A stretch of DNA of 42,679 nucleotides from a bacterium (GTDB taxonomy: Bacteria; Babelota; Babeliae; Babelales; RVW-14), in NCBI GenBank assembly GCA_023249935.1, contig JAHFBQ010000002.1, positions 1-42,679 on the forward strand, in the 5' to 3' direction. Within the stretch, counting starts at the first letter, position 1. Every line of letters begins with the position of its first letter. The position numbers and the translations under genes were made by a program. The notes under the pieces were generated by a model. The model saw nothing but the letters and a program-made list of their open reading frames with translations. It searched no databases and was not told where the DNA came from. Positions 1-42,679 of this stretch are shown here, piece after piece.

Positions 1-57
1 TGGTAATATTGAAGATTGTGAATCGTGTCAATAATTTTTTAGAAAAGGATCAAGGAA

Positions 58-1083
58 ATGCAAGCAGCAACAGTGTATAAACGTAAGGGCTCTATTCTTA
101 ATGACAATACAACAGACCCTAATAAAATATTGCCAATGCGTTACATGTGGGCGCGCGAGCACTACAAAAGTGGTGTTGCAAACACGTGGTCACCAGAAGA
201 AATCTCAATGCAAAAAGATATTGAGCAATGGAAATCGCCAGATGCTTTGAGTGAAACAGAGCGTCGCTTGGTTCTCTGGAATCTTGGTTTTTTCTCTACG
301 GCGGAATCGTTGACTGCAAATAATATCGTGCTTGCTGTCTATCGGTATGTAACAAATCCCGAGTGTCGCCAATACATGCTGCGCCAAGCATTTGAAGAGG
401 CTATTCATACAGACACATTTATTTATTGTTGTGATTCATTGGGGCTTGATCCAGACGATATTTACAACATGTATCAGAGTGTTCCTTCGATCAGAGCTAA
501 GGATGAATTTGTTATTAATATGACACTCTCAATTCTTGATCCAGCATTTAAAACAGACAGCAAAGAAAATATTCAAAAATTCATTATGGATGTCGTAGCA
601 TTTTACGTTATTATGGAAGGCATTTTCTTCTATGCCGGATTTGCGATGATGCTTGCTCTTAAGCGTCAACAAAAAATGACCGGTGTTGGTGAGCAGTTTG
701 AATATATCATGCGTGATGAAAGCCTTCATTTGGCTTATGGCTGTGATTTGATTAACACGGTCAAGGCTGAAAATCCAGAAGTGTGGGATAAGGCGTTTCA
801 GGAGGAGGTAACTGAGAAAATTCGTCAGGCTGTTATACTTGAGCGCAACTATGCGGTTGATGCTTGCCCGCAGGGTGTATTGGGTATCAACGCAGAACAA
901 TTCTGTAATTATGTTGAGTATATGGCTGATAGGCGTCTTGAGCGTCTAGGGTTGCCAAAATTGTATAACAAAGAAAACCCATTCCCATGGATGGCCCAGT
1001 CAACTGATCTGGCCAAAGAAAAGAATTTCTTTGAGACGCGAGTGACTGAATATCAAACAGCTGCGTCACTTACCTGGGATTAA
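58..1083 (+). CDS. nrdB: Ribonucleotide reductase class I small (beta/R2) subunit, class Ic-like
   Basis: 341-aa ORF with ferritin-like R2 metal-ligand motifs (FSTAES, FEEAIHTDTF, IMEGIFF, RDESLH). SD-like AAAGGA lies about 8 nt upstream of the ATG. Confidence 0.9.
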   Translation: MQAATVYKRKGSILNDNTTDPNKILPMRYMWAREHYKSGVANTWSPEEISMQKDIEQWKSPDALSETERRLVLWNLGFFSTAESLTANNIVLAVYRYVTNPECRQYMLRQAFEEAIHTDTFIYCCDSLGLDPDDIYNMYQSVPSIRAKDEFVINMTLSILDPAFKTDSKENIQKFIMDVVAFYVIMEGIFFYAGFAMMLALKRQQKMTGVGEQFEYIMRDESLHLAYGCDLINTVKAENPEVWDKAFQEEVTEKIRQAVILERNYAVDACPQGVLGINAEQFCNYVEYMADRRLERLGLPKLYNKENPFPWMAQSTDLAKEKNFFETRVTEYQTAASLTWD

Positions 1084-1088
1084 ATCTT

Positions 1089-1124
1089 TAAAAAGCGCCC
1101 CGTATTATGAGGGCGCTTTTTTTT
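1089..1124. terminator. Bidirectional rho-independent terminator between convergent nrdB and the eamA-like gene
   Basis: Stem AGCGCCC (1094-1100) pairs with GGGCGCT (1111-1117), with a 10-nt loop. An A-run lies upstream and a T8 run downstream. Confidence 0.6.
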
Positions 1125-2007
1125 ACTTCTGAAAGCGTTTATTATTGCTCAGCAGCGTGATTAAAGCACCAGTAAGAATAACAATGGCGCCAAACATCTG
1201 GCGAGTACTTACGGTCTCTCCAAGTAAAATAATTCCAAAAAATAAAACGAATACTGGTTCTAAGACCGAGAGCATTGAGGCTTTTTCTGAGCTAATGCTT
1301 TTGAGTGCTTCTAGTAAAAATAAAATTGGTATTGCTGTGCATATAACGCCAAGGCTTATAATATTGGCCCACACATTTAATGATGTGGGAACTGTTAGCG
1401 TGCTGCCAGTTAGAGCACAAATGAAGCAGGTGAGTGCGGTACCTGCTGATACCATGAGTGTTGAAGTAAGAGGTGGGAGCTGTGTTTTTTTGCTACAGAT
1501 AATGTACAAGGCGTAGATGATTGCCGAAACAATTCCTAAGCCAATGCCGATGAGATCAAGCTTAAGATCTCCCAAATCAACCAGCAAGGCGAGGCCGGCA
1601 AGTATCACGGTGATTGCAATAAAATACAGGGGTGTTGGTCTATTTTTATGTATAAGCCAATTAATCAACATGACAATAGCTGGAAAGGTAAAGAATATAA
1701 CCATGGCTAAGCCGGTACCGATGTATTTGCTTGAGAAAAAATAAACTGCAGATCCTGTACCATGCAAAAGCGCGCCACAGAAGAACATCTTAATCATATC
1801 TATGTGAGATCCACGTTCAGATCTTGTTTGTACGATCATGATGACTATGATGAGAAGGCTTGCTACGAAAAATCGCCAGAAAAGCATGTTAAAAACAGAG
1901 AGTCCAGCATCCATGATCTTAATACCAAAATAGCCAAGTAAGCCATAGGTAAAGCCAGACATCAACGCATATAAAGAACCTTTTTGTTCTTGATTTAATA
2001 AATTCAT
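1123..2007 (-). CDS. EamA/DMT-family transporter (10-TM permease)
   Basis: Highly hydrophobic ORF with two EamA-like halves. Start chosen at the internal ATG (2007), which is preceded by GAGGAG. The ORF track's longer start at 2040 would overlap the upstream gene. Confidence 0.75.
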   Translation of the reverse strand: MNLLNQEQKGSLYALMSGFTYGLLGYFGIKIMDAGLSVFNMLFWRFFVASLLIIVIMIVQTRSERGSHIDMIKMFFCGALLHGTGSAVYFFSSKYIGTGLAMVIFFTFPAIVMLINWLIHKNRPTPLYFIAITVILAGLALLVDLGDLKLDLIGIGLGIVSAIIYALYIICSKKTQLPPLTSTLMVSAGTALTCFICALTGSTLTVPTSLNVWANIISLGVICTAIPILFLLEALKSISSEKASMLSVLEPVFVLFFGIILLGETVSTRQMFGAIVILTGALITLLSNNKRFQK

Positions 2008-2023
2008 AGCATGCTCCTCAATA

Positions 2024-4954
2024 TTAAAATGCTTCACCAAGTGTAAGATACCATGCGTAATTGCTATCGTTTACAAATCGCTTCTTCCATTTCCATCCAA
2101 GATCAAAACGCAGAGGGCCGACAGGCGTTTTTAGGCGCAGTCCAAAGCCGGTGGCAGGATACCAACTCTTAGTGAGCCCTATGGTTCCAGCCTGACCGAG
2201 CGCGCCGATATCTTGAAATACAACACCTTGAAGGCGTTTTGAAATTATTGGAAAGCGAACCTCAAGATTTGCATTGAACATGGAGCTGCCACCTTGGATA
2301 GAATATTCCGTTGTAGTTATCTCTTCGCCATTGACCGTTATTGTTTTTGTAGAGGTACCAATGGGTGGGAGCGAATCTTTTTCATAGCCACGTACCGAGT
2401 TTGGTCCTCCGAGAAAGAATCTCTCAATGGGCATAATAGTTTCAAATAGACGTCTAAAAATATGACCAAAGCGAACGTGACCAGCAATAATGATATCTTC
2501 ATAGAGGGGATAGAAGGCAGACTGTTCCAGCGCAATGCGCACAGAATAATCGGCAATACTTGTTGGGAGCATGAGTTTGCAAGCAACAAGGCTGAAGGTA
2601 CCACGGGTTGTATTAATTTTATCATCAAGCTGGTCGATAATTATATTTGGTTCAATAAAAACATAGCGCATGTAACGATTAAGTAGTGTTGGGTCAAATC
2701 GGATATTGCCAGTAACATTGCTTGTCTTTATCCATTCATTACCAAGATTGAGACCAAAAAAGAAGTGGTCTTTGTATTCTTCGTTGAGTGCGACAATTCC
2801 ACCAACCTGATCTGCCTGAAATGCTGAAGGACTGGAGGCTATGCGTAGTGGGTGCGTAAATTCGTTGGCATATAATTTTATTTTACCCAGTAATGGAATA
2901 TTGAAGAGTGATGGTTGTTGGTATTCTAAGTTGAACTTGCGTTCAAATTTGCTTAAATCAGTATCAAACGTGATCTTGTCTGCTCGATTGGTAGGATTTT
3001 TTACTATTGCAGAAGCACCAACCTTAGCGATAATTTCTTCAGTGAACTTTATTGAATTAAGCATAGCGGTCTTGCTTTTGAATAAGGAGCTATCGCTTGG
3101 TACGTAGACGCCAGCACGTAAACGTACCTCGAATGGATCATCATCAGCTATAGTAATAATAACAGGCTTCTGGCGCTTAGTGTTTCCTTGGTGGGGTTGT
3201 ACTTGAACGCGTTTAAAGACATCTAAGCGCTTTAATTTTTTACGAGTCAGATCAATTTTCTCTTTATTCCATACATCGCCTTCTTGGAATTTTATTTCAT
3301 TTTTTATTCGGTCGAATGGCAATTTTGTATTGCCGCGAATGGTGACTTTACCAAAGGTAATTTGTGTTCCTGGTTCAATATTCCAAGAAACAAATACCTT
3401 TTTTACCGCTTTGTTTGCGTATTCGGCACTCGCGAGTGGTTCTTCTTGTAGCTCGAAGTTAACATTGGCATGCCAATAACCATCTTCTTGAAAGGTGGCA
3501 ATGAGTAGGTTCTTTTGTTCACTCAACCAGGATTGATTAAATGGAATGTGTTGATGGTTATTGCGTAAATGGAATTTTTTAAATCCAGGGAGTGATTCTA
3601 ATGTCTGATGGCCTTTTACCTCAAAACCGCCCCATAGCCGCTGAATTCCTTTGTTGATGAAGATCGTGACAATAAGTTTTCCTGAAAGTTCATTGATGTG
3701 ATTTTGTTGATCAACAATAGTAAAGTCCCAATAACCATTCTTCTCATAGAGACGCTTGAATTCATGCAATTTTTGATCAAATAAGCTTTGGTCAAAAAAA
3801 TCTTTTTCAATGAGTTCTCGCCAAAAATATGAGCTGTCTTCTTGGGCTAAGGTATTCGCGTGTTTAACTTCAATGGATTCTAGTTTTGCAGGGGTTCCTT
3901 CGTGGATGGTGAATGTATTAACATCATTCTCTTTTTCATGAGTAACTGTTGTTCCAATAAAACCTCGGCGTTCATATTCATGAATTATTTGTTCGCAAAT
4001 AATATCTGGAGAGAAGAGCCAGTTTGGCTGATCATCGCCAAGAATTTTTTCTTTAATGATGGTGCTAGAAAGAACTTTATTACCAATAAGGTAAATAATC
4101 TTTCTACTGCCGGGCTCTATAATAAATGCGATGTTAACCAATTTATGATCGGAACAGCGACTTTTTTTCATGGTAATACGCGGTTGCTCGAAGCCTTCAG
4201 CTACGAGCTTTGCTTTGAGAGAGAGCGCAATCTTTTTCAAATATTCTTTATCGTAAGCATGTTTGGAAAAAAAATCCTTAAATTCATGCTGTGTTTTGTT
4301 AATAACACTATTTACTGCCTCTGCATGCACAGGATCTGTTTGGTGCGTGATATTGATCGAATTAATGTAATAGCGCTTGCCATGGGTGATGCGAAGACGA
4401 ACTAAAATTGTTTTGTTGATTGCATTGTAATTAAGCTCATCATCAATGAGGCCATCAAAATATCCTTGATCATTTAGAAATCTCTGAATATTTTGCATAG
4501 ATTCGTCATGAAGATTACCATCAAAGACATCGCCAGGTTGTTGCAAATATTGGGCACCATATTCATATTTACCAAATAAAAAACCTGTAACTTTGACTTT
4601 GCTCAAAAGCCATTGTCCTTCAAGTCTAAACTCAAGGTGTTTACCCTGGTTACCATCAAGCAGATTGATGCTGATATTATTGAAACGCTGCGTACGCATC
4701 AGATTGCGATATGCGCGTTGGACATCGGATTTGTTAACGAAGGTGTTTGGTTCAAGGCTTACAAGATAATCAAATTCTGTTTTTGAGAAGGGAATGTCGG
4801 CGGTGAAACTTATTTTTTCTAAATAAAAAGAAGTATTTTCTATCTCACTTAATGTTTTGGTAGAAACATCAAACGATCCCCCAAGTGTTGCTGAGAGTTG
4901 TAAGGCGATTGAAAAAATGCCAAGAACTATAACGCTATAGTAAAAAAATTTCAT
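2024..4954 (-). CDS. Omp85-family outer-membrane protein, BamA/TamA-like paralog with a long POTRA region (976 aa)
   Basis: N-terminal signal peptide and a repeated POTRA-like region of about 600 aa. C-terminal barrel carries the L6 motif GGPNSVRGY and a terminal aromatic residue (..LGEAF). Confidence 0.8.
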   Translation of the reverse strand: MKFFYYSVIVLGIFSIALQLSATLGGSFDVSTKTLSEIENTSFYLEKISFTADIPFSKTEFDYLVSLEPNTFVNKSDVQRAYRNLMRTQRFNNISINLLDGNQGKHLEFRLEGQWLLSKVKVTGFLFGKYEYGAQYLQQPGDVFDGNLHDESMQNIQRFLNDQGYFDGLIDDELNYNAINKTILVRLRITHGKRYYINSINITHQTDPVHAEAVNSVINKTQHEFKDFFSKHAYDKEYLKKIALSLKAKLVAEGFEQPRITMKKSRCSDHKLVNIAFIIEPGSRKIIYLIGNKVLSSTIIKEKILGDDQPNWLFSPDIICEQIIHEYERRGFIGTTVTHEKENDVNTFTIHEGTPAKLESIEVKHANTLAQEDSSYFWRELIEKDFFDQSLFDQKLHEFKRLYEKNGYWDFTIVDQQNHINELSGKLIVTIFINKGIQRLWGGFEVKGHQTLESLPGFKKFHLRNNHQHIPFNQSWLSEQKNLLIATFQEDGYWHANVNFELQEEPLASAEYANKAVKKVFVSWNIEPGTQITFGKVTIRGNTKLPFDRIKNEIKFQEGDVWNKEKIDLTRKKLKRLDVFKRVQVQPHQGNTKRQKPVIITIADDDPFEVRLRAGVYVPSDSSLFKSKTAMLNSIKFTEEIIAKVGASAIVKNPTNRADKITFDTDLSKFERKFNLEYQQPSLFNIPLLGKIKLYANEFTHPLRIASSPSAFQADQVGGIVALNEEYKDHFFFGLNLGNEWIKTSNVTGNIRFDPTLLNRYMRYVFIEPNIIIDQLDDKINTTRGTFSLVACKLMLPTSIADYSVRIALEQSAFYPLYEDIIIAGHVRFGHIFRRLFETIMPIERFFLGGPNSVRGYEKDSLPPIGTSTKTITVNGEEITTTEYSIQGGSSMFNANLEVRFPIISKRLQGVVFQDIGALGQAGTIGLTKSWYPATGFGLRLKTPVGPLRFDLGWKWKKRFVNDSNYAWYLTLGEAF

Positions 4955-5070
4955 AAAAAAGATTCCCCGGAATTAATGGCAAGCCCCCACAGCCTACTAT
5001 TTTTCCTAAGATTTGACAGGCTTTTTGTTTTTTAGCAGCATCTAGCCGGGGTTACAATGTTTTGTGGCAC

Positions 5071-5349
5071 TTAGCCGATTACGCGAAAGACTCCGCGAAA
5101 ATTTTTTTCGTTGATGAATGGTTCGATAACAACGTCACGAATTTTGATGTCAGATGTGCCTTTGTAGATATGATCAATTAATTCATCTAGATTGTCTGAT
5201 TGACCACATGCAAAAATAAGAATATCGTCACCCTCATGATTTTGAAGTGTACCTTCAATATGAAGCTTTTGGGCTTGCTTTTGAATGACTTCTTTATATG
5301 ACAATGATTGTACTTGCCCGGTAATGATTATTTTGATGCATTGCTTCAT
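5071..5349 (-). CDS. Acylphosphatase-like domain protein (divergent phosphate-binding loop)
   Basis: About 92 aa. ITGQVQSLSYK resembles the acylphosphatase signature V-x-G-x-VQGVxFR, and EGTLQNHEGDDI resembles signature 2. Start set at the ATG (5349) preceded by AAAGGAG. Confidence 0.55.
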   Translation of the reverse strand: MKQCIKIIITGQVQSLSYKEVIQKQAQKLHIEGTLQNHEGDDILIFACGQSDNLDELIDHIYKGTSDIKIRDVVIEPFINEKNFRGVFRVIG

Positions 5350-5468
5350 ACGATCTCCTTTTATCATCCTTATGCAGTTTTCGTGGTGCTTCGTTACGTT
5401 GACGTAATCCTACCAAAAGAAATTTTTAAAAGTCAAAAACACGTATGAAAAGCATTGATTATGTTGAT

Positions 5469-6608
5469 CTAGCGCGCAAACTCAAGTTTGGTGTAAAGGC
5501 TTTCGTGCTGAGTAACCATTGATCTGGCCGAGAAAGATGACAGATCTTGTACATGATTTTGTAGGCGATTGAGAAGTTGTGGATCTTCTATAAGGTTTTG
5601 TAGGTGCTGTGCAAGCGCAAATTTATCTCCTGCTGTAACAAGATAGCCGTTGAGATTATTTTGTACTACTTCTCCGATGCCGCCGACATCATAAGCAACA
5701 ACAGCAAGTCTTGCTAGGCGTGCTTCAATGACAGAGCATGGAAGCCCTTCCCAGAGGGAGCTTAGAGTGAAAATATCCCAACTATGTAAAAACTTTTGCA
5801 CGTTGCTTTGCCAGCCGTGAAGTGTGATTACATTTTGTAGATTATGGTCTTTGATCCACCATTCAATTGCTGTTCGTTGAGTACCGTCGCCAACAATTTC
5901 AAGTGTTGTTTGTGGGTGTGCACGATGAACGACCGCAAATGCTTCGAGTAAATCGAATAAATTTTTCTGTGGTTTGAAACAAGAAATAGCGCCAATCGTA
6001 ATCTTTGTTCGAGAAGGAGAAAGCTTGCGAGCAGGTTCTATGAAATGATTATCATCAACCGCGGCACGTATAATGAGGCTTTTTTTTGCAAAGCCAAGGA
6101 GTAATTTGCTACCGAGCACTTGGTCTTTGTGGGAGACGCAAATAATTTGTGTTGTAATCAGTGTTGTGACCCATTCAAGAGCGACGAATAAGACCCATTC
6201 TGGCCAAGATTGAAAATCATGAAAGCCAAAGCCATGGATAGTGTGTACGCGATGTTTAATGCCAGCAAGCAATGCTGCCCAGCGGCCTAGAATTCCGGCC
6301 TTTGTGCTATGAGTGTGTACAATGATATTGGGAAATTGTGCCTTATAGCGATGCATAAGGCGTATGAGTCCGAAGAATGTTTTAAGTTCCTGTGCAATAC
6401 CACGTATCGATAGCTCGCGCTTGAATGAATCAAGTAATATGCAGCCAGGTGTTTTTTTTGCTTCCTCAACCAAAACTCCTTCGGTACCAGAAATGAGCAT
6501 GGCATTGTGATTATCGTGTACGAGGCCTTGGTGAAGTGTTAAACAAACTTTCTGTGCGCCACCGAGTTCAAGCTTGGTCAAGATATACAAGACATTAAGC
6601 TGTTTCAT
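5469..6608 (-). CDS. GT4-family (GT-B fold) glycosyltransferase
   Basis: N-terminal LGGAQK motif. C-terminal EGLPCSVIEA...AYDVGGIGEVV is typical of GT4 enzymes. Confidence 0.85.
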   Translation of the reverse strand: MKQLNVLYILTKLELGGAQKVCLTLHQGLVHDNHNAMLISGTEGVLVEEAKKTPGCILLDSFKRELSIRGIAQELKTFFGLIRLMHRYKAQFPNIIVHTHSTKAGILGRWAALLAGIKHRVHTIHGFGFHDFQSWPEWVLFVALEWVTTLITTQIICVSHKDQVLGSKLLLGFAKKSLIIRAAVDDNHFIEPARKLSPSRTKITIGAISCFKPQKNLFDLLEAFAVVHRAHPQTTLEIVGDGTQRTAIEWWIKDHNLQNVITLHGWQSNVQKFLHSWDIFTLSSLWEGLPCSVIEARLARLAVVAYDVGGIGEVVQNNLNGYLVTAGDKFALAQHLQNLIEDPQLLNRLQNHVQDLSSFSARSMVTQHESLYTKLEFAR

Positions 6609-6648
6609 ACAACCTCTAATCTCAGATGTGTCGAGAAGTTCGGCTACC

Positions 6649-7599
6649 TTAAACCTTTGTGATTAACATGAGTGTAATGATCATTGCATAAATAATTGCT
6701 GACTCAATGAAAGCAACGACGAGCAAGGTAGTGCGGAGCAAAATTGAGTATAAGTCAGGATTTTGAGCGATTCCCTCTACGCTCTTTGAGGCGGTAAATC
6801 CTATACCAGTCGCCGTGCCCAGCGCGCCTAAGCCAATGGTTAAAGCTGCGGTAATTAGGATTAATGCATCACTGATAAGTGCGCCATCAAGTGGCCTGAA
6901 TAATATGATTATACCGATAAGTAAGCAAAAAATGAGAGGTGTCTCAATAATTGCTTCAAGGAGGAGCATAAATGGAAATATTTTGTTATAGGCTTCTTTG
7001 TTTGTTCCAATGCCCTTGCATGCTGCCTGTGTGAAAATTGCTTGTCCAATGGAGGGCCCGATACTGCCAAGACCAACGGCAAGGCCTGCTGCAAGTCCTT
7101 GTAGGCCGAATAATAATTCAGGGTTTGCATTTATGCGTGTTCGAATAAGCAGTGACACGATAAACGCGATAATGACTGGTGCTTCCATGATCGATTGCGC
7201 AAGTAGCATAACTGTTGTAACTTTTTGGGAAAAAAAAGGTTGGCGGCTAATGCTTTCTGCTGCGGCTCTAACAACAAAGCTTGAGGCGATACTGACCGCT
7301 CCTCCTGCAAAGCCGATTGCGGCAGCGATACCTAGTTCACCAACGGCAATGCCGATAGTAAGTGGCTGGGTGCTGAAAATAATCATAAGGGCTGTTACAA
7401 GTGCAATGATAATGCCGCTTTCAATTAGCGCAAGGCCAATGATAAGGGCACGAAAATTTGCTTGATAGCTGCATGGTTGTCGCTGGATTGCGGCGATGGT
7501 GGCAATACTTGCTATACCTTGTCCGATGCCGCCGCCGAGAACAGCAATTGCCAGTGTTAGAAAGGCTGCGCTGTAGTGAATGATTTGAGCTATGAGCAT
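6649..7599 (-). CDS. atpE: ATP synthase Fo c-subunit-like protein with four fused c hairpins (8 TM)
   Basis: 316 aa containing four tandem units. Each unit has a Gly-rich helix 1 (GGGIGQGIAS, GFAGGAVSIAS, GLGSIGPSIGQA, GLGALGTATGIG), a polar loop (RQP, RQP, TNK, QNP) and a helix-2 Glu (LIESG, IMEAP, IIETP, FIESA). It lies directly downstream of the a subunit. Confidence 0.75.
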   Translation of the reverse strand: MLIAQIIHYSAAFLTLAIAVLGGGIGQGIASIATIAAIQRQPCSYQANFRALIIGLALIESGIIIALVTALMIIFSTQPLTIGIAVGELGIAAAIGFAGGAVSIASSFVVRAAAESISRQPFFSQKVTTVMLLAQSIMEAPVIIAFIVSLLIRTRINANPELLFGLQGLAAGLAVGLGSIGPSIGQAIFTQAACKGIGTNKEAYNKIFPFMLLLEAIIETPLIFCLLIGIIILFRPLDGALISDALILITAALTIGLGALGTATGIGFTASKSVEGIAQNPDLYSILLRTTLLVVAFIESAIIYAMIITLMLITKV

Positions 7600-7610
7600 A
7601 CAAAGACCTT

Positions 7611-8444
7611 TCAGTGTGGTTGTGTGTCTTCTTGGTGAGCTATGCCCATAGAAAGATAGGTAAGTGTGAGCATCATAACAACGAATGATTGAATAAGTCC
7701 TTCAAAAACCCCAAAAAAGAGTTGTGCCCAAGTGAGAAAGAATATGAGAACAGATATGCCGCTTAGAATAGAGGCAAGAATGCCTTCTCTTGGGAGTAGG
7801 TTAACATGAGCGAGGAGTGTGTGTAGTGCAAAATAGATGACAGCTAGGACGAGAAAATAATTGGCATACCCCTGTACAAAGTTGACCATCATCATAAACA
7901 CAACGCCACCGCCGAGAATGTTGCCAAATAATCGAAAAGACATTGAAGCAATTTTGGCGAGTTCTCCAACAATATTGATTGGAGCCAAAAGAAAAAAAGG
8001 CTGTAAGTATTCTTTAGAATATCCCAAGATGCCATGTGCTCGAATTTTTTGATATTGAACATAACAAAAACTTGAAAGACCTATTGCCAGCGTTGTATTG
8101 AGGTCTCTTGTTGCTTCATCTAAAAATGGGAACAGGCCAATAATGCAACAAAAAAGGGTGAATAGGAATAGCGATGAAACAAAAGCAAAATAGCGGAATT
8201 CAAAAAAACCGAAAGCGTCTTTAGTTGTATTCATAAGAAAACGAACAACGACTTCAAAAAGAATTGAAATTCTGTTGGGTCCTCTCTTGAGTGCCCAGCG
8301 TCCAATGCACACCAGTGAAAAAAAAAGTATCATCGCGGCCCAAGTGTCTCTTAGGGTGTCGAGATTAATCGTCCAAAAAAAGTGCGTAAATCCAAGATTT
8401 TCTAGTGGGCGGATTTGGTAGTAATCAAAAATAGAGACGCTCAT
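7611..8444 (-). CDS. atpB: ATP synthase Fo a subunit
   Basis: Polytopic membrane protein with the conserved SFRLFGNILGG stator-arginine motif. Start set at the ATG (8444), which overlaps the upstream stop as ATGA and is preceded by AAGAGGA. Confidence 0.85.
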   Translation of the reverse strand: MSVSIFDYYQIRPLENLGFTHFFWTINLDTLRDTWAAMILFFSLVCIGRWALKRGPNRISILFEVVVRFLMNTTKDAFGFFEFRYFAFVSSLFLFTLFCCIIGLFPFLDEATRDLNTTLAIGLSSFCYVQYQKIRAHGILGYSKEYLQPFFLLAPINIVGELAKIASMSFRLFGNILGGGVVFMMMVNFVQGYANYFLVLAVIYFALHTLLAHVNLLPREGILASILSGISVLIFFLTWAQLFFGVFEGLIQSFVVMMLTLTYLSMGIAHQEDTQPH

Positions 8445-8737
8445 AACATCCTCTTTGTATGGACAAACAGGCTCAGTAGGAAGCCGGCTACTATGAAGAT
8501 AGAGCATGTCTGTAAGTCGATCCGTCCTGTGGAGTGCAGTGCAAAAATAATGCCAATAATGATCAGAAAACGCATAACGAGAAAGAATATATGTTGTCCT
8601 ATGGCAGATAGCTTACCTGGATTTTGGCCCATAGAAAAGCCTTTAATGAGGGACTTTGTTTGCTTTTTGAAAAGCAGGGCATACAAGAATCCAATGGCTA
8701 TTCCGCATATGGCTGAGATAATTAATTGGCTAGGCAT
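8441..8737 (-). CDS. Small 3-TM membrane protein, AtpI/AtpR-like
   Basis: 98 aa with three hydrophobic helices and an Arg inside the second (FLVMRFLIIIG). Translationally coupled to the a-subunit gene by a 4-nt overlap. Its position matches atpI or N-ATPase atpR. Confidence 0.5.
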   Translation of the reverse strand: MPSQLIISAICGIAIGFLYALLFKKQTKSLIKGFSMGQNPGKLSAIGQHIFFLVMRFLIIIGIIFALHSTGRIDLQTCSIFIVAGFLLSLFVHTKRML

Positions 8738-8776
8738 AGACTCACTTTTCGCTATTTCGAAAATAAAGCATCATTC

Positions 8777-8805
8777 ATAGTAGTACTAAAGTTTTGGGCT
8801 AGCAA
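8777..8805 (-). promoter_or_regulatory. Candidate sigma70-type promoter for the atpI-like/a/c4 operon
   Basis: On the minus strand: TTGCTA, 17-nt spacer, TACTAT, about 40 nt upstream of the 8737 start. Confidence 0.3.
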
Positions 8806-8990
8806 GCAAATTTTCGATTAAAAGTCCTGTTTTGCGCTATGGATCAAGGAAGGATTTTGGTAGTTTTTGGTCAATGTAATTTCCCTTATCAATTTTAATT
8901 GCTTTTTGTCACTAAAATTAAATAAAATAGTATATAGAGAGTTATGTCACTATGGGCAGATAATTTTTATTTGGGGAGAAGGGGGACAAG

Positions 8991-9569
8991 ATGAATGCAA
9001 AAAAGATGATACTGTTACTCGGACTTGCTGTTGGGGTAGGGCAAGATTGCTTAGCGAAGGCTAGTGCTGTACACAGGGCTCCAGAGCAGGCAAGGCCAGC
9101 CGTTCCGGCAGTTGGTGTGCAATACAAGCTTGGTCAGTTATGGTCATTAATTAATACCTCCAACCCAGCACAAACATCTAATTTTATCTTAGCATCGCTA
9201 AGTGGGCAGGTTATGCAGGATGTGGTACAAACTCAGGGGGCGTTTCCTGATGGTTCAGTCGCTGCTGATCGTGTGAATTTTGGTGGTGTTGTGATTAATA
9301 GAGCTTGGATTCAAGCAAATCAAGGTGTGCAGGTTCAGTTGCAAGCGGATCCAGCATTAGTCAATTATCTAGTGCAGCATAACAGAGTTTCGTCTGGAAA
9401 GAATGCTCGTGATTATGAACGGATATTGTTGTACTTTGTGCTAAAAATCGGCGCAGCTAGCTATCGTTTTTACCTGAATGATCCTTTTCCAGGGGGAATT
9501 CAAGGGAAGGTTAATCCAGCTCGTATGATTATTAAAAAATGGGATCTTGACGCTATGTATAGGCCATAG
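8991..9569 (+). CDS. Hypothetical secreted protein
   Basis: Signal peptide MNAKKMILLLGLAVGVGQDCLAKA and a strong SD (GGGGAGAAGGGGGA). I recognise no family motifs. Confidence 0.6.
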   Translation: MNAKKMILLLGLAVGVGQDCLAKASAVHRAPEQARPAVPAVGVQYKLGQLWSLINTSNPAQTSNFILASLSGQVMQDVVQTQGAFPDGSVAADRVNFGGVVINRAWIQANQGVQVQLQADPALVNYLVQHNRVSSGKNARDYERILLYFVLKIGAASYRFYLNDPFPGGIQGKVNPARMIIKKWDLDAMYRP

Positions 9570-9587
9570 TAAATCTCTAAAAAGCTT

Positions 9588-9623
9588 GCCGCAGCTCTCT
9601 AAAAGAGAGCTGCGGCTTTTTTG
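9588..9623 (+). terminator. Rho-independent terminator
   Basis: 12-bp stem GCCGCAGCTCTC/GAGAGCTGCGGC with loop TAAAA, followed by TTTTTTG. Confidence 0.75.
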
Positions 9624-9697
9624 TTGCATACATGACTCTGGTCGCGTTAGCATCTCCTAATGAAGTACAATTCCCCTTTTCTAGAAAGGAATACTAT

Positions 9698-10810
9698 ATG
9701 AATGGGATGATGCGATATTGGCGCACGTTAGCGCTATTTTCTTGTGTGTTGTTATGTCGGGATTTGACGGCAAATATATTTTATTCTACTGCCAATGCAG
9801 ACCGAAATAATACTCAGAATCTAACAAATAGTAATGTCAATGCTTATCAAAGCACCACATACACTTTTACTCGGCCATCTCACGAACTACGTGGTCTATT
9901 TATGCTTAAAGATGGATTTACTATTAACTCTGGTGTTACCGCATGTTGGAATGCTGAAGGGGTTGTCGATGGACCTATGATATTTGCTGCTACAAGCTCT
10001 ATTCTTACGCTTTCTACTAGTATGCGCCTTGGGCCTAAAGGACAATTTGCAACAACAGATCATAAGGTCACGGCAAGCGCCAACGCATTTTTTCTTGGTG
10101 GAAATGATGCGCGGCTTACTACAACAATGCGCAATTACAGTTCTTTGAGAATAAATGGCTCTGGGTATGTGTTTACTATACAACCAACCTCTGGTGGCGT
10201 AAATCCCGGGGGTGAATTTTTCTTTACTACCCCTACAGACAATACTTGTCGCCTTAATGAAATGGTGCTTGCCTGTGGGAAGGGGTCGGCAAGGGGTGCT
10301 ATTTTTAATAGCCCTACCCATATATCCAATTCAATAATCTTAAGTGCCCCACCTGATGGCCAATATACAAAATTCGGAGCTGGATCAAGCTACTCACTGA
10401 CAATTACGGGGGATGTACGCATTGAAGGTTTTGGTACCCGCTTTGACAATGGCTCTAGACCAATCACAATTGGCAGAAACTCAATGTTGTCAGTTGGTCC
10501 TGGTATTGCTCTGACAGGGGTATCAAGTTTGACAATGACCGACACAACATCTGTATTACACCTAGATGGCTGTGATTTTTATGTAGGGTCTTCTGGTGTG
10601 CAGATGAATAGAGGGACCTTGATTTTTGATGGCAAGGTTAGGATTTTAAATATCAACTATGGTGGCGATCCTCTCAGTCCAAATACGGTTATGGCAAACG
10701 GATTTGTACTTGGTAGTGGGGCTGGGTTTGCCGGTCAAGATGTTAATGTGATGGTTCGAGGCGGAGCATCTGTGATAGTTGCCGGAGCTATGCATTATAA
10801 TCACGCATAA
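9698..10810 (+). CDS. Hypothetical secreted protein, Gly/Thr/Ser/Asn-rich, possibly beta-helix/adhesin-like
   Basis: Start set at the ATG preceded by AAGGAA. Signal peptide MNGMMRYWRTLALFSCVLLC. Low-complexity beta-rich composition. No autotransporter barrel is seen. Confidence 0.55.
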   Translation: MNGMMRYWRTLALFSCVLLCRDLTANIFYSTANADRNNTQNLTNSNVNAYQSTTYTFTRPSHELRGLFMLKDGFTINSGVTACWNAEGVVDGPMIFAATSSILTLSTSMRLGPKGQFATTDHKVTASANAFFLGGNDARLTTTMRNYSSLRINGSGYVFTIQPTSGGVNPGGEFFFTTPTDNTCRLNEMVLACGKGSARGAIFNSPTHISNSIILSAPPDGQYTKFGAGSSYSLTITGDVRIEGFGTRFDNGSRPITIGRNSMLSVGPGIALTGVSSLTMTDTTSVLHLDGCDFYVGSSGVQMNRGTLIFDGKVRILNINYGGDPLSPNTVMANGFVLGSGAGFAGQDVNVMVRGGASVIVAGAMHYNHA

Positions 10811-10830
10811 CGTTTGATTGGATTTTTATT

Positions 10831-10876
10831 CGCAACGTCGTCTCGGCTCTGAGCCGGGACGACGTTGCGTTTTGAT
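10831..10876 (+). terminator. Long GC-rich hairpin terminator
   Basis: 12-bp outer stem CGCAACGTCGTC/GACGACGTTGCG plus inner stem GGCT/AGCC, followed by TTTTGAT. Confidence 0.65.
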
Positions 10877-10900
10877 ATTACTATTGATTCCGCTCTTCCC

Positions 10901-13285
10901 CTACGCTCCCAGCTGAATATACATTTTTACAACTGAGTCCGCGTTAAGCGAGAGTGAGTTGATGCCGGCCTTTACCAAAAAAGCTGCTACCTCTGGGTAG
11001 TCAGATGGCGCCTGACCGCAGATACCAATCTTTTTTCCTGCTTTGCGGGCACCGTTAATGGCCATAGTAAGCATTATTTTTACTGCTTCGTCGCGTTCAT
11101 CAAAGATTGGTGCAACGAGTGCAGAGTCGCGGTCAACGGCAAGTGTCATCTGTGTTAGATCGTTTGAACCGATAGAGAACCCGTCGAAAAGCTTCGCGAA
11201 TTGCTCGATCAAGATAACGTTTGAAGGAATTTCACACATCATGTACAGCTCAAGACCATGCTGTCCGCGGTGTAGGCCATATTGTTTCATGGTATCGATT
11301 ACAAGCTTGGCTTCATTGACCGTTCGTACAAATGGTATCATAAGAATAACATTGGTCAGCCCCATTTCTTCACGTATTTTTTTCATGGCAGCGCATTCTA
11401 GCGCAAAGCCTTCTGTATATTGTGGATGGTAGTAACGTGAAGCACCACGAAAGCCGATCATTGGATTTTCTTCTTGCGGTTCAAAAAAATTACCACCAAG
11501 TAATTCGCGATATTCATTGCTCTTAAAATCTGACATGCGGATGATGACCGGTTTGGGGTAAAACGCTGCGGCGATCGTGCCGGCCTCCTGTGCGAGCTTA
11601 TCGATAAAAAATTGTTTCTTATCTTGGTAATCATACGTGAGTTTATCGAGTTGTTTTAATACTGCTTGATCAGTTATTTTCTCCGGATGTATCAATGCCA
11701 TGGGATGAACCTTAATGCCGTTATTTATGATAAATTCAAGACGGGCTAACCCAACCCCTGCATTAGGCAGTTTTGCTAAATTGAATGCTTCATCTGGATT
11801 GCCAACATTAAGAAGAAGATCTATTTTTGGCGTTCCTAACTTGGCAATTTCAGTTTTTTCTATAGAAAAAGGAACATTGCCTTCATACGCGTAACCAACT
11901 TCACCTGAGCTGCAATCAAGTGTAATAATTGCACCATCCTTAATTGATGTTGTGCCGCTGTGTGTACCAACAATGGCGGGGATACCCAACTCTCGACTAA
12001 TGATGGCGGCATGACAGGTGCGGCCGCCGCGGTTAGTAATGATTCCGCCGGCAATTTTCATGATTGGCTCCCAATCAGGGTCGGTCATGTCGGTGACAAT
12101 GATATCGCCAGGCTGGACACTACTCATGAGATGGGCTGATTCAATAACAATTGCTTTACCCGTACTGATGTGATGCCCAATGCTTTTCCCTTGACAGAGC
12201 ACCTTGGTAGTAGCTGTTTTTTTTATACTAAATTCTTCGATATAGGGTAGACCTTGTTTATTGGCATGTACCGTTTCAGGCCGTGCCTGTACGATGTACA
12301 ACTTGCCATCGATGCCATCTTTGGCCCACTCAATATCCATCGGCGTCCAGGAGCCGCGCTTAGCTGAGTAGTGATTTTCAATGATCTGAGCTTGCTTTGC
12401 AAGTTCAAGAATTTCATCATCACTGAGTACCCAGCGTTTTCGATCGTGTGTTTCGACGGGGACTATCTTTGTAGGAGTGTTGCTTTCGTTGCTGTAGATA
12501 AGTTTAATTTCCTTGCTGCCCATACGCTTTTTTAGGATGGGGCGAAATTCTTTTGCTAGCGTCGGTTTATGGACATAGTATTCATCTGGGTTAACACTGC
12601 CCTGTACAACCATTTCACCTAGGCCGTAAGAACCGGTAATGAAGATGACGTCACGAAAGCCGCTCTCAGTATCAAGGGTGAAGATCACACCGGCGCTGGC
12701 AATATCTGAACGAATCATTTTCTGTACGCCGATTGAGAGCGCAACATCCATATGTTTAAAACCGTTATCAATGCGATAAGAAATAGCTCGATTAGTAAAC
12801 AGTGATGCAAAGCTATGTGTAGTCATGCGTAATAATTCAGCAATTCCCTTGATGTTGAGATAAGTTTCTTGTTGTCCAGCAAAAGAAGCTTCAGGTAAAT
12901 CTTCGGCAGTGGCTGATGAACGCACAGCTATGCTACAATCGTTACCATAGCGAAGTTCAATTTTTTTGTAGGCAGCTTTGATTTCATCAATAAGTTGAGG
13001 TGGGAGTGGTGCATTGGTGATGAGTGTGCGAATCTCATGACCAATGGCTGCAAGCTTATCGAGATGTTTTTTATCAATTTGTGCCAGCAGGGTAGTAATT
13101 GGTGCTGAGAGTTTGTTTGTTTCTAAGTGGCATCTATAACCATCAGCTGTTATCGCAAATCCTGAGGGAACGCCGACGCCTTGAGCACTTAGATTATTTA
13201 TCATTTCTCCAAGCGAGGCATTCTTGCCGCCAACAACGGCCACATCGTTATTATTAATCTCTTCAAAAAATTTGATGTACTGCAT
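10901..13285 (-). CDS. ppsA: Phosphoenolpyruvate synthase (pyruvate, water dikinase)
   Basis: 794 aa. N-terminal VGGKNASLGEM ATP-grasp motif, phosphohistidine swivel motif GGRTCHAAIISRELGIPAIVG, and a C-terminal PEP-utilising TIM-barrel domain. Confidence 0.95.
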   Translation of the reverse strand: MQYIKFFEEINNNDVAVVGGKNASLGEMINNLSAQGVGVPSGFAITADGYRCHLETNKLSAPITTLLAQIDKKHLDKLAAIGHEIRTLITNAPLPPQLIDEIKAAYKKIELRYGNDCSIAVRSSATAEDLPEASFAGQQETYLNIKGIAELLRMTTHSFASLFTNRAISYRIDNGFKHMDVALSIGVQKMIRSDIASAGVIFTLDTESGFRDVIFITGSYGLGEMVVQGSVNPDEYYVHKPTLAKEFRPILKKRMGSKEIKLIYSNESNTPTKIVPVETHDRKRWVLSDDEILELAKQAQIIENHYSAKRGSWTPMDIEWAKDGIDGKLYIVQARPETVHANKQGLPYIEEFSIKKTATTKVLCQGKSIGHHISTGKAIVIESAHLMSSVQPGDIIVTDMTDPDWEPIMKIAGGIITNRGGRTCHAAIISRELGIPAIVGTHSGTTSIKDGAIITLDCSSGEVGYAYEGNVPFSIEKTEIAKLGTPKIDLLLNVGNPDEAFNLAKLPNAGVGLARLEFIINNGIKVHPMALIHPEKITDQAVLKQLDKLTYDYQDKKQFFIDKLAQEAGTIAAAFYPKPVIIRMSDFKSNEYRELLGGNFFEPQEENPMIGFRGASRYYHPQYTEGFALECAAMKKIREEMGLTNVILMIPFVRTVNEAKLVIDTMKQYGLHRGQHGLELYMMCEIPSNVILIEQFAKLFDGFSIGSNDLTQMTLAVDRDSALVAPIFDERDEAVKIMLTMAINGARKAGKKIGICGQAPSDYPEVAAFLVKAGINSLSLNADSVVKMYIQLGA

Positions 13286-13333
13286 CTGCGTCCTTCGGTA
13301 TTTTTGATGCTACGTGCTATAATTGCATTCAGG

Positions 13334-13376
13334 GTAATGCAAGCTCTGAGGTTTGAGAACAAAAAAGGGAAGAGAG
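13334..13376 (+). repeat. 43-bp perfect direct repeat, copy 1
   Basis: GTAATGCAAGCTCTGAGGTTTGAGAACAAAAAAGGGAAGAGAG is identical to 15254-15296, offset exactly 1920 bp. Confidence 0.95.
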
Positions 13377-13455
13377 TGTGGAAATCAGCATCTGATGCAG
13401 AAGGTGGTTGTGTTTATCTAGAATAGAGTATTTCTTTTTTGTAGAAAGAGACTAA

Positions 13456-13776
13456 ATGATTTCACAAGAAACAATTCAAGAGGCAATACAGCGCTTGGTT
13501 AAAGCATACAATCCGCTTATCATTTATTTCTATGGTCCATATGGATGGGGAACTCCAGATGATGATGATGATCTAAATATCTTGCTCATAATCGAGTCAT
13601 CAAATGAAAAAGCTCATAAAAGGGGATATAAGGCATTTGATGCATTATTCGGACTAGAAATTCCCTCGAGGGTAATTGTTTTTACAAAAGAAGAGTTTGA
13701 TATGTCCTCTCAAGACATAACATCACCAACTCATGAGATAAAAAACAAAGGGAAGATTGTCTATGCCAGGCCTTAG
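13456..13776 (+). CDS. Minimal nucleotidyltransferase (MNT/MntA-like antitoxin-type)
   Basis: 106 aa with a pol-beta NTase motif region YGPYGWGTPDDDDDLNILLI. Overlaps the downstream HEPN gene by 14 nt. Confidence 0.8.
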   Translation: MISQETIQEAIQRLVKAYNPLIIYFYGPYGWGTPDDDDDLNILLIIESSNEKAHKRGYKAFDALFGLEIPSRVIVFTKEEFDMSSQDITSPTHEIKNKGKIVYARP

Positions 13777-14140
13777 AGATTGGTTGAGAAAAGCATCAAG
13801 CGATTTAAAGGCATCAAAAAAATTATCTGATGATAATGAAACGCTTGATTGTTCAGTATTTCATACACAACAATGTGCGGAAAAAGCCTTCAAAGCATTT
13901 ATTGTGTTTACACAACAAGCAATTCCAAAAACACATGACCTTAAGTTTTTATTAGAACATTGCGCAAAAATTGATTCAGATTTTTTATTTCTGTTGGATG
14001 AAAGCATAGTTTTAGACGCTTATGGGTATGATTCAAGGTATCCCAGTGACAATTTTTATGTTGATAAACAAAGCACAATCGATGCTATTGAAATGGCAGA
14101 AAAAATCTTAATTACCATAAAAACTAAAATTAGTTTATAG
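13763..14140 (+). CDS. HEPN-domain protein (toxin-type partner of the NTase)
   Basis: HEPN-like helices HTQQCAEKAFKAF and THDLKFLLEHC. Start set at the ATG (13763) preceded by AAGGGAAG. The ORF track start at 13757 is a TTG. Confidence 0.8.
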   Translation: MPGLRDWLRKASSDLKASKKLSDDNETLDCSVFHTQQCAEKAFKAFIVFTQQAIPKTHDLKFLLEHCAKIDSDFLFLLDESIVLDAYGYDSRYPSDNFYVDKQSTIDAIEMAEKILITIKTKISL

Positions 14141-14170
14141 GTGTTCTCAGTATTTGTAGCGAAGGGGTTT

Positions 14171-15226
14171 ATGACAAATTTCAATATTCCTTCAAGATTA
14201 TCTGTTGGCGACAAAGTTGCCATAGTCTCACCATCTTCCGGTTGTGCTGGCCTATTTCCATGGGTATATGAGCTTGGTTTGCAGCGATTGCGCGATGAAT
14301 TTGGTCTTATTCCTGTGGAATTTCCAACCACCTTGCAAACACCAGATTATCTTGCACAATATCCTCAAGCTCGGGCGCAAGATATTAATGATGCATTCGC
14401 AAATCCAGAAATTAAGGCAATTATTTCTACTGCCGGTGGCTATGATGAAGTAAGAATTTTACCGTATCTTAATGCGCAGGAAATCTCCAATAATCCTAAG
14501 ATTTTTTTGGGTTATAGCGATAACGCCAACATACACACTTATCTTTATAAATTGGGCATGGTGTCCTACTACGGTTGCAGTGTGATGTCGCAACTGGCGA
14601 TGCAGGGCTGTATGCATGAGTACACAAAAAAGTATGTTAAGAAGGTTTTATTTGAACTAAGTATTGGGCAAATAGATAACTCTCCTGAATGGACTGATTT
14701 TGATCTTGATTGGGCTGATAAAACAAACTTAACAAAAACTCGTCCCATGGAAAAAAGTCCAGGCTGGGTATGGCAGAACACTCAAGGTAAAAAAATTACT
14801 GGAAGATTATTTGGAGGATGTTTAGAAATCCTCGAAATGCACTTGGCTATCAACTCATATTTGCCCAATGATAATCAGTTTGACGACATGGTTTTATATT
14901 TAGAAACGTCAGAAGAGATGCCGACCGCGGGCTTTGTTTATAGGTTTTTTCTGGCACTTGCGCAGCGAGGTCTATTGCAAAGAATAAGGGCTTTGTTAAT
15001 AAGCATCCCCAAAGCTCAATTTATGGGGAAAATGCCTACTGAGGGAAGAAATGAGTTTATAACTAACCAACGTCATGCTGTAAATAAATCGTTGCAAGAT
15101 TGCCAGGTAGCTGAATTACCCGTCGTGTTCAATCTTCATTTTGGACATGTTGATCCACAATTAATTATTCCCAATGGTGGTATGGTGACTATTGATGGAA
15201 TTCAAGAGAAAATTTTCTTCGAATAG
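14171..15226 (+). CDS. Peptidase S66 LD-carboxypeptidase (LdcA/MccF-like)
   Basis: S66 motifs VAIVSPSSG, GYSDNANIH (Ser nucleophile), LETSEE and FGHVDP. ATG at 14171 is preceded by GAAGGGG. An alternative GTG start lies at 14141. Confidence 0.85.
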   Translation: MTNFNIPSRLSVGDKVAIVSPSSGCAGLFPWVYELGLQRLRDEFGLIPVEFPTTLQTPDYLAQYPQARAQDINDAFANPEIKAIISTAGGYDEVRILPYLNAQEISNNPKIFLGYSDNANIHTYLYKLGMVSYYGCSVMSQLAMQGCMHEYTKKYVKKVLFELSIGQIDNSPEWTDFDLDWADKTNLTKTRPMEKSPGWVWQNTQGKKITGRLFGGCLEILEMHLAINSYLPNDNQFDDMVLYLETSEEMPTAGFVYRFFLALAQRGLLQRIRALLISIPKAQFMGKMPTEGRNEFITNQRHAVNKSLQDCQVAELPVVFNLHFGHVDPQLIIPNGGMVTIDGIQEKIFFE

Positions 15227-15253
15227 ATATTTTAAGATTTCTCTAAGAGCATA

Positions 15254-15296
15254 GTAATGCAAGCTCTGAGGTTTGAGAACAAAAAAGGGAAGAGAG
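15254..15296 (+). repeat. 43-bp perfect direct repeat, copy 2 (supplies the SD for the 15298 gene)
   Basis: Identical to 13334-13376 and ends 1 nt before the ATG at 15298. Confidence 0.95.
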
Positions 15297-15297
15297 A

Positions 15298-16395
15298 ATG
15301 AAAACCGGATTTCGTCATGTGGTCATGGTTGTGTATGACGGTATAGAAAATTCGGTCTTTGAGAGCCAGGTTGTAGCGCCGTTTCTACAAGAGCTTGTTG
15401 TAGATCAAACCCTTGAAGTAACTATTGTATCATTCGAACGACTACTTCCCCAAAAAACATTGCTTTGTAAAAAATTTCCAGCACATGATCGGTTGCATTT
15501 GGTAGTGGCCAAGAAGTTACCATTTTTTGGCGTTATTAGTCTGCAGTTTGCGCTTTGGCAGCTGATTAAAATTCTTAAATTAATTGGTGGATCTGAGTTA
15601 CAGGCACGCGGGCCACTTGCTGGTTGGCTTGTATTGAATGTAGTGCAAAAGCTCGCGTCGGTTGAAATAATTTTGCGTGGCCTTGTGCCGCCAGTTCTTA
15701 TTCAAGCACGCGGCTTGGCTGCACAAGAGCATGGCTATGCAGCGAAGCATTGTAAACGGGGAGTGTTGTGCAAAGTAAAAGACTGGGTTGTGCAAAATTT
15801 GCTTCATCGTCTTGAGGCTGAAGTATATGGCTATCATGGTATCATTGCTGATACAAGGCGCTTTACGATTGAAGTAGTAAGCCATGCTTTGAAAGATTAT
15901 TTGATTGCAGAATTTAGAGCTGACCAAAAAAATATTGTTTTGGCTACGCGAGATATCACGCCGCGCTTAGATGCTGAACATGTGGCAACATGGCGAGCCA
16001 AGAAGCGTAGCGAGCTTGGATTAATGCAAGATGCTCATGTGTATGTTTATAGCGGATCATTTAAGCCTTGGCAGTGTGCCAGCGAAACGATTGCCGCGGC
16101 AGCAAAACTTTTAGAACAAAATCCACGAGCGTTTTTTTTGGTGTTGTCTGGAGATGTTGAGCAGTTTCATGCTGCGATCAAAGCAGCAAAAATAGATGCA
16201 ACGCGTTGTCTAGTGACCTGTGTGCCAAGTTCACGATTAACTGAATATTTGTCTGTGGCTGATACCGGTTTTTTATTGCGTGAACCGCATGTTATCAATT
16301 GGGTTTCGCGTCCAACCAAGATGCTGGAGTATCAGGCTGTTGGGCTTGAAATTCTGCATAACAACACCATCGGATGTTTAGCAAAACAGGCTTAA
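15298..16395 (+). CDS. GT-B fold glycosyltransferase-like protein
   Basis: 365 aa. The C-terminal half has a GT4/GT1-like E-x7-E region (RPTKMLEYQAVGLEILHN). The N-terminal half is Rossmann-like. Confidence 0.6.
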   Translation: MKTGFRHVVMVVYDGIENSVFESQVVAPFLQELVVDQTLEVTIVSFERLLPQKTLLCKKFPAHDRLHLVVAKKLPFFGVISLQFALWQLIKILKLIGGSELQARGPLAGWLVLNVVQKLASVEIILRGLVPPVLIQARGLAAQEHGYAAKHCKRGVLCKVKDWVVQNLLHRLEAEVYGYHGIIADTRRFTIEVVSHALKDYLIAEFRADQKNIVLATRDITPRLDAEHVATWRAKKRSELGLMQDAHVYVYSGSFKPWQCASETIAAAAKLLEQNPRAFFLVLSGDVEQFHAAIKAAKIDATRCLVTCVPSSRLTEYLSVADTGFLLREPHVINWVSRPTKMLEYQAVGLEILHNNTIGCLAKQA

Positions 16396-17219
16396 GCTTG
16401 CAGTGTTTCCCAAATTACTAGAAAATCATCGAAACTGAGTTGCTGAGCGCGCTTACTTAGCGTCTCTTCTGAGAGCCTAGCCAGATCATAATGTGTTGTA
16501 CGCAAGTTGTTTCTGAGAGTTTGACGAGGAGACTTAAAGCAAAGCTTTATGGTGTCCCAGAATAACGGTTCATTTGGGATGGATGGTCCTTGCCGTGGTG
16601 TCAGCTGTACGAGGCGAGAGAACACCTTGGGTGGCGGCGTGAATGCGCCCGGCTCGATTTTCTCTAGTAGCTTGATGGTGAAGTGGTGCTGAAAAAACAT
16701 GGTGACGGCGGAAAAGCTTCTGCCATGAGTGGCCGCAAGTTTCTGGCCGACTTCTTCTTGCACCATGATGACGATGTCGCCAAAACGGTCTTTACTTTTT
16801 TGTACCAGATATAAAATTGGGAAGGTGATTTGATAGGGAAGATTGGCGAGCATGATTAAGGGAGCTGCGCTTTCTACTGTATCAAATGATGCATCAAGAA
16901 TATTTTGTAAGCGTAGGTCAAGGCGTTGATCATGGATGTTGCCACGTACGTAGTCAGCCCATTCCTTGTCGATCTCAAAACAAACCAGCTTTTTGCATTT
17001 GGTTTGATTAAGAATAGCCCTGGTTAAGAACCCGTCGCCGCAACCGATTTCTACTACTGTAGTTTCGGGTGTGACGGTGACGGCGTTGATCATGTTGTCA
17101 ACGACGCTGTGTTTACGCAGGAAGTGTTGACCTAACTGCTTCTTTTTTGCAGGTAGGCCAGTATCAACGACTTCTTTGATCTTGTAATTTTTCTTAATAA
17201 ATTGTTTCATGAGTTCCAT
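16392..17219 (-). CDS. rsmA: 16S rRNA (adenine1518/1519-N6)-dimethyltransferase
   Basis: Motifs LGQHFL, VVEIGCGDGFLT (SAM binding) and ANLPYQIT. Confidence 0.95.
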   Translation of the reverse strand: MELMKQFIKKNYKIKEVVDTGLPAKKKQLGQHFLRKHSVVDNMINAVTVTPETTVVEIGCGDGFLTRAILNQTKCKKLVCFEIDKEWADYVRGNIHDQRLDLRLQNILDASFDTVESAAPLIMLANLPYQITFPILYLVQKSKDRFGDIVIMVQEEVGQKLAATHGRSFSAVTMFFQHHFTIKLLEKIEPGAFTPPPKVFSRLVQLTPRQGPSIPNEPLFWDTIKLCFKSPRQTLRNNLRTTHYDLARLSEETLSKRAQQLSFDDFLVIWETLQA

Positions 17220-17241
17220 ATGAATTGTTTTAGAGAGGATG

Positions 17242-17268
17242 GATCCCAGCGCCTGGGCTGGGATGACA
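17242..17268 (-). repeat. GTCATCCC-type small hairpin repeat, copy A
   Basis: Minus strand reads TGTCATCCCAGCCCAGGCGCTGGGATC. 8-bp stem ATCCCAGC/GCTGGGAT. Confidence 0.7.
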
Positions 17269-17338
17269 GGTCAAAAACACCCCTGTAAGGGCTCAAGAAT
17301 AGGCAAACCGGCATGGTTTGCAAGGGAATTTTTGCTTT

Positions 17339-17367
17339 TTGACAATTTTTAATACTTTTCTTACAAT
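17339..17367 (+). promoter_or_regulatory. Near-consensus sigma70 promoter for ssrA
   Basis: TTGACA (17339-17344), exactly 17-nt spacer, TACAAT (17362-17367), about 22 nt upstream of the mature tmRNA 5' end. Confidence 0.65.
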
Positions 17368-17389
17368 CAGTCCAGTTCTTTGAATGCCT

Positions 17390-17780
17390 GGGGGCGTACC
17401 GGTTTCGACGTGATGTTTTTTGCGTTGAGTGCATGTCGTGGTTTGTATGGGCCCACGTTAAAAAACTGTGCGAATAATAAGTGCTGAAGCACACACATTC
17501 GGTTTTGGTGACATGTTCCGCGGTAACGCGGCTGTCGCCCGTGCTTAATTAAGCGCGTGCCGCAAGCATATTTGGTACCTTCACCGTCTGGATCTGCTTG
17601 AACAAACAAAGGTGGGGTTTCTACGTGAGCTTAGTTTTGGGTAGCGTAGTCATACACGAAAAGCCCTGCATTATATTCTGTGTCTTTGAGGTGTAATGTA
17701 GGTATATTCAAAGACTGAACATGGAGTACTTGACGTTGGAAGTGTTGCGGACATGGGTTCAATTCCCATCGCCTCCACCA
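17390..17780 (+). ncRNA. ssrA: tmRNA (transfer-messenger RNA), one-piece, CCA encoded
   Basis: 5' end GGGGGCGTACCGGTTTCGACG. 3' end GGACATGGGTTCAATTCCCATCGCCTCCACCA. Acceptor stem GGGGGCG/CGCCTCC contains the G3:U alanine identity pair. T-arm is ATGGG-TTCAATT-CCCAT. Confidence 0.92.
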
Positions 17781-17896
17781 GCCTTCGCTCACAAGTGAGC
17801 TTCGGCTGGCAAGCCAGGTAGGGAAGGCTGTGCGCCATGGTTCGAAGAGCGACGGCGGGCCAGTTGCTGTTCTCTGCTACTCAAATAAATTTGAAT

Positions 17897-17925
17897 GGGC
17901 CACTCGATCGAGTGGCCCATTTTTT
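17897..17925. terminator. Rho-independent terminator shared by convergent ssrA and the mscK-like gene
   Basis: 9-bp stem GGGCCACTC/GAGTGGCCC with loop GATC, then ATTTTTT. It abuts the minus-strand stop codon at 17924. Confidence 0.7.
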
Positions 17926-20900
17926 ACTGATCAAACGAGAATTGTACGGGACTGCTTGACGAAGTTTTGCCGCCATGAATGACCCTTTGAGGTAGTCCAA
18001 AGCGGATACCCTTCGCTCTGAACGCCTTAAAAATTTCTTCACGCAGCGTAGCTGCAATCATCCATTGTTCCTGTACACGGCGAGCACTAATGAATGCTCG
18101 AGCAAGGAAGTAGATACCTGCTTCTTCAAAATCATCAATGCGAATAATGATGCTTGGAACACGTAGGATAATTGGATTACTCTGCAGTACTTCCTGCAAA
18201 ATTTTCTTTACATCATCAACGTTTGAATCATAGTCTACTAAGATTTTGACTTCAAACCCAACGGCAAAGCGTCCTTTACCCCAGTTGGAAATGACCTTCC
18301 CAACCATATCTTTGTTTGCAATGATTACTGAGTGATTAAGACGAGTCATAATTGTTGTTGTGCGGGCATCAATTTTATGTACGACTCCTTGATACTCAGT
18401 ATTGTTATCAAACCGTACATAATTTCCAACTTCAATAGGGCGTTCGATAAGAACAAAAAAACCTGCAACATAGTCAGTTAAGATATCTTTGAGTGCAAAG
18501 CCAAGACCAACTGCGAGCGTTGTTCCTATGTACCAAATGAGTTGTTCTAGGTGAATTGATATAAAGCCAAGTAGAAAACTCAAGCAGATTGTGAAGTAGT
18601 GTACAATTTTAGTGACGGTGTTTTGTGTGCCAGGCTCGGTACGAAGAATATCGAAAAGTCTATTGAGTACCAAGCGATGTATAATCGAGGAGGCCAAAAA
18701 GCCGCCGACAACAAAAAGAATTAATGTAATGAATTGAATGAAGCCAAATTTTTTATCAACACCAATAGGTACAACCATTGTTTCTGATAAAAAGCGCCAG
18801 AAATCTTCGATCGAGACATTAAATTCCCAGATGCGTGCAATGATAAAAGCACTCAAAAGTAGTAGTATCAAGAAGCTAAAAATAACAAAGAAGCCATAGT
18901 ACGTTTTGGCATGCTCAAACTTGTCGGTGATTTCTTCGTCGCTTTCCTTCATAAACATGAAGACAGCATATTTTCGAACATACCCATGTGTTAAAAACAT
19001 GCCATAAATAACCAGAGCTGTAAGCGGGATGCTGAAACTAAGAAACGTTGCAAGGTTGCCATAGCCAACAAATGAGCGAGACAAGAGGAAGAGTGATATG
19101 ACAAATGTCATCAATGGATAATAAAAAGTATCTAATTGTTTTTTAATCCATTGGCTGAATGACGATGCGTCGGGCAAGAAATAGAGGAAGTGCTCTTTAG
19201 AAAAAATAACTATAGGGAGCATAATCAGGGCGCTTGTTTGCATAGCAGAGAGAAGCTGTGTCAGTGCAAGCGATCCATAGGGCAAAAGATGAACTGCGGC
19301 CTGTCGTAGTGGTATGATTATGGCAAATATATAGCAGTACGTGGCGAGTAGTAATTCTATGCCCTCTTGAAATTTTTCCGGGAAAGATAGAAAGCTGATT
19401 TTTTTATTTAATGCTCTAAGGCGAAGCAGTAAATTTCTCGCAAGGAAAATAAAAAGTGGAATGGTGATTAGATAAAACAGAGAAATATAGTATGGCAGAG
19501 CATATGGTTTAAGCAGGCTGAATGGACCAAAAAAATTGAAGGCGATGTGTAGGTAGAAAAATAACCATGAGCCCGATAGCAACACATTTTCTTGTAAAAA
19601 CTGTAGAGCTCCTAAGCCTATTGTTGCATAGAGCAGACTTTTATCATTCTTATTATTACCTTGAATAGAGCCTAAAAGTCGTGAAAATAATATGATGCAA
19701 AGCTTGAACAAGGCTATGAAGCTGATGAAAAACATAAAGAGTAGTAATAAGTTAAGGACATGCTGCCAAGTGAGCATCTTTAGCGTGGCAAAAAGAGCGG
19801 AAAAGCTTAAATGTCTTGAGGCGTCAAAAAAGAGGTGTTTAACAAAAGCCTCGGCTTCGTTTAAAGCTCTTACTAAGTCGTTTAATGACAGTGCGTTTGG
19901 CGAGCGTTTCCAAAGTCCAAAGCGAGAACGGTGATTTTCAAGGTTTTCAATAATGAGATTGTATTGGCCCAAAATTTTTTCATAACGAGTTAAGTAGTCT
20001 GTTGAGGCACCAATGTATTCTTGGCTAAGGCTGAACCAGGCTGTTACTGATTGGCGAGATTCTTCTAGATTCCTATTAATTTGAGCGAGTTCATTTTCAT
20101 GATCAGAGAAGATTGAGGGGGCTGAAGCATTGATTTTAGCCTGAATGATCTTGATGTCTTCTAGTGCTCGTGAGCGGTCGCTATAGCTCTTGAGTACCTC
20201 ATCATGCTTATCCTTCATTTTTTTGAAGAGGCTGAGGGCGATATCTTTGTGATTTTTAAATGTTTGTGCAAGTTCACTTGCATTTGCTCTACCACGGAAA
20301 AGCTTGTAACGAACGTCTACATCGTGGGCAATTATTTCTCTGCTTTGGACTGCCAAGTCAGCAAGTTCTCTTTTAATGTTTAAAAAATCAATCTCACGTT
20401 CTAGTACATGAATAATGCTGGTGCTTTTGTGGATTTCTGATTGCAAGACGTGATATGCAACAGAATCGGAAGTTTCGCGATTTTGGCCTATAAAATCTTT
20501 GAGTTGCCGTTGGAGGTTGATGCGTAGCGTTGCAATGTGTGCCTTATCAGCCTTTTTAGCATCAATCTTTTTTGATAAAGTTTCTTTGATGCGTACAGCT
20601 TTTTGATTTGCTAAATTTGCCTCTGCTCGAGCGCCCTCAACATCATAGCTGGTGAGACTGAGCCCTTTTTCTATGCGAGAAAGTAGATATTTTTTGTTTT
20701 GAAGTTGAATATCTAGTAATTCTACGGCATCACTTTGTGCTGCTATTTCAAGCTCTAATCGAGTAGTTTTTGTTTTAGAAAGTTCTATCTTTTTTTGTAA
20801 TAGTTGTGTTTCTAAGTTAAAAATCTCATTTGATAATTTAAGGTGTGCTCCTGTGGTTGTGCGATTTGACGAAGATTCTTCCGTCAATGTTTTTGCGTGC

Positions 20901-21523
20901 TCTCTTCCGGAGACTTCAAGCCGTTTTTGCAATGAGGTGATTGATTCAGTCTCGGTAATTTTTTGCTTAGTAAGATCGTCACGCTTTTTTCGTTCAGTAT
21001 CAAATTTAGAATGTAGCGTGCCGGTTTCTGATTGAGCCTCACGCAGCTCTTGCCATGAATAAGCAGCTCTTTGTTCAGCGCCAAGTGTACTTTGTACGGT
21101 GAGATAGTCCTTGGTGGTTTTTATGTGAGCACTTATGACGTCGGCGGTTTCTTTGAGTTCTTCTTGGATGCTTGACAGTGCCTGCTTAATCTCACTCAGC
21201 ACTGTAATTTTTTTATTTTTAAGTACAGCTTCTTGTTCATTTCGAACATAGGAAAGACTGTATTTAACGTCATCAATCTGATTGTCGATGCGCAAAATCT
21301 CGCTGCGTAAAATTGAAATAGATTCAGCCAACTGCTTATTATGCGCTATTTGATCGCTCTGCAATTTTTCTAAAAGTTTCTTTTTTTGTTCAATGACACT
21401 AAAAAACGCAACCGGAGGTTTTTCAGCATTGGAGAAACCAAAACTTGAAAAGCTTTGTCCTAGAGATGTGAGAAACGAGATGGGTATTATTATTAAAAAA
21501 ATCAGAATAAATTTTTTTTGCAT
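17924..21523 (-). CDS. Large MscS-family mechanosensitive channel (MscK/KefA-like)
   Basis: 1199 aa: signal peptide, about 550 aa of coiled-coil periplasmic region, multiple TM helices, and a C-terminal MscS core (GLGFALKDILTDYVAGFFVLIERPIEVGNYV). Confidence 0.85.
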   Translation of the reverse strand: MQKKFILIFLIIIPISFLTSLGQSFSSFGFSNAEKPPVAFFSVIEQKKKLLEKLQSDQIAHNKQLAESISILRSEILRIDNQIDDVKYSLSYVRNEQEAVLKNKKITVLSEIKQALSSIQEELKETADVISAHIKTTKDYLTVQSTLGAEQRAAYSWQELREAQSETGTLHSKFDTERKKRDDLTKQKITETESITSLQKRLEVSGREHAKTLTEESSSNRTTTGAHLKLSNEIFNLETQLLQKKIELSKTKTTRLELEIAAQSDAVELLDIQLQNKKYLLSRIEKGLSLTSYDVEGARAEANLANQKAVRIKETLSKKIDAKKADKAHIATLRINLQRQLKDFIGQNRETSDSVAYHVLQSEIHKSTSIIHVLEREIDFLNIKRELADLAVQSREIIAHDVDVRYKLFRGRANASELAQTFKNHKDIALSLFKKMKDKHDEVLKSYSDRSRALEDIKIIQAKINASAPSIFSDHENELAQINRNLEESRQSVTAWFSLSQEYIGASTDYLTRYEKILGQYNLIIENLENHRSRFGLWKRSPNALSLNDLVRALNEAEAFVKHLFFDASRHLSFSALFATLKMLTWQHVLNLLLLFMFFISFIALFKLCIILFSRLLGSIQGNNKNDKSLLYATIGLGALQFLQENVLLSGSWLFFYLHIAFNFFGPFSLLKPYALPYYISLFYLITIPLFIFLARNLLLRLRALNKKISFLSFPEKFQEGIELLLATYCYIFAIIIPLRQAAVHLLPYGSLALTQLLSAMQTSALIMLPIVIFSKEHFLYFLPDASSFSQWIKKQLDTFYYPLMTFVISLFLLSRSFVGYGNLATFLSFSIPLTALVIYGMFLTHGYVRKYAVFMFMKESDEEITDKFEHAKTYYGFFVIFSFLILLLLSAFIIARIWEFNVSIEDFWRFLSETMVVPIGVDKKFGFIQFITLILFVVGGFLASSIIHRLVLNRLFDILRTEPGTQNTVTKIVHYFTICLSFLLGFISIHLEQLIWYIGTTLAVGLGFALKDILTDYVAGFFVLIERPIEVGNYVRFDNNTEYQGVVHKIDARTTTIMTRLNHSVIIANKDMVGKVISNWGKGRFAVGFEVKILVDYDSNVDDVKKILQEVLQSNPIILRVPSIIIRIDDFEEAGIYFLARAFISARRVQEQWMIAATLREEIFKAFRAKGIRFGLPQRVIHGGKTSSSSPVQFSFDQ

Positions 21524-21544
21524 CGTTATATCCTTGCTATGTGC

Positions 21545-22156
21545 TTACCCGTACAAGAACGGTATTGTTCTAAAACGATGGAATTGCGGATGTTCTTGTA
21601 GGCAGCGTAGAATCAGGTCTTGTATAGATACTTCATCGCAACTGATCACGCAAGATCGTACCTTGTGTTCAATAGAGGGGTCAATGACTTTTTCAAAAAG
21701 TCTTGCATAACGATGAAGTGCTGGTTGTTCGTAGAAGCCGGTCTGTGCTAAAAAGTGGCTGACAGCGAGCTCTTGCAAGTGAGTCATACGGCTTGTCTCT
21801 GCAGGAACATTAGAGAGTGTACGGTATTGTTCAAAAAAATCAAAATCAAGTGGGCTTGGTTGCTCTTCGGACATAAAAAAATAATATAGTTCTAAAATAT
21901 GATGTAGCCATGCAAGCTCACGTGGGGATTGAATATCTGGGTATGAAATGTCTTGAAAATTATCTACCTGAAATGTTTCAACGTTTTTTTTAATAAGGCG
22001 AGTTACTATGATACTTCCAGGACTTAAAGGCGTCTTAAGCTCTTTGCTTGTGCAAAAAATTTTGCCTAATGGGCGCGTAAAAATACAGAGACGCCCATGA
22101 TTAAAAGTTCGTAAAACAATTCCAGTTAACGATTCAAACATGAAAATCCTACTCAT
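21545..22156 (-). CDS. recO: DNA repair protein RecO-like
   Basis: 203 aa. N-terminal OB-like segment (GIVLRTFNHGRLCIFTRPLGKI) and a helical C-terminal half resembling RecO. Based on motif-level resemblance only. Confidence 0.5.
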   Translation of the reverse strand: MSRIFMFESLTGIVLRTFNHGRLCIFTRPLGKIFCTSKELKTPLSPGSIIVTRLIKKNVETFQVDNFQDISYPDIQSPRELAWLHHILELYYFFMSEEQPSPLDFDFFEQYRTLSNVPAETSRMTHLQELAVSHFLAQTGFYEQPALHRYARLFEKVIDPSIEHKVRSCVISCDEVSIQDLILRCLQEHPQFHRFRTIPFLYG

Positions 22157-22171
22157 AAAAAATATATTCTA

Positions 22172-22191
22172 TGTGATTGTAGTGTGATTGT
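22172..22191. promoter_or_regulatory. Tandem 9-bp direct repeat TGTGATTGT-AG-TGTGATTGT in the divergent recO/mltA intergenic region
   Basis: Two exact copies, at 22172-22180 and 22183-22191. Confidence 0.4.
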
Positions 22192-22372
22192 CAGATTATT
22201 TTAGAATCAATAAAATACACTATCGTCATCCCGGTTGGCGTTGACTGAGTGCAACCATCGCCTCCAGCAATGCTTTAAGAAGTAGGGGTAAATCGGGAAA
22301 GCTTGATTCAACTTCATGAGCTTTGGTTTACTATTCGAAGATAGTTTGAGTAGTAAACATAAAGGGGGTGCC

Positions 22373-23509
22373 ATGAATTGCTTGGTGTTCGTGCTGAATT
22401 TGGCCTTGCTTTTATATGGTGGTTCTCTTCGTGCATTTTATCTTGATAAAATGAGCTCGATGCCTTGTCAGCAAAAAGAGCATTTTCCCAGGGACTTTGA
22501 TATGCGTAAGCATTTCTCGCTTGTGCGACCAACCTTTGGGCGAGAAAATATTTCTACCGATCCATTGGCGTTACAACAGGTAGTGCGGGACGCGCAAATT
22601 TTTTTTAAGCGATACGGTAAAACACATAAAGCTGTTATGGCGCCCCAGCCATTTTCTACACAAATTCTAAGTTATAAAAAAACAGTTGATACGCTGGCTT
22701 TTATTGATCAGGTCATAGAGGAAGATAAGGAATCTGGTGTTTTTAGAATTCACGATCCAGCATTTCTGGAGCAGAATTTTGGCTTCATTGCCTGGAGGCC
22801 TGATCGTGAAGCAGCTCATAAATTTGGACATATGGCTGTGAATGATAGAAAAATACGACTTACGAGTTATGTAATCTATCGAGCAACCGGTAGCTACGAA
22901 AAAACTAGTGAACACTCATGTGCATTGTATCAACTTGTGAATTCTAAAAAGCGAATTTCGCTAACAAAGCAGGAAATTTTGCAGGGTGCGCTAGAAGAAG
23001 ATCCTCAGTTGATGGCAAATGTAAAGCCGCTTGCGTGGGTCTCTCCTGCGACACTAGAGGAAGCAATGCTTCAGGGTACTGTATTATTGTCAATGACTGA
23101 TGGGCAAGAACGTGCTTTTACGGTGAATTTGAGCAACGGGCATAAGTTTGATTCTCAGTTGCGCAATCTTTCTAAACAAAAAATATATTGGTTTTTTTTG
23201 GAGCGAAAAAACAAAAATGATGTTAGAGCGTTGATTGATCGTTCTAGCCGGCGCAAAGGGGTTGTGTTTGCTGGGGATTTGTATGCTCTTGGGCTGGGGA
23301 AAATAGTGGCAATTCAGTATTTCAATAAAAAGACCAGGCGGCGAGAGTTGCGTCTTGGTGTTCTTGGTGATACGGGAAGCGCATTTGATAAAAATCTTTA
23401 TCATCTCGATCTTTTCGGGGGCATTATTTCAGACAAACATGAGTTGAGAAGTTATCTTAGCAACTTCCCGCCAGCAGTAAAAGCGTTCATTGTTTATAAA
23501 AAATCCTGA
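22373..23509 (+). CDS. mltA: Membrane-bound lytic murein transglycosylase A (MltA-like, with 3D domain)
   Basis: C-terminal 3D-domain motif GDTGSAF...HLDLFGG. Start set at the ATG preceded by AAAGGGGG. N-terminal signal/anchor MNCLVFVLNLALLLYGG. Confidence 0.8.
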   Translation: MNCLVFVLNLALLLYGGSLRAFYLDKMSSMPCQQKEHFPRDFDMRKHFSLVRPTFGRENISTDPLALQQVVRDAQIFFKRYGKTHKAVMAPQPFSTQILSYKKTVDTLAFIDQVIEEDKESGVFRIHDPAFLEQNFGFIAWRPDREAAHKFGHMAVNDRKIRLTSYVIYRATGSYEKTSEHSCALYQLVNSKKRISLTKQEILQGALEEDPQLMANVKPLAWVSPATLEEAMLQGTVLLSMTDGQERAFTVNLSNGHKFDSQLRNLSKQKIYWFFLERKNKNDVRALIDRSSRRKGVVFAGDLYALGLGKIVAIQYFNKKTRRRELRLGVLGDTGSAFDKNLYHLDLFGGIISDKHELRSYLSNFPPAVKAFIVYKKS

Positions 23510-26017
23510 TTACCAGGCGTAATTCATAGTCAGATGAAACTCATGTGCGGATTCACCGGGCTGACGATCGAGCTTAAAGCCCCAATCAATTTTTGCGGGG
23601 AATGGTGATGTTAAATTGAGTCCAAGTCCAACGGTATGGCGTAGATTAAAATTGTTGCGGATTACAACATCATCAAACGTAATTTGTTGGCTTGCTGATT
23701 GAGTTGCGTTGAAATCATTGATGGATTTATTTGGTGTATCCCATGCAGCACCAAGGTCATAGAAGAAGTGTCCACGCATACCAAGTTGACGTGCCAGCGG
23801 GAAGCTTATCTCGTTGTTACACTGTACTGCGCTTCGGCCGCCTAGTGGCTCATTAGTTGAGCGCCACGCAGGCCCAATACCGCTCCAGATGTGACCGCGT
23901 ACCGTGTTGGGTCCCCCCATATGGAAAAGTTCTTTGTACGGGATACTCTTGTTTGCAGATAATTCTCGGATGTTGCAAACCTTAAGATGGTTGCCAAGCA
24001 CTAAGTCATCTTCATTCAAGATAGCATTGTACATGCTTGCCGCAGCTTCAAGTCTGAAGTAACCAAATGTTTGGTTAATAGGGCTTGGTGCTAATTTGCT
24101 GCCAACTGAAATTTTGTAGCCCTTGTTAGGATAGACCTGGTGGTTACGCATGTCCTTAACTAAGTCTAAACCAATCCAAAGTTGCGATCCTTGCTGGAAG
24201 GTGCGATCTACAATTAATTGATACAATGGATCTATACGCTGTAGTGCAATATTAGAGTTTACGGGGACTTTGGGATTGTTATTGTGAATTGTTTCAGCTC
24301 CGAGATCAAGTACAAGGGCAAGGCGTTTATCAAGTTCTGGGAGCCCAAAGCCAAAGCGGACGTTTGTGCCCATGGTGTGCATCGATGGGAGAACAGAGAG
24401 TGTGCGGAAGCGGTCATACTCATCCCAGCGGCGATAGAGGTAGAAGCCGCATGAGACATCTTTGTCAAAAACATGAGGATCAATGAGTCGAATTTCAAAG
24501 CGACGTAATCCTGGACGATTCCTATCAAATCCAGTTTTGATCGCAGCACCAGCATCGATGCCATGACCGAGTAAGTTACCTTTCTCTAAGAGGATAGAGC
24601 CTTGTAACTCCTGCTTCTGATCATTCTCGCCACTTGCACCATACGTCAATTGCGCATTAAAATTGCCGGTCTTTGCTTCTTTCACATTGAGTTCAAGATC
24701 TGCCAGATCATCAGCAACGCGATGAATAATCCAATTAACGCCCTTTGGTTCATAGAAACTCAAGAATTCAACAGCGCGCTTTGAGGTTTCAAGCTTATTA
24801 CTTGTGATGAGGTCTCCCTCTAAAATATCCAAGCGGCGGCGAATAAGGCTATCGCGCGTGTTTACATTGCCGCTGATGGTGATGCGGTTGGCATACAGTT
24901 TTTTGCCAGGATTAACCATGAAGGCAAGGTCAACTTCTTTTGAGTCATCATCTTGGCGAAGATTATCTGATATCTCGGCGTAAATGTAGCCTTTTTCTTT
25001 CCATAGCGCTGTCATGCGATCTATCGACTCAATAACTTCGTGACGAATGAAAGGATGCCCCTCTCTGATAGAGATTGCCGCTTCTGCCTCTTCGACTGAG
25101 ACGATGTCATCATGGGGAGGGATTACACGGCGTACGATGTATTGCTCACTTTCATCAATATGAAAAGTAACGGTAATATCTCTGCGGTTGTCAGAAAACT
25201 CAGTATCGGTTTTATAGACTTTGGTGTTGAAGAAGCCATGTTCAAAATAATAGCTCTCAATGATGCTTTTATCATATTCAACTCTGCGTTCATCAAAGGT
25301 TCCTGATCCGTCTCCAAAGCCCAGTATCCAACGCTCTTTGGTATGAAGATGTTTACGGAGTTTGCGAGCAGGAATTTTTTTATTTCCTTTAAATTCGACG
25401 CGCAAAACACTAGCTTTTTCGCCCTCATCAACGGTGAAAAATGCAGTTACCTTGGCGGGATTATCTTTGCTTTGTTGTAGATCAAATGACACCTGAGCGC
25501 GGTGAAATCCCTCATTGACATACATTGCTTGGACTGCTTGCGCAATATTTCGAGCACTTTCTTCATCAATGTAAGAAAGCTTAGCTAGTTCTAAAGATTC
25601 AGTAATTTTTTTTGTGCTAATGTCTGAGTTGCCCTTAAACTCAATGCCACTGAGCAATTTTTTCTCTTCGACAGTAATGGTGAGGTGGACGAGTGTGCCG
25701 TCTTCGCGGGCTTTTATTTCTATCTGTTTAAAAGCGCCAAGGCTATACAAATTATTGATAGCAATACCGCTTTTTTTTGTATCAAGAGGTTGTCCAACTT
25801 GGAATGGGATCTTGCTGCGTAGCACATCAGAACCAATATATTTATTACCCTCGATGTTTATCGATTTAATGATGAGATTCTTGCCAAGGGTTGTTGGATC
25901 ATTCTTTCTCAAAAAATTATCGAGATCAGAAGGAGCTTTTGCCGATGCTGAAAACATCAAGGCTGGTTGTATAAAAAAACAAAACAAGGCCGCAATTTTT
26001 TGGAGGGCTCTAGACAT
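23510..26017 (-). CDS. bamA: Outer-membrane protein assembly factor BamA
   Basis: 835 aa. Signal peptide, POTRA repeats (RITISGNVNTRDSLIRRRLDILEGDL), barrel with L6 motif GGPNTVRGH, and a terminal aromatic residue (..MNYAW). Confidence 0.9.
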   Translation of the reverse strand: MSRALQKIAALFCFFIQPALMFSASAKAPSDLDNFLRKNDPTTLGKNLIIKSINIEGNKYIGSDVLRSKIPFQVGQPLDTKKSGIAINNLYSLGAFKQIEIKAREDGTLVHLTITVEEKKLLSGIEFKGNSDISTKKITESLELAKLSYIDEESARNIAQAVQAMYVNEGFHRAQVSFDLQQSKDNPAKVTAFFTVDEGEKASVLRVEFKGNKKIPARKLRKHLHTKERWILGFGDGSGTFDERRVEYDKSIIESYYFEHGFFNTKVYKTDTEFSDNRRDITVTFHIDESEQYIVRRVIPPHDDIVSVEEAEAAISIREGHPFIRHEVIESIDRMTALWKEKGYIYAEISDNLRQDDDSKEVDLAFMVNPGKKLYANRITISGNVNTRDSLIRRRLDILEGDLITSNKLETSKRAVEFLSFYEPKGVNWIIHRVADDLADLELNVKEAKTGNFNAQLTYGASGENDQKQELQGSILLEKGNLLGHGIDAGAAIKTGFDRNRPGLRRFEIRLIDPHVFDKDVSCGFYLYRRWDEYDRFRTLSVLPSMHTMGTNVRFGFGLPELDKRLALVLDLGAETIHNNNPKVPVNSNIALQRIDPLYQLIVDRTFQQGSQLWIGLDLVKDMRNHQVYPNKGYKISVGSKLAPSPINQTFGYFRLEAAASMYNAILNEDDLVLGNHLKVCNIRELSANKSIPYKELFHMGGPNTVRGHIWSGIGPAWRSTNEPLGGRSAVQCNNEISFPLARQLGMRGHFFYDLGAAWDTPNKSINDFNATQSASQQITFDDVVIRNNFNLRHTVGLGLNLTSPFPAKIDWGFKLDRQPGESAHEFHLTMNYAW

Positions 26018-26106
26018 CCCATTTCTCCTGAATGCTCTATGTATTTACAGGACTGGTATGCATAAACGAAAGAATAATGTGCAAGTTTTTATGATACAAG
26101 CAGCCG

Positions 26107-26138
26107 AAAAAAAAGCTACACCTTTTTTAAGGTAGCTT
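26107..26138 (-). terminator. Rho-independent terminator for the hydrolase-like gene
   Basis: The minus strand reads AGCTACCTTAAAAAAGGTGTAGC followed by T8, immediately after the stop at 26139. Confidence 0.55.
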
Positions 26139-27659
26139 CTAGAGCTTGTTATTGGCAGCTTGATTTGGTTTGAAGAGGTGTTGGTAGATGACTGAGAATT
26201 CTTTTTGAGGAGAAACATTCTCTGGCAACCAGCGAAGTGTCTGCGCTTTAATATCATCAAGTATTGTTTTATGTATGCGAAAATTTGCAAGGACAGTTTC
26301 GCTTTGATGCTTGGTTAAGAAGAATTCTACAAACTTGTCCTTAAAGGTAACATTGATATCAACATCAAGTTGAGCGGGGTTTTTATCAAGCAGTGCTAGT
26401 ATTGGTGGTATTATAGCAACCGTAGGTAATGGAAAAATAAAAGATTCGTTGTCATTATGTTGTTGTTTTTCTGAGCCTAAAAACCAAAGAGATCTGTGGT
26501 CGGGATCTTTACTTGCTGGGCGTGTGCCGAGTAAAGAATCGACCATGGATGCTTTTTCGTTTGGCAGTTTTTTTACAATGTTTAATTGGCCATTGTCTTG
26601 AGATGTTGTGACTGGGCGTTCGTACATAATATTTACCTGAAGAATGCGAGGAATATCTTTTTGATAAGCAAATTTGTTTGCTTTAAGCAATAATTGAGCA
26701 TTAGCTCGTTGTTTACTTGTGGGATCTTTAGTTGAAACCCAATCCATTTGTTGAACCATATCTGCCGCTGAGTACATGTTGTAGATGGTTTTAAATATTG
26801 GTGAAACTAAAAAATTTTCTGTTTCAGGTTGAATTGGTGTGCCAAGTAGAATGAGTTCTTCGATTGAAAGATCTTTTTCGGTGGGAACGTAATCAAAACG
26901 TTTCTGATTTTTAGCATTAAGAGCAGACTCTTTGGTTGGCAATGTTTTCATGATTGCGAGCATTTTTTTAATGGAATCATCCATATCTTTGTCAAGAGAA
27001 TATTTGTGTCCATCGCTAAATGTTTTGGTGTGTAGAATTGGCGTAATGGCTCCCAAATTAAGGCACAAGTTGCCTCCATGTGAATGAGCAAGAAGGCGAA
27101 TCTTGGTTTCTATGTTTTGTGCGCGTAATGAGGAAATTTCTTCTTGCAGCGCATTAAAGAGACGAATGGCCTCGAATCGGCGACGCTGTTGACTCATAAG
27201 ACCGCTCCAGCCGAATGTGTAGTAATACTGTTCAGTATCTCCAGGCATTGTTACTCTTAAAAATTCGTCGAAAGCCTTGGTGATTGGGTAGGCGGCATAG
27301 CGAGGTTTATCATTAGTTGGTAAGGTGAATGTGGGTGTGATTTTGTGTAAGCCCCGTTCAAGAATAGCTTGGCTTTGGAAGAAAAACTTATCATCGCGCA
27401 TATCTCTGTTAAGGTCGCGATATGTTGTTCCTTGTACTTCATCCTTGAGAACATTATTCAAGCTAATGAGGCCAATGAGTGATCCAAAGCTGCCGTGAAC
27501 AAAAATATTTAACCAGACAGTTTTTCTAGGGGGTATTGCGGGTTTAGTAGAGGGGGTGTCTTCCCGTGAGGAGAAATGAGAATGAAAAATAGGTTGGAGA
27601 ATGAAAATGGTAGCTATGCCGCAGATCAATGATATTAAAATGATGAGTATTTTTTTCAT
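26139..27659 (-). CDS. Membrane-anchored alpha/beta-hydrolase (lipase/esterase-like)
   Basis: N-terminal TM anchor MKKILIILISLICGIATIFIL. Oxyanion-type FVHGSFGS and nucleophile elbow LLAHSHGGN (A-H-S-H-G). Start set at the ATG preceded by GAGGAT. Confidence 0.6.
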   Translation of the reverse strand: MKKILIILISLICGIATIFILQPIFHSHFSSREDTPSTKPAIPPRKTVWLNIFVHGSFGSLIGLISLNNVLKDEVQGTTYRDLNRDMRDDKFFFQSQAILERGLHKITPTFTLPTNDKPRYAAYPITKAFDEFLRVTMPGDTEQYYYTFGWSGLMSQQRRRFEAIRLFNALQEEISSLRAQNIETKIRLLAHSHGGNLCLNLGAITPILHTKTFSDGHKYSLDKDMDDSIKKMLAIMKTLPTKESALNAKNQKRFDYVPTEKDLSIEELILLGTPIQPETENFLVSPIFKTIYNMYSAADMVQQMDWVSTKDPTSKQRANAQLLLKANKFAYQKDIPRILQVNIMYERPVTTSQDNGQLNIVKKLPNEKASMVDSLLGTRPASKDPDHRSLWFLGSEKQQHNDNESFIFPLPTVAIIPPILALLDKNPAQLDVDINVTFKDKFVEFFLTKHQSETVLANFRIHKTILDDIKAQTLRWLPENVSPQKEFSVIYQHLFKPNQAANNKL

Positions 27660-27809
27660 ATGATCGGATCCTCGGATGTCTCCATTGTACAAGTTCCCCT
27701 CAATTATTTATTGTCACATCCCATAAGGAAAATCAAGAAAACATCGATTCTTGCAGCTTGCTTTTTTACAAACAGCAATTGATTGCCTTTTTGTTTAAGC
27801 GGGTTGTAC

Positions 27810-27823
27810 ACTTACATGTAAGT
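27810..27823. promoter_or_regulatory. 14-bp perfect palindrome ACTTACATGTAAGT upstream of the coiled-coil gene
   Basis: Exact dyad symmetry, 57 nt upstream of the ATG at 27880, in a divergent intergenic region. Confidence 0.4.
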
Positions 27824-27879
27824 AGAAAGAAGACTGCTTTTCTTAATTGGGTGGGGATTTCTTACGCAAAGGCGCAATA

Positions 27880-30366
27880 ATGAAGTTAAAATTGTTGCTT
27901 TGCTACGTTTTGGTGGCTAGTGCAGTGTGTTTTGCAGTTACTCCCGATGTTGCTGATGAAGAAGAGGATGATGAAACTGTCGATATAGTTTCTGATCCAC
28001 TTGCAGCAATGGGGCGTGCGCCACGTGCTGTAGCAAAGAAGGTCTCTCAAAATATGGTAACCATGGGTGGTAGTGTTGGTGCCGATCCGTATGCGACAGC
28101 AAAAAAAAGTACACATCAAGAGGTTCCTGCTGGAGACCCGTATGCTAAAACTATGGTAAAAGTGGATCTTCCGGTGAGTGATCCGTACGCATCACTTGGG
28201 GCTTCTCCAGTGTCTCAAGCGGTTCCTAAAAAAGTGAAAAAATCAGAAAAATCGAAAACAGCAACATCTCTTTCAGTGGCTGCGCAAGGTAAAATTGTTG
28301 CAAAGCTTGCTACAACGCCAAAAGAAAAAGTGACTTTGGCTTCAGCATTATTTAAATCAACGGGTAGTAATGATCCAGAGGCGCAAGCTGCAGTACTTGA
28401 AATTGAACGCCAGGTAAAAAATCAGGAAAATCAGCTTCATCTCGTTGCTAAGCAAAATTTGGTGGATGTGACACAGGCAATTAGTGAACAGGCTGCGCAA
28501 CTTAGAGAAGAGGCGGATAATGCAGCTCAGGCATTGAGAGCTAAGACGGAAAATCAAGTACAGGAACTGATTGATACTGCGGGCAAGCAAATTGATAATC
28601 TCAACAAAAAAATTTCGCAAAAAGCTGTAGAACTTAAGCAAGAGGCTGCTCAGAAGGCACTACTGGTTCTTGATGACATAGAGGCTCGCGCTGCTAAAAA
28701 ACGGCTAGAAGAGCGAAAGCGTACCTTGGCTGCTACCTTTGGTATAACCGAAGAAGATTTTGCAGTAAAAACAAAGAAAGAAAAAGTTGTTGCGACTAAA
28801 AAGAGCTCGAAAAAAGATGAAAAATCAACACAGGAGCCGTTGAAAATGGCAGCAGTTTCAGTCGGGCCAGCGCCATCTGATGCAAAAGCTAGCCCAGCAT
28901 TGACAGAAGGGGCTGTTGTCCCGAATGTGCTACGCGTATCTGCTGAGTGGAAAAATGATTTGTCTCGTAGATTTTACCAAGACATGGCTACGATGAAAGA
29001 TATTATTGTTGAGGCGGAATCTCCGCTAGAAGCGCAAGATTTTTTGAAAAAGTTTGAAGAACAAAATAAGTGGTTTGATGCTAATTTACGTTCCACTCGG
29101 GCGGTAACTGATGCACAGTATGCGCAACTTGTTGAAAAACAGGCTCAAATGGGCAGGATTATGCAAGCTCAGCGTGTGGCTGATGATTATCTACAAAAAT
29201 TTACCAAAAACATGGTTATGGATCATCTGCAGCTTAAAAAAATTAGACTTAATGTGCTCTATGAACTAAATACTAGAACACAGCAGCGATCATCGCATCT
29301 TGATCGAGCTGTACGAGAAAGTGCTTTGCCTGATGATGAGGTTAAAAGCCTTGTCAAGCGCACGCTAAGTGAAACCTCTCAGCAGTTTCGTGAAATTGCG
29401 GCACAATTTCCCGATGTTGAGATTGGGGGTATGGCGCGCAAGCCGCAACTTTCACTTACTGCAGTGCCATTAGCGGCACAACAGCTTGAAGTAGAACTAA
29501 ATAAAACTAAGGAGCTTGCTGCAGCAATTCAGAAAGAGTTGGAAGATGCAAAGCAAGAGCTTGTGGCAGCGAGGGAAATTGCGGTGCAGACTCAGGCGGC
29601 GCTTGATAGAGAGCGAGATGAAAAGGATCAGGTTATCAAAGATGCTGCGCGTATAAAAACAACGGCTATCCAGGTTCTAGACAAGCAAGCTCAAGATAAT
29701 CTTAATACAGACCTGGTGCTTGCTGGGGTGCGCCAAGATCAGTCTGCTTTGAAAGATGAATTGAAATTAGTTGGTGAAAAAAGTATGCAACTTGTTCAAC
29801 AAAAACGACAATTAACGGCCTCTGTTGAGATAGCGCGCAAGGAAGCAATGCAGGCAGATTTATTGCGCAATGACTATATAACTGAGTCACAAAAAACAAT
29901 GCGTGTAATGAAGCGGCAGACAAAAGAGCAGATGAAATCTATGGCTGAATCTGGAGCGCGTCGTGAACTTGCATTGATAGCAGACTTGCGCCAAGCAAAT
30001 GAAAAAATTGGGGCGTTAAATGTAAAGCATGCAAAGCTTATGCAGGACCTTGAGTTGCAGTATAAAAAAACAGTAGAGCTTAAAAACTCGCTTAAAATGG
30101 CTCAGGAAACTGCTAATAGAGCTGAGTCTCGAGCTGACTTGGCAAATCGGTCTCTTGCTGAGAGTGATGAGCATGTAAAGCGGCAACTTTTATTGCGCAA
30201 GCAAACACTAGAGCGCGTGAAAAAATCTGCGGCAGTTGCTCAGCAAACAATAGACTCAATCGGTGCATTCCTGCAAATTGAGCGTAAAAGTGGTAACAAG
30301 AAATTGATAACAAGTACTCAAGATCTTGGGTTGCGTATGAATTTGTTGCATAATAAACTTTTTTAA
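27880..30366 (+). CDS. Secreted long coiled-coil protein with N-terminal DP[YL]A repeats
   Basis: Signal peptide MKLKLLLCYVLVASAVCFA, an acidic stretch, four DP(Y/L)A motifs, then about 650 aa of heptad-like A/E/K/Q-rich sequence. Confidence 0.7.
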   Translation: MKLKLLLCYVLVASAVCFAVTPDVADEEEDDETVDIVSDPLAAMGRAPRAVAKKVSQNMVTMGGSVGADPYATAKKSTHQEVPAGDPYAKTMVKVDLPVSDPYASLGASPVSQAVPKKVKKSEKSKTATSLSVAAQGKIVAKLATTPKEKVTLASALFKSTGSNDPEAQAAVLEIERQVKNQENQLHLVAKQNLVDVTQAISEQAAQLREEADNAAQALRAKTENQVQELIDTAGKQIDNLNKKISQKAVELKQEAAQKALLVLDDIEARAAKKRLEERKRTLAATFGITEEDFAVKTKKEKVVATKKSSKKDEKSTQEPLKMAAVSVGPAPSDAKASPALTEGAVVPNVLRVSAEWKNDLSRRFYQDMATMKDIIVEAESPLEAQDFLKKFEEQNKWFDANLRSTRAVTDAQYAQLVEKQAQMGRIMQAQRVADDYLQKFTKNMVMDHLQLKKIRLNVLYELNTRTQQRSSHLDRAVRESALPDDEVKSLVKRTLSETSQQFREIAAQFPDVEIGGMARKPQLSLTAVPLAAQQLEVELNKTKELAAAIQKELEDAKQELVAAREIAVQTQAALDRERDEKDQVIKDAARIKTTAIQVLDKQAQDNLNTDLVLAGVRQDQSALKDELKLVGEKSMQLVQQKRQLTASVEIARKEAMQADLLRNDYITESQKTMRVMKRQTKEQMKSMAESGARRELALIADLRQANEKIGALNVKHAKLMQDLELQYKKTVELKNSLKMAQETANRAESRADLANRSLAESDEHVKRQLLLRKQTLERVKKSAAVAQQTIDSIGAFLQIERKSGNKKLITSTQDLGLRMNLLHNKLF

Positions 30367-30368
30367 AG

Positions 30369-30389
30369 CAATATTAAGTATTGTTTTTT
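30369..30389 (+). terminator. Weak AT-rich hairpin plus T6
   Basis: CAATA-TTAAG-TATTG followed by TTTTTT, directly after the stop at 30366. Confidence 0.3.
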
Positions 30390-30481
30390 GGCAAAGCCCA
30401 GTGAGTCAATGTATAGGTCTGTTAAAAAGCGCTAAATGCAGGCTCAAGATGTCTGTTGGTGGATAAAAAAGGAGCATGCCG

Positions 30482-30664
30482 ATGAAGTGCCCAAAGTGCT
30501 CGGGGTTGATGGTGTTACAGTCTTTTTTTGATCACTTCATCAATTTTGAAGGTTGGAAGTGTCTCAATTGTGGGAAGATTATCGAAAAGCGTGAGAGCAC
30601 TATTAAAGACGACGCGTTTAGTATTTTTTATCAGCGACAAAAAATTAAAAAGCAAAACGACTAA
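30482..30664 (+). CDS. Small zinc-ribbon protein (CxxC...CxxC)
   Basis: 60 aa: MKCPKCSG...WKCLNCGK followed by a basic tail. AAGGAG lies 7 nt upstream of this ATG. The gene ends 8 nt before tsaB. Confidence 0.5.
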   Translation: MKCPKCSGLMVLQSFFDHFINFEGWKCLNCGKIIEKRESTIKDDAFSIFYQRQKIKKQND

Positions 30665-30672
30665 GTAAATAC

Positions 30673-31365
30673 ATGCGATTTATAGCACTTCAGGGTACAT
30701 ACAGTTCGCTTGAGTTGGGGATTTTTTCTGAGTATGATGCTATTGCAGTAGCTCGCTATGATGAGCTGCGCGCGAGCTCAAATCTGATTCCGTTTCTGGA
30801 AGCGTTACTTAAAAATAATAATGTAGAAATCAAAGATATTTCGTTTGTTGCTGTAGACAAGGGGCCAGGCGCGTTTACTTCATTGCGGGCTACCGTTTCA
30901 AGCGTTAATGGAATTGCCTTTGCTAAAAACATTTCTCTTATCGGTGTAAATAGCCTTGAGGCATTACAGGTTCAAGCAAGTTTAGAGATTAAAACTGGTA
31001 TGTTACAGCCTCGATTCATTGTGGCATTGCTTAATGCCTATAATAATGATGCTTACTTTCGTATATTTGACCAGGAGTCGAATATATTTGTTGATGAAGG
31101 CTGCTTGAAAATTGACGTGATTGTTGACCAGCTCAAAAAACTTGCAGCATCAGTTCTTTGTGTTGGAAATGGCGTTGAGTTATACGCGCAGGTGCTAGAA
31201 GATCTTGGTGATTATTTGATTCTTTTACCTAAAAATCCTGCAGTTCCATCGGTCCATGCCATCGCTAGTATAGCACGTGCTCAGTGGCAAAATGGGGCTG
31301 GAAATCTGGTTCAAGTAATTGAGCCGTATTACTTAAAAACACAACTTTTTGCTATTAAGAAATAA
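30673..31365 (+). CDS. tsaB: tRNA threonylcarbamoyladenosine biosynthesis protein TsaB (YeaZ)
   Basis: ASKHA-fold N-terminus and the motif VDKGPGAFTSLRATVSSVNGIAFA. Confidence 0.85.
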   Translation: MRFIALQGTYSSLELGIFSEYDAIAVARYDELRASSNLIPFLEALLKNNNVEIKDISFVAVDKGPGAFTSLRATVSSVNGIAFAKNISLIGVNSLEALQVQASLEIKTGMLQPRFIVALLNAYNNDAYFRIFDQESNIFVDEGCLKIDVIVDQLKKLAASVLCVGNGVELYAQVLEDLGDYLILLPKNPAVPSVHAIASIARAQWQNGAGNLVQVIEPYYLKTQLFAIKK

Positions 31366-32092
31366 GAGTTCTCAAGAGGCCTATGCCGACAAGCGGCGCA
31401 TCTTGCGAGCGTAATATGGTAGGCGTTAGTCGGCTTTTTATAAAGTTTGATTGCTCAACAATGATGAGTTCTTGATCGGTTAGTCCGCCCTCGGGGCCGA
31501 ATAAGACTGAGATGTGTTGGGCAAGTTTTATTTTGGGTAAGAGCATTTCGCACAACGATCCAGAGCTATCAAAAACAATGTTTTTATCACTCATTTTTGT
31601 CAGTACCGATTGTAGAGTTATTGGTGTCGCAATCACTGGTACAATAAACTGTTTTGCCTGTTCACATGCTGCAATCATAATGCTGGTGAAGCGAGTTATC
31701 TCTTTAGCAGAAAAATCAAGCGGATGCGCTTTGTCTGTTTTAACGGGGACAATTGTAGCAACACCGAGTTGTGCTGCGTTGTAGATGATTTCTTCAAAGA
31801 CCGTTTTTTTAGGGATGCCTTGGAGTAGTGTGACTGTAGGCTGTAGTGGCTTGCTAGTACTTACTTCAACAATACGTCCGTGCACAATGTTTTTTGATAA
31901 AAATGTGCCATGGTCAAGCGTTAAGGTGACTTGTGTGGATCCATTGAACAGGATAAATTCTGCTCCCTCTCGAAGGCGTAGAATTTTTGTGATTCTTAGC
32001 CATAAATCAACATCTTGTATCTGCCATGGTAGGTCAACGTGTGTTGGGAGCTGGGCCTTTGTGTAGATGGCGAATAGATGTTTATTTAGCAT
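31355..32092 (-). CDS. rsmE: 16S rRNA (uracil1498-N3)-methyltransferase RsmE
   Basis: SPOUT C-terminal motifs LFGPEGGLTDQE and RLTPTILRSQDAP. Confidence 0.85.
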   Translation of the reverse strand: MLNKHLFAIYTKAQLPTHVDLPWQIQDVDLWLRITKILRLREGAEFILFNGSTQVTLTLDHGTFLSKNIVHGRIVEVSTSKPLQPTVTLLQGIPKKTVFEEIIYNAAQLGVATIVPVKTDKAHPLDFSAKEITRFTSIMIAACEQAKQFIVPVIATPITLQSVLTKMSDKNIVFDSSGSLCEMLLPKIKLAQHISVLFGPEGGLTDQELIIVEQSNFIKSRLTPTILRSQDAPLVGIGLLRTLIS

Positions 32093-32463
32093 GAGCTTGT
32101 GCGGCTTTTACTAGTATAATTTTTAAGTAGTGCCGCGAGGAGCATGGTGACAATGCAGGCTGAGCCAAGCAAGTATTCGTTGCTATGTTGTTCTAAGTGC
32201 GCAATCAATCCACCTTTGTAGCCACGTGTTTTACTTCTTAGGATAATGAAGAGCATTTCAATTTTCTCTTTGAGGGGAATGGGTGTTTCTTCGATGATGG
32301 GGTCATCAAACGATCGTAGCGTTGTAACATCGATATTTAAGGGGTCGTCATCTTCCCCGAGTAGATTTTCTATAGTGACTTCTTCAACGGGATGAGAGGG
32401 CTTTGCTGTAACGATGCTGATGCTTGTGATAATGAAAAGAAAAAATTTACTACGCAAATTCAT
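32086..32463 (-). CDS. Hypothetical small secreted/membrane protein
   Basis: Signal peptide MNLRSKFFLFIITSISIVTA and a C-terminal hydrophobic helix. Overlaps the rsmE start by 7 nt. Confidence 0.5.
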   Translation of the reverse strand: MNLRSKFFLFIITSISIVTAKPSHPVEEVTIENLLGEDDDPLNIDVTTLRSFDDPIIEETPIPLKEKIEMLFIILRSKTRGYKGGLIAHLEQHSNEYLLGSACIVTMLLAALLKNYTSKSRTSSC

Positions 32464-32475
32464 TTGGTTCCTTTT

Positions 32476-33828
32476 TTATTCAATATGTTTTTGAATTTCA
32501 TGCATAAGTCCGCATGAATCAATAAATGCAAACTGTTTATTGAACAGATTCTTATTCAAAGAAATAAATTGTTTATGTTTTACAAGGGCAATAATGATAT
32601 CTGCCTGATCTATGGCGGCGTCGAGATTGCGAGTGAAAGGGATTTTTAGTTGTTCTAATTCTTCTGAATGAGCGAGTGGATCGAATACAAAAAGGTGCAG
32701 CTGTGATTGATTTGCAACTAATTGCTGTACAACTTTTAAGGCCGGAGAGCTTTGCAAAACTTCTGAATCAGGTCTAAAAGTAATGCCAAGTGCTAGTACG
32801 GATGGGTTTTTCCCAGTGGTTTCTTTGAAGCGGGATACTTGCTTCATAATGTTTGCAACAACAAGAGAAGGTTTTCCGTCGTTAATTTCATGGGCGATTG
32901 TAAGGAGTTGTGTACTGTCTTGCGGAAAATTTTTAATGAGAAAGTGAATTGCTGTTGCGGTGCCTTGACCGCCAACGCCGCAGCCAGGTGAAAGTATGCT
33001 AACTCTGGGATGTTTATTGGCGAGTTCTATTGCTTTGTAGGTATCAATCTGTGCGTCCTCACAAATTTGCCCAATTTGGTTGGCAAATGCTATCTGTACG
33101 TATCGAGATGTATCTTCAATTAACTTTACCATTTCTGCAGTTTTGTCCGTTGTAACGTCGATTGGTCCTCTAGTAAGGCGGCTGTAAAATATTTTAGCGA
33201 GGTTGGAAGCTTGTTGGCTGCACCCACCAATTATTCTGTCGGTATTTACTATCTCATTTAAAAGTCTTCCCGTTATTGCCCGCTCTGGGCAATGCGCCAT
33301 GAAAAAATCGATCTCAGGTTGAAGCTGTGAGATTTTAGCAATACGCTGAGCAATAAACTGTGTAGTTCCTATTGGAATATTTGATGTAAGCAGAACTAAG
33401 TTGCCTGGCTTAATTTGTTTGGCGATAAGATCTGCAGCGTTTATGACATATGATAGATCGGCTTCGTTATTTTCTTTAACCGGAGTAGGAACTGCGATCA
33501 AGAAACAATCTGCATCATGCAGTGTCGAAGAAATGCAAAGATTATTGTTTTTTAACGCGCTTGTAAGGCGGGCTTCAATGCCTGGTTCGATGATCGAAGT
33601 ATTACCATCATTGAGCTGTTTAATTTTTTGTTCATCGATGTCAAATCCGAATACTATATAGCCAGACTCAGCCGCTATGATGGCGGTTGGTAAGCCGACA
33701 TGGCCAAGGCCAAGAATAGCTACTTTTTTGATTGATTGATCTGTCTGTGTAGATGTGGCGGCGACAAACCCAATGTTTGTGCATGATAAACTTATGACGA
33801 GAAGAAAAAATTTAGTGCATAAAGACAT
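32476..33828 (-). CDS. Nucleotide-sugar dehydrogenase (UDP-glucose/UDP-ManNAc dehydrogenase family) with a hydrophobic N-terminal extension
   Basis: Rossmann motif VAILGLGHVGLPTA and catalytic-domain similarity (..SPGCGVGGQ..). Start set at the ATG preceded by AGGAA. The ORF track start is at 33894. Confidence 0.8.
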   Translation of the reverse strand: MSLCTKFFLLVISLSCTNIGFVAATSTQTDQSIKKVAILGLGHVGLPTAIIAAESGYIVFGFDIDEQKIKQLNDGNTSIIEPGIEARLTSALKNNNLCISSTLHDADCFLIAVPTPVKENNEADLSYVINAADLIAKQIKPGNLVLLTSNIPIGTTQFIAQRIAKISQLQPEIDFFMAHCPERAITGRLLNEIVNTDRIIGGCSQQASNLAKIFYSRLTRGPIDVTTDKTAEMVKLIEDTSRYVQIAFANQIGQICEDAQIDTYKAIELANKHPRVSILSPGCGVGGQGTATAIHFLIKNFPQDSTQLLTIAHEINDGKPSLVVANIMKQVSRFKETTGKNPSVLALGITFRPDSEVLQSSPALKVVQQLVANQSQLHLFVFDPLAHSEELEQLKIPFTRNLDAAIDQADIIIALVKHKQFISLNKNLFNKQFAFIDSCGLMHEIQKHIE

Positions 33829-34020
33829 AGAGTTCCTGTGTTCTCTGGAGGGATCTACTTTTAAGGACCATAGCATAGCGAACTCTATGGGCAAGTCAAA
33901 AATGCGACTTATTAGAGTGTTTTTTGGTCTATTGCAGGTAAGAAATCATAAACCTATTGCACATAATTCTGTCTCTTTGATATTGCTAAGAGCATTGAAT
34001 CGAAGAAGAGGACAAGTATT

Positions 34021-35586
34021 ATGAAAGAAATCAACCAGAACCAACCAGTGGTCTTAGTCATCTGTGATGGGCTTGGCTATGCACCAGCGGGACCGGGTAA
34101 TGCAGTGAATGCTGCTCCTATGAATTTTTTTAATAACCTACTACAACATTATCCGGCTGCATATTTGGCTGCAGCAGGAGAGGCAGTTGGGCTATTGCCT
34201 GGTTTTATCGGCAACTCGCAAGTAGGACATCTTACGATTGGGGCTGGACGGGTAGTAAAAAGTTCTATAGCACAATTTCATGAACTGGTGTTGTCTGGTC
34301 AAATCTTTGATCACTCGGCGGCGGCTGGTTTGTCAGATTTTGCGCGAACAGGGAAAACGCTTCACATACTTGGCTTATTGTCTGATGGTGGCGTGCATAG
34401 TCACGAACTTCATCTCTATGGCATGCTTGATTTGGCTGTGCATTGTGGTGTTAAAAATATTGTAGTACACCCGATTCTAGATGGGAGGGATGTTGCGCAG
34501 CTCAGCGCTGCAACGTACTTGGAACGTTTAGAGAAAAAGTTACATGCTCTTGCTACTGGGAAGATTGGTTCGTTGCAGGGACGGTTTTATGCGATGGATC
34601 GCGATAAAAATTGGGAACGCACAGTTCTTTCTTACCAAATGATGTGTGGGCTTGGCAACATTAAAGACAGTTCATGGCGTTACGTATTAGCAGAGTCTTA
34701 TGAGAGAAATGAAACAGATGAATTTGTCAGACCACTGCTTTTTGGGCAAGAAAATGCTTTGCAAGATGGGGATGCTGTTGTATTTGTGAATGTTCGTCCT
34801 GACCGTGCAATGCAGTTAACAACTCTGTTGCTGTGTCAGGAAGTACAGCGCATCAATAAGGTTACTCAGCGCGCATTTGCCTTTGTATTAACAGGTAGTC
34901 GTTATAGTGCGGCTCTGCATAACCCTGTGATCTTTGAGCAAGAGTCTGTGCGAGATACTTTTTTGGATGTTGTTGAAGTGGCGCAGCCAGAGCGGCCAAT
35001 TTTTCTTTTAGCTGAGACCGAAAAATATGCGCATGTGACCTATTTTTTTAAGGGTATGCGTGATCAACATAGCGGTAAAGAGACGCGGATTATGATTCCC
35101 TCATTAAAAGAGCGAAATTATATAGCGCATCCTGAGATGGCTGCTGCAAGTATTACCGATGAGTTAGAAAAAATTCTTGATCAGCATCCTGGGGCGCTTT
35201 GTGTCGTGAACTATGCCAATGCCGATATGGTTGGTCATTCTGGAGATTTAGCAGCAACTGCAAGCGCTTGCCGTGTGCTTGACCAACAGCTTGTTCGTGT
35301 CTATAAGGGTGTGGTTGAAAAACATGATGGACTTCTTGTTATCACTGCTGATCATGGCAACGCTGAAGCGATGGTTGATCATGATGGTAATCCAAAAACT
35401 GCTCATACAAAAAATTCAGTACCTTTTGTTATGGTTGCCTCGCATCTGCGCCATGAAACGGTTCATGAGCCGATAGATTGTACGTACAACAAAGGGGTTG
35501 CCTTCGTAGCGCCAACACTGTTGCAACAGATGGGCATTGAGCGACCACTGGCTATGGTTGAGCCGCTGTTTTTGAGAAACGAATAG
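34021..35586 (+). CDS. gpmI: 2,3-bisphosphoglycerate-independent phosphoglycerate mutase
   Basis: Motifs VICDGLGYA, GNSQVGHLTIGAGR, LLSDGGVHSH and ITADHGNAE. Confidence 0.95.
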   Translation: MKEINQNQPVVLVICDGLGYAPAGPGNAVNAAPMNFFNNLLQHYPAAYLAAAGEAVGLLPGFIGNSQVGHLTIGAGRVVKSSIAQFHELVLSGQIFDHSAAAGLSDFARTGKTLHILGLLSDGGVHSHELHLYGMLDLAVHCGVKNIVVHPILDGRDVAQLSAATYLERLEKKLHALATGKIGSLQGRFYAMDRDKNWERTVLSYQMMCGLGNIKDSSWRYVLAESYERNETDEFVRPLLFGQENALQDGDAVVFVNVRPDRAMQLTTLLLCQEVQRINKVTQRAFAFVLTGSRYSAALHNPVIFEQESVRDTFLDVVEVAQPERPIFLLAETEKYAHVTYFFKGMRDQHSGKETRIMIPSLKERNYIAHPEMAAASITDELEKILDQHPGALCVVNYANADMVGHSGDLAATASACRVLDQQLVRVYKGVVEKHDGLLVITADHGNAEAMVDHDGNPKTAHTKNSVPFVMVASHLRHETVHEPIDCTYNKGVAFVAPTLLQQMGIERPLAMVEPLFLRNE

Positions 35587-36856
35587 TAAGTGTTGCAATT
35601 AATCCTATTGCGAAAAATGATAAGAACGAAATCGATACACCATATTTGATCATGTTTGAGAGACATAATCCAATAACATAAGAGCAGGTCCCGATTGCTA
35701 GTACTGGGATAAAACGCGGGATATTAAGAAGTCCTTGCTTTCCTGCATTGATAGCTGCGACACAGGTCATAAGAAAACAACTGAACATGCTAAAGATCAC
35801 CATGTTTTGCAGTGGAAGTTGTTGTGTAGAGATACCGATCATGGTAATTGATGTCAATGCTTGTACTACGAGTGCCACCCATGGTGATCCGTAACTATTT
35901 GTTCGCGTAAGAAGCTTTGTGCATGGTAAGTGATCATTGTTTGCTAGGGTGTACAAATTCCAACAATTGCCGCCAAGAATAAAAAATGCACCGCCGGTAA
36001 TCGATGCAAAAACGAGGCCATTTATAATTTTTGCAACCAACACATTATTGCCAAGCAGGGCAAATCCAAGATTAAGCATTGGTTCTTTAGCTTGAGCTAG
36101 ACTATCTCCAAGTGATCCGAGGAGGGCGATTTGAAATAAGATCGTTGCAATACTTACAATAGAAAAAGCAATAAGAATTGTGCGACGAATGTTGCGTGCT
36201 GGATTTTGGATAAAGCCGCCAATAGCGCAGATAATTTCAAAACCAATCAACGCATAGAGGCAGGCAGGAAGTGCAGTTCCTAGGGTACCAAATGAGAGAT
36301 CAGTTGATATAAAATTAACGTTAGTGCCATCAAACATCAAAAACCCGGCGAGGAGTCCGAAAATGAGGGGAGTGAATTTCATGGCGGAAAAAAGGTATTG
36401 AATTTTACTTGTGATTGAAATGCCGATTATATGAAGAGTAGTCAGTAAACCAATGAGAGTTGCATCTAATACGAGAGGGTGAAAATTTTGTAGTACAGCA
36501 AAATGATTGTAAAAAAATGTATTAACGGTGTGAGTTAAGAACGCGGCTGAGGTTGCTTTGCCTAAAAAATAGGTCCAGCCACTTAGAAAACCAGCAAATG
36601 GGTTGATATACTGTTTGCTATATACGTACAGGCCGCCAGAAACTGGTTGCAAGCACGCGAGCTCAGCGATTGAAAGAATTATAGGAAGCATGAGTAGCGA
36701 GGAGATGATATAGCCGAGCGGGCTAAAGGCGCCCATAGTTTCAGCAAGCTGTCTTGGATTGACGAAAAAACCGCCGCCGATCATAGTCATGAGTGCTAAT
36801 AAAACAGCAGAAGTAGGGGTTAATGTCTTTTTCGTCATGATAAGTGGTGCCTTCAC
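35552..36856 (-). CDS. APC-superfamily amino acid permease
   Basis: 434 aa and about 12 TM, with N-terminal LALMTMIGGGFF typical of APC transporters. An alternative ATG start lies at 36838. The 3' end overlaps gpmI by 35 nt. Confidence 0.8.
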   Translation of the reverse strand: MKAPLIMTKKTLTPTSAVLLALMTMIGGGFFVNPRQLAETMGAFSPLGYIISSLLMLPIILSIAELACLQPVSGGLYVYSKQYINPFAGFLSGWTYFLGKATSAAFLTHTVNTFFYNHFAVLQNFHPLVLDATLIGLLTTLHIIGISITSKIQYLFSAMKFTPLIFGLLAGFLMFDGTNVNFISTDLSFGTLGTALPACLYALIGFEIICAIGGFIQNPARNIRRTILIAFSIVSIATILFQIALLGSLGDSLAQAKEPMLNLGFALLGNNVLVAKIINGLVFASITGGAFFILGGNCWNLYTLANNDHLPCTKLLTRTNSYGSPWVALVVQALTSITMIGISTQQLPLQNMVIFSMFSCFLMTCVAAINAGKQGLLNIPRFIPVLAIGTCSYVIGLCLSNMIKYGVSISFLSFFAIGLIATLTIRFSKTAAQP

Positions 36857-36903
36857 TCGCTAGGGAGTTAAAAAAGTTTGAAATAAGAAGAAGTGTAGCA
36901 CAT

Positions 36904-37455
36904 CTACTTTTTCAATCCAGTAGCGATTAAAAAGAGTGTTGGCTTGATGACAAAATCGCCAATGATAAAAGGTATGAACCCGTGAATAATGGCGAGTGAA
37001 ACAGGCATAAACGTGCTTAAATATCCAACGCCACAGGTGAAAGCCACGATCATGGCTACAGCGTAAGCGACGTATGTTAGCAATATGTTTGTTGCGCTAT
37101 TACGAAGCGTGACCAATAGCACAGCTCCAATAAGAAAGCCAATAAGATAGCCCCCTGTTGGGCCAAGGAGATGAACAAGTCCACCAGAAAAACCAGAAAA
37201 TATTGGTGCTCCTAGTGCACCTTGAGCAAGATACATTCCATATCCAGCAACGCCGCGCCAACCTAAAAGCCATGCAGCTAGAAGTACAGGTAAGGGTTGG
37301 AGGCTTAAAGGAACAGGAGAAAATGGTAATGGGATAATAATTTGCGAGGAAATGAAAAAAGCGACAGGGAGGAAGATGAGATAATCAAGATGTAGTGCCT
37401 GAACTTTTGAAAAAGTCTTGTGGGCAATTGTTGCCAGAGCTTGTACAAATGTCAT
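36904..37455 (-). CDS. bioY: Biotin transporter S-component BioY
   Basis: 183 aa and 6 TM. BioY-like PVPLSLQPLPVLLAAWLLGWRGVAG. Confidence 0.85.
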   Translation of the reverse strand: MTFVQALATIAHKTFSKVQALHLDYLIFLPVAFFISSQIIIPLPFSPVPLSLQPLPVLLAAWLLGWRGVAGYGMYLAQGALGAPIFSGFSGGLVHLLGPTGGYLIGFLIGAVLLVTLRNSATNILLTYVAYAVAMIVAFTCGVGYLSTFMPVSLAIIHGFIPFIIGDFVIKPTLFLIATGLKK

Positions 37456-37614
37456 AGAGGATCCTTTCTTTAAACCAAAATCCTAACCCATAAATTCCAT
37501 CGATGCAATCGCCTTGGACTTACGCCATGGATACCGGTATTTACAAAAATTCAATCTATTCGTATCCTTGTCTGGCATAAATCAACAAGCCGTATGGTTA
37601 CCCAAGGAGTTTTT

Positions 37615-39603
37615 ATGGATGTCCTACAATTTTCCATGATTTTTGTCGGCATTGCCCTGGCAGGGCTTGCATTGACAGCGCTTATTTTTGCCAAAGTAGT
37701 CAGCTTTAAAAATACGGATGTCCGCTCGGCGCATATCGCGCGGCTTATTCGTGAAGGAGCTATGACTTTTCTGTTCAAGGAATACGCCATTTTGGTAGGT
37801 GTTATAGCAGTTGCCTTTGCATTGCTTTCATACGTGATGCATCTTGCTGGCGGCGCGGCTTATGCTGTGGGGGCATTGTCTTCTATGTTAGCTGGTTACA
37901 TCGGTATGAAGGCGGCTACACGTGCTAACGAGGCAACGACCATCGCGGCAAGAGACCGTGGCGAACGCAGCGCATTTTTAACCGCTCTTTTGGGTGGTTC
38001 AGTCATGGGCTTTGTTGTGGCAAGTTTGGGACTGCTTGGTCTTGGCGGGATCTTCTTTCTTTGTGCTAGTCATGATCCACTTGAGTTTGTAAAAATTTTG
38101 ACATGTTTTGGTCTTGGTGCTAGCTCAATCGCTCTGTTTGCTCGCGTGGGCGGAGGTATTTATACCAAAGCTGCTGACGTTGGCGCAGACTTGGTTGGCA
38201 AAGTTGAAATGGGGATTCCTGAGGACGATCCACGTAACCCTGCGGTGATTGCTGATAACGTTGGTGATTGTGTTGGTGATACTGCTGGTATGGGTGCTGA
38301 TATATTTGAATCATATGTTGGTTCTGTCGTTGGCGCAATGGCGCTAGGTGTGACAGCTTTTGCAGGCAGACTTGAATATATCTCCTTGCCAATTATGCTG
38401 TGCGCGATTGGCTTGATTGCATCCTGCTTTGGCATGTTGTCTTCTTTTATTATTCGCATGAAAATCAGACACTTACTTCATATGGCAACTTACATCGCAA
38501 TTGCTGTTTTTGTTGCCGGTTCATATGCGTATCTTTCGTACATGAATATGAATATGAATCTTTTTGGTTCCATTGCATTGGGTGCTATTTCAGGTCTTAT
38601 TATTGGAGCTGTAACTGATTACTACACCAGTGGTCGCCCAATAAGACAATTGGCAGAGACATCAAAATCTGGAGCTGGAACAAATCTAATTTTTGGGCTT
38701 TCCATTGGTTTTGAATCTGTTGTTGCACCGATCTGTGCAATCGCTGTTATTGTATTTATTTCGCACGAATACTTTGGTGGATTATTTGGTGTATCGCTTG
38801 CAGCAGTTTCTATGTTGGCAACCGTTGGTATCACCATGACAATCGATGGTTATGGGCCGATAGCTGACAATGCTGGTGGTATTTCAGAAATGTCTGGGTT
38901 TGGTCCTGAAGTGAGAAAAATTACCGATCACCTTGATGCGCTTGGCAACATGACTGCCGCGCTTGGTAAGGGCTTTGCAATAGGTTCTGCTGTGTTTGCA
39001 GCCTTGGCAATCTTTGCTGCTTATTGTGAATATTCACATATCACAAGCCTTGATCTTCAAGATCCATTGGTAATTACTGGTCTCTTTATTGGTGCTACCT
39101 TGCCATACTTACTCTCTGCATTTACGATGCGCGCCGTAGGCCGTGCTGCGTGGAAGATGGTGATTGAAGTACGTCGTCAATTCAAAGAGATTCCAGGTCT
39201 GATGGAAGGTAAAACTGAGCCTGATTACAGTCGTTGCATTGGTATCTCAACGCATGCTGCATTGGTTGAAATGATCGTTCCAGGGTTGATTACTATTGCA
39301 GCTCCAGTATTTATCAAATACATTTTTGGCATCCATGGCAAGATGGCCCTTGGTGGTTTCTTGGCAGGCGCGACGGTGTCTGGTGTTTTACTTGCGCTGA
39401 TGATGGCAAACGCTGGTGGCGCATGGGATAACGCTAAGAAGTTTATCGAAGCAGGTAATTTTGGTGGGAAAGGCAGCGACGCGCACAAGGCGGCAGTTGT
39501 TGGTGATACTGTTGGGGACCCATTCAAAGACACATCAGGTCCATCTCTCAATATCTTGATTAAACTTATGTCGATGATTTCGCTCTTATTGGCGATGATC
39601 TAA
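37615..39603 (+). CDS. hppA: Membrane-integral pyrophosphatase, K+-dependent type with Na+-pump-like gate residue
   Basis: Motifs DNVGDCVGDTAGMGADIFESY, GNMTAALGKGFAIGSA and DTVGDPFKDTSGPSLNILIKLM. ATG at 37615 is preceded by AAGGAG. Confidence 0.95.
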   Translation: MDVLQFSMIFVGIALAGLALTALIFAKVVSFKNTDVRSAHIARLIREGAMTFLFKEYAILVGVIAVAFALLSYVMHLAGGAAYAVGALSSMLAGYIGMKAATRANEATTIAARDRGERSAFLTALLGGSVMGFVVASLGLLGLGGIFFLCASHDPLEFVKILTCFGLGASSIALFARVGGGIYTKAADVGADLVGKVEMGIPEDDPRNPAVIADNVGDCVGDTAGMGADIFESYVGSVVGAMALGVTAFAGRLEYISLPIMLCAIGLIASCFGMLSSFIIRMKIRHLLHMATYIAIAVFVAGSYAYLSYMNMNMNLFGSIALGAISGLIIGAVTDYYTSGRPIRQLAETSKSGAGTNLIFGLSIGFESVVAPICAIAVIVFISHEYFGGLFGVSLAAVSMLATVGITMTIDGYGPIADNAGGISEMSGFGPEVRKITDHLDALGNMTAALGKGFAIGSAVFAALAIFAAYCEYSHITSLDLQDPLVITGLFIGATLPYLLSAFTMRAVGRAAWKMVIEVRRQFKEIPGLMEGKTEPDYSRCIGISTHAALVEMIVPGLITIAAPVFIKYIFGIHGKMALGGFLAGATVSGVLLALMMANAGGAWDNAKKFIEAGNFGGKGSDAHKAAVVGDTVGDPFKDTSGPSLNILIKLMSMISLLLAMI

Positions 39604-39608
39604 ATATT

Positions 39609-39634
39609 TGTCATCCCGGATCAAGTCCGGGATC
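39609..39634 (+). repeat. GTCATCCC-type small hairpin repeat, copy B
   Basis: TGTCATCCCGGATCAAGTCCGGGATC. 8-bp stem ATCCCGGA/TCCGGGAT with loop TCAAG. Confidence 0.7.
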
Positions 39635-39638
39635 TCTG

Positions 39639-39683
39639 AAAAGTAAAACCGGCTTCGAGAAATTGAGGCCGGTTTTACTTTTT
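39639..39683 (+). terminator. Rho-independent terminator of hppA
   Basis: About 15-bp outer stem AAAAGTAAAACCGGC/GCCGGTTTTACTTTT, extended by an inner helix closing a GAAA tetraloop. Ends in a T-run. Confidence 0.75.
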
Positions 39684-39761
39684 CAGCTATGTTTTTACGA
39701 CTGAGAATGGTACAATTCCGCGAACATCATTGAAAACGGTTCAAAGGATTAAGGAGTTGTG

Positions 39762-40361
39762 ATGCAAAAATTGTGTAGTTTAATTGTGGTGGGATTGTTG
39801 TTTAGTGTTTCTGTGCAGGCAAAAATAGATCCGCTATCAAAAATTGAGATCAAGAGTAACCGTGCTTTTACTTCGCCGCTCAAACAAGAGCCGGGATTTT
39901 ATTTAGTGCGCTATGAGCAAGATGTACGGGTTGATTTGGCTGACAAGACACATATGACTGCTGAAATTTTAGAAGTTGTTGTAGCGCGCAAAGCGTTAAA
40001 GAAAGCAAAAATGGGTGATGCTCAAAATATTCCCGCGCAAAAAGTAGCGGCGAGTAATCAACAATTAAAGTCAGTGGTGTTTAAGGGTAATGTAAAAATT
40101 AACCGCTTGAACCATTCGGTGCGATCGGATCGAGCAGAGCTTTTGGTGGAAAAAAAACAATGCACAGTGCAGGGGAATGTTCACATCGTGCAGAAAAAGA
40201 ATGTCGCAAACGATATTCCAGTTGTTATTGATAGTGAGAAGGCAGTGCTTGACCTGACAACAGAAAAATTACTGCTTGTTGGTAGCGAGAAAACTCCTGT
40301 ATGTACTACCTTTGAACTTGTGCGTCCAAATAAAGAAAAAAATCCTTATCCGCATGAATAA
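39762..40361 (+). CDS. Periplasmic LptA/OstA-like protein
   Basis: Signal peptide MQKLCSLIVVGLLFSVSVQA. Repeated beta-jellyroll-like segments (FKGNVKINR..., VQGNVHIVQ...). AAGGAG lies 5 nt upstream. The family call is tentative. Confidence 0.45.
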   Translation: MQKLCSLIVVGLLFSVSVQAKIDPLSKIEIKSNRAFTSPLKQEPGFYLVRYEQDVRVDLADKTHMTAEILEVVVARKALKKAKMGDAQNIPAQKVAASNQQLKSVVFKGNVKINRLNHSVRSDRAELLVEKKQCTVQGNVHIVQKKNVANDIPVVIDSEKAVLDLTTEKLLLVGSEKTPVCTTFELVRPNKEKNPYPHE

Positions 40362-42174
40362 GATAAAAGTTTTATCGCCTCATGAAGCGCAAAAAATTGC
40401 TGCCGGTGAGATTGTTGAGCGACCTGCTCACGTTCTCAAGGAATTGCTTGAGAATGCGATTGATGCAGGAGCTACACAAGTTTCTGTCTTCATTAAAGAT
40501 GCGGGTAAGCAATGTATTCGTATTGTAGATGATGGCTGTGGTATGTCGTATGATGACGCGGTTTTGTGTGTAGCCTCTCATGCAACGAGCAAAATTTCTT
40601 CGGTTGATGAATTGTCGCAGATAACGACCTATGGTTTTCGAGGTGAGGCACTTGCAAGTGTTGCAGCTGTTTCTAGGCTTACGATTACTACGCGTAACAA
40701 GGAACTTGATTATGGGTGGCAGCTTAGGTTTGAGCGAGGTACGGTTAGCAATGCGCAACGTGTTGCTATAGAATGTGGTACTGATCTTGAAGTGCGGGAT
40801 CTTTTTTATAATATTCCAGCCCGTAAAAAATTTTTGAAACAAGACGAAACCGAATGGAATCAGCTTCAGCAGTTAGTCCATGCTATTGCGTTAAGCCACT
40901 TGAACGTTACCTTTAAACTGTTTCGTGATGACAAATCAGTGCTTCATGCGCCGCGAGCGGCTAATCTGCAAGATAGAGTCGCCCAATTGTGGGGTGTAAG
41001 TACGGCTCAACAATTTCTTGCGGTTAATCAGGGCGATGAAAAAGAGGTACGCATTCAAGGTGTTATTACTTCTCATCAGGCTTGGCGGTATGGTAAGCAC
41101 CAGATTTTTTTCTTTGTAAATGGCCGCTGGGTAAAAGATGTTGAGCTAGTCAAGGCATTGCTCAGGGGCTATAACAATGTGTTACCAATTGGCAAATTTC
41201 CAGCCGCTGTAATCATGATTTCAATCGATCCAGCTGTGATTGATGTAAACGTTCATCCTAAAAAAGAAGAAGTGCGTTTTACCAAGCCGCAGCTTGTCAG
41301 CAATGCAGTAATACAGGCTGTACAGGCGACGTTGCGTGTTGAGACTACTAAGACAATAAGTTCTGAGTCGGTAAGGCAAATTATTGTAGATAACGTAAGT
41401 AATGAGAGTGGCTGGCCACGATTAGCAAATAGGCCGCCAGCATTTCATCAACTAGGGAATGTGTTTGAGTCGTCTGCTAGCGGTAGTCGTTTTGAAGATA
41501 ATCGAGGTATGGATTCCAAGATCTTGGTACCCGCCTCCTCTGTCATTCCAGGCAAGGATCTGGGATCCAGAGCTATTCCTATCCCAGCATCCTCTATCTT
41601 TTCTGGTAAACTCATCGGCCAAATCTTAAATACTTACCTCATCGTCGAGCAAGCCGATGGTATTGTGCTTGTTGATCAACATGCAGCTCATGAGCGTATT
41701 CTCTATGAACGAATGAAAGATCGCATGGTTGCTCGTGAATCGTCGTTATTGATTTTTCCGCAGATGGTGGCGCTTACGGTAGATGAATTAACAGCTCTAG
41801 AACGCTTCGAAGAATTGTTCCTCAGCTTTGGTATAGAGGGCGATAGGGTTGGTCCGCAAACTCTTGCAATCAAGGCCGTACCCTTAGGGATTGCACATGT
41901 CGATCTAGAAGAACTGCTACATCAAGCGGCTGCACTTATTATAGAAGAAGATCATCTTGATCCAGATGCTATCAGTACAAAGTTATATGAGCATGTACAC
42001 AGCCATCTTGCGTGCAAGCGGGCTGTTAAAGCTGGAGATGTTCTTACGCACATTCAAATGGAGCGCTTACTGGCTGATCTTTTGACTATTGAAAAGCCGT
42101 TTATCTGTATTCATGGCCGACCGACATACTGGCGGTTGGGACAATCTGAGTTAGAGAAATTTTTTCGGCGGTAG
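40354..42174 (+). CDS. mutL: DNA mismatch repair protein MutL
   Basis: GHKL ATPase motifs IAAGEIVERPAHVLKELLENAIDAGA, DDGCGM and GFRGEALASV. C-terminal endonuclease-type motif DQHAAHERILYE. Start at MNKIKVL overlaps the upstream stop by 8 nt. Confidence 0.95.
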   Translation: MNKIKVLSPHEAQKIAAGEIVERPAHVLKELLENAIDAGATQVSVFIKDAGKQCIRIVDDGCGMSYDDAVLCVASHATSKISSVDELSQITTYGFRGEALASVAAVSRLTITTRNKELDYGWQLRFERGTVSNAQRVAIECGTDLEVRDLFYNIPARKKFLKQDETEWNQLQQLVHAIALSHLNVTFKLFRDDKSVLHAPRAANLQDRVAQLWGVSTAQQFLAVNQGDEKEVRIQGVITSHQAWRYGKHQIFFFVNGRWVKDVELVKALLRGYNNVLPIGKFPAAVIMISIDPAVIDVNVHPKKEEVRFTKPQLVSNAVIQAVQATLRVETTKTISSESVRQIIVDNVSNESGWPRLANRPPAFHQLGNVFESSASGSRFEDNRGMDSKILVPASSVIPGKDLGSRAIPIPASSIFSGKLIGQILNTYLIVEQADGIVLVDQHAAHERILYERMKDRMVARESSLLIFPQMVALTVDELTALERFEELFLSFGIEGDRVGPQTLAIKAVPLGIAHVDLEELLHQAAALIIEEDHLDPDAISTKLYEHVHSHLACKRAVKAGDVLTHIQMERLLADLLTIEKPFICIHGRPTYWRLGQSELEKFFRR

Positions 42175-42679
42175 CAGTTGCAGGTTTTTCCTCAAGTGTT
42201 ACAAATCCTCCGCCAGCTCGAGCAAGTGCATCAGCATGCAAACTTAGAAGGGTTGCAAAGTAGATTCGTTCCAAATTTGACTGTGCTGGGACACCGGTTC
42301 TAACCGTCTGGAAAAACTCTGTAATCAATTCCTTGTGTCCCTTTTCAGGTTGCTTGCTGCGTAAATCAAAGTGAGCTGGTAAATTGTAGCCGTGCAAGCT
42401 CTTGTAATCATCCATGGCGATGCATTTGCCATCGACAAAAATTTCCATAAATTCTTTCCCGCGCTGTTCATGTCCCAGTGCTGTGTAGATGAGGGTGCAC
42501 ACTGATCCATCACTCATGCCTATGGTAATGCTGACATTATCATTACTGGCAACATCACTTGTTTTTGGCTTGAGAGCTGTTACATGAAGGGTGCGTGGTT
42601 GTGCATTGGTGAGATAGCAGAAGAGTTCAAAAATGTGGCAAGCTTCGCCAATGATTCTACCTCTGTGGATATCAGATTG
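42101..42679 (-). CDS. Gfo/Idh/MocA-family oxidoreductase, C-terminal part (5' end lies beyond the window)
   Basis: The reading frame stays open from 42517 to the window edge (..IHRGRIIGEACHIFELFCYL..), which is typical of the Gfo/Idh/MocA C-terminal alpha/beta domain. The 3' end overlaps mutL by 74 nt. Confidence 0.65.
   Translation of the reverse strand, partial: QSDIHRGRIIGEACHIFELFCYLTNAQPRTLHVTALKPKTSDVASNDNVSITIGMSDGSVCTLIYTALGHEQRGKEFMEIFVDGKCIAMDDYKSLHGYNLPAHFDLRSKQPEKGHKELITEFFQTVRTGVPAQSNLERIYFATLLSLHADALARAGGGFVTLEEKPATATAEKISLTQIVPTASMSVGHEYR

Follow-up and report, generated by a model that had tools for sequence, protein, structure and literature searches.

The window derives from a bacterium of the parasitic phylum Dependentiae (TM6/Babeliales). 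Its locus at positions 5469 to 8737 probably encodes the Fo core of a complete F1Fo ATPase, together with an assembly factor of AtpI-like type, the ATPase genes being dispersed in the genome. In the 42.7-kb window, which is the whole contig that was analysed, ORF calls place four genes in a row on the minus strand: a small membrane protein of 98 aa with three transmembrane (TM) segments (8441..8737), the F-type ATPase subunit a (atpB, 277 aa, 7611..8444), an F-type c subunit of 316 aa with four fused hairpins and eight TM helices, called c4 below (6649..7599), and a GT4 glycosyltransferase (5469..6608; PF00534, PF13439). The TGA stop of the small ORF overlaps the ATG of the a gene (ATGA at 8444-8441), 11 nt separate the a stop from the c4 start and 40 nt lie between c4 and the GT4 gene, while a divergent gene for a secreted protein is found upstream of the small ORF. 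This gene order, the coupling, both gaps and the essential arginine of subunit a had been proposed in an earlier note on this DNA, and the ORFs and Pfam matches bear them out.

The same note had remarked that the window holds no other atp genes, and this also holds. Pfam scans of 27 of its long ORFs, overlapping shadow ORFs being left out, detected no alpha, beta, gamma, delta, epsilon or b subunit, and none of the eight ORFs without a Pfam match that we inspected by eye resembled b, delta or epsilon. Three further ORFs without a match, outside this inspected set (26139-27692, 27847-30366 and 9632-10810), encode 392-839 aa and are far larger than b, delta or epsilon.

Subunit a is recognized by PF00119 with E=1.7e-34 and 120 bits, for a cut-off of 33.9. 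The NCBIfam ‘F0F1 ATP synthase subunit A’ models are its best matches, yet they remain below their equivalog cut-offs, which indicates a divergent member of the family. Its SFRLFGNIL stretch aligns position by position with the motif that holds the essential arginine in the chloroplast subunit (6FKF_a), and places the arginine of the R-L-x-G-N motif in the penultimate helix, at the position equivalent to E. coli R210. An a gene adjoins c4 in all 19 Dependentiae loci.

The c subunit is a phylum-wide four-hairpin protein and is the sole unusual part of an otherwise ordinary F-type ATPase. Four stretches match PF00137 (E=5.1e-41), scores against TIGR01260 and NF005363 exceed both cut-offs, and the AlphaFold model (pLDDT 93.8) displays eight long helices arranged as four hairpins. 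Each hairpin carries one carboxylate (E60, E139, E219 and E299), aligned with E65 of I. tartaricus and D61 of E. coli. The cytoplasmic loops read RQP in hairpins 1 and 2 and QNP in hairpin 4, the motif being lost in hairpin 3 (TNK). In c subunits the R-Q-P loop contacts gamma and epsilon.

This architecture is widespread among homologues named Dependentiae, Babeliales or TM6, which form at least 245 clusters at 90% identity; at 50% identity about 140 clusters match with E<=1e-30, nearly all of 310-325 aa. All 245 family members have a carboxylate in hairpin 1 (E in 241, D in 4), the glutamine of loop 1 is present in 239, and loop 2 retains R in 238, Q in 222 and P in 243. The hairpin-2 site, on the other hand, has been lost by an E to Q change in about 40% of the family, while the window protein keeps all four carboxylates. 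A scan of a genome collection with two c4-derived peptide patterns, from which 80 loci were kept, yielded 17 full-length c4 genes, most of them in genomes titled Babeliales, Dependentiae, TM6, Vermiphilus or Chromulinivoraceae and the rest in generically or wrongly titled MAGs (bacterium, uncultured bacterium, uncultured Pseudomonadota). The 63 other loci gave much shorter matches, mostly to single-hairpin c genes.

Enlargement of an F-type c subunit by internal duplication recalls Acetobacterium woodii c1, which is the best PDB match of c4 both by sequence (4BEM_J, E=9.6e-16, over hairpins 3-4) and by fold (E=3.5e-5, 32% identity). In the fold search, every PDB chain leaves at least half of the model unmatched (TMq at most 0.43). 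However, A. woodii c1 has two hairpins with one ion site and enters as a single copy a ring of one-hairpin c2/3 (PMC9171764), whereas the window protein has four hairpins, each with its carboxylate. Fusion of hairpins in one polypeptide is also shared with the archaeal A-type and V-type multi-hairpin c subunits (K), which contain 2, 3 or 13 hairpins, and the E to Q loss in hairpin 2 echoes the site loss of V-type proteins. Unlike these, c4 is F-type by sequence and is encoded beside an F-type a subunit. An assignment to the V/A-type proteolipids was rejected, V-type K models scoring 27-49 bits against cut-offs of 101-211 and the four carboxylates of the window protein being intact. The reviewed hairpin numbers are 1, 2, 3 and 13, four not being among them (PMC9171764), and our literature search found no description of a four-hairpin c subunit. 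Comparison of the internal repeats showed all hairpins to be about 25-30% identical to each other, with no pairing of 1 with 3 and 2 with 4, hence no sign of a route from c to c2 to c4.

The locus has no c gene other than c4, whose copies presumably make up the entire ring. Since each copy carries four ion-binding carboxylates in the window organism, the ring would comprise a multiple of four hairpins. We propose tentatively, with slightly more doubt than confidence, that the Dependentiae rotor as a whole consists of c4, in rings of 8, 12 or 16 hairpins, and that the large subclade devoid of the hairpin-2 carboxylate (EQED/EQEE, about 40% of the family) represents an independent, bacterial and F-type re-run of the V-type gear shift, moving fewer ions per ATP in a pump-only lineage. 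A c4 protein with lineage-specific silencing of one site offers a natural experiment on ring stoichiometry and ion-per-ATP ratio in a pump-only F-ATPase.

The small protein upstream of atpB is probably a divergent AtpI-like (uncI-type) candidate for a c-ring assembly factor, judging from its position and from its orthologues. Its sequence, read by eye, shows three hydrophobic segments, the middle one of which (FFLVMRFLIII) contains Arg56. An orthologous ORF of 78-108 aa immediately precedes the a gene in the 19 Dependentiae loci and in Babela. An alignment of 20 members shows complete conservation of A2, G16 and Y19 and near-complete conservation of G12, and 15 of the 20 have the TM2 arginine. 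The AtpI family (PF03899, ATP-synt_I) comprises small membrane proteins encoded upstream of atpB, and AtpI/UncI acts as a c-ring assembly chaperone in Propionigenium. Like them, the window protein is polytopic, immediately precedes atpB and is translationally coupled to it; unlike them, it has three predicted TM segments instead of the usual four and displays no significant match. The resemblance to AtpI or AtpR suggested in the earlier note is weakly supported: PF03899 gives weak matches in 7 of 20 orthologues (best E=4.7e-4) and AtpR (PF12966) in 2 of 20 at E=0.2, while the window member itself has no family match in Pfam or NCBIfam, and none to PF03899 at E<=0.1.

The location of the remaining subunits is indicated by relatives of the window organism rather than by sequences of its closest clade. 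In the complete genome of Babela massiliensis, an 84-aa ORF with three TM segments, AtpB and an AtpE of 320 aa with eight TM helices are clustered at 296.9-299.0 kb, and AtpG stands alone at 491 kb, about 190 kb away. The COG table of this species lists one copy each of AtpA, D, G, H, C, F and B, and that of TM6SC1 lists AtpA, D, G, H, C and B (PMC4378268 supplements). The gamma gene is solitary in every Dependentiae locus fetched, in a TsaE-YacP-atpG context (L004-L006, L087, L091, L092). A query with Babela gamma returned 665 relatives, and a profile of 16 gamma sequences 1660 matches at E<=0.001, origins being taken from the 120 matches listed. Two contigs of the Babela-like clade, of 1,496,855 and 1,746,605 bp, carry both gamma and c4 (L017, L019), as paired by identical size; no contig shared by gamma and a c4 of the window's clade was found with the profile gamma search and three further contigs. 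In 19 relatives, no ORF with the P-loop of F1 alpha or beta was detected up to 10 kb from c4. One locus with the window's synteny (L001) belongs to LDIV01, one of the five genomes deposited by Yeoh et al.; an ATP synthase is asserted in the literature for the LDIV genome, the subunits not being itemised for the Yeoh genomes, and the TM6 papers state just ‘ATP synthase’, with no inventory of atp subunits.

Split atp genes are known in other bacteria, with separate Fo and F1 operons in alphaproteobacteria, atp1 and atp2 in cyanobacteria and several loci in Aquifex. As in these, Dependentiae keep a, c and an upstream atpI-like gene at one locus, with F1 elsewhere and assembly in trans. They are more extreme in that b is apart from a and c, gamma is solitary and the arrangement is phylum-wide. 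In this phylum the atp operon has been broken up, leaving the small ORF, a and c4 together and translationally coupled, with gamma and, according to the Babela inventory, alpha, beta, delta, epsilon and b encoded elsewhere. A split gene set had been one of the two options of the earlier note; it is upheld at the level of the phylum by the single copies in Babela and the solitary gamma genes, and F1 and b would by extension be present in the window genome. With atp genes so scattered, the absence of one of them from a contig says nothing about its loss, which matters for metabolic reconstructions of Dependentiae from MAGs.

In the proposed mechanism, the stator a and a rotor ring of c4 would form the ion-translocating membrane core of F1Fo, with the small AtpI-like protein probably assisting ring assembly. 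TM6 bacteria have ATP/ADP translocases and no electron-transport chain, and their ATP synthase is described as running in reverse (PMC4776705; PMC6561590). Without a respiratory chain and with ATP imported from the host, the enzyme is most likely an ATP-driven ion pump, probably hydrolysing this imported ATP. It would maintain the membrane potential for secondary transporters, alongside a membrane pyrophosphatase encoded in the same window (37594..39603, plus strand; PF03030, E=2.6e-241), a putative second primary ion pump of the same genome.

The other option of the earlier note was a stand-alone ion-conducting unit, perhaps co-opted for another purpose, or a relic. In such a stand-alone Fo, the lineage would have lost F1 and b, and a and c4 would either conduct ions on their own, as a rotor that is passive or gated, or be in decay. 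The lack of F1 and b genes in the 42.7 kb, and within 10 kb of c4 in the 19 relatives, would fit such an orphan. However, in relatives that share this very cluster F1 is encoded at other places in the genome, and the RQP loops on which F1 docks are nearly invariant. Moreover, Fo without its F1 cap lets protons leak through the membrane, which would harm the cell. Selection argues in the same direction: compared with an 86%-identical relative, pN amounts to 0.094 for c4 and 0.121 for a, against 0.136 for PEP synthase and 0.174 for the Omp85 protein, synonymous sites being saturated in this comparison. Among the long proteins encoded nearby, c4 is the best conserved; it is under stronger purifying selection than the neighbouring housekeeping genes, and thus is not a relic. 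We regard a stand-alone Fo as very unlikely. Had it been right, a rotor/stator pair would have been put to a new use; as the evidence describes an ordinary but fragmented ATPase gene set, the claim should be dropped. The Fo might instead be coupled to the envelope genes that follow it, energising for instance glycan or lipid export, in place of F1 or besides it. These genes are the GT4, an acylphosphatase (5071..5367, minus strand; PF00708, E=1.8e-14), which follows GT4 in the window's clade, and an Omp85-family outer-membrane protein of 976 aa (2024..4954, minus strand; PF01103, PF07244), whose position is kept in L001, L002, L007, L009, L010, L014, L015 and L089. The order a-c4-GT4-acylphosphatase-Omp85 is kept in loci whose c4 identity falls to about 45-50%, and the 40-nt gap between c4 and GT4 contains no terminator-like site, although a promoter and terminator scan of the locus gave counts not above shuffled expectation. 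But while the small ORF, a and c4 cluster is found in 19 of 19 loci and constitutes the only invariant unit, GT4 follows c4 in 13 (12 directly, L023 after about 600 nt) and is absent from this place in the other six and in Babela, the absences falling in the clade of Babela, Vermiphilus, Noda2021 and Chromulinivoraceae; MutS-like or cysteine-synthase-like genes come next there. Moreover, no mechanism linking Fo with a GT4 enzyme is known, and gene order is often conserved in reduced genomes without functional coupling. A coupling to the envelope genes therefore appears highly improbable. GT4 is a syntenic neighbour, possibly co-transcribed with c4, and synteny alone does not show it to be a functional part of the ATPase. 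The succession of a small arginine-containing protein, a and c also resembles the atpR-atpB-atpE segment of N-ATPases, in which the small protein would be AtpR, and the two faint AtpR matches mentioned above point the same way. This reading is extremely unlikely: AtpI is matched by more orthologues than AtpR, and ordinary F0F1 models outscore those of the alternate F1F0 type, which remain below cut-off (TIGR03306 for A, 81 against 302; TIGR03322 for C, 94.5 against 130.85). Membership is ruled out by these scores together with the operon structure since, of the order atpDCQRBEFAG, the genes atpD-atpC-atpQ are missing upstream and atpF-A-G are missing downstream.

A last alternative keeps the complete, dispersed F1Fo ATPase but couples it to Na+ instead of H+ which, with a Na+-translocating pyrophosphatase, would make for a sodium-based membrane energetics. 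The pyrophosphatase half of this suggestion, made in the earlier note, is supported by the residues of the protein. Compared with the H+-pyrophosphatase of Vigna (4A01), it has Glu at 6.53 and Gly at 6.57 (IFESYVG versus LFGSYAE), and its GNMTAA motif has Ala at 12.46; by these signature residues it would be a Na+-pump-type, K+-dependent enzyme. It scores 832 bits against NF001960, ‘sodium-translocating pyrophosphatase’ (cut-off 546), and is also above the cut-off of the H+ model TIGR01104. As regards c4, hairpin-1 Q is widely conserved in the family (186 of 245), as is S or T after the Glu (227 of 245). Nevertheless, the complete I. tartaricus Na+ set (Q32, E65, S/T66, T67, Y70) occurs in no hairpin of the window protein, and the published TM6 papers assume protons (PMC4776705, PMC6561590). 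We thus consider Na+ coupling of the ATPase possible but rather unlikely. Hairpin 1 has Q, E and S, hairpin 3 has Q, E and T, and hairpin 4 has E, S and Y, while hairpin 2 keeps E only, in an E-A pair; hairpins 2 and 4 are without the helix-1 Gln, and the T67 equivalents in hairpins 1 to 4 are G, P, P and A. As ion sites form between neighbouring hairpins, at most about one quarter of them would be complete Na+ sites.

Four consecutive ORFs, all on the minus strand, occupy 5469-8737 of the window. The first encodes a 98-aa protein with three TM segments (8441-8737, -), whose TGA stop overlaps the ATG of the a-subunit gene (ATGA). The 277-aa a subunit (7611-8444, -) scores 120 bits with PF00119 (cut-off 33.9), and in an alignment with chloroplast subunit a (6FKF_a) its SFRLFGNIL falls exactly on the essential-Arg motif. 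The c4 gene (6649-7599, -) starts 11 nt past the a stop and encodes a 316-aa protein with four PF00137 hairpins; a GT4 glycosyltransferase gene (5469-6608, -) begins 40 nt past c4. The AlphaFold model of c4, obtained with 27 homologues (pLDDT 93.8, pTM 0.88), displays eight long helices, hence four hairpins. An a subunit and a four-hairpin c subunit, both of F type, are encoded here along with a small membrane protein that is conserved. Pfam scans of 27 long ORFs, overlapping shadow ORFs excluded, detected none of the alpha, beta, gamma, delta, epsilon and b subunits in the window, which is the entire contig, and among the window ORFs without Pfam match the 8 that were read by eye include no b, delta or epsilon look-alike. 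The ORF, Pfam and motif results therefore confirm all the factual statements of the earlier note, which had described this gene layout and the lack of b and F1 genes.

The closest solved relative of c4 is the two-hairpin c1 of the A. woodii F-type ring (sequence E=9.6e-16, fold E=3.5e-5), and, with TMq values no higher than 0.43, each PDB chain leaves half or more of the c4 model uncovered. In a 2022 publication of the Müller laboratory (PMC9171764), the hairpin numbers given for c subunits are 1, 2, 3 and 13, without four, and no description of a four-hairpin c subunit from Dependentiae was found in the literature searched. Homologues of c4 measure 310-325 aa, and those with a taxonomic name belong to Candidatus Dependentiae, Babeliales or TM6. 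Searched exhaustively with HMMER, 1.84 billion cluster representatives yielded about 140 c4 clusters at 50% identity (E<=1e-30), nearly all within this same length range and colinear with the query along its full length. This uniformity marks c4 as a fixed and ancient architecture of Dependentiae. When GTDB species genomes were scanned with two c4-derived peptide patterns, 17 of the 80 loci kept contained a full-length c4. Their titles are mostly Babeliales, Dependentiae, TM6, Vermiphilus pyriformis, strain Noda2021 and a Chromulinivoraceae MAG, the remaining ones being generic or evidently wrong (bacterium, uncultured bacterium, uncultured Pseudomonadota). At the remaining 63 loci the matches are far shorter, mostly single-hairpin c genes from Nitrospirota, Desulfobacterota and others. 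The exhaustive search also matched giant fused c subunits originating outside the window: P0267 (968 aa, 13 hairpins), P0334 (1139 aa, 15 hairpins), P0366 (524 aa, about 7) and P0304 (406 aa, 5), in which several sites are Gln.

In the alignment of 245 c4 family members, the hairpin-1 carboxylate is never lost (E in 241, D in 4). All four carboxylates are kept (EEEE) in 128 members, window included, while the EQED (59) and EQEE (19) patterns have lost the hairpin-2 site; in about 40% of the family, Babela massiliensis among them, another residue, usually Gln, stands in place of this carboxylate. The ring would be assembled as (c4)n with 8, 12 or 16 hairpins.

The earlier note offered two explanations for a module without F1: either the atp genes are split, or this is a stand-alone Fo, co-opted or relic. 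We compared the window proteins by tblastn with 19 Dependentiae loci. In all of them a is followed by c4, and in all of them no F1 P-loop ORF occurs within 10 kb of c4, so that across the phylum F1 is always absent from the a/c4 locus. The rest of F1Fo is encoded elsewhere in related genomes. Babela carries one copy each of AtpA, AtpD, AtpG, AtpH, AtpC, AtpF and AtpB, and TM6SC1 possesses AtpA, D, G, H, C and B (COG table, PMC4378268 Additional file 11). In Babela, an 84-aa 3-TM hypothetical protein, AtpB (261 aa) and AtpE (320 aa, 8 TM) are encoded at 296.9-299.0 kb (PMC4378268, Additional file 9), and at 491 kb the AtpG gene stands on its own, bordered by a PIN/YacP gene on one side and a CAAX protease gene on the other (PMC4378268). 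Used as a probe, this AtpG retrieved 665 relatives, the best 120 of which are 42-98% identical and include several named Dependentiae; with a profile built from 16 of these relatives, 1660 matches passed E<=0.001, and their origin was examined among the 120 listed. The gamma gene is solitary in each gamma locus fetched (L004-L006, L087, L088, L091-L093). A TsaE-YacP(NYN) pair precedes it wherever the locus includes upstream sequence (L004-L006, L087, L088, L091, L092), and murA often follows it in Dependentiae. Judged by identical lengths in bp, two Mb-scale contigs (1,496,855 and 1,746,605 bp), each listed as the longest one with a gamma gene, are also those of the c4 loci L017 and L019. Locus L001, which reproduces the exact synteny of the window with a 54% identical c4, is from LDIV01. 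Yeoh et al. 2016, who deposited five genomes, this one included, state that ATP synthase is encoded by all the genomes they studied and list it with the orthologues common to all seven (PMC4776705).

These data support the split-gene explanation, which is borne out at phylum level by the F1 genes located elsewhere in Babela, the solitary gamma and the L017 and L019 contigs. Where the earlier note envisaged one atpFHAGDC cluster elsewhere, the genes do exist at this level, but dispersed. The stand-alone, co-opted or relic Fo, which the F1-free locus had suggested, is unsupported, given the F1 of related genomes and two features of the sequences themselves. The R-Q-P loop is the surface touching gamma and epsilon in F-type rings; in the 245 c4 sequences loop 2 keeps R in 238, Q in 222 and P in 243, and loop 1 keeps Q in 239, R in 178 and P in 191, a conservation that would be unexpected for a free-standing rotor. 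At non-synonymous sites, c4 has diverged by 0.094 and a by 0.121 from an 86%-identical relative (L002); the values are higher for the neighbours PEP synthase (0.136), Omp85 (0.174) and GT4 (0.206), synonymous sites being saturated at about 0.75-0.8. Both genes are under strong purifying selection and are no relics. Split atp operons are commonplace, and the supposed orphan module is probably an ordinary case of them; Dependentiae differ from known ones in the degree of dispersal. What remains of interest is the phylum-wide four-hairpin F-type c subunit together with this extreme scattering of atp genes.

[quoted passage not shown] This PPase (37594-39603, +), called a proton pump in the TM6 literature (PMC4776705), had been noted for Na+-pump-type residues. 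It indeed displays Glu at 6.53 (Na+-pump type), Gly at 6.57 (IFESYVG versus LFGSYAE in Vigna) and Ala at 12.46 (K+-dependent type), and passes the NCBIfam Na+-PPase model, although the TIGR H+-PPase model is also above cut-off. The hairpins of c4 were aligned one by one to the c subunit of I. tartaricus, in a sequence that reproduces the canonical numbering. From hairpin 1 to 4, Q32 corresponds to Q, I, Q and I, E65 to E throughout, S66 to S, A, T and S, T67 to G, P, P and A, and Y70 to I, I, F and Y. None of the four window hairpins has the complete Na+ ligand set in this alignment, and Na+ coupling of the ATPase, although possible, is not indicated and seems rather unlikely.

A three-TM ORF of 78-108 aa lies directly 5′ of a in every Dependentiae locus examined. 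Across 20 aligned members, G16 and Y19 never vary and G12 hardly does, and 15 of them have the TM2 Arg. The proposed AtpI/AtpR likeness is weakly supported: seven members weakly match PF03899 (ATP-synt_I; best E=4.7e-4) and two match AtpR at E=0.2, but the window protein itself matches neither family. With modest confidence, we regard it as a divergent AtpI-like protein, which may act as a UncI-like assembly helper. Membership of the N-ATPases was rejected on window operon structure, model scores and AtpR matches.

The GT4 gene directly following c4 in the window is found 3′ of c4 in 13/19 loci, immediately in 12 and some 600 nt further on in L023. An acylphosphatase and a 976-aa Omp85 protein come after GT4 in the window's clade, whereas the Babela/Vermiphilus/Noda2021/Chromulinivoraceae clade has other genes after c4 and FolC ahead of the cluster. 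This adjacency is conserved synteny, with no evidence of functional coupling; c4 and GT4 possibly form an operon. Two Omp85-family proteins are encoded in this 42-kb contig: the 976-aa one (2024-4954, -), syntenic with the atp/GT4 cluster, and a BamA-like one of 835 aa with five POTRA repeats (23510-26017, -). Divergent from the atp cluster, a 192-aa signal-peptide protein without Pfam match (8991-9569, +) is conserved in position, with 2-3 tandem copies in relatives (L001 6951-8478, L007 6626-8527). In L017, on the 1.50-Mb MAG contig CAVXJI010000003.1, the a gene (9230-10001) is in two ORFs (9230-9649, 9714-10001), a frameshift or an assembly error. Loci L007, L009, L012 and L015, from TPA MAGs titled 'uncultured Pseudomonadota', and that of the gamma P0125, labelled Novosphingobium sp., are typical of Dependentiae; these labels are probably wrong.

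Elsewhere in the window, a tmRNA gene (17390-17780, +; Rfam RF00023, 156 bits) encodes the tag peptide AEAHTFGFGDMFRGNAAVARA, and the 95-aa ORF overlapping it (17207-17494, -) is probably spurious. At 13456-14140 (+), a 106-aa ORF without Pfam match (13456-13776) overlaps a HEPN-domain ORF (13757-14140, PF05168 E=6.9e-24). HEPN proteins are often partnered by an MNT-type protein as a toxin-antitoxin module, and by analogy this pair may be one.

Follow-up and report, generated by a model that had tools for sequence, protein, structure and literature searches.

A covalent tetramer of F-type ATP synthase c-subunit hairpins conserved in the Dependentiae

The number of c hairpins in a rotary ATPase, together with the number of active carboxylates that they carry, sets its ion-to-ATP ratio, and the reason for the ring sizes seen in nature is a long-standing question. 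The c subunit of F-type enzymes is usually a single hairpin of ~70-90 residues. The window examined here, which is the whole 42.7-kb stretch of DNA that was analyzed, departs from this pattern: one of its genes, c4, encodes 316 amino acids that an earlier note on this DNA had read as four ATP synthase c hairpins fused into one chain. Is this a real gene, to what kind of ATPase does its product belong, and what sort of rotor would such a fusion build? The gene and its neighbors, all on the same strand, are as follows.

5469..6608, minus strand: glycosyltransferase, family 1/4 (PF00534 and PF13439), beginning 41 nt downstream of c4
6649..7599, minus strand: atpE (c4), 316 aa, four F-type c-subunit hairpins in one covalent chain, with 8 transmembrane helices
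7611..8444, minus strand: atpB, F-type a subunit (stator), 277 aa (PF00119, E 1.7e-34)
8441..8737, minus strand: small membrane protein, AtpI-like, 98 aa (assigned by iterated HMM and positional homologues)

The c4 reading frame extends from an ATG at 7599..7597 to a TAA at 6651..6649 without an internal stop, and an AAGG that resembles a Shine-Dalgarno motif is found 7 nt 5' of the start. Because a c subunit of this length is unusual, we considered whether sequencing or assembly errors had joined four neighboring c genes, or whether the frame is what remains of a decaying gene array; indeed, in one (L055) of the 82 Dependentiae loci that we compared, which come from different species, the c4 frame is broken into fragments of 100 and 244 codons. 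However, c4 is uninterrupted in the other 81, and a protein of equal length and register is found in more than 245 independent database entries (310-328 aa, named TM6, Dependentiae or Babeliales), with the same fusion of ~316 aa encoded by at least 135 GTDB species genomes of Dependentiae/TM6/Babelota. Nor does the c4 DNA contain a tandem or direct repeat that could collapse during assembly. The four hairpins, which keep an exact 79-80-residue register, share only 22-32% pairwise identity, approximately that between the c subunits of E. coli and I. tartaricus, which agrees with the earlier description of them as strongly diverged rather than a collapsed repeat. In the AlphaFold2 model the linkers between them are only 3-8 residues long, and thus leave no space for start and stop signals. 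Finally, comparison with the closest species genome (L002) gives a dN of 0.12 with saturated dS, and by these sequence comparisons every hairpin of c4 is under strong purifying selection, with conservation across the phylum. The merged-gene explanation is already refuted by these comparative data, and we give it practically no weight.

As to the identity of the product, PF00137 matches the whole protein in four stretches (E 5.1e-41, 139.2 bits, against a gathering score of 24 bits), and each hairpin translated alone also exceeds that score, with 39.6, 38.1, 49.0 and 50.7 bits for hairpins 1 to 4. The reading of c4 as one polypeptide of four c hairpins is thus borne out for the protein as a whole and for each of its quarters. 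Two models specific to F-type c subunits score above their cut-offs as well (TIGR01260, 77.3 versus 43.95; NF005363, 93.7 versus 71). AlphaFold2 predicts the monomer with a pLDDT of 93.9 as eight helices (residues 2-40, 42-74, 82-119, 121-158, 162-199, 201-233, 242-279 and 281-315). The best solved sequence relative is the c1 subunit of A. woodii (4bem_J, E 9.6e-16, residues 161-313), and the same chain is the top Foldseek match of the model (E 2.6e-5, 34% identity), followed by two-hairpin proteolipids of the V-type; the Foldseek alignment with 2bl2_A has a TM score of 0.80 over 162 columns.

Two other identities were tried and rejected. Models of the V-type K subunit remained below their cut-offs (NF011483, 49.4 versus 188; NF004913, 40.2 versus 211; NF005124, 32.7 versus 127), and gene context also rules out a V-type assignment, the neighbor being an F-type a subunit (PF00119). 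For the N-ATPase, the models of the alternate c and a subunits were likewise below cut-off (TIGR03322, 94.5 versus 130.85; TIGR03306, 81.1 versus 302.1), and the locus does not have the atpDCQRBEFAG arrangement: beta and epsilon are not upstream, and b, alpha and gamma are not downstream.

In 82 of 82 loci, the gene immediately upstream of c4, in the same orientation, encodes the a subunit; in the window, an 11-nt gap separates the atpB stop from the c4 start. We place the atpB start at the Met at 8444, the mechanical reading frame extending upstream to 8507. The protein has the essential Arg171 within SFRLFGN (codon 7932..7934), and among solved structures it is closest to a subunits of chloroplasts and bacteria, with which this motif aligns. 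The TGA stop of the AtpI-like frame overlaps the atpB ATG (ATGA), and in 77 of the 82 loci iterated HMM searches recovered a homologue in the corresponding position, immediately upstream of atpB. Matches to PF03899 ATP-synt_I were weak and came from six of 25 members of this small family (best E 4.8e-4). The window's 98-aa frame searched alone gave no significant family match, and hhalign comparison with three AtpI-like proteins was negative; because ATP-synt_I matches, and weak ones, came only from the family-wide scan, we keep the label at "AtpI-like". The AtpI-like gene, the a subunit and c4 form a three-gene Fo module. The glycosyltransferase gene, whose ATG is preceded by an AGAGG motif, lies downstream of c4, in the same orientation, in 59 of the 82 loci and is probably co-transcribed with it, although we do not claim it as a component of the ATPase.

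Across the genomes sampled, the c4 fusion is conserved in, and characteristic of, the Dependentiae (TM6), a parasitic bacterial phylum, for which it could serve as a simple sequence marker; a search of viral contigs in IMG/VR found no c4. The family divides into two clades. One, which includes the window, has a Glu in all four hairpins (EEEE), whereas the other has the pattern E-Q-E-(E/D), with Gln at the carboxylate position of hairpin 2. The claim that all four hairpins retain the ion-binding Glu thus applies to the window's clade; it fails for the separate sister clade, which accounts for about half of the species. The V-like trait of a carboxylate missing from at least one hairpin is, accordingly, absent from the c4 of the window (E-E-E-E) and present in the sister clade.

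The four hairpins can be compared residue by residue using the following coordinates.

7366..7599, minus strand: hairpin 1 (residues 1-78), loop R40-Q41-P42, Gln27, E60 (codon 7420..7422), Ser61
7129..7365, minus strand: hairpin 2 (residues 79-157), loop R119-Q120-P121, Ser106, E139 (codon 7183..7185), Ala140
6889..7128, minus strand: hairpin 3 (residues 158-237), loop T199-N200-K201, Gln186, E219 (codon 6943..6945), Thr220
6649..6888, minus strand: hairpin 4 (residues 238-316 and the stop), loop Q279-N280-P281, Ile266, E299 (codon 6703..6705), Ser300, Tyr304

Each of the carboxylates E60, E139, E219 and E299 lies 20 residues past the loop, as Glu65 does relative to Arg45 in I. tartaricus c. 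The register between the two proteins is ungapped, with the loop residue at Arg45, the Glu at loop+20 and the equivalent of Gln32 at loop-13. All of the loop and carboxylate motifs listed in the earlier note were found, namely RQP, RQP, TNK and QNP, followed by LIE60SG, IME139AP, IIE219TP and FIE299SA. The earlier note was also correct in assigning a Gln32 equivalent to hairpins 1 and 3 only (Q27 and Q186, as against S106 in hairpin 2 and I266 in hairpin 4). The carboxylates are kept in 92-100% of close homologues. E60 is present in 120 of 120 of these, and the position is E or D in all 244 members of a wider set; E139 is present in 114 of 120, with Gln in 89 of the 244 in the wider family. 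In that wider set, hairpin 3 has E219 in 222 and T220 in 220 of 244 sequences, while hairpin 4 has E or D at position 299 in 234 and Y304 in 224. The polar RQP loop, which in F-type c subunits is cytoplasmic and touches gamma and epsilon, is confined to hairpins 1 and 2, where it is near-invariant among close homologues (R40 and Q41 in 120/120, R119 in 119/120); hairpin 3 has xN(K/R) instead, and hairpin 4 a variable xxP.

The alternation of Gln at the Gln32 position had been taken as a sign that an already heterodimeric unit was duplicated, in which case hairpins 1 and 3, and hairpins 2 and 4, should be the closest pairs. Profile-profile scores were highest for h3-h4 (83.5), h1-h4 (76.1) and h2-h3 (73.0), and lower for h1-h3 (60.8), h2-h4 (51.0) and h1-h2 (43.0). 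The pairs expected to be closest are thus among the weakest, which leaves a duplicated-heterodimer origin unsupported; the hairpins have probably diverged too far for the order of their duplications to be recovered.

The same residues bear on the coupling ion. In I. tartaricus, the binding site combines Glu65 and Gln32 of one protomer (A) with Ser66, Val63 and Tyr70 of another (B) (PMC2359735). The equivalent residues of E. hirae NtpK, Thr64, Leu61 and Tyr68, occur earlier in the chain than Gln110 and Glu139 (PMC2359735), which is why we assign them to the preceding hairpin. When this geometry is applied to c4, the four ion sites are predicted to differ in their ligands, and the full Gln-Glu-Ser-Tyr set is predicted only at the inter-protomer site, where Q27 and E60 would meet S300 and Y304. 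Sites 2, 3 and 4 have S106, A140 and I266, respectively, in place of a Gln32 or Ser/Thr66 ligand. Because three of the four sites would be short of a Na+ ligand, the residue pattern favors H+ as the coupling ion. The same machine might instead be coupled to Na+, or be promiscuous for Na+ and H+, a version that we hold to be unlikely, albeit worth keeping in view. Consistent with it, Gln27, Glu60, Ser300 and Tyr304 of the inter-protomer site reproduce the I. tartaricus ligand set except for Thr67, and the membrane pyrophosphatase encoded in the window has E6.53 and A12.46, the signature of a K+-dependent Na+ or Na+/H+ pump, which hints at a sodium economy. Moreover, in many sister-clade sequences Glu occupies the Gln32-equivalent position of hairpin 1 and Thr-Thr is found in hairpin 4, a combination similar to the two-carboxylate Na+ motif of Fusobacterium. 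The deficits at sites 2, 3 and 4 weigh against a sodium machine, however, since all sites pass one a-subunit channel and a single Na+-competent site in four would be an unlikely design.

The energy metabolism described for these bacteria provides the setting for such a machine. All TM6 genomes studied are reported to have an ATP synthase and ATP/ADP translocases without an electron transport chain (PMC4776705), and an ATP synthase that operates in the opposite direction has been proposed for Chromulinavorax (PMC6561590). The presence of F1 in Dependentiae is taken here from the general statements of these two genome papers. In our own data, no b or F1 gene was found in the 42.7-kb window or within 10 kb of c4 in the 82 loci; a search of all reading frames in these loci for Walker motifs, and by phmmer with the full F1Fo subunit set of locus L083, recovered only a and c. 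These observations could mean that the AtpI-like protein, a and c4 form an ion conductor or rotor without F1, either a relic or a repurposed channel, in as much as the three genes are always apart from b and F1 in the loci inspected (10-kb flanks, 82 loci), the parasite imports ATP, and no F1 gene of the phylum was observed directly. Yet it is common for atp operons to be split, both in other bacteria and in chloroplasts, and E. coli Fo without its cap leaks protons, so that an uncapped Fo should be selected against. The near-invariance of the RQP loops in hairpins 1 and 2, which would contact F1, and the reports of ATP synthase in all TM6 genomes studied point the same way, and we regard a module operating without F1 as very improbable.

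A different question is whether c4 forms the ring alone. In A. woodii, whose c1 is the closest solved relative of c4, the multi-hairpin subunit works in a hybrid rotor; were this true here, a single-hairpin c encoded elsewhere would complete the ring, and its size would not be bound to fours. Other poly-hairpin c genes, at loci L082, L083 and L084, all adjoin a gene for a single-hairpin c, which fits such an arrangement. In those systems the single-hairpin gene is adjacent, however, whereas none of the 82 Dependentiae loci has a second PF00137-like reading frame less than 10 kb from c4. Furthermore, c4 keeps four of four carboxylates (three of four in the sister clade), whereas most hybrid-type partners keep one. 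We judge a hybrid rotor to be improbable, though clearly less so than a module without F1. Among the hybrid-type partners, P0195 (L084), which has five Glu, is an exception to the single carboxylate.

The reading that we prefer, at a probability of roughly 0.7, is that c4, the atpE product of a bacterium of the Dependentiae (TM6, Candidatus Babelota), serves as the rotor subunit in an F-type ATPase in which host ATP is hydrolyzed to pump ions and the ring is a multiple of four hairpins. According to this model, c4 would insert as eight helices with its four polar loops on the cytoplasmic side, and two, three or four copies would close into a ring of 8, 12 or 16 hairpins that turns against Arg171 of the a subunit, with F1 seated on the RQP loops that are conserved in hairpins 1 and 2. 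Since the literature describes host ATP import and no respiratory chain, the enzyme would chiefly operate backwards, spending ATP to pump ions and so sustain the membrane potential. Fusion would fix the ring at multiples of four hairpins while permitting each hairpin to specialize, and loss of the hairpin-2 carboxylate in the sister clade would cut the ions moved per turn by a quarter, which may be the same gearing trick as that of V-type pumps; the gearing argument leaves unexplained a fusion in which all carboxylates are kept. The earlier statement that ring stoichiometry is constrained to multiples of four holds for a ring made of c4 alone, but it assumes that no separate single-hairpin c takes part (none is encoded within 10 kb). 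A stricter version, to which we give slightly less than even odds, is that the rotor consists only of c4, for example (c4)3 with 12 hairpins, that its non-equivalent ion sites recur with a four-step periodicity, and that the phylum uses two gears. If so, a (c4)3 c12 ring would have a three-fold symmetry matching that of F1, the gears would correspond to four ions per c4 in the window's clade versus three in the sister clade, and c4 would provide the first natural example of an F-type rotor whose stoichiometry is fixed genetically and whose sites are not equivalent.

How does c4 compare with known systems? Reportedly, the Fillingame and Yoshida laboratories engineered c2, c3 and c4 fusions of the E. 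coli subunit, and c2, c5 and c10 fusions of that of Bacillus PS3; these are said to still assemble working rings, which shows that such fusion is mechanically feasible and that it constrains stoichiometry. The engineered proteins consist of identical hairpins joined by designed linkers, whereas the hairpins of natural c4 are 22-32% identical and have conserved residues of their own. The nearest natural counterpart is A. woodii c1 (4BEM chain J), a protein of covalently joined c hairpins that is likewise encoded in an F-type setting in a bacterium and whose last hairpin shares an "IYA[LM]" outer-helix motif with hairpin 4 of c4. Unlike c4, with four hairpins and all Glu, A. woodii c1 has two, the second with Gln in place of Glu, and it is a minority component, with a single copy to nine single-hairpin c2/3 subunits (PMC9171764), whereas no single-hairpin gene is found near c4. 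The V/A-type proteolipids (E. hirae NtpK, the eukaryotic 16-kDa c and some archaeal c subunits) resemble c4 in having several fused hairpins but work against a V/A-type stator, while the neighbor of c4 is an F-type a subunit. Their loss of the carboxylate in one hairpin, interpreted as gearing (PMC9171764), has a likeness in the E-Q-E-(E/D) sister clade.

Published hairpin numbers per c subunit are 1, 2, 3 or 13 in archaea and two in A. woodii c1 (PMC9171764, 2022), in agreement with the multimers that the earlier note had listed. Its remark that a four-hairpin c has no precedent stands as far as this literature goes, since we found no published description of a natural four-hairpin c, or of the Dependentiae fusion, in the literature searched; it does not stand for public metagenomes, which contain unpublished poly-hairpin F-type c subunits (P0257, P0254, P0160, P0165, P0195, P0222 and others) with four to seven or more F-like hairpins that are ~30-38% identical to the c4 of the window. 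At L082, L083 and L084, such genes adjoin an F-type a subunit, followed by a single-hairpin c and b, and the two longer of these loci encode delta, alpha, gamma and beta further on, with epsilon in L083 only. Several poly-hairpin c subunits keep one Glu (one of four hairpins in P0257, one of five in P0160), as compared with four of four in the window's c4. Fused c subunits thus appear to be far commoner in bacteria than the published list suggests. Among them, c4 would limit its rotor to 8, 12 or 16 hairpins while leaving each hairpin separately mutable, and the sister clade, in which one carboxylate in four is lost, may represent a natural gear-ratio experiment on the same scaffold in organisms that would use the enzyme as an ATP-driven pump.

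The earlier note had described a single polypeptide made of four ATP synthase c-subunit hairpins (h1-h4), and this is confirmed. The ORF in question, c4, and its upstream neighbours are as follows:

6649..7599, minus strand: c4, 316 codons with no internal stops (ATG 7599..7597, TAA 6651..6649)
Met at 8444, minus strand, directly upstream of c4: F-type a subunit by Pfam match (PF00119), with the stator arginine
8441..8737, upstream of the a subunit: 98-aa membrane-protein ORF, possibly AtpI-like, whose stop overlaps the a-subunit start (ATGA)

An AAGG motif lies 7 nt 5' of the c4 start, and 11 nt separate c4 from the end of the preceding gene. Four stretches of the protein match PF00137 (ATP synthase subunit C; E 5.1e-41); when each quarter was translated separately and then scored, all passed the gathering score of 24 bits alone (h1 39.6, h2 38.1, h3 49.0 and h4 50.7 bits). 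Every motif quoted in the earlier note was found. The loop residues R40, R119, T199 and Q279 are in exact register, with spacings of 79, 80 and 80 residues, and the carboxylates E60, E139, E219 and E299 each follow their own loop residue by 20, as Glu65 follows Arg45 in Ilyobacter tartaricus c. Pairwise identity among the hairpins is 22-32%, a divergence similar to that between E. coli c and I. tartaricus c, and neither tandem nor long direct repeats occur in its DNA; the hairpins are thus strongly diverged, as had been claimed, and not a collapsed repeat. An AlphaFold2 model built with a 48-sequence alignment (pLDDT 93.9, pTM 0.88) shows eight long helices, each linked to the next by 3 to 8 residues. 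By sequence and fold alike, the top PDB match is the two-hairpin c1 of Acetobacterium woodii (4bem_J), followed by V-type two-hairpin proteolipids; no solved PDB structure contains a four-hairpin c chain. Assignment as a V-type K or N-ATPase c subunit was rejected because c4 fails the corresponding models, while it passes those for F-type c. In all respects tested but the defining single-hairpin architecture, c4 belongs with the F-type c subunits.

More than 245 c4 homologues were recovered in a search of 5.8 billion proteins. The best 120 are nearly all 310-329 aa long, and their named sources are candidate division TM6, Candidatus Dependentiae and Candidatus Babeliales; databases label the protein simply as "ATP synthase F0 subunit C". 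When each GTDB species was represented by a single genome, 135 of the genomes scanned encoded c4. Of these c4 loci, 80 were retrieved; the window and one more locus bring the set to 82, all from different species. The gene is a single unbroken ORF in 81 of these. The sole broken frame (locus L055, around 10001-10911) consists of pieces of 100 and 244 codons and may reflect either a frameshift error or pseudogenisation. Comparison of the window's gene with that of the closest species genome (81% identity) gave a dN of 0.12 with saturated dS, and constraint is alike across all four hairpins. Because the ORF is intact in nearly all loci and every hairpin is constrained, we exclude misassembly, hidden stop codons and the decay of a gene array. 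The earlier note had proposed scoring the hairpins singly, looking for hidden stops or frameshifts and searching relatives for the fusion, and all three came out in its favour. The c4 fusion is real and ancient, and a hallmark of the phylum Dependentiae.

The a subunit, with its stator arginine at Arg171 in SFRLFGN (numbered from the Met at 8444), adjoins c4 on the same strand in all 82 loci. By BLAST, the 98-aa ORF is seemingly limited to the nearest relative; an iterated HMM found a positional homologue in 77 of the 82 loci. Six of 25 members of this family match PF03899 (ATP synthase protein I), weakly, and we call the ORF AtpI-like. Downstream, a glycosyltransferase lies 3' of c4 in 59 loci, often with an acylphosphatase and an Omp85-family gene as well. 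No b, delta, alpha, gamma, beta or epsilon gene was found in the 42.7-kb window, no b or F1 gene within 10 kb of c4 in any of the 82 loci, and no second c-like ORF in any of them. Thus, the I, a and c4 genes of Fo make up a module of their own.

Other genes in the window were also surveyed. Two encode Omp85-family outer-membrane proteins (2024-4954 and 23510-26017, both minus strand): one is BamA-like, with 835 aa and five POTRA repeats, and the other, of 976 aa, holds a syntenic place in about 25 species, downstream of c4 and of the glycosyltransferase and acylphosphatase genes. Two small ORFs overlap at 13456-13776 and 13757-14140 (plus strand); the second encodes a HEPN-domain protein (PF05168, E 7e-24), and the first, of 106 aa, has no family match, its size and position fitting the nucleotidyltransferase partner of a putative HEPN/MNT toxin-antitoxin pair. 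In a 1199-aa protein (17924-21523, minus strand), an MscS-type mechanosensitive channel domain at the C-terminus (residues 1013-1175) is all that could be recognised, and the first 1000 residues have no family match. ORFs 8991-9569 (+), 9632-10810 (+), 26139-27692 (-) and 27847-30366 (+) have no Pfam match, and the first two no NCBIfam match either. Of these, the 192-aa ORF lies immediately upstream of the atp module, and 10 related loci contain homologues of it; no homologue of the 392-aa ORF was found outside the window.

Two neighbouring hairpins build the ion site of I. tartaricus: one supplies Gln32 and Glu65, and the other the carbonyl of Val63 along with Ser66 and Tyr70 (PMC2359735). 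The fused E. hirae NtpK has its counterparts of this second set (Leu61, Thr64 and Tyr68) ahead of Gln110/Glu139 in the chain (PMC2359735), so the second set was taken to come from the preceding hairpin. Under this geometry, the four predicted sites of c4 would all be different:

Site 1: own hairpin Q27 and E60; preceding hairpin S300 and Y304 (hairpin 4 of the neighbouring protomer)
Site 2: own hairpin S106 and E139; preceding hairpin S61
Site 3: own hairpin Q186 and E219; preceding hairpin A140
Site 4: own hairpin I266 and E299; preceding hairpin T220

As previously noted, only hairpins 1 and 3 have Gln at the Gln32 position (Q27 and Q186, versus S106 and I266). The full Gln-Glu-Ser-Tyr set is present at site 1 only. 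Because the other three sites each lack either the Gln or the Ser/Thr ligand, the ligand residues point to H+ as the more likely coupling ion. A counter-hint comes from another gene in the window:

37594..39603, plus strand: membrane pyrophosphatase (PF03030, 803 bits)

Aligned to the Vigna enzyme, this protein has Glu at 6.53 rather than 6.57 (ADIFESYVGS; SDLFGSYAES in Vigna) and Ala at 12.46 (GNMTAALGKG). In K+-dependent pyrophosphatases, this combination is the signature of a Na+ or Na+/H+ pump (PMC10897367), not of the H+ type that papers on TM6 genomes assume, and it hints that the organism may keep a sodium gradient.

The earlier note had all four glutamates retained, which holds for the window and its clade but not throughout the family. 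Among the 120 closest homologues, the carboxylate is kept in 100%, 95%, 92% and 99% of hairpins 1 to 4, respectively; the commonest patterns among 244 full-length proteins are EEEE (129), EQED (58) and EQEE (19). A midpoint-rooted neighbour-joining tree of 81 species proteins separates a four-carboxylate clade (41 species, including the window's) from a clade of 40 species with Gln, rarely Met, in hairpin 2 and Glu or Asp in hairpin 4. Many members of this sister clade (loci L035-L081, e.g. L080 10001-10939) carry Glu rather than Gln where hairpin 1 aligns with Gln32 ('ESLS' pattern), giving site 1 two carboxylates; the same sequences have Thr at all four Ser66 positions.

The note had also suggested duplication of a heterodimeric unit, pairing h1 with h3 and h2 with h4. 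Profile-profile scores do not bear this out, with h1-h3 (60.8) and h2-h4 (51.0) below h3-h4 (83.5), h1-h4 (76.1) and h2-h3 (73.0); h1-h2 scored 43.0. The duplication order is probably beyond recovery from the present sequences. Apart from this origin and the generality of the four-Glu state, the earlier interpretation was largely right.

An electron transport chain is missing from every TM6 genome studied, and each encodes an ATP synthase, ATP/ADP translocases and a membrane pyrophosphatase (PMC4776705). We infer that this synthase uses c4 as its rotor subunit, two, three or four copies of which would give a ring with 8, 12 or 16 hairpins. The RQP loops of hairpins 1 and 2, which hardly vary, would serve as the docking surface for F1, and ATP hydrolysis would power ion export. 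The fusion would lock ring size to a multiple of four while leaving every hairpin free to specialise; in the sister clade, where hairpin 2 has lost its carboxylate, a quarter fewer ions would move per turn, the same principle as V-type gearing (PMC9171764). The c4 fusion is mechanistically informative.

Full-text literature searches turned up no account of any c subunit with four hairpins, nor of c4 in Dependentiae, and the fusion is apparently undescribed so far. Engineered c2 to c4 fusions are reportedly functional in E. coli, as are c2, c5 and c10 fusions in Bacillus PS3. Archaeal c subunits have 1, 2, 3 or 13 hairpins, and the hybrid rotor of A. woodii combines one two-hairpin c1 with nine single-hairpin subunits (PMC9171764). 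Public metagenomes contain many further poly-hairpin c subunits. An exhaustive representative search returned proteins with four hairpins (P0257, one Glu; P0254, three Glu), five (P0160 and P0165, one Glu each; P0195, five Glu), seven (P0222, Candidatus Gracilibacteria) and 15 (P0190, Asgard archaea), as well as P0265 and P0123, with 6 and 13, whose Trp richness is possibly due to mistranslated UGA=Gly. The three of their loci examined (L082, L083 and L084) are F-type atp operons in which the poly-hairpin c is followed immediately by a single-hairpin c and b; L082 is cut short there, and the two longer loci continue with delta, alpha, gamma and beta, with epsilon in L083 only. This is the A. 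woodii arrangement, an extended hybrid rotor with a longer fused partner. In Dependentiae, by contrast, c4 stands alone beside the a subunit, and Fo is split from F1.
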